NCBI GenBank assembly: GCA_964453825.1
Contig: CAYVPO010000001.1
Span: forward strand, 1 to 53,019
Length of the DNA: 53,019 bases
Origin: an uncultured Holophagales bacterium
GTDB lineage: Bacteria; Acidobacteriota; Thermoanaerobaculia; UBA5066
Direction of reading: 5' to 3'
The position numbers and the translations under genes were made by a program. Below the pieces are notes generated by a model, which did no database searches, had not been told where the DNA came from, and was given only the letters and a program-made list of their open reading frames with translations. Positions 1 through 53,019 of the stretch are shown in pieces. Position 1 is the stretch's first letter, and every line of letters starts with the position of its first letter.

Positions 1-345
1 GCCCGCTCGTTCCTCGACCTCTTCGCCTACGAGCGGGAGGCGCACGCCGCGCTCGTCGTCGGCGCCGGGCTCCCGGAGCGGTGGGTCCGCTCGGAGCGCG
101 GCGTTTCGGTGAGGGGGCTCGGCACGCCGTACGGCCCTCTCGACATCTCGCTCGCGGCCGCCGGGGCGGGCGTCCGCGTTCGCCTCGCCGGCCTTCGCGA
201 GCTCCCTCCCGGCGGCCTCGTCGTGAAGCCGCCCCTCCCCGCGAACCCGCGGACGGCGACCGTCGACGGCCGCCCCCTCGCCCTCTCCCCGGCCGGGGAG
301 GTCGTCGTCCGCACCCTTCCCGCCGAGGTCGTCGTCCGGCCGTGA
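1..345 (+). CDS. C-terminal fragment of a gene that starts upstream of the window; function not assignable
   Basis: Frame 1 is open from base 1 to TGA at 343-345. The translation (ARSFLDLFAYEREAHAALVVG...TLPAEVVVRP) has normal composition and G/C-rich third positions. It lies 40 nt upstream of the GH94 gene, so it may be carbohydrate-related, but I recognise no motif. Confidence 0.45.
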   Translation, partial: ARSFLDLFAYEREAHAALVVGAGLPERWVRSERGVSVRGLGTPYGPLDISLAAAGAGVRVRLAGLRELPPGGLVVKPPLPANPRTATVDGRPLALSPAGEVVVRTLPAEVVVRP

Positions 346-385
346 CGCGACTTCATCGCTCTCCGAACTCTCTTCCGGAGGATGC

Positions 386-2782
386 ATGAGCCAGTCCCCC
401 GCGCGCCGCGTCGAAGCGGCGAACGCCTACGGGCGTTTCACGGACGACGGCCGCGAGTACGTCGTCACCGACCCGCGGACGCCGCGCCCCTGGGTGAACG
501 TCGTCGCGAACCGCCGCGCCGGCCTCGTCGTCAGCCAGACCGGCTCCGGCTTCACGTGGGTCGACAACTCCCAGCTCGCCGTCGTGACCCGCTGGGAGCA
601 GGACCTGACGCGGGACTCCTCCGGGCGCTTCCTCTGGCTCCGGGACGTCGAGACGGGGGAGTCGTGGCCGCTCGCCCCGGCGCCGTCGCTCCCCGCCTAC
701 GACCGCTTCGAGTGCCGGCACGGGATCGGCGCCACGACGTTCCGGACGGCGCTTCGCGGCGTCGCGGCCGAGTGGACGCTCTTCGTCGACCCGGAGGCGA
801 CGGCCGAGCTCTGGCGGCTCCGGCTGACGAACGAGAGCGGCGTTCCACGCCGTCTCGAGCTCGTCGCGTTCGTGGAGTGGAACTGCGGGGTGACGCCGTC
901 GCCTCGTCGGGAGTTCACGAAGCTCTTCCTCGAGTGCGAGCGCGACGCCGGGCGGAATGCCGTCTTCGCCCGGTCGCACATGTGGGAGGTCGGCTCGGCC
1001 CGCTGGGGGCACTGGAACACCTCCTTCCCCTACGTCAGCGCCTTCGCCTGCACCGAGTGCGTCTCCGAAGCGGAGGGGGACAAGGCCGCCTTTCTCGGGA
1101 GGCTCGGCTCGTTCGCCGCGCCCGCGGCGCTCTCCGACGCCCCCTGGCCCGGCCTCTTCGGCCGCCACGGCGACGCCGTCGGAGCTCTCCGGGTGCCGGT
1201 CGAGCTCACCGCGGGCGGCTCGCTCGACCTCGGCTTCACGATCGCGACCTCCGAGACGGAGGAGGGCGTCCGCGCGCTCCTCGCGCGCTACGGCGCCGTC
1301 GCGGCGTTCGACGCATCCCTCGCGGCGGCGCGCGAGGCGTGGCGCCGCCTCCTCGCGGCGCACCGTGTCGAGACGCCCGACGCCACGTTCGACGCCTTCC
1401 TGAACGACTGGGTCCGCTACCAGGCGATCTCGGCGCGGATTCACGGGCGCTGCGGCTACTACCAGCAGAGCGGCGCCTACGGCTTCCGCGACCAGCTCCA
1501 GGACTCGCAGGCCTGGCTGACGATCGACCCCGCGCGGACCCGGGAGCAGGTCGCCCTCCACGCGGAGCATCAGTTCTCGGACGGCTCCGTCTACCACTGG
1601 TGGCACCCGCTCTCGGAGCTGGGGCACGTCACGAAGATGACGGACGACCTTCTCTGGCTCGCGTTCGTCGCCGCGGCGTACGTGAAGGAGACGGGGGACC
1701 TCTCGATCCTCGCCGACCGCGCGCCGTTCCTCGACGACCCGCAGCCGGCGCCTCTTTCCGAGCACGTCCTCCGCGCGTTCGAGCGGGCTTTCCGCCGGAC
1801 GAGCCCTCGCGGCCTCCCGTACATCGGGGCCGGCGACTGGAACGACGGCCTCTCCGCCGTCGGACTCGAGGAGAAGGGGGAGTCGGTCTGGCTCGCCCAC
1901 TTCCTCGCGGGCCTCCTCGCCGACTGGAGCGAGCTCTGGCGGCGGACGGGGGAGCCGGCCCGCGCCGCCGACTTCGCGCGGCGCCGCGAGGCGCTCGTCG
2001 CCGCGATCAACGAACACGCCTGGGACGGGGAGTGGTACTGGCGCGCGACGCTCGACTCCGGCGAGAAGCTCGGGAGCCAAGAGAGCGCGCGCGGCGCGAT
2101 CTACCTGAACGCGCAGACGTGGGCCGTCCTTTCCGACGTCGCCCCGCCGGAGCGGGCCTCCGCCGCGATGTCCGCCGTGAAGAAGCGGCTCGTCAGCGAG
2201 GCGGGTGCGCTCCTCCTCGCGCCGGCCTACGATCGCCCCGTCCGGGAGATCGGCTACATCACGCGGTACGCCCCGGGGATGAGGGAGAACGGCGGCGTCT
2301 ACACGCACGCGGCGACGTGGGCGATCTCGGCGGCGGCGAAGGCGAAGGACCCCGAGCTCGTCGAACGCCTTCTCGCGGCGATCGACCCGACGCGAAAGGA
2401 CCCGGAGCGCTCCCTCGCCGAGCCGTACGTCCTGCCGGGGAACGTCGACGGCCCCGATTCGCCGCACCACGGCCGCGCCGGCTGGACCTGGTACACCGGC
2501 TCGGCGCAGTGGCTCCACCGCGTCGTCTGCGACCGGGTCGTCGGCGTTCGCCCCGAGTGGGACGGGATGCGTTTCGACCCGTGCCTGCCGCCGGGGTGGA
2601 GCGAGGCCCGGATGACGCGTCCCTGGCGCGGCGCGACGCTCGACGTCACCGTCGTCCGCGACCCGTCGCTCGCGCCGGGAGAGGTGCGCGTCGCGGTCGA
2701 CGGGAGGCCGCTCGAAGGGACGCTCCTCCCGCCCCTCCCGGCAGGGGCGGCGGCGGCCGTGACGGTCCGGTGGAGGCCCTAG
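386..2782 (+). CDS. GH94 family glycoside phosphorylase (cellobiose/cellodextrin/chitobiose phosphorylase-like)
   Basis: 798-aa ORF with GGAGG 4 nt upstream of the ATG. The N-terminus (YGRFTDDGREYVVTDPRTPRPWVNVVAN), GYYQQSGAYGFRDQLQDS, IGAGDWNDG (catalytic-Asp region) and RENGGVYTHAATW match GH94 hallmarks as I remember them. Length fits cellobiose phosphorylases. The overlapping 382..2859 frame is Arg/Pro junk. Confidence 0.85.
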   Translation: MSQSPARRVEAANAYGRFTDDGREYVVTDPRTPRPWVNVVANRRAGLVVSQTGSGFTWVDNSQLAVVTRWEQDLTRDSSGRFLWLRDVETGESWPLAPAPSLPAYDRFECRHGIGATTFRTALRGVAAEWTLFVDPEATAELWRLRLTNESGVPRRLELVAFVEWNCGVTPSPRREFTKLFLECERDAGRNAVFARSHMWEVGSARWGHWNTSFPYVSAFACTECVSEAEGDKAAFLGRLGSFAAPAALSDAPWPGLFGRHGDAVGALRVPVELTAGGSLDLGFTIATSETEEGVRALLARYGAVAAFDASLAAAREAWRRLLAAHRVETPDATFDAFLNDWVRYQAISARIHGRCGYYQQSGAYGFRDQLQDSQAWLTIDPARTREQVALHAEHQFSDGSVYHWWHPLSELGHVTKMTDDLLWLAFVAAAYVKETGDLSILADRAPFLDDPQPAPLSEHVLRAFERAFRRTSPRGLPYIGAGDWNDGLSAVGLEEKGESVWLAHFLAGLLADWSELWRRTGEPARAADFARRREALVAAINEHAWDGEWYWRATLDSGEKLGSQESARGAIYLNAQTWAVLSDVAPPERASAAMSAVKKRLVSEAGALLLAPAYDRPVREIGYITRYAPGMRENGGVYTHAATWAISAAAKAKDPELVERLLAAIDPTRKDPERSLAEPYVLPGNVDGPDSPHHGRAGWTWYTGSAQWLHRVVCDRVVGVRPEWDGMRFDPCLPPGWSEARMTRPWRGATLDVTVVRDPSLAPGEVRVAVDGRPLEGTLLPPLPAGAAAAVTVRWRP

Positions 2783-2788
2783 CGGCGT

Positions 2789-2811
2789 GCGGGCCGCGCG
2801 GGGAGGCCCGC
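2789..2811. terminator. Short GC hairpin between convergent GH94 and GH1 genes
   Basis: GCGGGCC (2789-2795) pairs with GGCCCGC (2805-2811) around a 9-nt loop, inside the 31-nt gap between two convergent stop codons. No U-tract. Confidence 0.3.
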
Positions 2812-2813
2812 CC

Positions 2814-4166
2814 TCAGCCCTTCAGGCACTCGCCGTTCGTCCGGATCACCTCGGAGTAGAAGCGGGCGCTCGCCTTCGGCGTCCGCTTCTGCGTCGCGAA
2901 GTCGACGTGGACGATGCCGAACCTCTTCCGGAAGCCGTGCGCCCACTCGAGGTTGTCGAGGAGAGACCAGGCGAAGTAGCCGCGGACGTCGACGCCGTCG
3001 GCGATCGCGCGCCGGACGGCGCCGAGGTGCGCGTCGAGGTAGGCGACGCGGAGCGGGTCGTCGAGGACGGGGCCGGGGGCGACCGGCGGGTCGTAGAAGG
3101 CCGCGCCGTTCTCGGTGACGTAGAGCGGGAGGTTCCCGTAGCGGCGGCGGACCCACGTCAGGACGTCGTAGAGCCCGTCGGGCCAGACCTCCCAGCCGGT
3201 CTCGGTGTGGGTCGCGTTCCTCTGAAACGCGCGCCCTTCCATGACCGGGAAGCTGCGCGGGTCGTCGTAGACGACGGCGCGGGTGTAGTAGTTGACGCCC
3301 AGGAAGTCGATCGGCTCCTTCATCGCGGCGAGCTCGGCCTCGGTCGGCCCCTCCCACGCCTCGCCGAAGATCCCGGCGAGCCCTTCGGGGACCTTCCCGA
3401 GGAGCGCGGGGTCGAGGTACTGGCGGTTCATGTAGGCGTCGGCTCGCGCCACCGCGGCGAGGTCCTCGGGGCGCTCGGAGGCGGGGTACTTCGGCTCGAG
3501 GTTGACGACGAGGCCGACCTGCCCCTTCCCCTCGGCCCGGTACGCGGCGACGCCGGCCGCGGGGGCGAGGAGGAGGTTCTTCGCGGCCCGGGCCGCCGCC
3601 CAGGGGCTCGCGATCCCGGGAGCGAGGACGCCGTGGAGATAGCCGCCGTCGGCGACGACCCACGGCTCGTTCAGCGTCGCCCAGAGGTCGACGGCGCCGT
3701 CGAGGGCGCGGTAGCAGGCGGTCGCGTAGTCGGCGAACCAGGAGGCGGCGTCGGGGTTCGTCCAGCCGCCGCGGTCGTCGAGGGCGGCGGGGAGGTCCCA
3801 ATGGTAGAGCGTCGCCATCGGGCGGATGCCGGCCTCGCGGAGCGCGTCGACGAGGCGGCGGTAGAAGTCGAGCCCCTTCTCGTTCACGCGGCCCCGCCCC
3901 TCGGGGAGGACGCGGCTCCAGGAGATCGAGAAGCGGTAGGCGCCGAGGCCGAGCGCCTTCATCAGCGCGACGTCTTCGGCGTACCGGTTGTAGTGGTCGC
4001 AGGCGACGTCTCCCGTGTCGCCGTCCCGCACCTTGCCGGGGATCCGGGCGAACCGATGCCAGATGCTGGGGCCCGCTCCGTCGGCGAGGGGCGATCCCTC
4101 GACCTGGTAGGCGGAGGTGGCGGCTCCCCAGAGGAAGCCTTCCGGGAACGGGGCGATCTCGCTCAT
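2814..4166 (-). CDS. GH1 beta-glucosidase
   Basis: ATG (CAT on + at 4164-4166) is in frame with the 2814 stop, giving 450 aa. MSEIAPFPEGFLWGAATSAYQVEG, acid/base motif TLNEP (LWATLNEPWVV) and nucleophile motif YVTENG (LYVTENGAAF). The remaining 5' part of the 972-aa ORF is Arg-rich junk. Confidence 0.93.
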   Translation of the reverse strand: MSEIAPFPEGFLWGAATSAYQVEGSPLADGAGPSIWHRFARIPGKVRDGDTGDVACDHYNRYAEDVALMKALGLGAYRFSISWSRVLPEGRGRVNEKGLDFYRRLVDALREAGIRPMATLYHWDLPAALDDRGGWTNPDAASWFADYATACYRALDGAVDLWATLNEPWVVADGGYLHGVLAPGIASPWAAARAAKNLLLAPAAGVAAYRAEGKGQVGLVVNLEPKYPASERPEDLAAVARADAYMNRQYLDPALLGKVPEGLAGIFGEAWEGPTEAELAAMKEPIDFLGVNYYTRAVVYDDPRSFPVMEGRAFQRNATHTETGWEVWPDGLYDVLTWVRRRYGNLPLYVTENGAAFYDPPVAPGPVLDDPLRVAYLDAHLGAVRRAIADGVDVRGYFAWSLLDNLEWAHGFRKRFGIVHVDFATQKRTPKASARFYSEVIRTNGECLKG

Positions 4167-4244
4167 CGGGTCTCCTCGCGCGTGGGGGCGCACGGTCTCG
4201 CAGGGGCGGTTCCCGATTATCCGCGCGCGTCGGAGAATCGCCAG

Positions 4245-5129
4245 ATGAGCGACGTCTCCCTCCTCGGCACGGGACTCCTCGGCGCCCCGATGGCACGCCG
4301 GCTCGCGGCGACCGGTCTTACGGTGACGGTCTGGAACCGGACGGCGGCGAAAGCGGAGGCGCTCCGCGAGGCGGGGATCGCGGTCGCGCCGACGGCCGCG
4401 GCCGCCTTCGCGGCCTCTCCCGTATCGATCCTGATGCTCGCCGACGCCCCGGCGATCCGGGCCGTCTTCGCCGCGCCCGGCGTGCGGAACGCGCTCGCCA
4501 GGAAGACCGTCGTCCAGATGGGGACGATCGGCCCCGACGAGAGCCGCGCCTTCGCGGGGGAGGTCGCCGAGGCCGGCGGCGAGTGGGTCGAAGCCCCCGT
4601 TCTCGGGAGCATCCCGCAGGCGGACGAAGGGACGCTCCAGGTGATGGTCGGCGGGACGGCGGAGCAGCTCGCGCGGATCGCGCCGCTGCTGAGGCGGCTC
4701 GGCCGGGAGGTCCGCCTCGTCGGAGAGGTCGGTCGGGCGGCCGCGCTGAAGCTCGCGCTCAACCAGCTGATCGGCTCGCTGACGACGGCGTTCGCAACGA
4801 GCCTGGCCTTCGTCCGCGCGTCCGACGTTCCGACGGACCTCTTCATGGAGGTGCTCCGTCCGAGCGCGCTCTTCGCGCCGACGTTCGACAAGAAGCTCGG
4901 GCGGATGGTGGAAGCCGAGTACTCGAACCCGACGTTCCCGCTCCGGCTCCTCGGGAAGGACCTCCGGCTCTTCGAGAGCGCCGCACGGGAGGCGGGTCTC
5001 GAGCCGGCCGTCGTGGCGGCCGTTCTCCGCACCCTCGAGACGGCCGAGGCGCGCGGGCACGGGGAGGATGACTACTCCGCGCTCGCCGAGGGGATCGCCG
5101 CGCTTCCCGCTTTCTCCCCGCGCGGGTAA
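4245..5129 (+). CDS. NAD(P)-dependent beta-hydroxyacid dehydrogenase family oxidoreductase (3-hydroxyisobutyrate / 6-phosphogluconate DH-like)
   Basis: ATG at 4245 is in frame with the 5129 stop. Rossmann N-terminus VSLLGTGLLGAPMARRLAATG...VWNRT, LKLALNQL and LLGKDLRL are typical of the NAD_binding_2 / HIBADH family. Confidence 0.8.
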   Translation: MSDVSLLGTGLLGAPMARRLAATGLTVTVWNRTAAKAEALREAGIAVAPTAAAAFAASPVSILMLADAPAIRAVFAAPGVRNALARKTVVQMGTIGPDESRAFAGEVAEAGGEWVEAPVLGSIPQADEGTLQVMVGGTAEQLARIAPLLRRLGREVRLVGEVGRAAALKLALNQLIGSLTTAFATSLAFVRASDVPTDLFMEVLRPSALFAPTFDKKLGRMVEAEYSNPTFPLRLLGKDLRLFESAAREAGLEPAVVAAVLRTLETAEARGHGEDDYSALAEGIAALPAFSPRG

Positions 5130-5140
5130 CCTCGGCGGAC

Positions 5141-6622
5141 GTGAGCGGCCACGACGATCGGAGCGGAAACGGCGGGGTGCCCCTGGTCGTCGATCTCGAC
5201 GGGACGCTCCTGCGGACCGACCTCCTCCACGAGTCCGCGGTCCGGGCGGTCGCCCGCGCGCCGCGCGCCGCGCTCGCGGCCCTTCCCGACCTCTTCCGCG
5301 GCGACCGCGCCGGGCTGAAGCGACGGCTCGCCGTCGCCGCGCCGATCGATACGGAGGCGCTCCCGTTCCGCGAGGAGGTCGTGGGGTACCTCCGGGAGGA
5401 GAGGGCCCGCGGGAGGAGGATTGTCCTCGCCACGGCCTCGGACGAGCTCCTCGCGCGCCCCGTCGCCGATCGGGTCGGGCTCTTCGACGAGGTCCTCGCC
5501 AGCGACGGACGAAGGAACCTCGGGGGGGAAGCGAAGCGCGTGGAGCTCGTCGCCCGCTTCGGGGAGAAGGGCTTCGACTATGTCGCGGACCGGCGAGCCG
5601 ACCTGCCGGTCTTCCGAAGCGCCCGAAAGGCCGTCCTCGTCGGACCGGGCGTCCGGCTGCGGGCGGAGGTCGAGGCGGCTGGAACGCCGGTCGCCGCTCT
5701 CCTGCCGGACGAAGGGCCAAAGGTCCGCACACTCTTGTCGGCGATCCGCGCCCGGCAGTGGATCAAGAACCTCCTCGTCTTCGTCCCCCTCCTCACGGCG
5801 CACGTCTTTGCGCCCGCGGCGTTCGGGGCGGCGGCGCTCGCTTTCCTCGCGCTCTCGCTCCTCGCCTCCGCCGTCTACCTGCTGAACGACCTCTCCGACC
5901 TGCCGGCCGATCGGCGTCACCCGTCGAAGCGCTCGCGGCCGATTGCGAGCGGGCGGCTGCCTGTGAGCGGGGCCGTCGCGCTCGTCCCGATCCTCCTCGC
6001 GGGGGCGGCGGCCGTGGCGTTCACGCTCCCGCCGGGCGCGCGGCTCCTCCTCCTGGCCTACTTCGGGGCGACGACGCTCTACACGCTGCTCCTGAAGCGC
6101 AAGGTCCTCGTCGACGTCTTCACGCTCGCGTTCCTCTACACGCTCCGGGTCCTCCTCGGCGGCGCGGCCACGGGCGTCCTCGTCTCTCCGTGGCTCCTGG
6201 CGTTCTCGGTGTTCTTCTTCCTCTCGCTCGCGTTCGTGAAGAGGGCCTCCGAGCTCGTCTCACTGAAGGATCGCGGGCTCGGCTCGGCGGCCGGGCGCGA
6301 CTGGCGGGCGGTGGACGCGGCCACGGTCCCGGTCCTCGGCGCGACGGGGGGCTATCTCTCCGCGGTCGTCCTCGCGATCTACATCCACAGCGACGTCACG
6401 AAGCGGCTCTACGCGCACCCGGGCTGGCTCTGGCTCCTGGTGCCGATCCTGCTCTACTGGATGAGCCGGCTCTGGGTCCTCGTCGGGCGTGGAGAGATGG
6501 ACGACGACCCGGTCCTCTTCGCGGCGCGGGACGCCGTCACGTGGGGGCTCGCGGCGGCGACGGCCGCGACGCTCCTCATCGCCGCTCTCGGTCCGAACGG
6601 CATCCCCGGCCTGATGGAGTAG
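5141..6622 (+). CDS. Fusion protein: N-terminal HAD-IB-like phosphatase domain plus C-terminal UbiA-family prenyltransferase (decaprenyl-phosphate phosphoribosyltransferase-like)
   Basis: HAD motif I VVDLDGTLL, motif II LATAS, later GEAK and ADRRAD. The UbiA part has RQWIKNLLVFVPL, the Asp-rich motif YLLNDLSDLPADRRHPSKRSRPIASG and several hydrophobic helices. GTG start at 5141; the in-frame GTG near 5176 is an alternative. Confidence 0.8.
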   Translation: MSGHDDRSGNGGVPLVVDLDGTLLRTDLLHESAVRAVARAPRAALAALPDLFRGDRAGLKRRLAVAAPIDTEALPFREEVVGYLREERARGRRIVLATASDELLARPVADRVGLFDEVLASDGRRNLGGEAKRVELVARFGEKGFDYVADRRADLPVFRSARKAVLVGPGVRLRAEVEAAGTPVAALLPDEGPKVRTLLSAIRARQWIKNLLVFVPLLTAHVFAPAAFGAAALAFLALSLLASAVYLLNDLSDLPADRRHPSKRSRPIASGRLPVSGAVALVPILLAGAAAVAFTLPPGARLLLLAYFGATTLYTLLLKRKVLVDVFTLAFLYTLRVLLGGAATGVLVSPWLLAFSVFFFLSLAFVKRASELVSLKDRGLGSAAGRDWRAVDAATVPVLGATGGYLSAVVLAIYIHSDVTKRLYAHPGWLWLLVPILLYWMSRLWVLVGRGEMDDDPVLFAARDAVTWGLAAATAATLLIAALGPNGIPGLME

Positions 6623-6731
6623 CGCGGGCAACGACACGCGGGGAGGGCCCCGGGCGCGTGCTAGATTCCTGGCCAGGCGCCCCGCGGAACCGGCGGGCGC
6701 CTTCGCCCCTCCCGGGGCCGGAGCCTTCACC

Positions 6732-7169
6732 GTGACAGAGACGACGGCGGCTCAGCCGCTCACCCGGATCACCACGACCGCCACCTTCAGCGCCGCGCAT
6801 AGACTGCACAACCCGGCACGGGACGACGAGTGGAATCGCGCCACGTTCGGCAAGTGCAACAACCCGCACGGCCACGGCCACACCTACACCGTCGAGGTGA
6901 CGGTCGAGGGGCCGATCGACCCGGTCACCGGCTGGGTCCTCGACTTCTCGCACCTGAAGCGGATCGTCGACGAGAAGGTCGTCCGGCGGTGCGACCACCG
7001 GAACCTGAACGTCGACGTGGACTTCCTCGCGGGGATCGTCCCGACGGCCGAGAACCTCGCCGTCTGCTTCTGGAACGAGCTCGCTCCCCACGTCGCGCCG
7101 GCGCGGCTCGTGACGCTCTCTCTCCACGAGACGGAGCGGAACCGGGTCGTCTACCGGGGCGGCGCCTGA
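6732..7169 (+). CDS. 6-pyruvoyl-tetrahydropterin synthase / QueD family protein
   Basis: 145 aa. [24 protein letters not shown] (Zn-binding His cluster plus Cys) and ETERN near the C-terminus are typical PTPS/QueD motifs. GTG start. Confidence 0.85.
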
Positions 7170-7945
7170 TGCGCGCCCTCGTCTCGAACGACGACGGGAT
7201 CCACAGCCCGGGGATCGAGGCGCTCGAGCGCGCGGCGACGGCCGCCGGCTTCGAGACCTGGGTCGTCGCCCCCGACCGGGAGCAGAGCGCGACCTCCCAT
7301 GCGCTCACGCTCACCCGGCCCCTGCGCGTGGTGAAGACGGGGGAGCGCTCCTGGGTCGTCGACGGGACGCCGACGGACTGCGTGAACCTCGCGATCTGCC
7401 GGATCCTGAAGGACGTCCGGCCGGATTTCGTCTTCTCCGGGATCAACCTCGGACCGAACCTCGGCGACGACGTCACCTACTCGGGGACGGTCGCGGCGGC
7501 GTTCGAGGGGACCCTCCTCGGCGTGCCGTCCATCGCCTTCTCCCTGGACTGTCGGAAGGACGGCGGCGCCGGTCCCGATTTCTCAGAGGCGGAGCGGATC
7601 GCGGAAGAGGTGATCCGGCTGGCGCTTTCCCGTCCGATGGCGGAGGACGTCCTCTGGAACGTGAACATCCCGGAAGGGCGCCCGACGGGGCTCCGGGCGA
7701 CCCGGATGGGGCGTCGCCGCTACGGAGAGAGCGTCGTGGAAAAGGTCGACCCGCGCGGAAGGCCGTACTACTGGATCGGAGGCTCCCACGTCGACACCCA
7801 GTCCGAAGGGAGCGACCTGACGACCGTGGCCGAAGGGCTCGTCTCGGTGACGCCCCTCCACCTCGACCTGACGGCGTACCGGGCCCTCGAGGACCTCTCC
7901 GCGCGGCTCGAAGGGAGCCGCGCGAACGGCCCGGACCGAAGCTAA
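7169..7945 (+). CDS. surE: 5'/3'-nucleotidase SurE
   Basis: [40 protein letters not shown] and PLHLDLT. The ATG overlaps the upstream TGA (TGATG). Classic surE-pcm pairing. Confidence 0.92.
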
Positions 7946-7954
7946 GATCCCGGC

Positions 7955-8656
7955 GTGAGGCCGGAGGACCCCGAGGTCGCGCGCGCCGCGCGGGCGGGCG
8001 CAGAGGCGCGGCGCGCCATGGTCGCGCGCATCGTCTCCGCCGGCCTGATCTCGGACCGGCAGGTCGTGGAGGCGCTCGAGGCCGTGCCGAGGCACCTCTT
8101 CGTCCCGAGGGCGCTCGCGGGCGAGGCGTACGGCGACCACGCCCTTCCGATCGGAGCGGGGCAGACGATCACCCAGGCGGCGAACGTCGGGCGATCCGCG
8201 GAGCTGGCGGCGATCCCCTCCGGTGGGCGCGTCCTCGAGGTGGGGACGGGCTCGGGCTACCAGGCGGCCGTCCTCGCCCGGCTCGCGGGGCAGGTCTTCA
8301 CGCTCGAGCGGATTCCGGAGCTCGCAGCCGAGGCCCGGCGCGTCCTCGCGTTCCTCGGAATCGGCAACGTCTCCGTGAAGGTTTTCGACGGGACGTACGG
8401 CTGGCGGGAGCACGCGCCCTACGACGCGATCGTCGTCGCGGCCGGCGCGCCCGAGGTGCCGGTCCCGCTCGTCTCGCAGCTCTCCGCGACCGGGCGGCTC
8501 GTCGTGCCGGTCGGGCCGCCCGGCCGGCAGCGCCTTCTCGTCGTCAAGAAGCTGCCGAGCGGCCGGACACGGACCGAGGACGCCGGAGAGGTCGCGTACG
8601 TGCCTCTCGTGGGGAAGTTCGGGTGGGAAAAGGCGCCGGCGGAGGCGCGCCGGTGA
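7955..8656 (+). CDS. pcm: Protein-L-isoaspartate O-methyltransferase
   Basis: VPRHLFVP, the SAM motif [16 protein letters not shown], and [14 protein letters not shown]. Lies directly after surE. Confidence 0.9.
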
Positions 8657-8955
8657 CCGGCGGCTTCGAGAGCGCCGCCCGGCGGTGGCTCGTCGCGGGG
8701 CGGGTCCAGGGGGTAGGCTATCGGGCTTTCGCAGCGCGGACGGCGCGCGGCCTCGGCCTCGTCGGCGGCGTCTCGAATCTGCCCGACGGGAGGGTCCTCG
8801 TCGTGGCGGAGGGGGCGGAGCACGCTCTCGACAGGCTGGAATCGGCCCTCTGGGAAGGTCCGCGTTTCGCTCGCGTGCAATCCGTCGAGGCGGGACCGGC
8901 CGCGCCCGACGAGGTCCTCGCGAGCTTCGACGCGGAGTTCCGGCACGACCGGTAG
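8653..8955 (+). CDS. acyP: Acylphosphatase
   Basis: [14 protein letters not shown] signature and about 100 aa. GTG at 8653 overlaps the pcm stop (GTGA). The ORF is open from 8623, so the start is uncertain by 10 codons. Confidence 0.8.
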
Positions 8956-8970
8956 AATCCCCGCACACCG

Positions 8971-10632
8971 ATGTCGCGAAAAAGGATCCTCGTCGTGGAC
9001 GACGACGCCGACCTCCGGGCGCTCGTCGAGGGGCAGCTCCGGGCCGCGGGCTACGAGCCCGTGGGCGCCGCGAACGGAAGCGCGGGGGTCGAGCGGGCGG
9101 TGGCCGACCGACCCGACCTCGTCCTCCTGGACGTCGGCCTCCCGGGCCTTTCCGGCTGGGAGGTCTGCGCGACGCTCCGGAGCCTGGCGGAAACCGCCGC
9201 GATCCCGATCGTGATGCTGACGGGGCGGTCGGAGATCCGCGACTTCGTCACGGGCCGGCAGGCCGGCGCGACCGACTTCGTCACGAAGCCGTTCACGCGG
9301 GCGAAGCTCCTGGAAGCGGTGGAGAGCGCCCTCGCGGACCGGGACGCCACGTCCCCGGAGCCGTTCGGGCCGGAGCTTCCCGAGCACCGCGCCCGCGGGC
9401 TCCTCCTCGACGCGCTCACCGGGCTCCCGGCGATCTCCGTCGTCGTCGACTCGCTCCGCGAGAGGCTCCTGGGGGACGAGGAGTTCGGGGTCCTTCTCGT
9501 CGACGTCGACGCCGCCGGCGCTCTGGAGGAGCATTACGGCTGGGAGGTCCTCGACGACGTCGTCCGCGAGGCGGGCCGGTCGCTCCGGCGGCTCGTCGGC
9601 ACGCTCTTCTCGACCGGCGACCTGCTCGCCGTCCGCCGGCCGGGCTCGACGGCGATGGTGGCCTTCGTCGGCCTTCCGCCCGGCCTGGGCGAAGGGGAGG
9701 CCGCGACGCGGCTCGACCGGAAGGCGCGGCAGGTGGCGGAGTCGCTCGGGGCGCTCCTGGGCGAGCGCTTCCTCGGACGCGTTCACCGCCGCCTGCAGGT
9801 CACGGCCGCGGCCACCCGGCTCCGATACAGCCCCCAGGCGAGGCTCGAGCGCCTCGTCGAGAGGGCGCTGGCGGAGGCCTCGGCCGTGGCCTCGACGCGG
9901 GAAGGCGAACGGGCCGTGGCGCAGAAGGCGGAGTTCGACGCCCTCCTTCGCGGCGGCCGGCTCGAGGTCGTCTTCCAGCCGATCCGGGAGCTCGCCTCGA
10001 TGAAGGTCGTCGCCCGCGAGGCGCTGACGCGCGGACCCGAGGGCTCGAGCTTCGAGAGCCCCGAGGTCCTCTTCGAGTACGCGGCGCGCCACGGCCGCGT
10101 CCTGTCCCTCGAGCAGGCGTGCCTCTCGCTCTCGGCGACCCGCTTCGTCCCGGCCGCGGAGGAGCTCCTCTTCGTCAACGTCGAGACCCACGTCGTGAAC
10201 GAGCTCGCGCACGGAGGGCTCGAGGTCCTGAACCCGCTCGTCGCCGTCGGGCCGTCGGTCGTCCTCGAGATCACGGAGCGCGGGGCGATCGCCGACTTCG
10301 AGGCGTTCCGCGGAGGGCTCTCGGCGCTCCGGCGCGCGGGCTTCCGGATCGCTCTCGACGACGCCGGCTCCGGACACGCCTCGCTCCACGCCCTCGCCGA
10401 GCTCCGGCCCGACTACCTGAAGATCTCCCAGTTCCTCGTCTCGGGGCTCCACCGGGACGGGATCAAGAGCGAGATCGTGGCGATGCTCGTCCGCCTCGGG
10501 GAGCGGATCGGCGCCGTGACTGTCGCGGAGGGGATCGAAAGCGACGAGGAGCTCGCCGCCGTGCGCGAGCTCGGAGTCGCGCTCGGCCAGGGCTTCCTCC
10601 TCGGCCGTCCCGAGTCCGCGACTCGCCGCTGA
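8971..10632 (+). CDS. Response regulator with receiver, degenerate GGDEF-like and EAL (c-di-GMP phosphodiesterase) domains
   Basis: REC: ILVVDDDADL, LVLLDVGLPG, FVTKP. The middle domain begins LLDALTGLP, but the GGDEF position reads AFVGL. EAL: VAREALTRGP, ALDDAGSGHASL, AEGIESDEE, GQGFLLGRP. Confidence 0.85.
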   Translation: MSRKRILVVDDDADLRALVEGQLRAAGYEPVGAANGSAGVERAVADRPDLVLLDVGLPGLSGWEVCATLRSLAETAAIPIVMLTGRSEIRDFVTGRQAGATDFVTKPFTRAKLLEAVESALADRDATSPEPFGPELPEHRARGLLLDALTGLPAISVVVDSLRERLLGDEEFGVLLVDVDAAGALEEHYGWEVLDDVVREAGRSLRRLVGTLFSTGDLLAVRRPGSTAMVAFVGLPPGLGEGEAATRLDRKARQVAESLGALLGERFLGRVHRRLQVTAAATRLRYSPQARLERLVERALAEASAVASTREGERAVAQKAEFDALLRGGRLEVVFQPIRELASMKVVAREALTRGPEGSSFESPEVLFEYAARHGRVLSLEQACLSLSATRFVPAAEELLFVNVETHVVNELAHGGLEVLNPLVAVGPSVVLEITERGAIADFEAFRGGLSALRRAGFRIALDDAGSGHASLHALAELRPDYLKISQFLVSGLHRDGIKSEIVAMLVRLGERIGAVTVAEGIESDEELAAVRELGVALGQGFLLGRPESATRR

Positions 10633-10699
10633 CGGAAGGACGCGCCCGCCCCGAGCGCAGGGCGGCCTTTCGGGCGATGATCCGGGCGAGGAGAGGCCG

Positions 10700-11113
10700 A
10701 TGACGGAGCACGAAGATGGCGGGCCGGAGCTTCCGGACGGGTTCGAGGAAGTCGAGGCGACCGTCTGCCGTCGCGGGGGCGAGCTTCTCGTCTTCGGCAC
10801 GCTCGAGCCGGAAGGCCCGTTCGTCTTCCGCTTGCAGCTCGCGAAGAAGCCCGAGGACTTCGGTCCGCCTCCTCCCGGTTTCGAGTGGACCGGCGAAGAA
10901 CGTGCGCCGAAGAAGGGGGAGTGGTTCTGGTCGGAGCTGCGCGGACGCGTGGTCCAGGCGATCAAGGACGAGACGGGCGTGAACCAGTTCGGGGAGCCGA
11001 CGGGCGGGAGACGCATCCTGCGGCCGGCGGGGACGGCCGGACGGCCGACTCCCACCCCGAAGCACGGCCTTCGTCTCGTCCGGAGCGGCGAGGACCGGGA
11101 AGGTTCAGGCTGA
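10700..11113 (+). CDS. Hypothetical protein (137 aa, acidic N-terminus, Pro/Gly-rich tail)
   Basis: ATG preceded by GAGGAGAGG. G/C-rich third positions and normal composition. No motif recognised. Confidence 0.5.
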   Translation: MTEHEDGGPELPDGFEEVEATVCRRGGELLVFGTLEPEGPFVFRLQLAKKPEDFGPPPPGFEWTGEERAPKKGEWFWSELRGRVVQAIKDETGVNQFGEPTGGRRILRPAGTAGRPTPTPKHGLRLVRSGEDREGSG

Positions 11114-11506
11114 CGCGGGCGGAGGGGAGCCTGCCGGAGGCTCGCTCCCGTCCTCGGCGTGCCGCGTGACGGCGAGGTAGACGCGGAGGTCGTCGAGTAC
11201 GGCCTCGAGGGCGGACTCCTTCGACGCGGAGAAGAACGGCTCGTCCGTCACGAACCCTCCCGGGACCCACCACGGGACGAAGAGCGTCTCCCACTCGGTG
11301 TCGAGGCCGCCGTCCTCGTCGGAGGGGGCGGCGGGATGCAGCCCGACCTCCACGAGGCGCCAGGTCCGACACCGGAACTGCCCCGGGTTCGCCGCGTCCT
11401 CGAAGACCTCGATCCGGATGTCGGCGGGCTCTCCGTCGACGAGCGTCTCCACCTCGGCCACGTCGGCGAGGCGGAAGACGGCGAGGTGGGGAGAGCCTGC
11501 GTGCAT
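11105..11506 (-). CDS. Hypothetical protein (133 aa)
   Basis: First ATG that does not overlap the tRNA. Strong G/C third-position bias and a normal acidic/hydrophobic composition (MHAGSPHLAVFRLADVAEVETLVDGEPADIRIEVF...). No obvious Shine-Dalgarno. Overlaps the convergent 10700..11113 gene by 9 nt. Confidence 0.5.
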   Translation of the reverse strand: MHAGSPHLAVFRLADVAEVETLVDGEPADIRIEVFEDAANPGQFRCRTWRLVEVGLHPAAPSDEDGGLDTEWETLFVPWWVPGGFVTDEPFFSASKESALEAVLDDLRVYLAVTRHAEDGSEPPAGSPPPASA

Positions 11507-11545
11507 GGAGCGAGGGGAGTCTATCCGCCGCGGGGGCGAGGGGAG

Positions 11546-11622
11546 TGGTGGGCCCGGGGAGACTCGAACTCCCGACACGCGGTTTAGGAAACCGCTGCTC
11601 TATCCACCTGAGCTACGGGCCC
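11546..11622 (-). tRNA. tRNA-Arg(CCT): tRNA-Arg, anticodon CCT, CCA encoded
   Basis: The reverse complement reads GGGCCCGTAGCTCAGGTGGATAGAGCAGCGGTTTCCTAAACCGCGTGTCGGGAGTTCGAGTCTCCCCGGGCCCACCA. 7-bp acceptor stem, D arm GCTC/GAGC, anticodon stem GCGGT/ACCGC with loop TTCCTAA, T arm GGGAG-TTCGAGT-CTCCC, 77 nt. Confidence 0.93.
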
Positions 11623-11668
11623 GTCCGGAATCCGCCGCCCTCGGGCGGCGGGAGCGGAGTCTACCGGA

Positions 11669-11899
11669 TCACTCCTCGAACGGCCCGACGGAGACGTGCT
11701 TCACGAGGAGGACGCGGTTCGCACGGACGGCCTGGTCCGCGCCGAGAGGGAGGAAGTTGTCCTCCTGCCGGGCGATGTAACGCGAGCAGGCGTCGGTCGC
11801 CAGGATGACGTCGTCGGACTCGAACGGCATCAGGAACTCCCTCGGCTCGGGGAGCCCCTCGACGACGAGCTGGTAGGTGTGAAGGAATTTTCGATCCAT
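11669..11899 (-). CDS. Hypothetical small protein (76 aa)
   Basis: ATG start and almost uniformly G/C third positions. Translation MDRKFLHTYQLVVEGLPEPREFLMPFESDDVILATDACSRYIARQ... No motif recognised. The stop lies 46 nt upstream of the co-oriented tRNA. Confidence 0.55.
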   Translation of the reverse strand: MDRKFLHTYQLVVEGLPEPREFLMPFESDDVILATDACSRYIARQEDNFLPLGADQAVRANRVLLVKHVSVGPFEE

Positions 11900-11964
11900 C
11901 TGCTCCTCGGGACCCCCGCCTTCCGGTCCGGTGGGCCGGTCGTGGCATCGTATCCTCTGCGCGA

Positions 11965-12678
11965 TTGAGCGAGATCACCGACAGGATCGAAGTGAGCCGG
12001 CAGACGCCGGCCTACCCGGCCCGGCACGACGTGAGGGACGGCCATCTCGTCGTGGGGGGAGAGCGGGTCCCTGTCGTCGTGAAGCGGATCCCGCGCGACT
12101 TCCGCCAGCCCGACGGAAAGACGCGCGCCGAGCGGTCCCTTCGGATCGCCCGTCACCTCCTCGCCCACGGGCTCGACACGCCGGAGCCGCTCGGAATCGA
12201 GGTGACGCCCGAGGAGAGCGTCCTCGTCGTCCGAAAAGTCGAGGGGGCCGTCGAGGTGCGGGCGTTCTTCCTTCGGCGGAACGACCCCTCGCTCGGGGCG
12301 CTCCCGCTCCGGTCGAGCTTCGAGGAGGTCCTTCCCGCCCTCGCCCGCTTCGCCCGCCGGATGCACGATTCGGGCGTCTTCTTCCGCGATTTCTCCGACG
12401 GGAACATCCTCGTGACCGACGGGGAGTCGGGGCCTCGCCTCTGGATCGTCGACCTCGACCGTGCCCGGATCCGGAGACCCCCGCTCGCGACGTTCACGCG
12501 TCTCCGGGACCTCTCGCGGCCGGGGCTGACGCGGGTGGAAGACCGCCGGCAGCTCCTCCGGGCCTACTGGGCGCCGGAACCGGTTCCGGCCGCAGCCGCG
12601 GCCGTTCACGCCGCCCTCCGGCTCCGGCTCCTCTCCTGGAACCGGTTGAAGGCCGTCCTGCGTCCCTGGAGACGCTGA
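11965..12678 (+). CDS. Lipopolysaccharide (Kdo/WaaP/InaA) kinase family protein
   Basis: Kinase-like catalytic loop FFRDFSDGNILV and IVDLDRAR, about 237 aa. TTG start. Confidence 0.65.
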   Translation: MSEITDRIEVSRQTPAYPARHDVRDGHLVVGGERVPVVVKRIPRDFRQPDGKTRAERSLRIARHLLAHGLDTPEPLGIEVTPEESVLVVRKVEGAVEVRAFFLRRNDPSLGALPLRSSFEEVLPALARFARRMHDSGVFFRDFSDGNILVTDGESGPRLWIVDLDRARIRRPPLATFTRLRDLSRPGLTRVEDRRQLLRAYWAPEPVPAAAAAVHAALRLRLLSWNRLKAVLRPWRR

Positions 12679-12732
12679 AGAGCTATCCTCGCCCGAGTAA
12701 ACCCCGGATCTGCCGGATGCGTCCCTCCCGTC

Positions 12733-13422
12733 ATGGGGACCTCGACGGCGGCCCGGGTCTTGAGGTTCGAGGAAGGTCCTCGAGGGAGGAGAACGGACGT
12801 GGCGAACGACCTCCCGGGCGAGGGGGAGCCCGCGCGGGAACCGGGGATCCGGGAGCGCGAGCGGGAGCTTCTCGACCGGGTGCGAGGCGGCGAGCCCGAC
12901 GCCTTCGAGCACTTCGTGCGGACGTATCAGCGGAAGGTCTTCCGGCTCATCTACACGCTCGTCCGGAACGCGGCAGACGCCGACGCCCTCACTCAGGACG
13001 TCTTCGTGAAAGCCTGGCGCGCGGTTCCCGACTTCAAGGGGGAGGCGTCTTTCGAGACCTGGCTGAACCGGATCGCCGTCAACGCCGTCCGGGACGCGGC
13101 GCGCCGGCGCCGGCCGGTCGTCTCGTTCGGAGACCTCGCCGACGCCGACGAGACCGGCGCCGCGCAGCTTCCTCCGTCCCTGGAGCCGGTGGACGCCACC
13201 ACGCCCGAGCGGGAGGCCCGCTCGCGGCAGATACGCCGGAGGATCGGCGAGGCGCTCGACGCCCTTTCTCCCCGGCAGAAGGCGATCTTCGTGATGAAGC
13301 ACTACGAGGACCGGACGGTCGCCGAGATCGGCGCCGCCATCGGCGTCGACGACGGAACCGTCAAGGCGCACCTCTTCCGAGCCGTCCGGAAGCTGCGGCA
13401 GAAGCTGGAGGACCTTCGGTGA
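12733..13422 (+). CDS. ECF-type RNA polymerase sigma-70 family factor
   Basis: Region 2 (FEHFVRTYQRKVFRLIYTLVRNAADADALTQDVFVKAW, FETWLNRIAVNAVRD) and region 4 (LSPRQKAIFVMKHYEDRTVAEIGAAIGVDDGTVKAHLFRAVRKLR). The N-terminal roughly 40 aa may not be translated. Confidence 0.88.
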   Translation: MGTSTAARVLRFEEGPRGRRTDVANDLPGEGEPAREPGIRERERELLDRVRGGEPDAFEHFVRTYQRKVFRLIYTLVRNAADADALTQDVFVKAWRAVPDFKGEASFETWLNRIAVNAVRDAARRRRPVVSFGDLADADETGAAQLPPSLEPVDATTPEREARSRQIRRRIGEALDALSPRQKAIFVMKHYEDRTVAEIGAAIGVDDGTVKAHLFRAVRKLRQKLEDLR

Positions 13423-13955
13423 GCGGACGTCATCTGACGGGCGACGAGATCGTGAACCGGGTCTTCCCGGCCGACGACGGGACGGCGCCGATCCCGATCC
13501 ACCAGGCGGTCTGCCCCGAGTGCCAGGAGCGCGTCGCCCGCCTCCGCGAGGCGTTCCTCCTGGATCGCGGGGCGCTGACGGGCGTGGTCGAGTCGCTCCC
13601 GCCGGAGTTCTGGAACGCACAGAGGAAGGCCGTGATGGGTCGGATCTCCGAGCTGGCGGCGCAGGAAGCCGAGGAGAAGGCGACGCCGTTCCCGGCCCGC
13701 CTCACCCGCTCCGTCCTCCAGCGGCCGGCGCTCGCGTTCGGCAGCCTCGCCGCCGCCCTCGCGCTCGTCGCCGGCCTCACGGTCCTTCGCGGGGGAAACG
13801 AGTCGCCTGAGGCGTCGGTGCAGACGGTGGCTTCGGTCGAGGGGGCCGCGGCGTTTTCCGCGGCCGACACGGCCGACGACGAGCTCCTCCGCGACGTGGA
13901 CGTGGCGCTGACGACCGAATCGCCCTACGAAACGGTCCTTCCGGAGGCGATGTGA
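13419..13955 (+). CDS. Anti-sigma factor (zinc-binding ZAS type, single transmembrane segment)
   Basis: GTG overlaps the sigma stop (GTGA). H-x3-C-x2-C motif HQAVCPEC near the N-terminus. One hydrophobic helix, PALAFGSLAAALALVAGLTVL. Confidence 0.7.
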   Translation: MSGRHLTGDEIVNRVFPADDGTAPIPIHQAVCPECQERVARLREAFLLDRGALTGVVESLPPEFWNAQRKAVMGRISELAAQEAEEKATPFPARLTRSVLQRPALAFGSLAAALALVAGLTVLRGGNESPEASVQTVASVEGAAAFSAADTADDELLRDVDVALTTESPYETVLPEAM

Positions 13956-14515
13956 TGAGACGCGCGCTCCTCCTTTCGACGCTTCTCGGCGCCGCGCTCG
14001 CGGCGCTGCCCGCACCGGCCCAGATGCTCGAGATGCCGCCGGGCAAGTGGTGGAAGCGTCCCGCGGTCGTCGAGTCTCTGAAGCTGGCGCCCGAGCAGCA
14101 GCAGCGGCTCGAGGAGGTCTTCTCGAAGAACCGTCGGACGTTCGTCGACCTGAAGGCCGACGTCGACAGGCGGACGATCGACCTCGAGGACCTGCTCGCG
14201 GCCCGGGAGGTCGAGCCGCGGAAGGTGGCGGCGGCGTCCGAGGCGCTCGAGCAGGCGAGAGCGCGGCTCGGGAAGGCGCGGACGATGATGGTCGTGGAGA
14301 TGCGGGGCGTCCTGACGGGCGACCAGTGGGCGACGATCGTCGACCGTCGGGAAGAGTTCCGGGCCGAGCGCCGGGCCGAGGTCCGGCGCCGGTTCGGGGA
14401 CCGGCGGAACGGCGGGAGGCCCGGCCGGCCGGCGACCCGTTCCGGGACCCCGGCTCCCTCGGCGTCCCCGGACGCCGAAGCGGGGCCGGACCTGCCGGAC
14501 GAGCCGGAACCCTAG
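13955..14515 (+). CDS. Periplasmic Spy/CpxP-family (LTxxQ) stress protein
   Basis: Signal peptide MRRALLLSTLLGAALAALPAPAQ. LTxxQ-like motifs LAPEQQQRL and LTGDQWATI. Helical, charged body. ATG at 13955 (GTG at 13952 also possible) overlaps the anti-sigma stop. Confidence 0.7.
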   Translation: MRRALLLSTLLGAALAALPAPAQMLEMPPGKWWKRPAVVESLKLAPEQQQRLEEVFSKNRRTFVDLKADVDRRTIDLEDLLAAREVEPRKVAAASEALEQARARLGKARTMMVVEMRGVLTGDQWATIVDRREEFRAERRAEVRRRFGDRRNGGRPGRPATRSGTPAPSASPDAEAGPDLPDEPEP

Positions 14516-15309
14516 GAGCCTGCAGCCCTCCGTCCGGCGCCGCGCCGCCGGGCCAGGACGATCCAGCGGGTCCCCTCGGGCTGGAACGAGAGCCAGCCGG
14601 AGGCGTCTGCGAAGAGCCGGACGCCGAGCCCGGCCTCGCGGAGGGCTCGCCGGATGGCGGCTTCGGGCCAGGCGATCTCCCGGTAGAGCTCGCGGACACG
14701 GCGGAAACGGCCCGGAATGTCCGCCACGGGCAGGAACCAGTCGCGGGTGACGGTGCCGGCCCCGCTCTCCGGGTCGTACGCGCCGCGCTCGGCCGAGAGG
14801 CCGCCTCCGGAAAGGTGGGTGACCCGGTGATGGTCCGGGAACGACTCGATCGTCTCCGGCGAGTTCAGGTCGAAGAGGACGTGCCCCCCCGGAGCGAGGG
14901 CATTCGCGATGCCCGCCAGCGCCGGGGCGAGCTCATCGTGGCGGTCGAGGTGATTGAGGACATCGAACGTCGCGAGCGCGAGGTCGAACGCCTCGCCCTC
15001 CTCGAGCGGGAGGGAGCGGACGTCGCCGCGACGCACGTCGATCGGGAGCCGCTCGCGCCGGGCGGCGGTCCGCAGCGGGCGAAGGAACGGGCTCGCCGGG
15101 TCGACGGCGACGACGCGCGCGCCGCGGCGGGCCAGCTCGAGACTCTGCCACCCGCTTCCGCAGCCGACGTCCAAAAGCGTTTCGAACCGGACGCCCTGCG
15201 CCCGGAGGATCTCGTCGCGCGCCGGGCCGAGGAGGTCGCGCCAGAGGCCGTAGACCTCGTCGTAGTAGCCGGCGAGGACGGCGTAGGGGGGGCGGCGCGC
15301 CGTCGTCAC
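14512..15309 (-). CDS. Class I SAM-dependent methyltransferase
   Basis: SAM motif LLDVGCGSGWQSLELARRGARVVAVD, then ALATFDVLNHL and LAPGGHVLFD. The GTG start overlaps the upstream permease stop. Confidence 0.85.
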   Translation of the reverse strand: MTTARRPPYAVLAGYYDEVYGLWRDLLGPARDEILRAQGVRFETLLDVGCGSGWQSLELARRGARVVAVDPASPFLRPLRTAARRERLPIDVRRGDVRSLPLEEGEAFDLALATFDVLNHLDRHDELAPALAGIANALAPGGHVLFDLNSPETIESFPDHHRVTHLSGGGLSAERGAYDPESGAGTVTRDWFLPVADIPGRFRRVRELYREIAWPEAAIRRALREAGLGVRLFADASGWLSFQPEGTRWIVLARRRGAGRRAAGS

Positions 15310-16166
15310 GGCGCCGGGCTCCCGAGCGCCTTCGGCGCCCCGCCGCGGGTGGAGGCGAGAGCGAGCGCGGCAAGAGCGACGAGGCCGGGCAGCGCGAGGA
15401 AGAGAGCGTAGGGGAGGCCGAAGCCCTCCGCCTGAAGGCGGTACTGGAGGGCCGTGACGCCCCCGAGGAGGAGCGCGGCCGGGACGAGGGCGAGCGGCCG
15501 CCAGCGCGCGAAGACGACGAGCGCGAGCGCGAGAAAGCCGCGGCCCGCGGTGACGCCTTCGACGAAGGTGGGTGAGACGGTCAGGACGAGCACGGCACCT
15601 CCCAGCGCGCCGAAGACGCCGGACGCAGCGGCGGCGCCGCTCCGCACGGCGACGACCGAGAGGCCGAGGGAACGGAGCGCCTCCGGATTCTCTCCCGCGG
15701 CCGAGAGGCGGAGGCCGGCGCGGGTCCGGGTGAGCCAGAGATGCAGAAGGAACGGAGCGAGGAAGCTCGCAGCCACGGCGTCGGGGAGGCCGAGGACTCC
15801 GCGTGGAAGGACCGCGACCTCGAGGACGGAGCCTGTCTCTCCGGCGCCGAGCCGATAGGCGAACGCCGTTGCTCCGAGGGCGAGCAGGTTCCAGACGGTG
15901 CCGACGAGGATCGGGTCGGCGCGCCGGACGACGGCGAAGAGAGCGAAGAGCAGGCCGGCGCCGAGCCCGGCGAGGGCCGCCGAGAGAAGCCCGCCCCAGG
16001 CCGGCAGGCCGGCGCGCCCGGCGGCGAACGCGACCCACGCCCCGAACAGCATCGTCCCCTCGAGGCCGATCTGGATCGAGCCCGAGCGCTCGAGGAGGAG
16101 CTCGCCCGTCGCGGCCAGCAGGAGCGGGGCGGCGAGCAGGAGAGCGATCTCGACGAAGCCCGTCAT
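15306..16166 (-). CDS. ABC transporter permease (BMP/simple-sugar/nucleoside type)
   Basis: Polytopic hydrophobic protein with SGSIQIGLEGTMLFGAW, typical of the BPD_transp_2 family. The ATG overlaps the upstream stop (ATGA). Confidence 0.85.
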   Translation of the reverse strand: MTGFVEIALLLAAPLLLAATGELLLERSGSIQIGLEGTMLFGAWVAFAAGRAGLPAWGGLLSAALAGLGAGLLFALFAVVRRADPILVGTVWNLLALGATAFAYRLGAGETGSVLEVAVLPRGVLGLPDAVAASFLAPFLLHLWLTRTRAGLRLSAAGENPEALRSLGLSVVAVRSGAAAASGVFGALGGAVLVLTVSPTFVEGVTAGRGFLALALVVFARWRPLALVPAALLLGGVTALQYRLQAEGFGLPYALFLALPGLVALAALALASTRGGAPKALGSPAP

Positions 16167-17158
16167 CTCTCCCTCCGGCCGCCCCGGACGAGGAGGAGGG
16201 CGAGGACGGCGAGGGCGGGGACGATCGACGCCAGCGACGACGGGACGCCGGCGTCCCTCTGGAGCGCGCTCGAGCCGGCCCCGAGGGCGGCGAAGAGAAG
16301 CCCCGACGCGGCCGCGCCGAGCGCCGACATGCCGCCGAGGAGGGCTGCGGCGATCCCGGTGTAGCCGACTCCGGCGGTGAACGGGTCGTAGAGCCGCCCG
16401 GTCAGCGCGAGCACCTCGAGCCCCCCCGCGAGGCCGGCGAGCGCCCCGGACGAGAGGAACGCCCCGACGCGCAGGCGGACGTCCGGCAGGCCGGCGGCGC
16501 GGGCGGCGCGGGGCGCCTCTCCGACCGCACGGAGGGCGAGGCCGAGCGGCGTTCGAGCGAGGACGAAGCCGGCGACCCCCGCGAGAAGGAGGGCGAGGAC
16601 GACCGCCACCGTCGCACGCGAGCCGGAGGCCAGCGGCGGGAGGAGGGCGGCGTCCGCGAGCGCCCGGCTCTGCGGGTAGTCGCCCGACGGATCGCGGAGC
16701 GGGCCGCGCACGAGCCACGTCACGCCGGCCGCGGCGACGAGGTTCAGGAGGATCGTCGAGAGGACCGCCGGGACCTGCCTCCGCTCGGACAGCCAGGCGG
16801 CCGGAGCGGCCTGGAGCGCTCCGGCGAGCGGCGCCGCGAGGCGGGCGGCGGCGCGCGCCGCGACGGGGGCGTCGGGGAAGAGCGGCCCTGCGGCGGCTGC
16901 CGCGGCGGCGCCCGCGAGGAACTGCCCTTCGAGCCCGATGTTCAGGACCCCCGCACGAAATGCGACGACGGCGCCGAGAGCCGTCAGAACGAGCCCGGTC
17001 GAGCGCGCGAGGGTCTCGCCGAGCGCGGCCGTCGAGCCGGCGGCTCCCCGGACGAGCGCGAGGAAGGCGTCGGCCGGCGAGGCCCCGGCGGCGAAGACGA
17101 GGAGCGCGGCAGCGGCGAGAGTGCCGGCGGCGACGGCGAGGACGGTGGCCGGCTTCAC
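16163..17158 (-). CDS. ABC transporter permease (BMP/simple-sugar/nucleoside type)
   Basis: Polytopic, with GVLNIGLEGQFLAGA. The GTG overlaps the ATPase stop. Confidence 0.85.
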   Translation of the reverse strand: MKPATVLAVAAGTLAAAALLVFAAGASPADAFLALVRGAAGSTAALGETLARSTGLVLTALGAVVAFRAGVLNIGLEGQFLAGAAAAAAAGPLFPDAPVAARAAARLAAPLAGALQAAPAAWLSERRQVPAVLSTILLNLVAAAGVTWLVRGPLRDPSGDYPQSRALADAALLPPLASGSRATVAVVLALLLAGVAGFVLARTPLGLALRAVGEAPRAARAAGLPDVRLRVGAFLSSGALAGLAGGLEVLALTGRLYDPFTAGVGYTGIAAALLGGMSALGAAASGLLFAALGAGSSALQRDAGVPSSLASIVPALAVLALLLVRGGRRER

Positions 17159-18654
17159 GGCATGAGCCCCGCCATCCTCCGGCCCAGCTCGGCGAGCGTC
17201 GTCGTCGCCGCGAGCGGAGGGGAGAGCGTGCCGCGATAGACGACACGGATCGGCGCCCCGAGCTCGAGCGCCTCGTCGGGATCGGCGGTGACGAAGAGGA
17301 TGCCCGCGCCCGCACGGGCCGCGTCGAGGAGGCGGGCCCGGACGTCCGCGGCGGAGGCAAGGTCGAGCCCGCGCGTGGGGTGGACGGCGACGAGGAGGCG
17401 CGGAAGCGGCTCCAGCTCCCGCGCGAGCAGGAGCTTCTGCTGGTTCCCGCCCGACAGCTCCTCAGCCTTCGCCCAGGGGCCGCGCGCCCGGACGCCGAAG
17501 CGGCGAAGCCGCTCTTCGGCGGCGGCGGCGAGCGCGGCGCGGTCGATCGCGAGGCGTCCCGGCGGCTTCCGGAGAAAGAGGTTCTCGGCGACGGAGAGCG
17601 CGGGGACGAGTCCTTCGGCCCGCCGGTCGGCCGGGATGAACGCGCCGCCGGCCGCGCGGAAAGCGCGCGGATCGCCCGGCGGCACGGCCCGCCCGGCGAC
17701 GCGGATTCGTCCGCGGGCGGGCCGGACCCCCGCGATCGCGGAGCCGACGAGGTCGGCGCCGTTCCCGTCCACCGCGAGGAGCGTGAGGACGGCGCCCGCG
17801 GGGACGGCGAAGGAGGCGGGTGGGCCGGCGAAGCCGGCGGGGAGAAGCTCCTGGACGTCGAGAGCGGGCACCGCCTCGCCCGCCGGCGGCGCGGGGCGGA
17901 GCGCCTCGGAGCGGGACGAGACTTCAGCTCCACCGAGGAGGAGCGCTCCGACGGCCTCGGGCGTCGTCGCGGAGACGTCGGCCTCGAGGAGCGTCCGCCC
18001 GCGGGAGAGGAGCGTCAGGCGGTCCGCGCCTTCGAAGACCTCGGCCAGCCGGTGCGTGATGAGGAGGACGGCGCGCCCCGTGGCGACTCGTGCCCGGAGC
18101 GACCTGAAGAGGGCGCTCGTCTCCTGCGGCGAGAGGACGGCGGTCGGCTCGTCCAGGACGAGGACGCCCGGGTCGGACTGGAGAACCCCGGCCACGGCGA
18201 TCCGCTGCCGCACCCCGACCGGAAGGTCGCCCACGTGCGCGCCGGGCGGGCCGAGCTCGAGCCCGAGCTGCTCCTCGAGTCGCGCGGCGCGCGCGCGGCG
18301 CGCTCGCGCCGACTCGAGCCCCGGCGCGGCGGGGTCGAGGAGGGCGAGGTTGTCGGCGACCGTCGCGGCTTCGACGAGGAGGTCGTGCTGCGGCAGGAGC
18401 GCGATCCCGGCGCGGCGGGCGGCCCGCGCGTCCGCCGGGGGGAGGGCCTCGCCGTCCCGCCGGACCGTGCCGGCGTCGGCTCGGAGGAAGCCGGCGGCGA
18501 CGGAAACCAGCGTCGACTTCCCGGCCCCGTTTTCCCCGAGGAGCGCGTGGAGCTCGCCCGGGCGGATCGTGAGCCGGGCTCCGTCGAGTGCCTGGACGGA
18601 GCCGAACGCCTTTCGAACTCCGTCCAGCTCGAGCGCGGGAGAGGGGACTCTCAT
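17155..18654 (-). CDS. ABC transporter ATP-binding protein with two nucleotide-binding domains
   Basis: Walker A GENGAGKST, Walker B LVLDEPTAVL, second signature LSGGNQQKLLLAREL and ILFVTADPDE. The duplicated NBD layout is typical of sugar/nucleoside importers. Confidence 0.9.
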   Translation of the reverse strand: MRVPSPALELDGVRKAFGSVQALDGARLTIRPGELHALLGENGAGKSTLVSVAAGFLRADAGTVRRDGEALPPADARAARRAGIALLPQHDLLVEAATVADNLALLDPAAPGLESARARRARAARLEEQLGLELGPPGAHVGDLPVGVRQRIAVAGVLQSDPGVLVLDEPTAVLSPQETSALFRSLRARVATGRAVLLITHRLAEVFEGADRLTLLSRGRTLLEADVSATTPEAVGALLLGGAEVSSRSEALRPAPPAGEAVPALDVQELLPAGFAGPPASFAVPAGAVLTLLAVDGNGADLVGSAIAGVRPARGRIRVAGRAVPPGDPRAFRAAGGAFIPADRRAEGLVPALSVAENLFLRKPPGRLAIDRAALAAAAEERLRRFGVRARGPWAKAEELSGGNQQKLLLARELEPLPRLLVAVHPTRGLDLASAADVRARLLDAARAGAGILFVTADPDEALELGAPIRVVYRGTLSPPLAATTTLAELGRRMAGLMP

Positions 18655-18685
18655 CCCGGCGTCGCCGGCCTCTCCGGACCGACCG

Positions 18686-19678
18686 TCAGAAGTCTCCTCG
18701 CGGGACGACGATCGCCCCGGAGACGATCTTCTCTTTCGCCCGGTCCACCTCGTCCAGGACCGGAGCCGGGACGCGGCCGAGGAGCGCCGGGTTCCACACG
18801 AACGAGACGACGCCGCTCTCGAGGCCGTAGCGGATCGGCTTGCCGTCGAACCGCCCCTCCTTCACCCGGCGCGCGGCCTCGACGAAGGCGCGGGGGAGGT
18901 CGATGACGGCCGACGCCAGGACGCTCGTCGAGACGGAGCTCTGGTCCCGGTTCGCGCCGAAGGCGTAGACGCCCCTCTCGGTCGCCGCGGCGAAGACGCC
19001 GAGCGCGGCGGCGTTCGCGTTGTGGAAGAGGAAGTCGCTCCCGCCGTCGATGAGGGCCAGCGCGGCCGCCTTGGCGCCGGCCACGTCCTCGAAGGAGCCG
19101 GTGAAGACGGCCGTCGCCTTCGCTCCCGGGTTCCCGGCCCTGAGGCCGGCCTCGAACGCGAGGAACGTCGACCTGATCGACGGGATCTCGACCCCGCCGA
19201 CCATCCCGGCCTTCGCCGTCCGCGACATCCGGCCGGCCACGAGGCCGCAGAGGTACGTCGCCTGCTCGAGCTCGAAGACGAGAGGGGCCTGGTTGCGCGA
19301 CGTCCGCGAGCCGGAGGTCGTCAGGAAGACGGTGGCGGGGTAGTCCTTCGCGACGCGCGCGGCGGCGTCCTGGAACTCGAAGCCGTGCCCGATGCAGAGC
19401 GCGGAGCCTCCCGCGGCGTAGGCCCGGAACTGCTCCTCGAACTCGGACGGCGTCTTCACCTGGACGTGCGAGACCTTCGCGCCGAGCTCCCGTTCGATCG
19501 CCTTCAGGCCTTCGAAGGCGCCGGCGTTCCACCCGGCGTCGGAGACGGGCCCTGGCGTCAGGAGGGCCACGCGGAAGCCCTCGGGCGGCTTCGCGGCGGG
19601 GGTGCGGCCGCAGGTCGTCAGCCCGGCGACCAGCGGCAGCGCCACGAGCGAGACGAGGAGTCGGCGTCGCGACGTCAT
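18686..19678 (-). CDS. BMP-family (PnrA/Med-like) ABC substrate-binding lipoprotein, probably for nucleosides
   Basis: Signal peptide plus lipobox (LVAGLTTCG). VALLTPGPVSDAGWNAGAFEGLK is characteristic of the basic membrane protein family. Confidence 0.88.
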   Translation of the reverse strand: MTSRRRLLVSLVALPLVAGLTTCGRTPAAKPPEGFRVALLTPGPVSDAGWNAGAFEGLKAIERELGAKVSHVQVKTPSEFEEQFRAYAAGGSALCIGHGFEFQDAAARVAKDYPATVFLTTSGSRTSRNQAPLVFELEQATYLCGLVAGRMSRTAKAGMVGGVEIPSIRSTFLAFEAGLRAGNPGAKATAVFTGSFEDVAGAKAAALALIDGGSDFLFHNANAAALGVFAAATERGVYAFGANRDQSSVSTSVLASAVIDLPRAFVEAARRVKEGRFDGKPIRYGLESGVVSFVWNPALLGRVPAPVLDEVDRAKEKIVSGAIVVPRGDF

Positions 19679-19697
19679 CGGCGCGAGTTTAGTCCGC

Positions 19698-20417
19698 TCA
19701 GACGGCGGAGCGGCCCGCGTCGACCGCCAGCACCTGCCCGGTGATCGAACGGTTCGAGGCGAGGAAGAGCGCGGAGGAGACGAGATCCTCTACGGCCACG
19801 GCCCGGCCGAGCGGCGTCCGGGCGACGAGACGGGCGACCTCCTCGGGCGGTACGTCTTCCGGCGGGAGGACGATTCCCGGCGCGATTCCGTTCACCCGCA
19901 CCGACGGGCCGAGGGCCACGGCGAGGTTCCGCACGAGCGCGTCGACAGCCGCCTTCGAGACCGCGTGGGGAAGGTGACGCGGCCAGGCCTTCGTCGCCGC
20001 CACGTCGGAGACGAGGATCACGGCCCCGCCCGAGTCGGCGAGCGCGGGAGCGGCCGCGCGGGCGAGGAAGAAGGCGGCGCGCGGACCGACCGAGAAGACG
20101 TCGTCCCAGTCCTCCTCGGTCACGTCGTCGACCGGCTTCTCGAGCCACGGCGAGGCCGAATGGAGGAGGAGGTCGAGCCGTCGGAAACGCGCGAGGACCG
20201 CCTCGACGAGGCCCTGAGGCGCGCCGGCCTCCCGCAGGTCGGCGCGGAACGGCTCGGCGTCGCCCCCGAGGCGACAGAGCTCGGCGACCGTTCGGGAGGC
20301 GGCCGCCGGGTCGGACCTGAAGTGGACGGCCACGTCGTGGCCGGCGCGTGCGGCGCCCTCGGCGAGGGCTCGTCCGAGCCGGCGGGAGGCCCCGGTGACG
20401 AGGGCGACGGGTCTCAT
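19698..20417 (-). CDS. Short-chain dehydrogenase/reductase (pteridine-reductase-like layout)
   Basis: ALVTGASRRLGRALA, VNGIAPG, and a Ser in ILVSD. The expected YxxxK reads H-AVS-K (LPHAVSKAAV). Confidence 0.82.
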   Translation of the reverse strand: MRPVALVTGASRRLGRALAEGAARAGHDVAVHFRSDPAAASRTVAELCRLGGDAEPFRADLREAGAPQGLVEAVLARFRRLDLLLHSASPWLEKPVDDVTEEDWDDVFSVGPRAAFFLARAAAPALADSGGAVILVSDVAATKAWPRHLPHAVSKAAVDALVRNLAVALGPSVRVNGIAPGIVLPPEDVPPEEVARLVARTPLGRAVAVEDLVSSALFLASNRSITGQVLAVDAGRSAV

Positions 20418-20439
20418 CTCGCGAAGTGTCTCATCGGGG

Positions 20440-20473
20440 GCGAAGCGGAGCAGAACCTATAATGCCGCTTCGC
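20440..20473. promoter_or_regulatory. Perfect 9-bp inverted repeat bracketing a consensus TATAAT hexamer; candidate operator/promoter of the divergent SDR and fadD genes
   Basis: GCGAAGCGG (20440-20448), then a 16-nt spacer containing TATAAT (20458-20463), then CCGCTTCGC (20465-20473). A TATAAT hexamer stands out in such GC-rich DNA. I found no good -35. Confidence 0.3.
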
Positions 20474-20499
20474 AACACGGCCGGGCCGGGGAGGGTGAG

Positions 20500-22284
20500 A
20501 TGACGACGCCGCGCACTCTGGTCGACGTATTCCGCAACCTCGGGACGACGCCGAAGCCGGACCTCCTCCTGTACAAGAAGGACGGGCGCTGGGTTCCGAT
20601 CTCGACGGCGGAGTTCACGGAGAGGGTGAAGGCCGTCGCGGCGGCCTTCGGCACGCTCGGCGTCCCCGACGGAGGCGCCGTCGTCCTCCTCTCGGAGAAC
20701 CGCCCGGAGTGGCCGACGATCGACTTCGCCTGCCAGTGCTACGGGGCCGTCCTCGTTCCGGTCTTCCCGACGATGGTGGCCGACCAGGCGGAGTACATCG
20801 TGCGGGACTGCGGCGCGACGGTGGCGTTCGCCTCGACGCCCGAGCAGGCGGCGAAGCTCGTCAAGGCCCAGGCGACCTGCCCGAAGCTGAAGCACGTCTT
20901 CGTCTTCGACCACGCCGGCGGCGGGGGGAAGCCGTTCGGCGCGCTCGTCGAGGAGGGTCGGAAGGCGCACGCCGCCGCCCCCGCCACGTTCGACGAGAGG
21001 GCCGGCCGCCGGAAGCCGGACGACCTCGCCACGATCATCTACACCTCCGGGACGACGGGGGAGCCGAAGGGGGCGATGCTCATGCAGAGCAACTTCGTCT
21101 CCAACATGCTCGCCGGCTGCTCGCTCCTGCCGTTCGACGCGACCGCGGTGACGATGTCGTTCCTTCCCCTCGCGCACGTCTTCGAGCGCCTCGTGGAGTA
21201 CTGCTACTACCACCGGGGCGCGACCGTCGCCTTCGCCGAGTCGATCGACAAGCTGCGGGACAACCTCGGGGAGGTGAACCCCCACATCTTCGGCGCCGTC
21301 CCCCGCGTCTACGAGAAGGTCTACGCCCGGGTCATGGACAAGGTCGACGCCGGCTCTCCGGCGAAGCAGCGCCTCTTCCGGACCGCCATCTCCGTCGCGA
21401 AGGAGGTCCTCCGCCTCCGGGCGGAGAAGAAGACCCCCGGGGGCGCGCTGGCGCTCCAGCACTACCTCTACGAGCGCCTCGTCTTCCGGAAGATCCGCGA
21501 GGCGCTCGGGACCCGGTTCCGGTTCGCGATCTCCGGCGGCGCCCCGCTCGCGAAGGACCTCGCGGAGTTTTTCTGGGCGATCGGCGTCGAGGTGTACGAG
21601 GGCTACGGCCTCACCGAGACGAGCCCCGTCATCGCCGTGAACTGCCCGTCTGCCTGGAAGCTCGGCACCGTGGGGAGGGTCATGCCGGGAGTCGAGGTGA
21701 AGATCGCCGACGACGGCGAGATCCTGACGCGCGGCCCGCACGTCATGAAGGGCTACTACGGCAAGCCGGAGGCGACGGCCGAGACGATCGACCCCGACGG
21801 CTGGCTTCACACGGGAGACATCGGCGTCCTCGACGAGGAGGGCTTCCTCCGGATCACGGACCGGAAGAAGGAGATCATCGTCAACTCGAACGGCAAGAAC
21901 GTCGCCCCGGCGCCGATCGAGAGCGCCCTGAAGGGAGACCCGTTCGTGGCGCAGCCGGTCGTCATCGGCGACCGGCGCAAGTTCCTCTCCTGCCTCATCG
22001 TCCCGAACTTCGAGAAGCTCCGCGAGTGGGCGGCGAAGAACGGCCTCGGCGCGCTTTCCGACGAGGAGCTCGTCGCCAGCCCCCGGGTCGAGCAGATCTA
22101 CCAGGGGATCGTCGACCGCTGGAACGAAGGGAAGCCGAACGAGCAGCTCATCCACGCCTTCAAGCTCCTCCCGAAGGAGCTGACGATCGAGGGCGGCGAG
22201 CTGACGCCGACGCTCAAGGTCAAGCGCCGGATCGTCGACCAGAAGTTCCGCAGCGTGATCGACGGGCTGTACAGGGGGGACTGA
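20500..22284 (+). CDS. fadD: Long-chain fatty acid-CoA ligase (AMP-dependent synthetase)
   Basis: ATG preceded by GGGGAGGG. AMP-binding motif IIYTSGTTGEPKGAM, then GYGLTETSP, HTGDIG and the C-terminal TPTLKVKRR. Confidence 0.9.
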   Translation: MTTPRTLVDVFRNLGTTPKPDLLLYKKDGRWVPISTAEFTERVKAVAAAFGTLGVPDGGAVVLLSENRPEWPTIDFACQCYGAVLVPVFPTMVADQAEYIVRDCGATVAFASTPEQAAKLVKAQATCPKLKHVFVFDHAGGGGKPFGALVEEGRKAHAAAPATFDERAGRRKPDDLATIIYTSGTTGEPKGAMLMQSNFVSNMLAGCSLLPFDATAVTMSFLPLAHVFERLVEYCYYHRGATVAFAESIDKLRDNLGEVNPHIFGAVPRVYEKVYARVMDKVDAGSPAKQRLFRTAISVAKEVLRLRAEKKTPGGALALQHYLYERLVFRKIREALGTRFRFAISGGAPLAKDLAEFFWAIGVEVYEGYGLTETSPVIAVNCPSAWKLGTVGRVMPGVEVKIADDGEILTRGPHVMKGYYGKPEATAETIDPDGWLHTGDIGVLDEEGFLRITDRKKEIIVNSNGKNVAPAPIESALKGDPFVAQPVVIGDRRKFLSCLIVPNFEKLREWAAKNGLGALSDEELVASPRVEQIYQGIVDRWNEGKPNEQLIHAFKLLPKELTIEGGELTPTLKVKRRIVDQKFRSVIDGLYRGD

Positions 22285-22300
22285 CGCTGCCAATCAGCGC

Positions 22301-22330
22301 TTGACGAGTCGCTGCGGCGCGTCATAGGCT
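22301..22330 (+). promoter_or_regulatory. Possible sigma-70-like promoter for the TetR gene (would give a near-leaderless mRNA)
   Basis: TTGACG (22301-22306), then 18 nt, then TAGGCT (22325-22330), only about 7 nt before the ATG at 22338, which has no clear Shine-Dalgarno. A weak 5-bp inverted repeat, CAGCG/CGCTG, spans the -35. Confidence 0.25.
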
Positions 22331-22337
22331 CTGAGTG

Positions 22338-23042
22338 ATGGCTCATTCAGCCGCTCTCCCGGCGGGAACGAAGGCCCGCTCCTCCTCCGGCCCGGGTCGG
22401 AGGAGCCTCCCGGCCGCCGACCCCGAGAAGCGGAAGCGGCTCCTCCACGCCGCGGCGAAGACGTTCGGACGCCGCGGGTTCCACGAGGCGAAGATCGCCG
22501 ACATCGCCGCGGAGGCGGGCGTCGCCGAGGGGACCGTCTACCTCTATTTCCGGAACAAGGAAGACCTCCTCGGCTGCGTCTTCGACGAGACGATGGACGA
22601 GGTGCTCGCCGAGGCGCGGGCGGTCCGCCACGCGGGCGGGAGCGCCGCCGAAAAGCTCGTGAGGCTCGTCGGCCTGCACCTGAGCTTCGTCGGCCAGGAC
22701 CGGGACCTCGCCTCCGTCTTCCAGATCGAGCTCCGGCGGAGCGCCCGCCTCGTGGAGCGCTTCTCCCGGAGCAAGCTCGTGGAGTACTTCAGGCTCCTCG
22801 ACGGCGTCCTGAAGGAAGGGATCGCCTCGGGAGAGCTGCGGAGAGGCCTCGAGCCGCGCCTCGCAGTCCGGATCCTCTTCGGCGCAGCGGACGAGATCCT
22901 GTCGGAGTGGCTCCTCTCGGGAGAGCCGAAGCCCGCGGCCGACGCGGAGAAGCTCGTCGGGACGCTCCTCCACGGCTTCCTCTCTTGCGAGAACGACACG
23001 AAGGAACGGCGGCCCGTCCGCCAGAGGAGGACCACCCCTTGA
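22338..23042 (+). CDS. TetR/AcrR family transcriptional regulator (probable fatty-acid degradation regulator)
   Basis: HTH region RKRLLHAAAKTFGRRGFHEAKIADIAAEAGVAEGTVYLYFRNKEDLL. Embedded between fadD and fadA. GTG at 22335 is an alternative start. Confidence 0.85.
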   Translation: MAHSAALPAGTKARSSSGPGRRSLPAADPEKRKRLLHAAAKTFGRRGFHEAKIADIAAEAGVAEGTVYLYFRNKEDLLGCVFDETMDEVLAEARAVRHAGGSAAEKLVRLVGLHLSFVGQDRDLASVFQIELRRSARLVERFSRSKLVEYFRLLDGVLKEGIASGELRRGLEPRLAVRILFGAADEILSEWLLSGEPKPAADAEKLVGTLLHGFLSCENDTKERRPVRQRRTTP

Positions 23043-24298
23043 GCCGAGCCGCCTACATCCTCGACGGAGCCCGGACCCCCTTCGTAAAGGCGGGGTCCGA
23101 CTTCAAGGCCGTCTCCGCCGTCGACCTCGGCCGCGCCGCGGCCGTGGAGGCGATGGCCCGCTCCGGCGTCGAGCCGGGGGAGATCGACCAGGCGATCTTC
23201 GGGAACATCGCGACTCCGCCCGACGCCGCGAACATCGGCCGCGTGATCGCGCTTCGCGCGAGCGTCCCGAAGGAGAGGCCTGCCCACTCCGTCTCGCGCA
23301 ACTGCGCCTCGGGGATCGAGTCGATCGTCCAGGCGGCGCGGCTCGTCCAGACGGGCGAGGCCGACGTCGTCCTCGCCGGCGGCGCCGAGAACATGTCCCT
23401 CATCCCCTTCCTCTACCGCGAGAACGTGAAGGCCGCCCTGACGGAGGTCGGGATGGCCCGGACGACGGGGGCGAAGGTCGCCGGATTCCGCAAGCTCCCG
23501 TGGAGCCAGCTGCTGAACCCCGTCATCGGCCTGAAGCTCGGCCTCACCGACCCGGTCTGCGGCCTGAACATGGGCGAGACCGCCGAGCTCCTCGCGAAGG
23601 AAGGCGGGCTCACGCGGGAGATGCAGGACGCGTTCGCGCTCCGTTCCCACCAGCGGGCGCAGGCGGCGCGGGAGAGGCTCGCCGAGGAGATCGTCGCGGT
23701 TCCGCTCCCGCCCGGGTTCGACAAGGTCGCGACGGCCGACAACGGCGTCCGCGAGGGGCAGACGATGGAGGCCCTCGCGAGGCTGAAGCCGTTCTTCGAC
23801 CGCGCCTACGGCTCGGTGACGGCGGGGAACTCCTCGCAGATCACCGACGGCGCCGCGGCCGTCGTCGTCGCCTCGGAGGCGTTCGTCGCGAAGCGGAAGC
23901 TCGCGCCGCTCGCGCGGGTCGCCGGGTGGGGCTTCGCGGGGCTCGAGCCGGAACGGATGGGCCTCGGCCCGTCGCGCTCCACGCCCGTCGCGCTGAAACA
24001 CGCGGGGGTGCCGTTCGGGAAGATCGGCCTCCTGGAGCTGAACGAGGCCTTCGCGGCGCAGGTCCTCGCGAACCTCGCGGCGTTCGAGAAGGACCCGGCG
24101 CTCGGCGCGGTCGACCCGGAGATCCTGAACCCGAACGGCGGGGCGATCGCGCTCGGCCACCCGGTCGGGGCGTCCGCGACGCGGCTCGTCCTGACGCTCC
24201 TCCGGGAGATGAAGCGCCGGAAGGTCGCGTACGGCCTCGCGACGCTCTGCATCGGCGGCGGCCAGGGGGCCACGATCGTCCTGGAGGGGGTGGCGTGA
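23039..24298 (+). CDS. fadA: Acetyl-CoA C-acyltransferase (3-ketoacyl-CoA thiolase)
   Basis: AYILDGARTPF, active-site Cys region VSRNCASGIESI, NEAFAAQVL, GGAIALGHPVGASATR and LCIGGGQG. TTG start at 23039 sits 8 nt after GAGGAGG and overlaps the tetR stop; the start call is moderately confident. Confidence 0.9.
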   Translation: MSRAAYILDGARTPFVKAGSDFKAVSAVDLGRAAAVEAMARSGVEPGEIDQAIFGNIATPPDAANIGRVIALRASVPKERPAHSVSRNCASGIESIVQAARLVQTGEADVVLAGGAENMSLIPFLYRENVKAALTEVGMARTTGAKVAGFRKLPWSQLLNPVIGLKLGLTDPVCGLNMGETAELLAKEGGLTREMQDAFALRSHQRAQAARERLAEEIVAVPLPPGFDKVATADNGVREGQTMEALARLKPFFDRAYGSVTAGNSSQITDGAAAVVVASEAFVAKRKLAPLARVAGWGFAGLEPERMGLGPSRSTPVALKHAGVPFGKIGLLELNEAFAAQVLANLAAFEKDPALGAVDPEILNPNGGAIALGHPVGASATRLVLTLLREMKRRKVAYGLATLCIGGGQGATIVLEGVA

Positions 24299-26463
24299 TG
24301 GCCGAGGGGACGCACTTCCGCCTCGACGTCGAGCCGGACGGCCTCGCGCTCCTCACGTTCGACTCGCCGGGCGAGAAGGTGAACAAGTACTCGACCCCGG
24401 TGATGCTCGAGCTCGACGCGCTCCTCGACGCCCTCGCGAAGCGGACGGACGTGAAAGCGCTCCTCCTCGTCTCGGGCAAGCCCGACATCTTCATCGCCGG
24501 GGCCGACGTGAACGAGATCGCGAAGGTGACGGACCCCGCGGCGATCGCGGACGGGGTGCGGAAAGGGCAGGCCGTCCTCGGCAAGCTCGCGAACCTCCCG
24601 TTCCCGACGATCGCGGCGGTCGAGGGGGCGTGCGTCGGCGGGGGCTGCGAGACGCTCCTCGCGATGGACTGGCGCCTCGCGTCGGACTCGAAGAAGACGC
24701 AGATCGGGCTCCCCGAGATCAAGCTCGGGATCCTCCCGGGGTGGGGAGGGACGACGCGCCTGCCGCGCATCGTCGGGCTCGCGACCGCGCTCGACGTCAT
24801 CCTCGCGGGGAAGGTCATCGATTCGAAGCGAGCGAAGAAGATGGGGCTCGTCGACGAGCTCGTCCCGGCGCCGATCCTGCTCGCCGTGGCGAGGAAGTTC
24901 GCGCGGGGGAAGTTCGGGACGCGGAAGCGCTCGAACGCTGCCCCCGACGGGGGCCCGCTCCGCGCCGTTCCCGCGAAGGCGATGGAGAAGCTCCTCGAGG
25001 GGGTCGGGCGCTCCGTGGTCTTCCGCAAGGCGCGGGCGGCCGTCCTGAAGGAGACGCACGGTCACTACCCGGCCCCGCCCGAAGCGCTCTCGGCGATCGA
25101 GAAGGGCTTCGGCCGGCCGTTCCCCGAGGCCCTCGAGCTCGAGGTGGCGGCGGCGGGGAAGCTCGTCGGCTCGCCCGAGATGAAGTCGCTCGTCGGCCTC
25201 TTCTTCCGGATGGAGGAGGTCAAGAAGGAGACCGGCGTCGCGGCCGGCGTGGCGCCCCGCGCCGTGAAGCGGATCGGCGTCCTCGGCGCCGGCGCCATGG
25301 GGGGCGGCATCGCCCAGCTCGCGGCCGACAAGGGGTGGCCGGTGCGGATGAAGGACATCCGGCACGAGGCGCTCGCCCTCGGCTACGCACAGGCCGCGAA
25401 GATCTGGCAGGAGAAGCTGAAGAAGCGGCGAATGACCCGGACCGACTTCGCCTCGAAGATGGCTCTCCTCTCCGGGGGACTCGGCTGGGAAGGCTTCGAG
25501 ACCTGCGACGTGACGATCGAGGCGGTCCTCGAGAAGCTCGCGGTCAAGCAGGGCGTCCTCAAGGAATGGGAGTCGGTCGCCGCGCCCGACGCGATCTTCG
25601 CCTCGAACACCTCGACGCTCCCGATCACCGAGATCGCGAAGGCGGCGTCCCGGCCCGAGCGAGTCGTCGGGATGCACTTCTTCAACCCGGTCCACAAGAT
25701 GCCGCTCGTCGAGGTCATCTTCGGTGAGAAGACCTCGCCCGAGGTGACGGCGACGATCTTCGACCTCGCCAAGAAGATGGGGAAGACGCCCGTCGTCGTG
25801 AAGGACGCGCCCGGCTTCCTCGTGAACCGGATCCTCTCGCCCTACCTCGCCGAGGCGGTCCGGCTCCTCCTCGAGGGAGTCTCGATGGAGGCGATCGACC
25901 GGGGGATGCGGGCGTTCGGGATGCCGGTCGGACCGATCGAGCTTCTCGACGACGTCGGGATCGACGTCGCGTCGAAGGGGGCCGAGACGCTCGCGGCCGC
26001 CTGGCCCGAGCGGATGCCGATCGACCCGGCCTTCGGGAAGCTCGTGACGGGGAGCCGCCTCGGGCGGAAGACGAAGAAGGGCTTCTACCGCTACGAGGGG
26101 GAGAAGAGGGTCGGGCCCGACCCGCAGGCGTATGCCGACCTGGGCGTCGCTTCTCCCGGTGCGTTGCCGATCTCGCCCGAGGCGCTCGAGGCGCGATTGA
26201 TCTATCCGATGGTCAACGAGGCGGCGTACTGTCTCGCCGAGGGGATCGTGCCGACGCCCGGCAAGCTCGACCTCGCGATGATCTTCGGGATCGGCTTCCC
26301 GCCGTTCCGCGGCGGCCTCTGCGCCCACGCGGACGCGCGCGGCGCCGCCGCCGTCGTCGACGCCCTCTCCCGTCTCGCGTCGGAGAAGGGACCCCGCTTC
26401 ACACCCGCCCCGCTTCTCGCCGACCTGGCGAAGTCGGGGACGTCGTTCTTCGGGAAGGAGTAG
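24298..26463 (+). CDS. fadB: Multifunctional enoyl-CoA hydratase / 3-hydroxyacyl-CoA dehydrogenase
   Basis: Crotonase part FIAGADVNE and AAVEGACVGGGCE. Dehydrogenase Rossmann IGVLGAGAMGGGIA, then NTSTLPI and HFFNPVHKMPLVEV. The ATG overlaps the thiolase TGA. Confidence 0.92.
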   Translation: MAEGTHFRLDVEPDGLALLTFDSPGEKVNKYSTPVMLELDALLDALAKRTDVKALLLVSGKPDIFIAGADVNEIAKVTDPAAIADGVRKGQAVLGKLANLPFPTIAAVEGACVGGGCETLLAMDWRLASDSKKTQIGLPEIKLGILPGWGGTTRLPRIVGLATALDVILAGKVIDSKRAKKMGLVDELVPAPILLAVARKFARGKFGTRKRSNAAPDGGPLRAVPAKAMEKLLEGVGRSVVFRKARAAVLKETHGHYPAPPEALSAIEKGFGRPFPEALELEVAAAGKLVGSPEMKSLVGLFFRMEEVKKETGVAAGVAPRAVKRIGVLGAGAMGGGIAQLAADKGWPVRMKDIRHEALALGYAQAAKIWQEKLKKRRMTRTDFASKMALLSGGLGWEGFETCDVTIEAVLEKLAVKQGVLKEWESVAAPDAIFASNTSTLPITEIAKAASRPERVVGMHFFNPVHKMPLVEVIFGEKTSPEVTATIFDLAKKMGKTPVVVKDAPGFLVNRILSPYLAEAVRLLLEGVSMEAIDRGMRAFGMPVGPIELLDDVGIDVASKGAETLAAAWPERMPIDPAFGKLVTGSRLGRKTKKGFYRYEGEKRVGPDPQAYADLGVASPGALPISPEALEARLIYPMVNEAAYCLAEGIVPTPGKLDLAMIFGIGFPPFRGGLCAHADARGAAAVVDALSRLASEKGPRFTPAPLLADLAKSGTSFFGKE

Positions 26464-26465
26464 CC

Positions 26466-28256
26466 ATGTCGAGCGTCAAGACCGAGAAGACCGAGAAGAC
26501 CGTCAAGGCCGAGACCGAGGCCCCGTCGTTCCTGAAGTCGCTCTACCAGGGGCGCTTCGACGAGTCGCTCGTCTTTCCGTACCCGGAAATCCCGGAGGAC
26601 ACGAAGGAGCTCGTGACGGCGTTCGCCGACGCCTATCGCGACTTCGACGCCCAGAACATCGACTCGGAGAAGATCGACGCGGACCATTTCTTCCCGCGCG
26701 ACGTCGTCAAGGGTCTCGGAGACCTCGGCGCGATGGGGATGACGGTCCCCGAGGAGTACGGCGGGAGCGGCTTCAGCGCGACGGCGTACTGCAAGATGGT
26801 CGAGGTCATCGGGCCGCTCGACGCCTCGGCCGCCATCGTCATCGGGGCACACCAGTCGATCGGCATCAAGCCCCTCCTCCTGTTCGGCTCCGACGAGCAG
26901 AAGAAGAGGTGGCTCCCGGACCTCGCGAACGGGAACCGGGTCGGCGCCTTCTGCCTCACGGAGCCGGAGGCGGGCTCCGACGCCGCGTCGCTGAAGATGA
27001 CCGCCGTCTACGACGCCGCGACGGACGAGTACGTCCTGACCGGCACGAAGCAGTGGATCAGCAACGGCGGCTTCGCGAAGTTCTTCACGATGTTCGCGCG
27101 GGTCCCCGAGCCGGGCGTCGAGCCCGGCTCGCACAAGGAGATCGCCTGCTTCGCCGTCCTCACGAACGAGGACGGGACGCTCCCGGGCCTTTCCCGCGGC
27201 GCCGAGGAGAAGAAGCTCGGCCTCTGCGGCTCCTCGACCTGCCAGATCATCCTGGACGGCTGCCGCGTCCCGGCGTTCAACATCATCGGCGGCAAGGGGA
27301 ACGGCTTCCGGGTGGCGGTGGAGACGCTGAACACGGGCCGGACGTCCCTCGGCGCGGGGGCCGTCGGCGGCTGCAAGCAGATGATCAAGCTGGCCGTCGA
27401 GCACGCGACGCAGAGGAAGCAGTTCAAGACCCGGATCGCGGACTTCGAGATCATCCGGGAGAAGATCGCCGAGATGACGGCGCACACCTACGTCCTCGAG
27501 TCGATGGTCTACATGACCGCCGGGCTCGTGGACAAGAAGGTCGACTACTCGCTCGAGGGGGCCTGCTGCAAGGTCTGGGGGACCGAGCTCCTCTGGAAGA
27601 CGATCAACGAGTCGCTCCAGATCGCCGGCGGCAACGGCTTCATGAACGAGTACCCGTATGGGCGGGGCCTGCGCGACAGCCGGATCAACATGATCTTCGA
27701 GGGGACGAACGAGATCCTGCGCCTCTTCATCGCGCTGACGGGGATGAAGGAGGCGGGCGACGTCCTGAAGGACTTCCAGGGCGCGCTCAGCCACCCCGTC
27801 TCGCAGTACGGCGTCCTCAAGGGGCACGCGCAGAAGTGGATGCGGGGCACCGTGACGAGCTACAAGCTCGACAAGGTCCACCCCTCGCTCGCCCCCGAGG
27901 CCGACCAGGCGGCCAAGTACGCGGCCGTCCTCCGGAACGCCTGCGAGACGATGGTCTACCGGAACCGGAAGAACGTCGTGAACCGCCAGTACCTCCTTCA
28001 CCGGATCGCCGACGTCGTCATGGACCTCTACGCGCAGGTCGCGACGCTCTCGCGAGTGACGGCTGCGATCGAGAAGAAGGGGGAGGAGAAGGCGAAGCCG
28101 GAGGTCGAGATCGCCCGCTGGTTCGCGTTCCAGGCGCGGCACCGGATGGTCGCGAACCTGAAGGCCCTCGACAAGCACAAGGACGCCGAGGCGACCGCGA
28201 TCAGCAACGCGGCGTACGAGGCGGGCGGCTATCCCTTCGACCTCTGGGGCTGGTGA
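26466..28256 (+). CDS. Acyl-CoA dehydrogenase (long, VLCAD/ACAD9-like, 596 aa)
   Basis: GAFCLTEPEAGSDAAS, QWISNGG, GGNGFMNEYPYGRGLRDSRINMIFEGTNEI, plus a C-terminal extension of about 180 aa. Confidence 0.92.
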   Translation: MSSVKTEKTEKTVKAETEAPSFLKSLYQGRFDESLVFPYPEIPEDTKELVTAFADAYRDFDAQNIDSEKIDADHFFPRDVVKGLGDLGAMGMTVPEEYGGSGFSATAYCKMVEVIGPLDASAAIVIGAHQSIGIKPLLLFGSDEQKKRWLPDLANGNRVGAFCLTEPEAGSDAASLKMTAVYDAATDEYVLTGTKQWISNGGFAKFFTMFARVPEPGVEPGSHKEIACFAVLTNEDGTLPGLSRGAEEKKLGLCGSSTCQIILDGCRVPAFNIIGGKGNGFRVAVETLNTGRTSLGAGAVGGCKQMIKLAVEHATQRKQFKTRIADFEIIREKIAEMTAHTYVLESMVYMTAGLVDKKVDYSLEGACCKVWGTELLWKTINESLQIAGGNGFMNEYPYGRGLRDSRINMIFEGTNEILRLFIALTGMKEAGDVLKDFQGALSHPVSQYGVLKGHAQKWMRGTVTSYKLDKVHPSLAPEADQAAKYAAVLRNACETMVYRNRKNVVNRQYLLHRIADVVMDLYAQVATLSRVTAAIEKKGEEKAKPEVEIARWFAFQARHRMVANLKALDKHKDAEATAISNAAYEAGGYPFDLWGW

Positions 28257-28263
28257 GCCGCGG

Positions 28264-28293
28264 GCGGGAGGCCGGACGTATCCGGCCTCCCGC
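28264..28293 (+). terminator. GC-rich hairpin after the acyl-CoA dehydrogenase gene
   Basis: GCGGGAGGCCGGA, loop CGTA, TCCGGCCTCCCGC: a perfect 13-bp stem beginning 8 nt after the stop. No clean U-tract. Confidence 0.5.
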
Positions 28294-28362
28294 CGCGTTC
28301 CTCCCGCTCCGCGTTCGCCGGGCCGGTCCGCTCCTCGCGGCGGCGCCGGCGCGCCCCGGGTC

Positions 28363-29295
28363 GTGACGATCCCGGTGCCGACGCCGTTCCCGGTCGGCCC
28401 GGTCAACACGCACCTGATCCTCGGAGACCCCGTCACGCTCGTCGACACGGGCCCTCTGACCGAGGACGCGTGGGACGTGCTCCGGGCCGGGCTCCGACGG
28501 CATGGTCTCGAGGCTGCCGACGTCCGGCGCGTCCTCCTGACGCACGGGCACCAGGACCACTACGGCCTGGCCGCGCGGATCGAGCGGGAGGGGAGGCCGC
28601 AGCTCCTCGGCGGGCGGCTCGACCGGGAGCACTTCCGGGGACGTCGGAACCGGCGGCTCCTCCTCGAAGCGCTGACGCGGGCCGGCTTCGGAGCGCTCGA
28701 GCGCCTCACGATGGTCGCGATGACGGCCGCAGTCGACCATTACGCCGACCCGCTCCGTGCCTGGGACGAGCTGTCGGGCGGAGAGGTCCTCCCGGGCGAC
28801 GGGTGGTCCGTGGTCGTCCGGTCGGTACCGGGCCACACGCCGGGGAGCCTCACGTTCGAGATCCCGGAGGCGGGCGTCCTCTTCACCGGGGACACGGTCC
28901 TGCGGGACATCACGCCGAACGCAATCGTCGACGAGGACCCGGAGCAGCCGGGCGAGGCGTTTCGGAGCGTCAGTCGCTACTTCGCGTCTCTCGATTCGAT
29001 CGAAGCCGGCGGCTCGGACCTCCTGACCGGCCACGGGGGCCGGATCGTCGATTTCGCCGCGCACCGCGCCAAGCTCGATGGGCGCTACGCGTTCCGTGTC
29101 GGCCAGATCGAGAGAGCGCTCGCGGGGAAGCCGAAGTCCGTGGCGGAGCTCTGCCGCCGCATCTTCCCGACCGTTCGCCCGATGGACCTCTTCCTCGCCT
29201 ACTCGGAGGTCCACGGCTTCCTGATGTACCTCGAGGACCTCGGCCGCGCCGAACGCCTCCCCGGCCGCCCCGTCGACCGCTGGACCCACCCTTAG
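28363..29295 (+). CDS. MBL-fold metallo-hydrolase
   Basis: PVGPVNTHLI, metal motif LLTHGHQDHYG, VPGHTPGS, FTGDT. GTG start. Confidence 0.85.
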   Translation: MTIPVPTPFPVGPVNTHLILGDPVTLVDTGPLTEDAWDVLRAGLRRHGLEAADVRRVLLTHGHQDHYGLAARIEREGRPQLLGGRLDREHFRGRRNRRLLLEALTRAGFGALERLTMVAMTAAVDHYADPLRAWDELSGGEVLPGDGWSVVVRSVPGHTPGSLTFEIPEAGVLFTGDTVLRDITPNAIVDEDPEQPGEAFRSVSRYFASLDSIEAGGSDLLTGHGGRIVDFAAHRAKLDGRYAFRVGQIERALAGKPKSVAELCRRIFPTVRPMDLFLAYSEVHGFLMYLEDLGRAERLPGRPVDRWTHP

Positions 29296-29298
29296 GTG

Positions 29299-29362
29299 GG
29301 GGTCAGGTCTACCATCTACACTCTGCGGGAATCCGTAGAGTGTAGATGGTAGACCTGACCCC
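29299..29362. repeat. 64-nt perfect palindromic hairpin (26-bp stem, 12-nt loop) between convergent genes; bidirectional terminator or stand-alone structured element
   Basis: GGGGTCAGGTCTACCATCTACACTCT (29299-29324), loop GCGGGAATCCGT, AGAGTGTAGATGGTAGACCTGACCCC (29337-29362). No mismatches, and visibly more AT-rich than the flanks. Confidence 0.9.
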
Positions 29363-29386
29363 TATCGGAGATGACCCTATCGGAGA
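29356..29386. repeat. Tandem direct duplication TGACCC(C)TATCGGAGA x2 that includes the stop codon of the minus-strand gene
   Basis: CCCTATCGGAGA occurs at 29360-29371 and 29375-29386, separated by TGA. Copy 1 begins inside the right arm of the palindrome. Copy 2 encodes the last codons plus TAG (...LLR*) of 29377..30093. Confidence 0.85.
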
Positions 29387-30093
29387 AGGTTGCGGGCTCG
29401 GGCGACGGCGTCGGGGAGCGTCTCGCCGGTGGCGAGGTGGGCCGTCACCGCGGCGCTGAGGCGGTGGGAGCCTGCGTCGTCTGGTGGGGTCTCGAGGCAT
29501 TCGGAATCGAAACGGTGCCAGGTCCGACCGTCCAGGAGACCGCCGACGACGCTGTCGCCGGCAGCGGACCCGCCGTTCACGAGGACGGCTGCAGGGCCGA
29601 GGGCCTGGACCCGTCGCGCCGCGGCCTTCACGTCGGTCTCTTCGCGGATCGGAAAGCCCGCGAGGGCGGCGGCCTCGTCCGGGCCGAGGACGACGAGGGC
29701 CGCTCCCGGGAAGAGGTCCCGTACGAACGCGTCGAGGGCGGCGGCACGGACGAGCCTCACCTCGGAGCGTGGGGCGAAGCCGGGGTGGAGGACCCTCGGC
29801 GCCGAGAGTCGGGAGAGCCCGCGGGCGATCGCCCGGACCGCGGGTGCCGAAGGGATGACCCCGATTTTCACCGCCGAAAAGGGCATCGCCGAAAGGGCCG
29901 ACTCGAGGCCCGCCCGAAGGAGGGCCACGGGAACCTCCTGGACCGGGCCGGGGGAGCGAAGGCCGTTGGCGGTGACGGCGGTGACGAGGCCCGACCCGGC
30001 GATGCCGAGGGCGCTGAAGGCGAGGAGATCGGCCGTCAGGAGGCCTCCGGCCGGGTCGGCGGCCGAGACGGAAAGGGCGAGCGGTACGGTCAT
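29377..30093 (-). CDS. ThiD-like (hydroxymethylpyrimidine/phosphomethylpyrimidine kinase, PfkB fold) protein with degenerate catalytic motifs
   Basis: Collinear with ThiD: LTADLLAFSALGIAGSGLVTAVTA, AVKIGVI, LVVLGPDEAAALAG and AVLVNGG. However, the GSDSGGGAG motif reads AADPAGGLL, and the THGTGC anion hole reads DAGSHR. Confidence 0.6.
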   Translation of the reverse strand: MTVPLALSVSAADPAGGLLTADLLAFSALGIAGSGLVTAVTANGLRSPGPVQEVPVALLRAGLESALSAMPFSAVKIGVIPSAPAVRAIARGLSRLSAPRVLHPGFAPRSEVRLVRAAALDAFVRDLFPGAALVVLGPDEAAALAGFPIREETDVKAAARRVQALGPAAVLVNGGSAAGDSVVGGLLDGRTWHRFDSECLETPPDDAGSHRLSAAVTAHLATGETLPDAVARARNLLR

Positions 30094-30149
30094 CCCCGTC
30101 AGTTTAGGCGCTCCTCCTGATATCCTCGGCGCTCGGAGGAAGACAGAAA

Positions 30150-31352
30150 GTGGCTGAAGATACGCACGCCCCGACTCCGATCGCGGCCGGCGCCCCGGCC
30201 CCTCCGTTCACGCTCCCCGGGCGCTCCGGAAGCGTCGTCTCCCTGGCGGATTTCGCCGGGAAGGGACACGTACTCGTCTACTTCTATCCGAAGGACGATA
30301 CGCCGGGATGCACGAAGGAGGCCTGCAGCCTCCGCGACGGCTTCGCCGACCTGCGCGCCGCGGGCGTCACCGTGCTGGGGATCTCTCCGGACGGCGCGGC
30401 GTCGCACTCCGCGTTCGCGGCGAAGTACGCCCTCCCGTTCGAGCTCCTGACGGACGCCGACCACGCGGTCCACGAGGCGTACGCAGTCTGGGGGAAGACC
30501 CCGTGGGGGATCGGCACGCTCCGCCGGTCGTTCCTCGTCGGCCCCGAAGGCACGATCGTCCGCGTCTTCGACGACGTCGACGTCGAGCACCACGCCGAGC
30601 AGGTCCTCGCGGCTCTGAAGCCGACGCCGGTCGCCGAGGCCTTCGCAGCGGTCGAGGCGGCCGTGGAGGCCGCCGGCGCCGCCGTCTCGACGGCCGTCGC
30701 GGAGTCGAGGAAGGCCGTGAAGGGCGCGATGAAGTCGTCCGAGGTGAAGGAAGCGGTCGCCGCGGCGAAGAAGGCCGTGGCGGACGTGAAGAGTCAGCCC
30801 GCGGTGAAGAAGGCCGTCGCGACGGCGGAGAAGGCCGTTTCCGACGTAAAGGGCGCCGTCGCGGCGGCGAAGAAGAAGCCGGCGGTGAAGAAGGCGGTCG
30901 CCGAGGCGAAGAAGGCCGTCGCGGGGGCGAAGAAGGCCGTCGCCGACGTGAGGAGGAAGCCCGGCGTGAAGCGCGCCGTCGCGAAGGCGAAGAAGGCCGT
31001 CGCGGACGCGAAGAAGCGGCCCGTCGTGAAGAAGGCCGTGGCCTCGGCGAAGCGGACGGTCGCCCGTGCGCGGACCGCCGCCGCGAAGAATCCGAAAGGG
31101 GCTCTCGCGAAGCTCCTGTCGCTCGTGACGCCGGCGAAGGCGGCTCCGAAAGCGAAGCCGGCTGCTGGAAGGAAGGCCGTGAAGAAGGCCGCGCCCCGAA
31201 AGCCCGCCCCGCGGAAGCCTGCGCCGAAGAAGGCCGCTCCCGCGCGCAAGGCTGCGCGGAAGCCCGTGCCGAAAAAGGCCGTGTCGGTCCGGAAGCCCGC
31301 GCGAAAGCCCGCGATGAAGAAGGCGCCCCGGAGGAAGGCCACCCGCCGCTGA
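30150..31352 (+). CDS. bcp: Thioredoxin-dependent peroxiredoxin Bcp fused to a C-terminal Lys/Ala/Pro-rich histone-H1/AlgP-like tail of about 240 aa
   Basis: N-terminal 157 aa: FTLPGRSGSVVSLADFAGKGHVLVYFYPKDDTPGCTKEAC (CxxxxC), FELLTDADH, RRSFLVGPEG. From about aa 158: KKAVADVKSQPAVKKAVATAEKAV...KKAAPRKPAPRKPAPKKAAPARKAARKPVPKKA. GTG start. Confidence 0.85.
   Translation: MAEDTHAPTPIAAGAPAPPFTLPGRSGSVVSLADFAGKGHVLVYFYPKDDTPGCTKEACSLRDGFADLRAAGVTVLGISPDGAASHSAFAAKYALPFELLTDADHAVHEAYAVWGKTPWGIGTLRRSFLVGPEGTIVRVFDDVDVEHHAEQVLAALKPTPVAEAFAAVEAAVEAAGAAVSTAVAESRKAVKGAMKSSEVKEAVAAAKKAVADVKSQPAVKKAVATAEKAVSDVKGAVAAAKKKPAVKKAVAEAKKAVAGAKKAVADVRRKPGVKRAVAKAKKAVADAKKRPVVKKAVASAKRTVARARTAAAKNPKGALAKLLSLVTPAKAAPKAKPAAGRKAVKKAAPRKPAPRKPAPKKAAPARKAARKPVPKKAVSVRKPARKPAMKKAPRRKATRR
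30621..31349 (+). repeat. Low-complexity coding repeats (KKAVA / KPAP units) forming the Bcp tail
   Basis: GAAGAAGGCCGTCGC-like units recur throughout. They create a spurious 197-aa antisense ORF (30794..31387). Confidence 0.75.
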
Positions 31353-31673
31353 ATGGAGAAGCCCTCCGCAGAGACGTTCCGGGTCACGGACCGGGCCCTC
31401 GCGGCGCTGCGCGCCGCAGGGCTCGATCCTGCCCGGACGTTCGTCGTCGTCCAGCACGTCCTGGGCTGCGGCGGGGCCGGCTACCGGCTCGTCTTTCGCG
31501 AGACGCCGCTCGACGGCGGCGTCCTCCTCGACGGGCCGGAGGGCCTTAGGATCTCGCTCGACGCATACTCCCGGCGTCGCCTCGAAGGGGCGGCGCTCGA
31601 CTACGACCTCGAAAAGGAGACCGAGGGCTTCCGGCTGGACCACCCGGACGCGGCGTTCGCCGCGTTCTGCTGA
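31353..31673 (+). CDS. HesB/IscA-like protein (divergent)
   Basis: 106 aa. FRVTDRALAAL and VVVQHVLGCGGAGYRLVF resemble the IscA core (GGGCSGFxY). The C-terminal CGCG motif is reduced to a single terminal Cys. The ATG abuts the bcp stop (TGAATG). Confidence 0.55.
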   Translation: MEKPSAETFRVTDRALAALRAAGLDPARTFVVVQHVLGCGGAGYRLVFRETPLDGGVLLDGPEGLRISLDAYSRRRLEGAALDYDLEKETEGFRLDHPDAAFAAFC

Positions 31674-31697
31674 GCCGGCCCGGCCCCGACCGCACGC

Positions 31698-32417
31698 ATG
31701 TCCAAGGACAAGATTTCCCGGAAGGAACTGAAGGAAAACGAGCTCGAGCACGCTCTCGTCGGGGCGCGCGATTACGTCGTGAGCCACGAGACGACGGCCA
31801 AGAAGTGGACCGCGATCGTCGTCGGCGCGGTGGTCCTCGTCGGCCTCGTCTGGGGAGGCCTCGCGCTCCGCTCCCGGAGGCTGGACGCCCGCCTGTCGGC
31901 GGCGCTCGCGGCGTTCGACGGGCCGCTCGCGACGGAGGGGGCGGGGACGCCCCCCGGGGTGACGGTCCACAAGGACGCCGCCGAACGGCTCGAGGCCGCG
32001 AAGGCGCTCCTCCGCTCGCTCGCCGAGGACGCTCCCGGCTCACGCGCGGGCCAGGCGGCACGCACGATGCTCCTCGCCCTCGAAGGGGGCGCCACGCCGC
32101 CGGCGCGGCTCGTGGACGGAGCCCGCGACCTCGCGAAGCGGTCGCCGGGCTCCATCGCCTCGGGCGTCGCCGCCCTCGCCGGGCTCGAGGCCGACGCGGC
32201 CGGGGGCCGGGTCAAGGAGGCGATCGCCTCCGCGAAGGGCTACCTCGAAGCGGCGACGGCGCCGCTTCCGAAGGACGTCCTCCTCTTCACCCTGGCCCGC
32301 CTTTACGAGAAGGACGGGCAGGCCGCGGAGGCGCGGTCGAGCTACCAGCGCGTCGTGGCCGACTTCCCCGACTCCCCGCTCCGTTTCGAGGCCCAGCAGA
32401 AGGCCCAGTCCCTTTGA
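31698..32417 (+). CDS. Membrane-anchored TPR-like protein (YfgM/UPF0070-like)
   Basis: Charged N-terminus, one TM helix (WTAIVVGAVVLVGLVWGGLAL), then a helical Ala-rich domain ending in a TPR-like segment LARLYEKDGQAAEARSSYQRVVADFPDSP. Confidence 0.5.
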   Translation: MSKDKISRKELKENELEHALVGARDYVVSHETTAKKWTAIVVGAVVLVGLVWGGLALRSRRLDARLSAALAAFDGPLATEGAGTPPGVTVHKDAAERLEAAKALLRSLAEDAPGSRAGQAARTMLLALEGGATPPARLVDGARDLAKRSPGSIASGVAALAGLEADAAGGRVKEAIASAKGYLEAATAPLPKDVLLFTLARLYEKDGQAAEARSSYQRVVADFPDSPLRFEAQQKAQSL

Positions 32418-32420
32418 TCC

Positions 32421-32459
32421 GGATGGTCCGGGGCGGCCTCGGGCCGCCCCGGACCATCC
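32421..32459 (+). terminator. Strong GC hairpin terminator candidate
   Basis: GGATGGTCCGGGGCGGCC, TCG, GGCCGCCCCGGACCATCC: a perfect 18-bp inverted repeat starting 4 nt after the stop at 32417. Confidence 0.6.
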
Positions 32460-32462
32460 GTA

Positions 32463-32525
32463 GATCCGGGAAACGACGTTTCGGAGCGGCCGGGAGCCCC
32501 GGTCTCGGGGTATCCTTCCCGGATC
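32463..32525 (+). promoter_or_regulatory. Structured element in the 215-nt leader of the nucleoside operon (candidate attenuator or riboswitch-like RNA)
   Basis: Perfect 10-bp closing helix GATCCGGGAA (32463-32472) / TTCCCGGATC (32516-32525). It encloses competing inner hairpins (GCCGGG-AGC-CCCGGU and CCCCG-GUCU-CGGGG). I recognise no known riboswitch class. Confidence 0.3.
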
Positions 32526-32674
32526 GCGATTTCCGTCCGCCACCGGGCGCCCGTCGCCGTCTCCGCGTTCCGGCTCGTCGCCGGAGCCGCGGGGGCTGCG
32601 AGGTGAGCCGCCGGCGGGCGCGGGGTCGCGGCAAAGAACCCCACGAGCTCTGACAGAGCCCTCAGGAGGCTTCC

Positions 32675-33961
32675 TTGGACCGTTTCACCGGTTTGATCGG
32701 ACTCGCCGTCATCCTCCTCACCTGCTTCGCGCTCTCGCGGAACCGGAAGGCGATCCGCTGGGCGACGATCTTCTGGGGCGTCGTCCTGCAGTTCGCGCTC
32801 GGCTGGCTCGTCATCTCGTGGAAGGCCGGCGCCAGTGCCCTGAAGTCGTTCTCCGACGGGATCACCGGGGCGATCGCCTACTCGGACGAGGGGGCGAAGT
32901 TCGTCTTCGGCTGGCTCGCCGACCCGGCGATCGGCGGGGCGATCGGGGCGAAGACGGGGATCGACTTCTCTCCGTTCCTCTTCGCGTTCAAGGTGATGCC
33001 GATCGTCATCTTCATCGCGTCGTTCTTCACGATCCTCTACTACCTCGGCGTGATGCAGCGGATCGTCCAGGTCTTCGCGGTCGTGATGACGAAGCTGCTC
33101 CGCATCTCCGGGGCGGAGTCCCTCGCCGTCTCGGCGAACATCTTCATCGGGCAGACGGAGGCGCCGATCATCATCGCGCCGTACATCCCGAAGATGACGA
33201 ACTCCGAGCTCCTGACGATGATGACGGGCGGGATGGCGCACATTTCGGGCGCGGTCCTGCTCGCCTACGCGGCGATGGGGATCCCCGCGAGCTACCTCAT
33301 CACGGCCTCGGTGATGGCCGCTCCGGCGACGATCGTCATCGCGAAGCTGCTGCGCCCCGAGGTCGACACGCCGGAGACGTCGGGAGCCGTGAAGGTGAAG
33401 GTCGAGCACGAGCACGCGAACGTCATCGAGGCGGCCGCGGGCGGCGCCTCCCAGGGCGTCTCGCTCGCGATCAACATCGTCGGGATGCTGATCGCCTTCA
33501 TCGCGCTCGTGTCGCTCTTCAACGGCCTCCTCGGCTGGGTCGGGACCTACCTCGGCTTCCCGGCGCCGGGCCCCGGCGTCGACCCGGCGACGACGCTCTC
33601 GATCCAGTGGCTCTTCTCGAAGCTCCTCTGGCCGCTCGCCTGGGTCATGGGCGTCCCGGCGGCCGACTGCTCGAAGGTCGCGCGGCTGATCGGCTTCAAG
33701 ACGGTCATCAACGAGTTCGTGGCCTACGCGGAGATGACGAAGATCCCGCTCTCGGAGTGGACGGAGAAGGGGCGCCTGATCGCCTCGTTCGCGCTCTGCG
33801 GCTTCGCGAACTTCTCCTCGATCGGCATCCAGATCGGCGGCATCGGCGGCCTCGCCCCGTCCCGCAAGAGCGACATCGCCCGGCTCGGGCTCTGGGCGCT
33901 CCTCGGCGGCTCGCTCGCGACGTTCATGAGCGCGACGATCGCCGGAATCCTCCTCGGCTGA
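32675..33961 (+). CDS. nupC: NupC-family concentrative nucleoside transporter
   Basis: 428 aa and polytopic. IRWATIFWGVVLQFALG, EGAKFVFG, SANIFIGQTEAP, MTGGMAHISG and NEFVAY are characteristic CNT motifs. TTG start 5 nt after AGGAGG. Confidence 0.9.
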   Translation: MDRFTGLIGLAVILLTCFALSRNRKAIRWATIFWGVVLQFALGWLVISWKAGASALKSFSDGITGAIAYSDEGAKFVFGWLADPAIGGAIGAKTGIDFSPFLFAFKVMPIVIFIASFFTILYYLGVMQRIVQVFAVVMTKLLRISGAESLAVSANIFIGQTEAPIIIAPYIPKMTNSELLTMMTGGMAHISGAVLLAYAAMGIPASYLITASVMAAPATIVIAKLLRPEVDTPETSGAVKVKVEHEHANVIEAAAGGASQGVSLAINIVGMLIAFIALVSLFNGLLGWVGTYLGFPAPGPGVDPATTLSIQWLFSKLLWPLAWVMGVPAADCSKVARLIGFKTVINEFVAYAEMTKIPLSEWTEKGRLIASFALCGFANFSSIGIQIGGIGGLAPSRKSDIARLGLWALLGGSLATFMSATIAGILLG

Positions 33962-33977
33962 CGGAAGGAGACGACAG

Positions 33978-34910
33978 ATGGACGCTCGCTTCACGAAGAC
34001 CGTCGAGTTCCTCCGGGCGCGGATCCCCGTCCCGCCCGTCGTCGGCGTCATCCTCGGCTCGGGCCTCGGGGACTTCGCCGCCGCCGTCGAGGACCGGGTC
34101 GAGATCCCGTACGGGCAGATCCCCGGGTTTCCCTCCTCGGCCGTCGTGGGCCACGCGGGCACGCTCGTCGCCGGGACGCTGGCCGGAATCCCGATCGTCG
34201 TCCTCGCCGGACGGATCCACTACTACGAGGGGCATCCGATGTCGCTCGTCGTCACCCCGGCCCGGGTCCTGGGGCTCCTCGGCTGCCGCGACGTCGTCGT
34301 GACGAACGCCGCCGGGGGAATCGACACGCGCTTCTCGGCGGGCGACCTGATGCTCATCTCGGATCACATCAACCTCTTCGGGACGAACCCGCTGATCGGA
34401 CCCAACGAAGACTCGCTCGGGGCGCGCTTCCCCGACATGTCCGACGCCTATCGCGCCGACCTCCGGACGATGGCGAGGGCCGTCGCGCGGAAGATCCGCG
34501 TCCCGCTTCGGGAGGGGGTCTACGTCGGCGTCTCGGGGCCGTCCTACGAGACTCCTGCCGAGATCCGCGCCTTCCGGGCGCTCGGCGCGAGCGCCGTCGG
34601 GATGTCGACCGTCCCCGAGGTCATCGCCCTCGGCCACATGGGGGTCGGCGTCGTCGGCATCTCCTGCATCACGAACATGGCGGCCGGCGTCCTGAAGCAG
34701 CCGCTCCGCCACGACGAGGTCCTCGAGACGACGCGCCGCGTGAAGGACCGCTTCGTGCGGCTCCTCTCGGCGCTCGTCGAGGCGATGGGGAAGGGGCGCT
34801 CCTCCGACCGGCTCGTCGTCGAGCCGTCGAGGCGGGCGAAGCGACCGGCGCGCGAGGCGGCTTCGGGGCCGCGTCGGGGCGCGAAGCCGCCGGCGCGGCG
34901 GGGAAGGTAG
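33978..34910 (+). CDS. punA: Purine nucleoside phosphorylase (trimeric PNP family) with a basic C-terminal tail of about 40 aa
   Basis: GVILGSGLG, VVGHAGTLV, GRIHYYEG, VVTNAAGG, GPSYETPAEIR, GMSTVPE. Tail: GKGRSSDRLVVEPSRRAKRPAREAASGPRRGAKPPARRGR. Confidence 0.92.
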   Translation: MDARFTKTVEFLRARIPVPPVVGVILGSGLGDFAAAVEDRVEIPYGQIPGFPSSAVVGHAGTLVAGTLAGIPIVVLAGRIHYYEGHPMSLVVTPARVLGLLGCRDVVVTNAAGGIDTRFSAGDLMLISDHINLFGTNPLIGPNEDSLGARFPDMSDAYRADLRTMARAVARKIRVPLREGVYVGVSGPSYETPAEIRAFRALGASAVGMSTVPEVIALGHMGVGVVGISCITNMAAGVLKQPLRHDEVLETTRRVKDRFVRLLSALVEAMGKGRSSDRLVVEPSRRAKRPAREAASGPRRGAKPPARRGR

Positions 34911-34914
34911 CGGG

Positions 34915-35319
34915 ATGTCGGCGAAACCTCTCCCTCCGGCCGAGCGCGAGGCGCTCGTCGCCGCGGCGACCGCGGCGCGAGAGAACGCGGCGGCCCCCTA
35001 CTCGCGCTTCCACGTCGGGGCGGCCCTCCTCGCCGGGGACGGCCGGATCTTCGGGGGCTGCAACGTCGAGTCGGCGAGCTACGGCCTCACGTGCTGCGCG
35101 GAGCGGACGGCGGTCTTCAAGGCGATCTCGGAGGGCGTCCGCTCGTTCCGGGCCGTTGCCGTCGTGACGGGCGCCGACGAGCCGACCTCTCCCTGCGGGG
35201 CCTGCCGCCAGGTCCTCTGGGACCAGTGCCGGGACATCTCCGTCGTCATGGCGACGACGGGCGGGAAGCTGGAGGAGACGACGCTCGCGGCGCTCCTGCC
35301 GAGGGCGTTCGAGCTGTGA
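34915..35319 (+). CDS. cdd: Cytidine deaminase
   Basis: 134 aa. Zinc motifs CAERTA and PCGACRQ. YSRFHVGAALL. Confidence 0.92.
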   Translation: MSAKPLPPAEREALVAAATAARENAAAPYSRFHVGAALLAGDGRIFGGCNVESASYGLTCCAERTAVFKAISEGVRSFRAVAVVTGADEPTSPCGACRQVLWDQCRDISVVMATTGGKLEETTLAALLPRAFEL

Positions 35320-36740
35320 GGGGCGCGACCGTTCGGGCCGCGCTCGTCGCAGCGCTCCTTCTCGCGCTGCCGGCCGCCGGGGCGCCCGCCCCGAAGAAGG
35401 CCCCGTGCGACCTCGTCGTCGTCGCAGGTCACGCCCTCCCGATGGACGCGTCGTTCACCGTCCGCGGGGCGACGGCCGTCGCCGTCCGCGGCGGCGAGAT
35501 CCTCGCCGTCGGCGACCCCGCGGCGATCGACGCCGCGTGGGCGCCGAAGCAGCGGATCGAGAGGAAGGACGCGGTCCTCCTCCCGGGTCTCGTGAACACC
35601 CACGGTCACGCTGCGATGAACCTCCTGCGCGGCATCTCGAACGACCAGCCGCTCATGGAGTGGCTCACGAAGTACATCTTCCCGGCCGAGGCGAAGAACG
35701 TGTCGCCGGAGTTCGTGACGGCCGGGACGGAGCTCGCCTGCCTCGAGATGATCCGCGGCGGGACGACGACGTTCACCGACATGTACTACTACGAGTCCGA
35801 CGTGGCGGCCGCGGTCGACCGCGCCGGCCTCCGCGCGGTCCTCGGCGAGACGTGGATCGACTTTCCGGCCCCCGGACACGCGAACCTCGAGGAGTCGAAG
35901 ACGGTGACCCGGGCGTTCCTCGAGAGGTGGAAGGGGCATCCGCGGATCACGCCGGCCATCGCGCCGCACGCCCCCTACACGTGCAGCCGGGAGACGCTTC
36001 AGGCCGCGCGCTCTCTCGCCGACGAGTATGGAGTCCCGCTCCTGACGCACGTTTCCGAGACGTGGGACGAGCAGACGCAGATCCGCGAGAAGTACGGAAA
36101 GAGCCCGACGGAATGGCTCGACGAGGTCGGCTTCCTCGGGCCGCGCCTCTCGGTCGCGCACGGCGTCTGGCTCTCCGCCGAGGACCTGAAGGTCCTCGCC
36201 GCGCGTGGCGTCAGCCTTTCTCACAACCCGGAGTCGAACATGAAGCTCGGCTCGGGCATCGCCCCGATCGCGGCGGCCCGGAAGGCGGGCGTCGTCGTCG
36301 GCCTCGGGACCGACGGGTCGGCCGGGTCGAACAACGACCTCGACATGTTCGACACCATGGATTTCGCGGGGAAGCTCGCGAAGGTCGCGGCCCTCGACCC
36401 GACGCCGCTCACGGCGCCGGAGCTCCTCCGGATGGCGACGATCGACGGCGCGAAGGCCCTCGGCCTCGACCGCCTCGTCGGGTCGCTCGAGCCGGGGAAG
36501 AGAGCCGACCTGATCGTCGTGGACCTCGGGAAGGCCCACGTGGAGCCCGTATTCGACCTCCCCTCCACCGTCGTCTACGCCTCGCGCGCGGGCGACGTCT
36601 CGCTCACCGTCGTCGAAGGGAAGGTCCTCTGGGACGGGAAGCGGGTCACGACGCTCGACGAGGCGAGGGTCCTCGCGGCGGCGCGGGTCTGGCGAGAGAA
36701 GGTCCTGAAGTCGCTCGAGGGGAGCGCGGAGAAGAAATGA
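35316..36740 (+). CDS. Amidohydrolase-superfamily nucleobase/nucleoside deaminase (MTA/SAH- or guanine-deaminase-like) with an N-terminal signal-peptide-like segment
   Basis: LPGLVNTHGHAAMN (HxH), LTHVSET, AHGVWL, GLGTDGSAGSNNDLDM. The N-terminus VRGATVRAALVAALLLALPAAGAPAPKK looks like a Sec signal. GTG overlaps the cdd stop, and there is no later in-frame start before the first conserved strand. Confidence 0.85.
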   Translation: MRGATVRAALVAALLLALPAAGAPAPKKAPCDLVVVAGHALPMDASFTVRGATAVAVRGGEILAVGDPAAIDAAWAPKQRIERKDAVLLPGLVNTHGHAAMNLLRGISNDQPLMEWLTKYIFPAEAKNVSPEFVTAGTELACLEMIRGGTTTFTDMYYYESDVAAAVDRAGLRAVLGETWIDFPAPGHANLEESKTVTRAFLERWKGHPRITPAIAPHAPYTCSRETLQAARSLADEYGVPLLTHVSETWDEQTQIREKYGKSPTEWLDEVGFLGPRLSVAHGVWLSAEDLKVLAARGVSLSHNPESNMKLGSGIAPIAAARKAGVVVGLGTDGSAGSNNDLDMFDTMDFAGKLAKVAALDPTPLTAPELLRMATIDGAKALGLDRLVGSLEPGKRADLIVVDLGKAHVEPVFDLPSTVVYASRAGDVSLTVVEGKVLWDGKRVTTLDEARVLAAARVWREKVLKSLEGSAEKK

Positions 36741-38047
36741 GCCTCATCGTTCGGACGATCGTCAAGAAGCGCGACGGCGGCGAGCTGTCGGAAGGGGAGA
36801 TCCGGGACTTCGTCGCCGGAGTCACGGACCGCACCGTCACGGACGAGCAGGCGGCGGCGCTCCTGATGGCGATCTGCTGCCGCGGGATGACGACCGCCGA
36901 GACGGCGGCGCTCACGTTCGCCATGATGAGCTCGGGCGAAACGTGGGACCTTTCGCCCCACGGCTTCGTCGCCGACAAGCACTCGACGGGCGGCGTCGGC
37001 GACAAGTCGACTCTCGTCCTCGCTCCGCTCCTCGCGGCCTGCGGCGTGAAGACCGGGATGATGTCGGGGCGCGGCCTCGGCCACACCGGCGGCACGCTCG
37101 ACAAGCTCGAGGCGATCCCCGGCTTCGTGACCGGGCAGTCGAAGGAGGCGTTCGACCGGCTCGTCGAGACGGTCGGCTGCGCGCTCATCGCCGCGACGGA
37201 CACGGTCGCTCCGGCGGACCGGAGGCTCTACGCCCTCCGCGACGTGACGGGGACGGTCGAGTCGATCCCGCTCATCACGGCCTCGATCCTCTCCAAGAAG
37301 CTCGCGACGGGCGCGCACGCCGTCGTCTTCGACGTGAAGACGGGGAACGGCGCGTTCATGCAGAAGCCGGAGGACGCGCATACGCTGGGGCGCGCGCTCG
37401 TCGACACGACCCGCGCGACGGGCCGAAAGGCGAGCGGCTACGTCACGGCCATGGACCGCCCGGTCGGCGTGGCCGTCGGGAACGCGAACGAGGTCGAGGA
37501 GTCGATCCGCCTCCTCCGGGGCGACGGACCGGCCGACCTGCGCGAGAACGTCCTCCTGCTCGGCGCCGACCTGCTGGTGGCCGCGGGCGTCGCCGACTCG
37601 GAGAAGGAGGCGCGCCGTCGGCTGAACGCCGCGCTCCAGGACGGGACGGCCCTCGAGGCGTTCGCCCGCGTCATCTCGGCCCAGGGCGGGAACCCGGCCG
37701 TCTGCGACGACCTCGCGCTCCTCCCGCAGCCCGTCGCGAAGCACGAGGTGAAGGCCGCGGCCGCCGGGACGATCCGGCGCGTCGCGACGCGGGAGCTCGG
37801 GCTCCTCTCGATCGAGATCGGCTGTGGCCGCGCCCGGAAGGACGACGTCGTCGACCCCGCATCCGGCTACCGCGTCTTCCGGAAGACCGGGGAGGCCGTC
37901 TCGGCGGGGGACCCGCTCCTCGTCGTCGAGCTCGGGCCCAGGACGCAGCTCCCGAAGGACTACCTCGAGCGCGTCGCGGCCTGCTTCGAGGTCGGGGAGG
38001 CCGCCGGGGCCGAGCCGCCGCTGCCGTTCGTCGTCGAGAAGCTCTGA
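36737..38047 (+). CDS. deoA: Thymidine / pyrimidine-nucleoside phosphorylase
   Basis: IVKKRDGGELS, DKHSTGGVGDK, SGRGLGHTGGTLDKLE, LYALRDVT. The ATG overlaps the upstream TGA (ATGA). Confidence 0.92.
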   Translation: MSLIVRTIVKKRDGGELSEGEIRDFVAGVTDRTVTDEQAAALLMAICCRGMTTAETAALTFAMMSSGETWDLSPHGFVADKHSTGGVGDKSTLVLAPLLAACGVKTGMMSGRGLGHTGGTLDKLEAIPGFVTGQSKEAFDRLVETVGCALIAATDTVAPADRRLYALRDVTGTVESIPLITASILSKKLATGAHAVVFDVKTGNGAFMQKPEDAHTLGRALVDTTRATGRKASGYVTAMDRPVGVAVGNANEVEESIRLLRGDGPADLRENVLLLGADLLVAAGVADSEKEARRRLNAALQDGTALEAFARVISAQGGNPAVCDDLALLPQPVAKHEVKAAAAGTIRRVATRELGLLSIEIGCGRARKDDVVDPASGYRVFRKTGEAVSAGDPLLVVELGPRTQLPKDYLERVAACFEVGEAAGAEPPLPFVVEKL

Positions 38048-38059
38048 CCTCGGGTGCGG

Positions 38060-38090
38060 CCGGCGTCTCCGACCCGTTCGGGGACGCCGG
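38060..38090. terminator. Hairpin between convergent deoA and the cNMP-binding protein gene (bidirectional terminator candidate)
   Basis: CCGGCGTCTCCGA, CCCGT, TCGGGGACGCCGG: a 13-bp stem with one G-U pair. Confidence 0.5.
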
Positions 38091-38102
38091 CGCGCCGCGG
38101 CG

Positions 38103-39101
38103 TCAGCCGGCGGACGGTGCCCGGTCGAGGCCGGGGAGCGTGTCGCCCCGTCGGATCTGCTGCTCGTCGACGCTCCCGGAGCGGGCCTCGCAGAAGTGCC
38201 GGAGGATGGTCCTCACGTTCGGCTGGCGCTCGGCGATCGATTCCAGGGCCGTGCGGTCCAGGGCCAGGAGCTCGCACGGCGTCGCAGCCGTGATCGTCGC
38301 GCTCCGGGGCTTCCCCGTGAGGATGGAGACCTCGCCGAAGAAGGCGCCCTCGTACATCTCGCGGACCTTGTGGTAGTGCCCGTCGGGGTCTTTCACGAAG
38401 GCCTTGACCGTTCCGGTCGTCAGGACGAAGAGCGAGTCGCCGGGCGCCCCTTCGGCGACGATGACGTCGCCCGCCTCGTAGGCCAGGAGCTCGAGGCCCT
38501 TGATCACCTCGACGAGCTCCTCGGCCGAGAAGTCGCTGAACAGCGGACTCGCGACCATCCCCTGCGCGGCGGCCTCGTCGACGGGGTGGAGGCTCCGGGG
38601 CGCCGTCTCGGACGCGTCCTCGACCGGGGCCTCGTCCGCGGTCTCGAAGTCGAGGACGAACGGCACGGTGGCGGCCGGCGCCGCGGACGGCGGCTCCGGC
38701 GACGGCGTCGGAGCCGCCTCCAGCTCGACGCGCCGGCGCATGGCGCCGGCGCGGACCCGGAGCGCGAGCGTCGACTCGTCGTCCTTCTGGCGCAGGAGAC
38801 GCGCGAGCTTCTCCTCGACCTTCGTGAGCGACGGGTCGATCCTCTGGACCTTCTTGAGCACGGCGATCGCCTTGCCGACGAACCCGGAGGTCGCGTAGTC
38901 GTCGGCGAGCTTCCAGAGGAGCTCGACGGCCTCGTAGGTCTTGCCGTCGAGCGCGAGGACGTCCCCGAGCTGCTGCTTCAGAGAGGCGTTCGAGGGGTCC
39001 TTTGCGACCTGGCCGCGGAGGACCTTCGCCGCGCGGCCGTAGTTGCGCTTGGCGATCAGCTCGGCGACGTCGTCAGAGCCGGAGAGCCACGAAAAGGCCA
39101 T
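38103..39101 (-). CDS. TPR-like N-terminal domain plus C-terminal cyclic-nucleotide-binding (CNB/CAP-effector) domain protein, no recognisable output domain
   Basis: N-terminal TPR-like helices (YGRAAKVLRGQVAKDPSNASLKQQLGDVLALDGKTYEAVELL...). An Ala/Pro/Glu linker. CNB: SPLFSDFSAEEL, GDVIVAEGAPGDSLFVLTTG, and the phosphate-binding cassette FFGEVSILTGKPRSATITA. Confidence 0.8.
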   Translation of the reverse strand: MAFSWLSGSDDVAELIAKRNYGRAAKVLRGQVAKDPSNASLKQQLGDVLALDGKTYEAVELLWKLADDYATSGFVGKAIAVLKKVQRIDPSLTKVEEKLARLLRQKDDESTLALRVRAGAMRRRVELEAAPTPSPEPPSAAPAATVPFVLDFETADEAPVEDASETAPRSLHPVDEAAAQGMVASPLFSDFSAEELVEVIKGLELLAYEAGDVIVAEGAPGDSLFVLTTGTVKAFVKDPDGHYHKVREMYEGAFFGEVSILTGKPRSATITAATPCELLALDRTALESIAERQPNVRTILRHFCEARSGSVDEQQIRRGDTLPGLDRAPSAG

Positions 39102-39183
39102 TCAGATACTGCTCCCGCGCGACGGTAGGGCAGGCTTCCGGCTGCTGTCAAGGCGATGGAGCGCTACACTTCGGGCGAAGCCG

Positions 39184-39552
39184 ATGGCGAAGATCCTGGT
39201 CGTCGACGACGACGAGATGAACCGAGACATGCTCTCGCGCCGCCTTCTCCGGAAGGGGTACGAGGTGGCGCTCGCCGTGAACGGGGCGGAAGCGATCGAG
39301 AAGGCCGTCTCGGAGAGGCCCGAGCTGATCCTGATGGACCTCTCGATGCCGGTCCTCGACGGCTACGAGGCGACCCGCCGGCTGAAGACGGAAGCGGCCA
39401 CCTCGAGCATCCCGATCATCGGCCTGTCGGCGCACGCGATGGTCGGAGACCGCGAGAAGGCGCTCTCGGCGGGCTGCGACGACTACGACACGAAGCCGGT
39501 CGAGCTGCCGCGGCTCCTCGGGAAGGTCGAGTCGTTCCTCGGGACCGGCTGA
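39184..39552 (+). CDS. Single-domain CheY-like response regulator
   Basis: MAKILVVDDDEMNR, LILMDLSMPVLDG, LSAHAM, DYDTKP. 122 aa. Confidence 0.9.
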   Translation: MAKILVVDDDEMNRDMLSRRLLRKGYEVALAVNGAEAIEKAVSERPELILMDLSMPVLDGYEATRRLKTEAATSSIPIIGLSAHAMVGDREKALSAGCDDYDTKPVELPRLLGKVESFLGTG

Positions 39553-39558
39553 GGGCGC

Positions 39559-41400
39559 TCAGCGCGTGCCGGAGAGGACCGTCTCGAGGAAGGAGCGGAT
39601 CTCCGGCGGGACCGACGTGAACCGGAGACCGAACCCCTTCGTCCCGGCCCGCGGCGAGAAGACCTTCCCGTAGAGCTCTCCCGGGATCGTCCGGCCGTCG
39701 TTCCCGACGAACCGGAGCCGGAGGTTGCGGAACGGGTCGGGCCTTTCGCGAGTCTCGACCTCCGCCTCCTTCATCGACAGCCGCACGAGGAGCCCTTCGG
39801 ACTCGGGGCCGTCGACGCGTTTCCCGGAGATCGTGGCGAACCGGACGGCGAGCGGTCCGTGGAGCGCGTGAAGGGGCTCGTCCCGGGCCGGCAGGAAGAG
39901 GTCGTACCCGCCCGCCACGCCCCGGACGTCCCACGCGGAGACCGGGTTCTCGAAGCCCTTCATCTGCACGACGACCTCGCTTCCGACCGAGAGCTGGCCC
40001 CCGCCCTCGCGCCGGGTCCGGTCGCTGACGAGGATCTGGCCGCCGACCGTGTACGACTCGATGCGCGCGGTCAGGTTCACGGGGCTGCCGACGACCCCGT
40101 ATTTCGCCCTCTTGTCCGAGCCGATGTTCCCGACGACGACCTCGCCGGTGTGGATCGCGATCCCCATCTCGACCTGGGGAAGCCCCTCGCGCCGGTTGAA
40201 CTCGTTCACGCGCCCCATCGCCTTCTGCATCTCGACGGCGCACGCCACGGCGCGGAGGGCGTCGTCCTCCCTCTGGACGGGCGCGCCGAAGATCGCCAGG
40301 ATCGCGTCGCCGATGAACTCGTCGATCGTCCCGTTGAACGAGAGGAGGAGGTCGGCCATCGTCCCGAGGTAGTTGTTCAGCAGTTTGACGACCCTGTCGG
40401 GGGGGATGCGGTCCGCGACCTGGGTGAAGCCGCGAAGGTCCGACATCAGGAGCGTGACCTTCCGTGTCTCCCCTCCGAGCTTCAGCCCCTCGGGCGTCTG
40501 GAGGAGCCGCTCGACGACCTCGTTCGAGAGGTAGCGGCCGAACGTCTCGAAGATGAAGCGGTTGCGCACCTCGAGGTCCTGCGCGAGCGTTCCGATCCGG
40601 GCCTTCGCCCGGGCCAGCGAGAGCTGCGTGCCGACCCGCGCGAGGACGACGGGGAAGTCGAGGGGCTTCGTCACGTAGTCGTTCGCGCCGAGGCGAAGCG
40701 CGGTGACGACGTCGTTCGAGTCGTCCCGGGCGGTGGCCATGATGACGGGAAGGTCCGCGGCGTCGTGCCGGAAGCGCAGGTCCCGAAGCACCTCGAGGCC
40801 GTTCATGCCGGGCATGACGACGTCCAGGAGGACGAGGTCGAAAGGGACCTCCTCGAGGAGGCGCAGCGCCTCCGGGCCGTTCTCCGCGACCGCGATCGTG
40901 AAGCCGTGGGCGCGGAGGCGCCGGGAGAGCATCTCCCGGTTCTCCGCGTTGTCGTCGACGACGAGGAGGTGCGCCGGCTCCACGGGGTCGCCGACCGGGA
41001 TCTCGACGTCGGCGCGCCGGATCGGCCCGGTCGGAGCGGGCACCTCGTCGGAAGGGCTCCGCGCGGCGTCCGGGGCGGGAAGGAGCAGCGGCGGCGCGGT
41101 CTCGACCTCGGTCCCGGCCTCGAGGGGGAGAAGCCTCTCCTGGAGCGTGTCGACCATCTCGAGGAGCCGGCGGGCCGCGTCCTGGATCTTCCCGAGGTCG
41201 GCGGCGCATCCCGTCTGACCAGTGGCGATGGCGTCTTCCTCCACCATCTCCGCGTAGCCGAGGATCTGGTGGATCGGGGTCCGCATGTCGTGGCGGAGCT
41301 TCGAGAGGAGCTGGGGCGGCACGGCGCGGTTCCCCGCGGCGAGCCGCGGCGCCTCCTCCGCCTCCGCGAACGCCTTTTCGAGCAGGTCCTCGTCCGCCAT
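39559..41400 (-). CDS. Multidomain signalling protein: orphan HisKA phospho-acceptor helix, receiver domain, class III nucleotidyl cyclase, and an uncharacterised C-terminal domain of about 110 aa
   Basis: H-box LSKLRHDMRTPIHQILGY (His37) with no HATPase_c. REC: LLVVDDN, LVLLDVVMPG (Asp193), YVTKP. Cyclase: VTLLMSDLRGFT (Asp321), IDEFIGDAILAIFGAP (Glu361, Asp365), KYGVVGSPVNLTARIES (Gly435, Asn442, Arg446). Tail aa 505-613 is unassigned. Confidence 0.88.
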   Translation of the reverse strand: MADEDLLEKAFAEAEEAPRLAAGNRAVPPQLLSKLRHDMRTPIHQILGYAEMVEEDAIATGQTGCAADLGKIQDAARRLLEMVDTLQERLLPLEAGTEVETAPPLLLPAPDAARSPSDEVPAPTGPIRRADVEIPVGDPVEPAHLLVVDDNAENREMLSRRLRAHGFTIAVAENGPEALRLLEEVPFDLVLLDVVMPGMNGLEVLRDLRFRHDAADLPVIMATARDDSNDVVTALRLGANDYVTKPLDFPVVLARVGTQLSLARAKARIGTLAQDLEVRNRFIFETFGRYLSNEVVERLLQTPEGLKLGGETRKVTLLMSDLRGFTQVADRIPPDRVVKLLNNYLGTMADLLLSFNGTIDEFIGDAILAIFGAPVQREDDALRAVACAVEMQKAMGRVNEFNRREGLPQVEMGIAIHTGEVVVGNIGSDKRAKYGVVGSPVNLTARIESYTVGGQILVSDRTRREGGGQLSVGSEVVVQMKGFENPVSAWDVRGVAGGYDLFLPARDEPLHALHGPLAVRFATISGKRVDGPESEGLLVRLSMKEAEVETRERPDPFRNLRLRFVGNDGRTIPGELYGKVFSPRAGTKGFGLRFTSVPPEIRSFLETVLSGTR

Positions 41401-41488
41401 CGAGCGCCGAGTGTAGCGCCGCCCGACGGCCGGCTCCGGGACGCGGCGATATACTTCGTGGCACGGAAAGCGAGGAGCCGGGAGCGCC

Positions 41489-42385
41489 GTGAACGAGCTT
41501 TACCAGGAGCTGCTGCCGCTCGGTCGGGACGGGGTCGTCCCTGCCGGAGACGAGCTCTGGCAGGAAGGAGCGAAAGGCGACACCGTCGTCCTCCTCGTCG
41601 AGGGGACGTTCGAGGTCCTCCAGTCGTCTCCCTCCGGCGAGCCGATCGTCCTGCGTCTCGCGCGCGCCGGCGACGTCCTCGGCGAGATGGCCTGCCTCGA
41701 CGGCGGGGCCCGCTCGGCCGGGCTCCGGGCCGCGACGGACTGCCGCATCCGGACGATCCCGGCGGCCGAGTTCCGGGACTTCATCCGGCTCCGGCCGCAC
41801 CTCATGGAGGAGCTCTTCCGGATCGAGTCGCAGAGGATCCGGAGCCTCTCCCGGATGGTCTCGCAGAGCCAGCACCGCGCCATCACGGACCGGCTCACCT
41901 CGCTCTACAACTACGGCTTCTTCATCGAACGCCTCGATCTCGAGCTCGAGCGCGCCGTGCAGATGCGCGACGCCGTCAGCGTCGTCCTCTTCGACATCGA
42001 CCATTTCAAGGCCTACAACGACGCGCAGGGGCACCCGGCGGGGAACGTCGTCCTCGTGCAGGTCTCCGACCTCCTGCGAAGGACGGCGCGACGGGGCGAC
42101 ATCGTCGCGCGCTTCGGCGGCGAGGAGTTCGTGATCCTCCTGTACGGCGCCTCGAAGCGCGAGGCGCTTCAGGTGGCCGAGGCCGCCCGCGCCCGCGTCG
42201 AGGCGACGGCGTTCGCAGGGGAGGAGACCCAACCGTTGGGGCGCGTGACGATCAGCGGCGGAGTGGCCTGCTTCCCGTCGGACGCGCGCAGCGCGACCGA
42301 CCTCCTGAAGGCGGCCGACGTCCGGCTTTACAAGGCGAAGGGCGCCGGCCGGAACCGCGTCGAGGCCGGCGGCGACACGCCGTAG
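41489..42385 (+). CDS. Cyclic-nucleotide-binding domain fused to an active-looking GGDEF diguanylate cyclase
   Basis: CNB: GDELWQEGAKGDTVVLLVEG, with the cassette LGEMACLDGGARSAGLRA. GGDEF: DRLTSLYNY, LFDIDHFKAYND, RRGDIVARFGGEEFVILL (RxxD I-site five residues before GGEEF), LYKAKGAGRNR. GTG start, 88 nt from the divergent cyclase start. Confidence 0.88.
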   Translation: MNELYQELLPLGRDGVVPAGDELWQEGAKGDTVVLLVEGTFEVLQSSPSGEPIVLRLARAGDVLGEMACLDGGARSAGLRAATDCRIRTIPAAEFRDFIRLRPHLMEELFRIESQRIRSLSRMVSQSQHRAITDRLTSLYNYGFFIERLDLELERAVQMRDAVSVVLFDIDHFKAYNDAQGHPAGNVVLVQVSDLLRRTARRGDIVARFGGEEFVILLYGASKREALQVAEAARARVEATAFAGEETQPLGRVTISGGVACFPSDARSATDLLKAADVRLYKAKGAGRNRVEAGGDTP

Positions 42386-42439
42386 CGGAGCCGCGGCGCT
42401 CTCCTAACGCACGCGGGACGCGGAGGTTATCCTCCGCCC

Positions 42440-44383
42440 GTGCTCTACCGGCTCGAGCGCGTCCACAAGTCCTTCGGGACGAAGAGCGTCCTCTCGGGCG
42501 CGACCTGGCAGCACGACCCCGGGCGGGTCGTCGGCCTCGTCGGGCGGAACGGGGCCGGGAAGTCGACCCTCCTCCGGATCGTCCAGGGGCAGGTCGAACC
42601 CGACGGGGGGCGGGTCCTCCTCGCGGGCGGAACGACGTTTGCGTCCCTCGAGCAGGCCGTCGAGCCGGAGGGGGACGAGCCGCTCCGGGACTTCGTCGCC
42701 CGGGCGCAGGAGGGGCTGCGCGGGCTCGAAGCGGAGATGCGCCGCCTCGAGGAGGCGATCGCGGCGGCGTCGGCCTCCGGCACCGGCGAGGCGGTCGAGC
42801 CGCTCCTGGTCGAGCACGACGCGATCCGCGAGCGCTTCGAGCGGAACGGCGGCTACGAGGCCGACGCGCGCGTCGAGCGCGTCCTCCTCGGGGTCGGCCT
42901 CCCGCGGGAGACGTGGAGGAGGCCCGTCGGGGAGCTTTCCGGGGGCCAGAAGCACCGGGCGCAGATCGCGCGCCTCCTTCTCGGCGAGGCCTCCGTCCTC
43001 CTCCTCGACGAGCCGACGAACCACCTCGACCTCGCCGGCCTCGAGTTCCTCGAGACGTGGCTCGTCGAGCGGAAGGCCGCGGCCGCGCAGGCGGCCCTCG
43101 TCGTCTCCCACGACCGCCGCTTCCTGAACGCCGTCGCCGACCGGATCGTGGAGGTCGCGAACGGCCTCCTCGAGGAGTACCCGGGCGACTACGAGGCCTA
43201 CCGCAGGCTGAAGGCGGAGCGGGACCGGGTCCGGGCGAAGGCGGCCGAGGAGCAGAGGAAGCTCGTCGAGCGGACGGAAGACTTCATCCGTCGGAACATC
43301 GCGGGGCAGAAGACGAAGCAGGCCCAGGCGAGGCGGAAGATGCTCGCGAAGCTCGAGCGCGTGGAGGCGCCGCGCGAGGACGCGAACGAGGTGACGTTCC
43401 GGTTCGAGGAGGCGCGCGCCTCCGGGGACCGCGTCCTCGAGCTGAAGGGGCTCGTCCCGGGCTACGCCGAGACCGGCCCGCTCCTTTCTCCCGTCTCGTT
43501 CCTTCTCCGGCGCGGGGAGCGGATCGCCCTCTGGGGGCCGAACGGCTGCGGCAAGACGACGCTCCTGAAGACGATCGCGCGCCTTCTCCCGCCGCTCGGA
43601 GGGAGCGCCGTCCCGGGGACCGGGGTGATCGTGGGCTACTACGACCAGGAGATGCGAGACCTCCCCTCCTCGTGGACGGTCCTCGACGTCGTCCGCGAGC
43701 TCGACCCGACGCTCCTCGACGGGGAGGCGCGCGACTTCCTCGCGCTCTTCGACTTCCGGGGCGACGAGGTGGAGCAGCGGGTCGCGACCCTCTCCGGGGG
43801 CGAAAAAGGGCGGCTCTCGCTCGCGCGGATCGTCTTCGGCGGGGCGAACCTCCTCCTCCTCGACGAGCCGACGAACCACCTCGACCTCGACTCGCGCGAG
43901 CGGCTCGAGGAGGCGCTCCTCGACTTCGAGGGGACGATCGTCTTCGTGTCGCACGACCGCTGGTTCGTCGACCGGATCGCGACCCACGTCCTCGAGGTGA
44001 AGGATCGACAGGCGGCGCTCTGGCCGGGGAGCTGGTCCGACCTCGTGAGGCGGCGGGCGGCCGAGAAGGCCGCCGCCGGGGAGACGGTCACGGTCTCGGC
44101 CGGCGTTCCGCCGGAACGTCTCCCGGCCCGGCGACCCGACCGCCAGGCGGAGCGGCAGCGGGCCAAGGCCCGGCGCGAGGTCGAGGCGCTCGAGGAGGAG
44201 GTCGCGCGGCTGGAGGAGCGGGTCCGCGAGATCGACGCGGCGCTCGCCGACCCGGCCGTCTGGAAGGACGGGCCGCGGACCCGCGAGCTGACGATCGCCC
44301 GGGACGACGCGCGGCGGGCGGTCGACGAGAGGTACGCGGCCTGGGAGGGTGCGGTGAAGAAGCTCGAAGAGGTGCCCGCGTGA
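42440..44383 (+). CDS. ABC-F family ATPase (Uup-like, two NBDs plus a C-terminal coiled coil)
   Basis: GRNGAGKSTLL, LSGGQKHRAQIARLL, LLLDEPTNHLD, second GPNGCGKTTLL, LSGGEKGRLSLA, LLLDEPTNHLD. No membrane domain. Charged helical tail. Confidence 0.9.
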   Translation: MLYRLERVHKSFGTKSVLSGATWQHDPGRVVGLVGRNGAGKSTLLRIVQGQVEPDGGRVLLAGGTTFASLEQAVEPEGDEPLRDFVARAQEGLRGLEAEMRRLEEAIAAASASGTGEAVEPLLVEHDAIRERFERNGGYEADARVERVLLGVGLPRETWRRPVGELSGGQKHRAQIARLLLGEASVLLLDEPTNHLDLAGLEFLETWLVERKAAAAQAALVVSHDRRFLNAVADRIVEVANGLLEEYPGDYEAYRRLKAERDRVRAKAAEEQRKLVERTEDFIRRNIAGQKTKQAQARRKMLAKLERVEAPREDANEVTFRFEEARASGDRVLELKGLVPGYAETGPLLSPVSFLLRRGERIALWGPNGCGKTTLLKTIARLLPPLGGSAVPGTGVIVGYYDQEMRDLPSSWTVLDVVRELDPTLLDGEARDFLALFDFRGDEVEQRVATLSGGEKGRLSLARIVFGGANLLLLDEPTNHLDLDSRERLEEALLDFEGTIVFVSHDRWFVDRIATHVLEVKDRQAALWPGSWSDLVRRRAAEKAAAGETVTVSAGVPPERLPARRPDRQAERQRAKARREVEALEEEVARLEERVREIDAALADPAVWKDGPRTRELTIARDDARRAVDERYAAWEGAVKKLEEVPA

Positions 44384-45636
44384 CGGAAACGGCCTCGATC
44401 CTGGCGGTCGGAAGCGAGCTCCTCGGCACGACTCGGCTCGACACGAACTCGCTCTTCCTGACCGGGGAGCTCGAGGCGATCGGCGTGCGCGTCGTCCGCA
44501 AGGCGTGCGTCGTCGACGGGTGGGAGGACCTCCTCGCCGAGCTGCGGTTCGCCCTCGAGCGTTCGCAGCTCCTCGTCGTGACGGGAGGCCTCGGACCGAC
44601 CGAGGACGACCGGTCGAAGGAGGCGGTGGCGCACCTCCTCGGGCGCCGGCTCGTGCGCGACGACGCGATCCTCGAGAGCCTGATGGAGCGGTTCCGGAAG
44701 CGCGGCTTCGAGATGCCCGCGGTGAACGCGAAGCAGGCCGACGTGATCGAGGGGGCGTTCGTCCTCTCGAACAGGCGGGGAACGGCGCCCGGCTACGTCG
44801 TGGAGGACGCGGGACGAACGATCGTCCTCCTGCCGGGCGTCCCCCACGAGATGAAGGCGCTCTTCGTCGAGGCGGTCGTGCCGCGCCTGACGGGCGGGGC
44901 GCCGCGGAAGGGGCTCCACCGTCGCGTGCTGAAAGTGGCCGGCCTCGGTGAAAGCTCGGTCGAGCAGCTCGTGAAGCCGGTCTACGAGGCCCACCGGGAG
45001 CACGACGTCACGATCCTCGCCGCGGCGCCGGGGGAGGTCCAGCTCCACTTCGCCGCGCGCGGCGGCCGCGAGGAGGCGGGGCGGACGCTGGACGCTCTCG
45101 AGGCCGCGTTCCGCGCCGCGCTCGGAGGGGCCCTCTTCGGCCGGGACGACGAGACGCTCGAAGGCGTCGTCGGCCGCCTGCTGCGCGAGGCCGGGCGAAC
45201 GCTCGCCCTCGCCGAGTCGTGCACCGGAGGGATGATCGCCACGCGCCTCACGGACGTCGCGGGGGCGTCGGACGCCTTCCCGGGGGGCGTCGTCGCCTAT
45301 GCGAACGAGGCGAAGGTGGAGCTCCTGGGCGTCTCGCCGGAGTCGATCGCGCGCTTCGGGGCCGTCTCGGAGCAGGTCGCCCGGGAGATGGCCGCGGGAG
45401 CGAGACGCCGCTTCGGCGCCTCGGCGGGGCTCGCGGTCACGGGTGTCGCCGGCCCCGCGGGAGGGACTCCCGAGAAGCCGGTCGGGACGGTCCACCTCGC
45501 GCTCGACGCGGAAGCAGGTAGCCGGCACGAACGGCTGACGCTCGTAGGGGATCGCGCGATGATCCGGCGCTGGACGACCTCGGCGGCGCTCGGGATGGTC
45601 CGGGCCTGGCTGAACGAAGGAGAGGGGACGAAGTGA
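44380..45636 (+). CDS. cinA: CinA: MoCF-like domain plus nicotinamide-nucleotide amidase (PncC) domain
   Basis: ILAVGSELLGTTRLDTNS, VVTGGLGPTEDD, LLPGVPHEM, LALAESCTGGMIA, GGVVAYANEAK, GVAGPAGGT. GTG overlaps the ABC-F stop. Confidence 0.9.
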   Translation: MTETASILAVGSELLGTTRLDTNSLFLTGELEAIGVRVVRKACVVDGWEDLLAELRFALERSQLLVVTGGLGPTEDDRSKEAVAHLLGRRLVRDDAILESLMERFRKRGFEMPAVNAKQADVIEGAFVLSNRRGTAPGYVVEDAGRTIVLLPGVPHEMKALFVEAVVPRLTGGAPRKGLHRRVLKVAGLGESSVEQLVKPVYEAHREHDVTILAAAPGEVQLHFAARGGREEAGRTLDALEAAFRAALGGALFGRDDETLEGVVGRLLREAGRTLALAESCTGGMIATRLTDVAGASDAFPGGVVAYANEAKVELLGVSPESIARFGAVSEQVAREMAAGARRRFGASAGLAVTGVAGPAGGTPEKPVGTVHLALDAEAGSRHERLTLVGDRAMIRRWTTSAALGMVRAWLNEGEGTK

Positions 45637-46634
45637 AGAAGATCGCGATCGTCGGGACGGGTGCCTGGGGAACGGCCCTCGCCATCCATGGTGCGCGGGC
45701 CGGGCTGGCCGTCAGCCTCCTCGGCTATCGCGACGACATCGTCGACGACCTGGCGCGGACGCGCGCCCACCCGGCGCTGCCCGGCGCCGAGCCTCTCCCG
45801 GCCCTCGTCGAGCCGACGATGAGCCCGGATGCCGCCTTCGACGGCGCCGAGGCGGTCCTCTGGTCCGTCTCGGTCCAGTTCACCGCGAGCGAGCTGGAGC
45901 GCCTCGGCCCGTGGCTGCGCCGCGGGCTGCCGCTCGCCTCGACCTCGAAGGGGATCGAGATCGGGACCCACCGCCGGACGAGCCAGATGATGGTCGACGC
46001 GCTCGGGCCGGACGTCCCGATTGCGGTCCTCTCCGGCCCGACGTTCGCGATCGAGGTGGCACGCGGCCTCCCGACCGTCGCGGTCGTCGCCTGCACGGAC
46101 GCGGGCGTCGCCGAGCGGCTCCAGAAGGGCCTCGCCTCGCCGACGTTCCGCCTCTACCGCTCGTCGGACATCGTCGGAGTCGAGATCGCCGGGGCGACGA
46201 AGAACGTCGTCGCGATCGCCGCGGGGATCGTCGACGGGCTGAAGCTCGGGCAGAACACCCGGGCGGCGCTCCTGACGCGGGCGCTCGCGGAGATCCGGAG
46301 GCTCGGGACGCGCCTCGGCGGCCAGCCGGAGACGTTCGCCGGCCTCGCCGGGGTCGGCGACCTGATCCTCACGGCGACGGGGGACCTCTCGCGGAACCGA
46401 CGGGTCGGTCTCGCCCTCGCGTCCGGTCTGAGCGTCGACGAGGCGCTCGCCTCGCTCGGCGGCCAGGTCGCGGAAGGGGTCCCGACGGCGGGTGCCATCG
46501 TGGAGCTGGCCCGGACCGTCGGCGTCGAGATGCCGATCGCCGAGACCGTCATGTCGATCCTCGAGGGGACGACGGCTCCCCGGGAGGCGGTCTCCCGCCT
46601 GATGACGCGCTCGCTCAAGGAGGAGGGGGTCTGA
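45633..46634 (+). CDS. gpsA: NAD(P)H-dependent glycerol-3-phosphate dehydrogenase
   Basis: IAIVGTGAWGTALA, SKGIE, LSGPTFAIEVA, GATKNVVAIAAG, GDLILT...SRNRRVG. GTG overlaps the cinA stop. Confidence 0.92.
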   Translation: MKKIAIVGTGAWGTALAIHGARAGLAVSLLGYRDDIVDDLARTRAHPALPGAEPLPALVEPTMSPDAAFDGAEAVLWSVSVQFTASELERLGPWLRRGLPLASTSKGIEIGTHRRTSQMMVDALGPDVPIAVLSGPTFAIEVARGLPTVAVVACTDAGVAERLQKGLASPTFRLYRSSDIVGVEIAGATKNVVAIAAGIVDGLKLGQNTRAALLTRALAEIRRLGTRLGGQPETFAGLAGVGDLILTATGDLSRNRRVGLALASGLSVDEALASLGGQVAEGVPTAGAIVELARTVGVEMPIAETVMSILEGTTAPREAVSRLMTRSLKEEGV

Positions 46635-46693
46635 CGTACGCCCGGGTCGACCGTCCCGGCGAGGAGCCGCCGGCGGAGCGCGCGTTCCTCGAC

Positions 46694-47599
46694 GTGGCCG
46701 TCCTCGACATGAACCACGGCTTCCCGAACCTCGGGCACGCCTCGGTCGTCGAGCGCCTCGAGCGGATCGGCGGGGAAGAGCGGGAACGGCTCGGGGGAGC
46801 CGCGCCCGAGGTCCGCGTCGTCTCGTACGACGTCCGGCGCGGCCTCGCGGTCCCGTCGAGCGCGGCCCGCTTCCCGCTCGTCGTCGGGACGGGAGGGCCG
46901 GGCGCCCTGGACCCGCGCGAGAACGACGGCGTCTCGCCGCTCGCGCAGGGGATCGCGGAGGACCCGGCCTGGGAGGCGCCGCTCTGGCGCTACTTCGACG
47001 CCCTCCTCGCGCGGGGAGGCAGCGCGCTCTTCGGGATCTGCCACACGTTCGGCCTCCTGGCCCGATGGTCCGGCTTCGGGGAGGCCGTGGCGCGGGGTCC
47101 GGCGAAGGGGAAGAGCTCGGGAGCGGTTCCGAACCGCCTCACGAAGGAGGCCGAGACGCACCCCTGGTTCGGCGGCTATTACCGGACGGGTCCCGACGGG
47201 AGGGTCCGCGTCCTCGACAGCCGGCTCTTCGACATCCTCCCGTCGGGACGCGGGCCGGGCACGATCCTGGCCTGGGAGGCGGACGAAGCCGGCGAACGCG
47301 GCGAGGCGGTGACGATGGTCGAGCTGGACCGTTTCCCGGACGGGTCGCCCCGGATCTGGGCCGTGAACCACCACCCCGAGATCGGCGGGGCGGCGGATCA
47401 GAGAGAACGCTTGCTGCGCCTCGCCTCCGAACGGGAGGTCGGCCCCGGGTGGCTCGAGGAGCGCCTGCGGGCGCTGGACGCCTTCGACGTTTCGGTCGAG
47501 ACCGAAAGGGGCCTCCGTGCGACGAGGGCGTTCACGTTCGAGGAGCCGGTCCGAGCCGTCCTCGCCCGGGCGCTCGCGGAGCGGTCCGCGGCGGCCTGA
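46694..47599 (+). CDS. Class I glutamine amidotransferase-like protein; start codon uncertain
   Basis: Nucleophile elbow LFGICHTFGLL and a His/Glu pair in AVNHHPE. The frame is open from 46631 (CTG overlapping the gpsA stop). The first canonical start is GTG at 46694 (VAVLDMNHG). Confidence 0.65.
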   Translation: MAVLDMNHGFPNLGHASVVERLERIGGEERERLGGAAPEVRVVSYDVRRGLAVPSSAARFPLVVGTGGPGALDPRENDGVSPLAQGIAEDPAWEAPLWRYFDALLARGGSALFGICHTFGLLARWSGFGEAVARGPAKGKSSGAVPNRLTKEAETHPWFGGYYRTGPDGRVRVLDSRLFDILPSGRGPGTILAWEADEAGERGEAVTMVELDRFPDGSPRIWAVNHHPEIGGAADQRERLLRLASEREVGPGWLEERLRALDAFDVSVETERGLRATRAFTFEEPVRAVLARALAERSAAA

Positions 47600-47605
47600 G
47601 CGGGC

Positions 47606-47917
47606 TCAGACGGTGCCGTGGAGGTCGCAGTGGTCGCCGTGGAGGTGATGCAGAGCGCCGTCGACGAGGTAGTCGAGGTGGTCCCCGTGCGGGACGAGCG
47701 GATGCCCGCAGCCGGCGTGGTGCCGGGCAGGGCACTCGACGGGGGCGCAGGCCGCCGGGCGCCCGTGGTCGACGGCGAGGACGTGCTCGGCCACGCCCGA
47801 GTCCGCGGGAGAGTGGAGGTGTCCGTCGTGGAGATAATCGGCGTGGTCGCCATGGCGAATCGCCCGATGTCCGCAGCCCGGCCCGTGCTCGTGGGGATGC
47901 CCGTCCCTGTGGTCCAA
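47606..47917 (-). CDS. Small His/Cys-rich putative metal-binding protein with two copies of a GCGH-x4-HGDH-x-DYL-x-DG-x-LH module
   Basis: TTG start 9 nt after GAGGAGGG, giving 103 aa. Translation MDHRDGHPHEHGPGCGHRAIRHGDHADYLHDGHLH...RHHAGCGHPLVPHGDHLDYLVDGALHHLHGDHCDLHGTV has 22 His and 5 Cys by my count. Divergent from znuA. The longer ORF to 48109 overlaps the znuA start and is Arg/Pro junk. Confidence 0.6.
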   Translation of the reverse strand: MDHRDGHPHEHGPGCGHRAIRHGDHADYLHDGHLHSPADSGVAEHVLAVDHGRPAACAPVECPARHHAGCGHPLVPHGDHLDYLVDGALHHLHGDHCDLHGTV

Positions 47918-47988
47918 GTCCTTTCGCCCTCCTCGGGCGGGAGCATCGGTCCGGGAGCCGGCCGCGGTCAAGCTGGAGCGCAGAGTCG

Positions 47989-49116
47989 ATGAGAGGGTCG
48001 CGCCTTCACCTGGCGCTCTCACTGGCCCTTTCCGCGGCAGCGGCGGGTTGCGCGCCCTCGGCGCCGCGTCCCGCGCCGGGTCCGCGGATCGCGGTCGCCA
48101 CGATCGCACCGCTTGCCGATCTCGTCCGGCGAGTCGCCGGGCCCGAGTGGACCGTGCGAAGCGTGATTCCGCCGGGGACGTCGCCGCACGTCTTCGAGCC
48201 CGAGCCGTCGGACCTTCGGAAGCTCCTGGGGGCGCAGGCGGTCTTCGTGGCGGGGGCGGGCTACGACGACTGGATGCGAAAGGTCCTCTCGGCCTGCGCC
48301 TCGCGCGCGCCGGTCCACGACGCGGCGAAGTCGCTCGGGATCGGACCGGGGCACGTGTGGGAGGAGGGGGCCGGTCGCCATGCTCCGGCAGAGGAGCGCG
48401 ACGCGCACGGAGAGGAGGCGCACGAGAGCGCCGCCGGATCTCACGAGGAGGACGATCACGCGGGACACGATCACGACGCCTCCGGCCACGAGGGCCGCTC
48501 TCACGAGGGCGAAGCCCACGGGCCCGAGCCGGGAGGCGAGCCGGCAGGCGGGGGAGGCGCTCACGACGGGCACGCCCACGGCGTCCTCGGCGAAGACCCG
48601 CACTGGTGGCTCTCGCCCGAGCTGGCGGCCCTCAGCCTCGCCGGAATTGCAGAGGCGTTTGCCGCCATCGACCCGATCCACGCCGAGGCGTACCGGGCGC
48701 GGGCTCGGGAGGCCGCTGCGGAGCTCGCCGAGCTCGATCGGGAGATCGCGGCCCGGCTCGCCCCGGTCCGCGGTCGGCGGTTCGTCTCCGCGCACCGGGC
48801 CTGGGTCTACTTCGCCGACCGCTACGGTCTCGTCGAAGCGGCGTCGATCGAGCCCGTGCCGGGACGGGAGCCCTCGCCTCGCGAGCTGAAGGCGCTCGTC
48901 TCGGAAGGCCGGCGCGGCGGCCTCGGTCGGCTCTTCACCGAGCCGCAGTTCCCGCCGGCGGCCGCGCGGGTCGTGGCGGACGAGGCGGGCCTCGACCTGA
49001 CGCTCGTCGACCCGATCGGAGGAGTCCACGGCCGGGCGACGTATCCTGAGCTGATGCGCTTCAATGCCGACGCGTTCCTCAGGGGGCTCTCCGGCGCGGC
49101 GGAGAGACGGCCGTGA
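47989..49116 (+). CDS. znuA: Zinc ABC transporter substrate-binding lipoprotein (ZnuA/TroA family) with a long His/Asp/Glu-rich loop
   Basis: Signal plus lipobox LSLALSAAAAGC. IAPLADLV, PPGTSPHVFEP, DPHWWLSP, EPQFPP. His-rich loop HAPAEERDAHGEEAHESAAGSHEEDDHAGHDHDASGHEGRSHEGEAHG...AHDGHAHG. Confidence 0.88.
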   Translation: MRGSRLHLALSLALSAAAAGCAPSAPRPAPGPRIAVATIAPLADLVRRVAGPEWTVRSVIPPGTSPHVFEPEPSDLRKLLGAQAVFVAGAGYDDWMRKVLSACASRAPVHDAAKSLGIGPGHVWEEGAGRHAPAEERDAHGEEAHESAAGSHEEDDHAGHDHDASGHEGRSHEGEAHGPEPGGEPAGGGGAHDGHAHGVLGEDPHWWLSPELAALSLAGIAEAFAAIDPIHAEAYRARAREAAAELAELDREIAARLAPVRGRRFVSAHRAWVYFADRYGLVEAASIEPVPGREPSPRELKALVSEGRRGGLGRLFTEPQFPPAAARVVADEAGLDLTLVDPIGGVHGRATYPELMRFNADAFLRGLSGAAERRP

Positions 49117-49772
49117 GCGTCGCCGCCCGGTTCGAGGACGTGACGGTCCGCTTCGGCGGCCGGCCCGCGGTCACGTCCGTCTCCTTCACGATCCCGGCCG
49201 GAAGGCGCACGGCGATGGTCGGCCCGAACGGCGGCGGGAAGACGACCCTCGCGCGCGTTCTCCTCGGGATCCTCGCGCCAGAGTCCGGCCACGTCGCGTT
49301 CCTCGACGACCAGGGACGGGAGCTCCCGCGACCGAGGATCGGCTACCTCCCGCAGCGCTCGACGCTCTCGCCGCAGGCGCCCGTGACGGGCCTCGACCTC
49401 GTCGGCCTCTCCCTCGCGCCCGGCCCCGGCTTCGGGATGTCGGCCGCGGTCGAGGCGGAGGCGCGCCGGGCTCTCGGGAGGGCCGGCCTCGCCGACGACC
49501 TCGCGACGCGTCCGGTCGGCCGCCTCTCGGGCGGCCAGCGGCAGCGCGTCCTCCTCGCGCGCGCGATCGCCGGGACGCCCGCCCTCCTCCTCCTCGACGA
49601 GCCCGACACGGCGCTCGACGCCGAGGGGATGAAGACGCTCCGGAGGCTCGTCGCGGAGGAGGTCGCGGCGGGGCGGACGATCATCTACGTCACGCACGAC
49701 AGCGACGCGATGGGGGGGGCGGACGCCGTCTTCCGGATCGACGGACGCCTCACGGAGGAGACGCGCGCGTGA
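49113..49772 (+). CDS. znuC: Zinc/manganese ABC transporter ATP-binding protein
   Basis: GPNGGGKTTLARVLLG, LSGGQRQRVLLARA, LLLDEPDTALD. GTG overlaps the znuA stop. Confidence 0.88.
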   Translation: MSVAARFEDVTVRFGGRPAVTSVSFTIPAGRRTAMVGPNGGGKTTLARVLLGILAPESGHVAFLDDQGRELPRPRIGYLPQRSTLSPQAPVTGLDLVGLSLAPGPGFGMSAAVEAEARRALGRAGLADDLATRPVGRLSGGQRQRVLLARAIAGTPALLLLDEPDTALDAEGMKTLRRLVAEEVAAGRTIIYVTHDSDAMGGADAVFRIDGRLTEETRA

Positions 49773-50575
49773 CGGAGTTCCTCGCCTTCCCGTTCTTCCA
49801 GCGGGCGCTCCTCGCCGGCTTCGTCGTGGCGGTCGTCTGCGGGGCGCTCTCCTTCTTCGTCGTCCTCCGGAGGCTCGCGTTCGTCGGCTCCGGCGTCTCC
49901 CACGCGGCCTTCGGCGGCGTCGCCCTCGCCGCGCTCGTCGGCGTGCCGCCCGGGCTGGGCGCGCTCCTCGCCGCCCTGGCGGTGGCCCTCGCGACGGCCA
50001 AGGCCTCGGGCGACGGCGACCTGAGCGAGGACACCGCGGTGGGTGTCTTCACGGTCGCCGGAATGGCGATCGGCGTCGTCGCGATCAGCTTCCTCGAGAC
50101 GAACGTCGACCTCTTCGGCCTCATGTTCGGGAACATCCTGACGGTCGACCCGCGGGACCTCCTCGCCCTCGTGGCCGCCTCGGCGCTCGTCGTCGTCCTC
50201 CTCGTCCTCTACTTCCGGCCGCTCCTCCTCGCCTCGATCGACGAGGACGGGGCGTTCGCGGCCGGGGTGAACGTGGCGCGGATGAGGCTCCTCGTCCTCG
50301 TCCTCCTCGCCCTGACGGTCGTCGTCGCGCTGAAGGTCGTCGGCATCCTCCTCGTTTCCGCCCTCCTCGTCCTCCCCGGCGCCGTCGCGCGGGCGCTCTT
50401 CGCCCGCTGGCCCGGTTTCCTCGTCGGCTCGGTGGCGGCGGCGCTCGTCATGGTCCTCGGCGGGCTCCTCCTGTCCGTCGCCCTCGACGTGCCGTCGGGC
50501 GCGGCGATCATCCTCACCGGCACGCTCCTCTTCCTCGCGGCGGTCGGCGTCGGGCGGCTCCGGCGGAACGCGTGA
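49769..50575 (+). CDS. znuB: Zinc/manganese ABC transporter permease
   Basis: Polytopic ABC-3 family pattern: FFQRALLAG, AFVGSGVSHAAFGGVAL, LFGNILTV. GTG overlaps the znuC stop. Confidence 0.88.
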   Translation: MTEFLAFPFFQRALLAGFVVAVVCGALSFFVVLRRLAFVGSGVSHAAFGGVALAALVGVPPGLGALLAALAVALATAKASGDGDLSEDTAVGVFTVAGMAIGVVAISFLETNVDLFGLMFGNILTVDPRDLLALVAASALVVVLLVLYFRPLLLASIDEDGAFAAGVNVARMRLLVLVLLALTVVVALKVVGILLVSALLVLPGAVARALFARWPGFLVGSVAAALVMVLGGLLLSVALDVPSGAAIILTGTLLFLAAVGVGRLRRNA

Positions 50576-51276
50576 CGACGCCCCTCCTCTCCGCGACCGC
50601 GCTGACCCGGACCTACGCGGTGGGCGAGGAGCGGGTCGTCGGCGTGAGGGACGCCGCCCTCTCCCTCGAGCGGGGCGAGCTCGCGGTCCTCGCCGGCCCG
50701 TCGGGGAGCGGCAAGACGACTCTCCTGAACCTCCTCGGCCTCCTCGACCGCCCCGACTCGGGCCGGCTCGAGCTCCTGGGCGAGGACGTCTCGACGCTCG
50801 ACGACCGAGGGCGCGCGCGCCTCCGGCGCGAGAAGCTCGGCTTCGTCTTCCAGTCCCACCAGCTCGTCCCGGTCCTGTCGGCCGAGGAGAACGTCGCCCT
50901 CGCTCTCTGGATCCGCGGGCTCCCGGACGAGGAATGCCGGGTCCGCTCCCGCGCGGCGCTCGCCGCGGTCGGCCTCGCAAGGATGGAGGGGCGCCGTCCC
51001 GACGCGATGTCGGGCGGACAGCGGCAGCGGGTGGCCGTCGCGCGCGCGATCGTCGGCGAGCCGGCGCTCGTCCTCGCCGACGAGCCGACGGCCTCGCTCG
51101 ACTCCGAGACGGCGGCGCGCCTCCTCGACCTCTTCGACGCCCTCCACGCGGAGAAGGGGATCGCGTTCCTCTTCTCGAGCCACGACCCGCGGATCGTCGA
51201 GCGGGTGCCGCGGCGCGTCCGCCTCGTCGACGGACGAATCGCCTCGGACGAGCGGACGGCGGGAGGGACGGCGTGA
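50572..51276 (+). CDS. ABC transporter ATP-binding protein, LolD/MacB/FtsE type
   Basis: GPSGSGKTTLLNLLGLLD, FVFQSHQLVP, MSGGQRQRVAVARA, VLADEPTASLD. GTG overlaps the znuB stop. Confidence 0.88.
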   Translation: MTTPLLSATALTRTYAVGEERVVGVRDAALSLERGELAVLAGPSGSGKTTLLNLLGLLDRPDSGRLELLGEDVSTLDDRGRARLRREKLGFVFQSHQLVPVLSAEENVALALWIRGLPDEECRVRSRAALAAVGLARMEGRRPDAMSGGQRQRVAVARAIVGEPALVLADEPTASLDSETAARLLDLFDALHAEKGIAFLFSSHDPRIVERVPRRVRLVDGRIASDERTAGGTA

Positions 51277-52505
51277 CGCTGCGCTGGTGGCGCCTCGCGG
51301 CGCGGAACCTCTTCCGGCACCGGCGCCGGACGTTCCTGACGGGGAGCATCGTCGTCGTCGGGTACGTCGCCGCGACGATGACCGCCGGCTTCGTGGCCCA
51401 GACGTTCGGCGGGCTGAAAGACATCACGATCCGGGGGCAGGGCGGGCACCTCCGCGTCGTCTCGGCCGAGGCGGAAGGGAAGAGCGACGAGGAGGCGGCG
51501 ACGCTCCTCCTCGACGACGCCGACGCGCTGACGCGGAGCGTGGCGGCGAGCCCGGACGTGCGGCAGGCGATGCCACGGCTCACGTTCTTCGGCCTCGTCG
51601 CGCACGGAGAGCGGAGCGTCGGGTACATGGGGACCGGCGGCGTCCCCGCGCTCGAGAAGAGCGCGACGCTGGCGGCCGAGGCGGTCGCCGCGGGGACGTT
51701 CCTCTCCGACCCGGAGGCCGACGAGGTGATGCTGGGCGGCGGGCTCGCGCGCTCGCTCGGCGTGACGGTGGGGGACCTCGTCACGGTCATGACGACGACC
51801 CCCGACGGCGGCCTGAATGCGGTCGACGCCGAGGTCGTCGCGGTCCTCCGGTGGCCGATCAAGGAGCTCGACGACCGGGTCCTCTTCCTCCCGTACGCCC
51901 CGGCGGCGCGCCTCCTGAAGGCCGAGGGGAAGGCGACCTCGATCGCCGTGACGCTGAAGGAGGGGGCCGACCTCGAGAGGTCGGCCGGGGCGCTCCGGGC
52001 GCGGCTCCACCGGAACGGCACGCCGGCCGCGGTGAAGACCTGGATCGAGGGCGCCCCGTTCTACGTCGCGGTGAAGAGGCTCTACGCGGCGATCTTCCTC
52101 TTCACGGGCCTCGTCCTGGCGACGGTCGTCGTCCTCGCCGCGGCGAACACGATGACCATGTCGGTCTTCGAGAGGACCCGGGAGATCGGGACGCTCCTTG
52201 CGATCGGGATGGAGCGCGGACAGGTGCGGGGCCTCTTCCTCGCGGAAGGGCTCCTGATGGGGCTGGGCGGCTCCGTGGCGGGAGCCGTGGCGTCGCTCCT
52301 CATCCGCGCGGCGATCAACGCGGCGCGGATCGAGCTCCCCCCGCCTCCGGGGGCCACGAGCGGGGGAGCGCTCCACGTGGAGCTGATCCCCCTCGCCTTC
52401 GGAGTCGGGTTCGTCCTGATGACGGCCACGCTCCTCGTCGCGTCGTGGTGGCCGGCGCGGCGGGCGGCCCGGCTCGACCCGGTGGAGGCGCTCACCCATG
52501 TCTGA
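51273..52505 (+). CDS. FtsX-like (LolC/E, MacB-type) ABC transporter permease
   Basis: LAARNLFRHRRRTFLT, a large periplasmic loop, FERTREIGTLLAIGMERGQV, and the C-terminal WWPARRAARLDPVEAL. GTG overlaps the ATPase stop. Confidence 0.85.
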   Translation: MTLRWWRLAARNLFRHRRRTFLTGSIVVVGYVAATMTAGFVAQTFGGLKDITIRGQGGHLRVVSAEAEGKSDEEAATLLLDDADALTRSVAASPDVRQAMPRLTFFGLVAHGERSVGYMGTGGVPALEKSATLAAEAVAAGTFLSDPEADEVMLGGGLARSLGVTVGDLVTVMTTTPDGGLNAVDAEVVAVLRWPIKELDDRVLFLPYAPAARLLKAEGKATSIAVTLKEGADLERSAGALRARLHRNGTPAAVKTWIEGAPFYVAVKRLYAAIFLFTGLVLATVVVLAAANTMTMSVFERTREIGTLLAIGMERGQVRGLFLAEGLLMGLGGSVAGAVASLLIRAAINAARIELPPPPGATSGGALHVELIPLAFGVGFVLMTATLLVASWWPARRAARLDPVEALTHV

Positions 52506-53019
52506 CCGGCGGCTCGGTACCGGCCTCGTCTTCCTCGGTCTCGCTCTTCTGGTCCTCCTTCTGGCGTCCCGGGCGCGAGGGGAGACGCCGGACGCCGCTG
52601 CGATCCTGGCCCGGGCCGACGTCCCGCGCACCGCTCTCTCCGAGGCGCGCCTGCGCCTCCGAGTGACGACGTCGGGCTCCGGCGCCGCGGCGTTCACCGG
52701 CGAGTTCACCGTCCTCGTGAAGGGGCCGGAGAAGATCCGGATCGAGTTCCTCGCGCCGGCCGACCGCGGGAAGCTCCTCCTCGTGAACGGGAAGGACGCC
52801 TGGCTCGTCCTGCCGAACACGCGAAACCCGATCCGCGTGCCGCGCAGCCACCGGGTGACCGGCGGGTTCGCCGTGGCGGACGTCGCGAGGACGCGCTTCG
52901 TCGACGACTACGACGCGACCGTCGAGCGCGCGGACGTCCTCGCGGGGAGGACCTGCGACGTCCTCCTCCTCCGGGCGAGGAAGGGGCGGGACCCGGCGTT
53001 TCCGGTCCTCCGCGTCTGG
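52498..53019 (+). CDS. LolA-like outer-membrane lipoprotein-sorting protein family (N-terminal part; runs off the window)
   Basis: Absent from the ORF track because it has no stop in the window. ATG at 52498 overlaps the permease end by 8 nt. Signal-like MSDRRLGTGLVFLGLALLVLLLASRA, then AILARADV...LRLRV...FTVLVKGPEKIRIEFLAPADRGKLLLVNGKDAWLVLPNTRNPIRVP...GGFAVADV, as in the LolA_like family. Confidence 0.6.
   Translation, partial: MSDRRLGTGLVFLGLALLVLLLASRARGETPDAAAILARADVPRTALSEARLRLRVTTSGSGAAAFTGEFTVLVKGPEKIRIEFLAPADRGKLLLVNGKDAWLVLPNTRNPIRVPRSHRVTGGFAVADVARTRFVDDYDATVERADVLAGRTCDVLLLRARKGRDPAFPVLRVW

Follow-up and report, generated by a model that had tools for sequence, protein, structure and literature searches.

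A Cya2-like class III cyclase with HisKA and REC domains from an uncultured acidobacterium, likely to prefer GTP

Introduction

Few bacterial guanylate cyclases have been characterized, and these are Cya2, the Gcy enzymes of R. centenum and XC_0250. Cya2 (sll0646 of Synechocystis PCC 6803, PDB 2W01) prefers GTP and selects its base through the pair E488 and G562, and a supporting Lys, which puts the Glu in position, has been mentioned as well (PMC6005667). The exchange E488K turns Cya2 into an adenylate cyclase (PMC5995499). A further residue, Tyr572, is reported to enhance the guanylate cyclase activity greatly and to leave the adenylate cyclase activity unaffected (PMC4215837, citing Rauch 2008), and it acts with the Gly in steric selection (PMC6005667, PMC4215837). 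The last 118 amino acids of Cya2 (residues 639-756) are uncharacterized and stimulate activity, truncated cores being very weakly active, and the motif -FGRY- of the cyclase transducer element (CTE) is known from Cya2 and from other class III cyclases (PMC5995499). Cya2 has no known cGMP receptor (PMC10187061). A subgroup of Cya2-like bacterial guanylate cyclases was previously proposed by Rauch 2008 (relayed in PMC6005667).

Two other systems bear on the protein described here. In the adenylate cyclase Ma1120, the double exchange K101E/D157G, which gives the residue set E/G/A, left ATP preferred about 6.6-fold (kcat/Km of 1.92 vs 0.29 x 10^6), and the two substrates were equally preferred only once a Tyr was added (PMC4215837). 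In Xanthomonas campestris, the cGMP-activated cNMP-GGDEF enzyme XC_0249 is encoded beside the guanylate cyclase XC_0250 (An et al. 2013, PMC3770947).

Hardly any signalling biochemistry exists for the phylum Acidobacteria, and a literature search for cGMP in this group returned nothing. Here we analyse a class III cyclase gene and its neighbours from an uncultured acidobacterium, in a window that is the whole stretch of 53,019 nucleotides under study.

Results

Domain organization of the cyclase protein

The gene lies on the minus strand with its stop codon at 39559-39561, and homologues match the protein over 100% of its length. Its features, except for the C-terminal domain, are as follows:

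39559-41400, minus strand: open reading frame for a 613-aa HisKA-REC-cyclase-PilZ-like protein (ORF list; Pfam HisKA, Response_reg and Guanylate_cyc)
41143-41316, minus strand: N-terminal DHp/HisKA helical hairpin, aa 29-86 (Pfam HisKA, E 2.4e-8)
40636-40971, minus strand: REC domain, aa 144-255 (Pfam Response_reg, E 1.9e-29)
40531-40542, minus strand: cyclase transducer element FGRY, aa 287-290 (sequence; F287, G288, R289 and Y290 invariant)
39916-40470, minus strand: class III cyclase catalytic core, aa 311-495 (Pfam PF00211, Cya2 alignment, Foldseek)

The HisKA module has the H-box RHDMRTP, in which His37 is encoded by 41290-41292, and in the AF2 model it consists of two helices, 29-59 and 63-84, after which residues 92-140 are modelled as disordered. 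In an alignment of 64 homologues R36 and H37 are nearly invariant and T41 and P42 are invariant. Pfam found no HATPase_c domain after the HisKA of this protein, which is therefore not a histidine kinase and at most a phosphotransferase. The REC domain carries its phospho-acceptor at Asp193 (codon 40822-40824), and D149, D150, D193, T223 and K245 are invariant in the same alignment. All the residues of phosphorelay components are in fact there, namely the H-box His in the DHp and the acidic pocket, Asp, Thr and Lys in the REC. The N-terminus consists of HisKA plus REC according to Pfam, and a CHASE2 and transmembrane sensor is not present.

The REC is joined to the cyclase by a long helix (249-287) that the FGRY element closes in the AF2 model, whose confidence is low for residues 276-309. 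The catalytic core matches Guanylate_cyc (PF00211) over residues 312-482 with a score over the cutoff (E 3.1e-23), and its model matches many class III cyclases at TM scores of 0.85-0.96 (Foldseek).

The base-specifying pocket and the catalytic residues

Cya2 is the closest solved structure by both sequence and fold, as the catalytic core aligns to 2W01 without a gap over 201 aa (phmmer, E 1.4e-67, 55.7% identity) and the cyclase model superposes on it with a TM score of 0.96 (normalised to 2W01) and an rmsd of 1.0-1.4 Å (Foldseek). The positions of the pocket are:

40318-40320, minus strand: Glu361, first of the two base-specifying residues, corresponding to Cya2 Glu488 and to Lys in adenylate cyclases (translation, Cya2 alignment)
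40096-40104, minus strand: Lys433-Tyr434-Gly435, with Gly435 as second base-specifying residue, equivalent to Cya2 Gly562 (translation, alignment)
40066-40068, minus strand: Ala445 at the position of Cya2 Tyr572, NLTARIES vs NLTYRIES in Cya2 (Cya2 alignment)

In the minus-strand translation Glu361 (codon gag, 40320-40318) lies within ...NGTIDEFIGDAILAI... and Gly435 (codon ggg, 40098-40096) within ...DKRAKYGVVGSPVNLTARIESY... The initial annotation had assigned these two residues to the substrate-specifying positions and named the Glu/Gly pair as that of Cya2. Both statements are borne out here, the first by the gapless alignment onto E488 and G562, and the second by the literature (PMC4215837, PMC6005667). 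In the column of E361, the phmmer alignment also shows the engineered E488K (gtidKfmgd) of the related entry 6FHT (PMC5995499). Lys433, two residues ahead of Gly435, is likely to be the supporting Lys of Glu361.

Furthermore, the eight tabulated catalytic residues of Cya2 (D448, R450, E488, D492, G562, N569, R573, and K608) are all kept and map, in order, to D321, R323, E361, D365, G435, N442, R446, and K481. The metal-binding D321/D365 and the transition-state N442/R446, which the same annotation had read as intact, are indeed present in the translation along with the phosphate-binding R323/K481, and all of them are invariant in the 64 homologues. The same is true of E361, K433, Y434, and G435 in this 64-sequence alignment, which includes homologues down to 50% identity. 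The possibility that the E/G pair is recent drift or a sequencing artefact was rejected, as the pair does not vary in the family. Ala445 is the sole known specificity or activity determinant of Cya2 that is without conservation here. Across related loci, E361/K433 and K361/D433 alternate as a charge swap, so that the residues come as sets, either E...K-x-G or K...D-x-T.

Distribution of the signature

The E/G pair was found in 112 of the 120 best homologues, most of the eight exceptions being regex failures, and the residue aligned with Cya2 Tyr572 was A, G or S in the 120 close homologues, with no Tyr in any of them. Searched more widely, the catalytic domain yielded 9073 representatives of 50%-identity clusters at E<=1e-30. 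Almost all of the best 149 of these have E...K-x-G/A/S and just 12 have a Tyr at the Tyr572 position, small residues (S, A, G) being the majority state of the clade in this set. N-terminal lengths vary widely among the best representatives, and so the sensor does not define the Cya2-like subgroup. Going by these sequences, the E/K/G signature is not rare and the cyclase is one more member of a large, recognised family.

A predicted PilZ-fold domain at the C-terminus

The catalytic core is followed by a further domain:

39565-39870, minus strand: PilZ-fold beta-barrel plus helix, aa 511-612 (AF2 domain model, Foldseek)

When modelled alone (AF2, pLDDT 88), it forms a six-stranded beta-barrel and then a C-terminal helix. 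About the top 30 Foldseek matches in the PDB are PilZ domains, with a probability of 1.0 and moderate TM scores of 0.55-0.69, and a PilZ fold is predicted on this basis; Alg44, 4XRN, MapZ, VCA0042, YcgR, and BcsA are among the top matches. The C-terminal 113 aa had no Pfam match even at E<=10, and the c-di-GMP motifs RxxxR and D/NxSxxG were not found in the alignment of the domain, in which LSMKEA occupies the place of DxSxxG and a lone semi-conserved Arg lies ahead of strand 1. A bona fide c-di-GMP-binding PilZ domain was rejected because these binding motifs are absent. The domain has conserved motifs of its own, which are EGK, LSxKxA, GDLYAKV, and RFTSxPPE.

A profile of the domain was found in 138 of the 149 Cya2-like representatives, including 11 of the 12 of the EKGY type (Cya2 type), and among the loci examined the domain is confined to E/K/G cyclases. 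All these data indicate that Cya2-like E/K/G cyclases are numerous, mostly without the Tyr of Cya2, and almost all with a PilZ-fold C-terminal domain.

Neighbouring genes and their conservation

Two genes for cNMP-binding proteins and one for a response regulator adjoin the cyclase gene:

41489-42385, plus strand: cNMP-binding and GGDEF protein, 298 aa, divergent from the cyclase gene and 88 bp from it (Pfam)
39184-39552, plus strand: 122-aa single-domain response regulator, whose gene converges with that of the cyclase (Pfam Response_reg, E 1.1e-26)
38103-39101, minus strand: TPR and cNMP-binding protein, 332 aa (Pfam cNMP_binding, E 5.6e-23, plus TPR)

The 298-aa protein matches cNMP_binding (E 6.9e-19) and GGDEF (E 2.9e-42) in Pfam, and GGDEF over the cutoff in NCBIfam; its GGEEF, its RxxD I-site (RRGD) and its phosphate-binding cassette (GEM...RSA) are intact. 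The cassette of the TPR-cNMP protein, FGEVSILTGKPRSA, is intact as well. An Arg-Ser-Ala cassette fits either cAMP or cGMP. The cNMP domains of the neighbours have CAP as their best PDB match and weaker matches to PKG; PDB matches were dropped as a guide to cAMP/cGMP selectivity because they are non-diagnostic. For the neighbour cNMP domain, 4KG1 was not among the 60 PDB matches listed, and no NE diad was evident in the C-helix region. Rfam, run across the whole window, returned a tRNA only, and no riboswitch near the cluster.

The cNMP-GGDEF gene is next to the cyclase gene in all 14 distinct orthologous contigs that reach upstream. However, this adjacency was seen within one syntenic clade only, and unrelated flanking genes (ABC-F, CinA, GPDH, and thymidine phosphorylase) are equally conserved in position in the same contigs. 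It is not found beside the cyclase in L005, L006, and L050-L052, and the four genes of our locus lie in separate orientations and hence are not one operon. From these observations it is quite possible, if short of probable, that the protein is a guanylate cyclase that forms no pathway with the cNMP-GGDEF and TPR-cNMP proteins, which would adjoin it by inherited synteny and respond to another cyclase or ligand. Inherited synteny fits less well with what is seen elsewhere, since a TPR-cNMP orthologue (38% identity) once more lies immediately upstream of an E/K/G cyclase in L051, a locus without synteny to ours, and orthologues of the single REC (68-70% identity) are again beside E/K/G cyclases in L051 and L052, where the cyclase is just 53% identical. 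Moreover, the module is kept in L003, L011-L014, and L016 in spite of 2-3 kb insertions, and Xanthomonas too pairs a guanylate cyclase gene with a cNMP-GGDEF gene (PMC3770947).

No gene for a cognate histidine kinase or a HATPase was found in the window, in which the hybrid kinase of L004, used as a query, matched only REC and HisKA segments. In L004, L051, and L052 the genes of a hybrid kinase (a CHASE8 kinase in L004 and L051), a single REC and the cyclase lie side by side or overlap, and these hybrid kinases at related loci suggest a phosphorelay.

Discussion

The initial annotation had proposed a possible guanylate cyclase with a domain that looks active, and this continues to be the best reading of the protein, with Cya2 as its closest solved structure and the catalytic residues kept. 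The explanation that we favour goes further, and we hold it to be reasonably probable as a whole: a guanylate cyclase of the Cya2 family that makes 3',5'-cGMP, is gated by phosphorylation and is read out by cNMP-binding proteins.

According to this explanation, the enzyme would, like Cya2, work as a head-to-tail dimer of two subunits and two active sites, converting GTP to 3',5'-cGMP. Lys433 would hold Glu361, which would hydrogen-bond N1 and N2 of the guanine, and Gly435 would give the base room. Activity would be set by phosphorylation of the fused REC at Asp193, the signal passing through the helix 249-287 and FGRY to the catalytic dimer. The HisKA, with His37 and without an ATPase, is probably a Spo0B-like phosphotransfer and dimerisation module, and the phosphoryl group could travel from a hybrid histidine kinase encoded elsewhere to the single REC next door, then to the HisKA and finally to Asp193. 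The PilZ-fold domain would putatively correspond to the C-terminal extension that stimulates the activity of Cya2. Both cNMP-binding proteins encoded nearby may sense the cyclic nucleotide, and the GGDEF neighbour could pass the signal on to c-di-GMP, as in XC_0250/XC_0249.

A preference for GTP is likely and not certain, because Tyr572 of Cya2 is replaced by Ala445. Substrate specificity cannot be read from the E/G pair alone, both because of this replacement and because the E/G/A set of Ma1120 still prefers ATP. In the literature covered, which conveys Rauch 2008 and Ryu 2015 through PMC4215837, PMC6005667 and PMC5995499, we found no biochemically characterized member with A, S or G at the Tyr572 position. 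An adenylate or dual-specificity cyclase, in which an E/K/G pocket without the Tyr admits ATP, cAMP is the chief product or one of two equal ones, and the neighbouring cNMP proteins are cAMP receptors, would agree with Ala445, given that the Tyr raised the guanylate and not the adenylate cyclase activity of Cya2, with the Tyr that Ma1120 required, with the CAP/CRP matches of the neighbouring cNMP domains, and with the public label of homologues as 'class 3 adenylate cyclase', which is an automatic one. Nevertheless, we consider it rather unlikely. Ma1120 in its KDA->EGY series (PMC4215837; PDB 5D0G), whose K101E/D157G mutant has the E/G/A set seen here, is an engineered, ATP-preferring mycobacterial adenylate cyclase scaffold of only about 24-26% identity and without the Asn, whereas our cyclase shares 56% identity with Cya2, which prefers GTP in its natural form. 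The switch of Cya2 to an adenylate cyclase is a single Glu to Lys exchange, and Glu361 is invariant here. S, A and G at the Tyr572 position are, in addition, the majority state across the clade. Finally, L051 has two HisKA-REC-cyclase paralogues, one with E/K/G and one with K/D, which would be redundant if both made cAMP; their occurrence together speaks for a difference in function between the two signatures.

It seems very improbable that the cyclase has little or no activity in vivo or acts on another nucleotide, with the protein serving mainly as a phosphorelay scaffold or a PilZ-like protein-contact platform. Functions without catalysis are conceivable for both the HisKA-only module and the PilZ-like domain, and Cya2 core truncations are very weakly active without the C-terminal extension (PMC5995499), but D321, D365, Arg323, Asn442, Arg446, and Lys481 are invariant down to 50% identity, and this invariance argues for purifying selection on catalysis.

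Returning to the Cya2-family guanylate cyclase, a bolder version of it can be imagined, in which the PilZ-fold domain binds c-di-GMP or cGMP non-canonically through GDLYAKV and RFTS and closes a loop from cGMP to c-di-GMP and back to the cyclase, gated by a Spo0F/Spo0B-like phosphorelay. This we regard as a long shot. If cGMP is made, the locus would be a compact circuit, its input a phosphorelay, its enzyme a guanylate cyclase, and its candidate cGMP receptors the two cNMP-binding proteins, including one that makes c-di-GMP. An Ala- or Ser-type member also bears on whether thousands of 'adenylate cyclase' annotations are in fact guanylate cyclases.

Comparison with known systems

As in the REC-GGDEF proteins PleD and WspR, a helical linker would let a REC control a nucleotide cyclase dimer, although the output here is a class III cyclase and not a GGDEF domain. 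The ATPase-less DHp-type four-helix module and the stand-alone REC recall the Spo0F-Spo0B-Spo0A relays and suggest His-Asp-His-Asp transfer, with the difference that here one polypeptide carries both the putative phosphotransferase and the last response regulator of the chain. The C-terminal domain shares its predicted barrel and C-terminal helix with the PilZ (PF07238) receptors of c-di-GMP (Alg44, MapZ, YcgR, and BcsA), but it is without the Pfam match and the c-di-GMP motifs and has another conserved surface (GDLYAKV, RFTS).

The closest relative, Cya2, has in common with our cyclase the Glu/Gly pair, the Lys of KYG, the catalytic residues and FGRY, and in both proteins the core is followed by a C-terminal extension, about 105-118 aa long. 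They differ at Tyr572, which is Ala445 here, and at the N-terminus, which in Cya2 is an extracellular CHASE2 domain with transmembrane segments and here a soluble HisKA-only module plus REC. Moreover, Cya2 comes from Synechocystis and our cyclase from an uncultured Thermoanaerobaculia/Holophagales acidobacterium.

The closest parallel for the neighbourhood is XC_0250/XC_0249. XC_0250 is atypical, with Leu/Ala in place of the Asn/Arg pair and an Ala at one specificity position (PMC3770947), whereas our cyclase is Cya2-like and has the canonical Asn442/Arg446. The TPR is on the cyclase XC_0250 in Xanthomonas and on a separate cNMP protein here, and the guanine-binding diad Asn145/Glu146 of XC_0249 was not identified in the neighbour cNMP domain. 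In both systems, however, a class III cyclase gene adjoins a cNMP-GGDEF gene with an active-looking GGDEF, and the logic of XC_0250/XC_0249, in which cGMP leads to c-di-GMP synthesis, is the same as that proposed here.

The active site and its match to Cya2

The cyclase gene and the parts of its 613-aa product are as follows.

39559..41400 (-): cyclase gene, 613 aa (ORF translation)
aa 29-84: DHp (HisKA) helical hairpin with the H-box RHDMRTP, His37 (AlphaFold2 model)
aa 92-140: disordered Pro/Ala-rich stretch where the ATPase domain would be (AlphaFold2 model)
between the disordered stretch and the long helix: receiver domain, with D149, D150, D193, T223 and K245 invariant (model and 64-sequence alignment)
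aa 249-287: single long helix leading into an invariant FGRY (AlphaFold2 model)
between FGRY and the C-terminal barrel: cyclase core (AlphaFold2 model)
aa 511-612, 39565-39870 (-): C-terminal beta-barrel plus helix, confidently modelled (AlphaFold2 model)

Pfam places HisKA at aa 30-86, Response_reg at 146-255 and Guanylate_cyc at 312-482 (E 3.1e-23), and FGRY is the cyclase-transducer motif (PMC5995499). The Glu and Gly that the initial annotation had assigned to the two base-specifying positions were found there on reading the DNA and indexing the translation: Glu361 is encoded by gag (codon 40320-40318) in NGTIDEFIGDA and Gly435 by ggg (codon 40098-40096) in KYGVVGSPVNLTARIES. The metal-binding D321/D365 and the transition-state N442/R446 are likewise all present in the translation. 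The two top PDB sequence matches in phmmer were the Synechocystis guanylate cyclase Cya2 (2W01, E 1.4e-67) and a phytochrome-Cya2 fusion (6FHT), and the alignment to 2W01 runs gap-free over 201 residues with 55.7% identity.

Correspondence of Cya2 residues, as tabulated in PMC6005667, with the 613-aa protein (constant offset of 127)
Cya2 D448: D321
Cya2 R450: R323
Cya2 E488: E361
Cya2 D492: D365
Cya2 G562: G435
Cya2 N569: N442
Cya2 R573: R446
Cya2 K608: K481

In the phmmer alignment 6FHT has a Lys in the E488 column, which is the engineered E488K that converts Cya2 to an adenylate cyclase (PMC5995499). The AlphaFold2 model, built with 64 homologues as input, superposes on 2W01 with a TM of 0.96 and an rmsd of 1.0-1.4 A, and this structure-based alignment agrees with the specificity positions predicted initially; Cya2 is indeed a Glu/Gly enzyme (PMC4215837, PMC6005667).

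Conservation of the pocket

E361, K433, Y434 and G435 are invariant in the 64-sequence alignment (identity down to 50%), and a pattern match found the E/G pair in 112 of the 120 best homologues. When the catalytic domain served as query in an exhaustive HMMER search, 9073 representatives of 50%-identity clusters matched at E<=1e-30, and nearly all of the best 149 of them (47-97% identity, 195 to 1850 aa) carry E...K-x-G/A/S. Because this signature is so widespread, and because a Cya2-like subgroup of bacterial guanylate cyclases had already been proposed by Rauch et al. (as relayed in PMC6005667), the cyclase joins a known group and is not a rarity. Orthologues of 89-94% identity lie on MAG contigs labelled Thermoanaerobaculia, Holophagales or Acidobacteriota, and a literature search for cGMP in Acidobacteria found no paper.

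In remoter loci the pocket residues shift as a set from E361/K433/G435 to the K/D/T of adenylate cyclases, with a charge swap at 361/433. A third signature, R/D/G at the same positions, occurs in four proteobacterial loci (L020-L023, Burkholderiales and Gammaproteobacteria MAGs), where the homologues have ~34% identity. Locus L051 holds two adjoining paralogues, at 7838-9421 (-) and 6001-7824 (+), that share the HisKA-REC-cyclase architecture; the pocket is E/K/G in one, which also has a PilZ-like tail, and the canonical adenylate-cyclase K/D in the other, which is tail-less. The two seem to form a natural AC/GC pair within one locus, and from these side-by-side paralogues we argue that the two signatures mark different products.

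Substrate preference

The initial proposal of a possible guanylate cyclase is supported as an interpretation, but a preference for GTP is unproven because the Tyr of Cya2 is absent: NLTYRIES in Cya2 aligns with NLTARIES, with A445 at that position. According to Rauch et al., as cited in PMC4215837, this Tyr strongly boosts guanylate cyclase activity and leaves adenylate cyclase activity unaffected. The position is occupied by A (48), G (36) or S (27) in 120 close homologues, with Tyr in none of the 120, and among the best 149 of the 9073 representatives S is the commonest, followed by A, G and then Y (12). The E/G/A double mutant of Ma1120, which outperformed the other double mutants as a guanylate cyclase, still favoured ATP (kcat/Km 1.92 vs 0.29 x10^6), so that the E/G pair is no proof of GTP use, and addition of the Tyr equalised the two preferences (PMC4215837). 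However, Ma1120 is only a distant relative of this cyclase and does not have the Asn, and for these reasons we give its behaviour light weight. On balance we lean towards a predominantly GTP-using enzyme, with an adenylate or dual-specificity cyclase as the less probable alternative and a smaller share left to other outcomes.

A predicted PilZ-fold tail

The C-terminal ~105 aa have no Pfam match. Modelled by itself, this domain reached a pLDDT of 88, and its ~30 top PDB structural matches were all PilZ (TM 0.55-0.69), among them Alg44, 4XRN, MapZ, VCA0042, YcgR and BcsA, so that a PilZ fold is predicted. In the family alignment neither of the c-di-GMP-binding motifs, RxxxR and D/NxSxxG, is conserved, and the invariant residues peculiar to the family are Y577, K579, F594 and T595. 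A domain profile detected the tail in 138 of the best 149 Cya2-like representatives, including 11 of the 12 with the Cya2-type Tyr. Among the fetched loci, all 23 E/K/G entries (L001-L019, L024, L050-L052) have it and none of the K/D/T, R/D/G or L051 K/D-paralogue cyclases does; the domain appears to define the Cya2 clade. Cya2 has a 118-aa C-terminal extension, described as 'structurally uncharacterized' and important in stimulating activity (PMC5995499), which we infer is probably the same domain.

Gene neighbourhood

Three signalling genes accompany the cyclase gene.

88 bp from the cyclase gene, divergent: cNMP-binding + GGDEF protein, 298 aa, with GGEEF, RxxD I-site and phosphate-binding cassette intact (sequence and profile matches)
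39184-39552 (+): single REC, 122 aa, convergent with the cyclase gene
38103-39101, divergent from the single REC: TPR + cNMP-binding protein, 332 aa (Pfam)

The arrangement is kept in all 14 distinct orthologous contigs that reach far enough, with 2-3 kb insertions in some, although this synteny, taken by itself, argues only weakly for a functional link because unrelated flanking genes are equally conserved there. Independent support comes from three non-syntenic or remoter loci. In L051 the E/K/G cyclase is preceded, at a distance of 15 bp, by a TPR-cNMP orthologue (38% identity), and the locus also contains a single REC (68% identity, 9418-9801) and a CHASE8 hybrid kinase; in L052 a PAS hybrid kinase is followed by a single REC (70% identity, 5627-6004) and the E/K/G cyclase, the last two sharing overlapping stop/start codons; in L004 a CHASE8-HAMP hybrid kinase adjoins the REC. 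Across distant lineages the single REC is far better conserved (68-70%) than its companion cyclase (53%), and REC domains 57-69% identical to it occur within larger cyanobacterial and proteobacterial proteins (L020-L023, L031-L037, L042, L045, L046). No kinase gene was detected within the 53,019-nt window.

Vicinamibacteria-type homologues have instead a Lactamase_B_2 protein (PF12706, metallo-beta-lactamase fold), which may be a cyclic-nucleotide phosphodiesterase partner. Its gene shares 4 bp with the start of the cyclase gene in L005 (4093-5004), L006 (4099-5004) and L050 (5102-6004), and it is fused at the cyclase N-terminus in P0070, P0078, P0084, P0090 and P0120.

Other content of the window

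A pyrimidine/nucleoside salvage block (thymidine phosphorylase, amidohydrolase, cytidine deaminase, PNP/UDP phosphorylase and nucleoside transporter) directly adjoins the signalling cluster at about 33900-38050, as placed by synteny with L001 9356-13845, and is syntenic in relatives. About 30 kb from the cluster, a 553-aa REC + EAL protein (8971-10632, +) is a candidate response-regulator-type c-di-GMP phosphodiesterase. At the gathering threshold Rfam matches nothing in the window except a tRNA gene at 11549-11622 (-). Ordinary housekeeping content is represented by metal-uptake genes of the ZnuA-like and ABC-3 kinds and by an acyl-CoA dehydrogenase resembling VLCAD/ACAD9 (47065-50575, + and 26466-28256, +). 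Very long spurious ORFs (<=1925 aa), 39859-45636 (+) and 39416-42232 (-) among them, overlap real genes in other frames or strands, and their translations abound in Arg, Pro, Gly and Ala. Such ORFs are typical of a ~70% G+C genome, and ORF length alone is no evidence of a gene here.

A possible circuit

The active site is of the Cya2 type, the receiver is intact, and the protein also has a transducer element (CTE), a predicted PilZ-fold tail and a DHp that retains its His but lacks an ATPase; two neighbours carry cNMP-binding domains. These parts could be joined as follows: the stand-alone REC would be phosphorylated by a hybrid kinase encoded elsewhere, and the phosphate would pass to His37 of the DHp, in a Spo0B-like manner, and on to Asp193. 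The phosphorylated receiver would then, via the helix and CTE, set the catalytic dimer in a productive state, the PilZ-like domain assisting this activation. The product would be cGMP, to be bound by the TPR-cNMP protein and by the cNMP-GGDEF enzyme, which would in turn raise c-di-GMP as XC_0249 does. The locus is of interest mainly because this cGMP-to-c-di-GMP circuit can be put to the test, in a phylum that is unstudied, and because a PilZ-fold domain appears to define the Cya2 clade. XC_0249 of Xanthomonas binds cGMP with a Kd of 0.29 uM vs 17.9 uM for cAMP, and its diguanylate cyclase activity is increased by cGMP (PMC3770947). Its partner cyclase XC_0250 is atypical and unlike the 613-aa protein (PMC3770947), and the likeness to Xanthomonas is therefore one of circuit logic and not of family membership.
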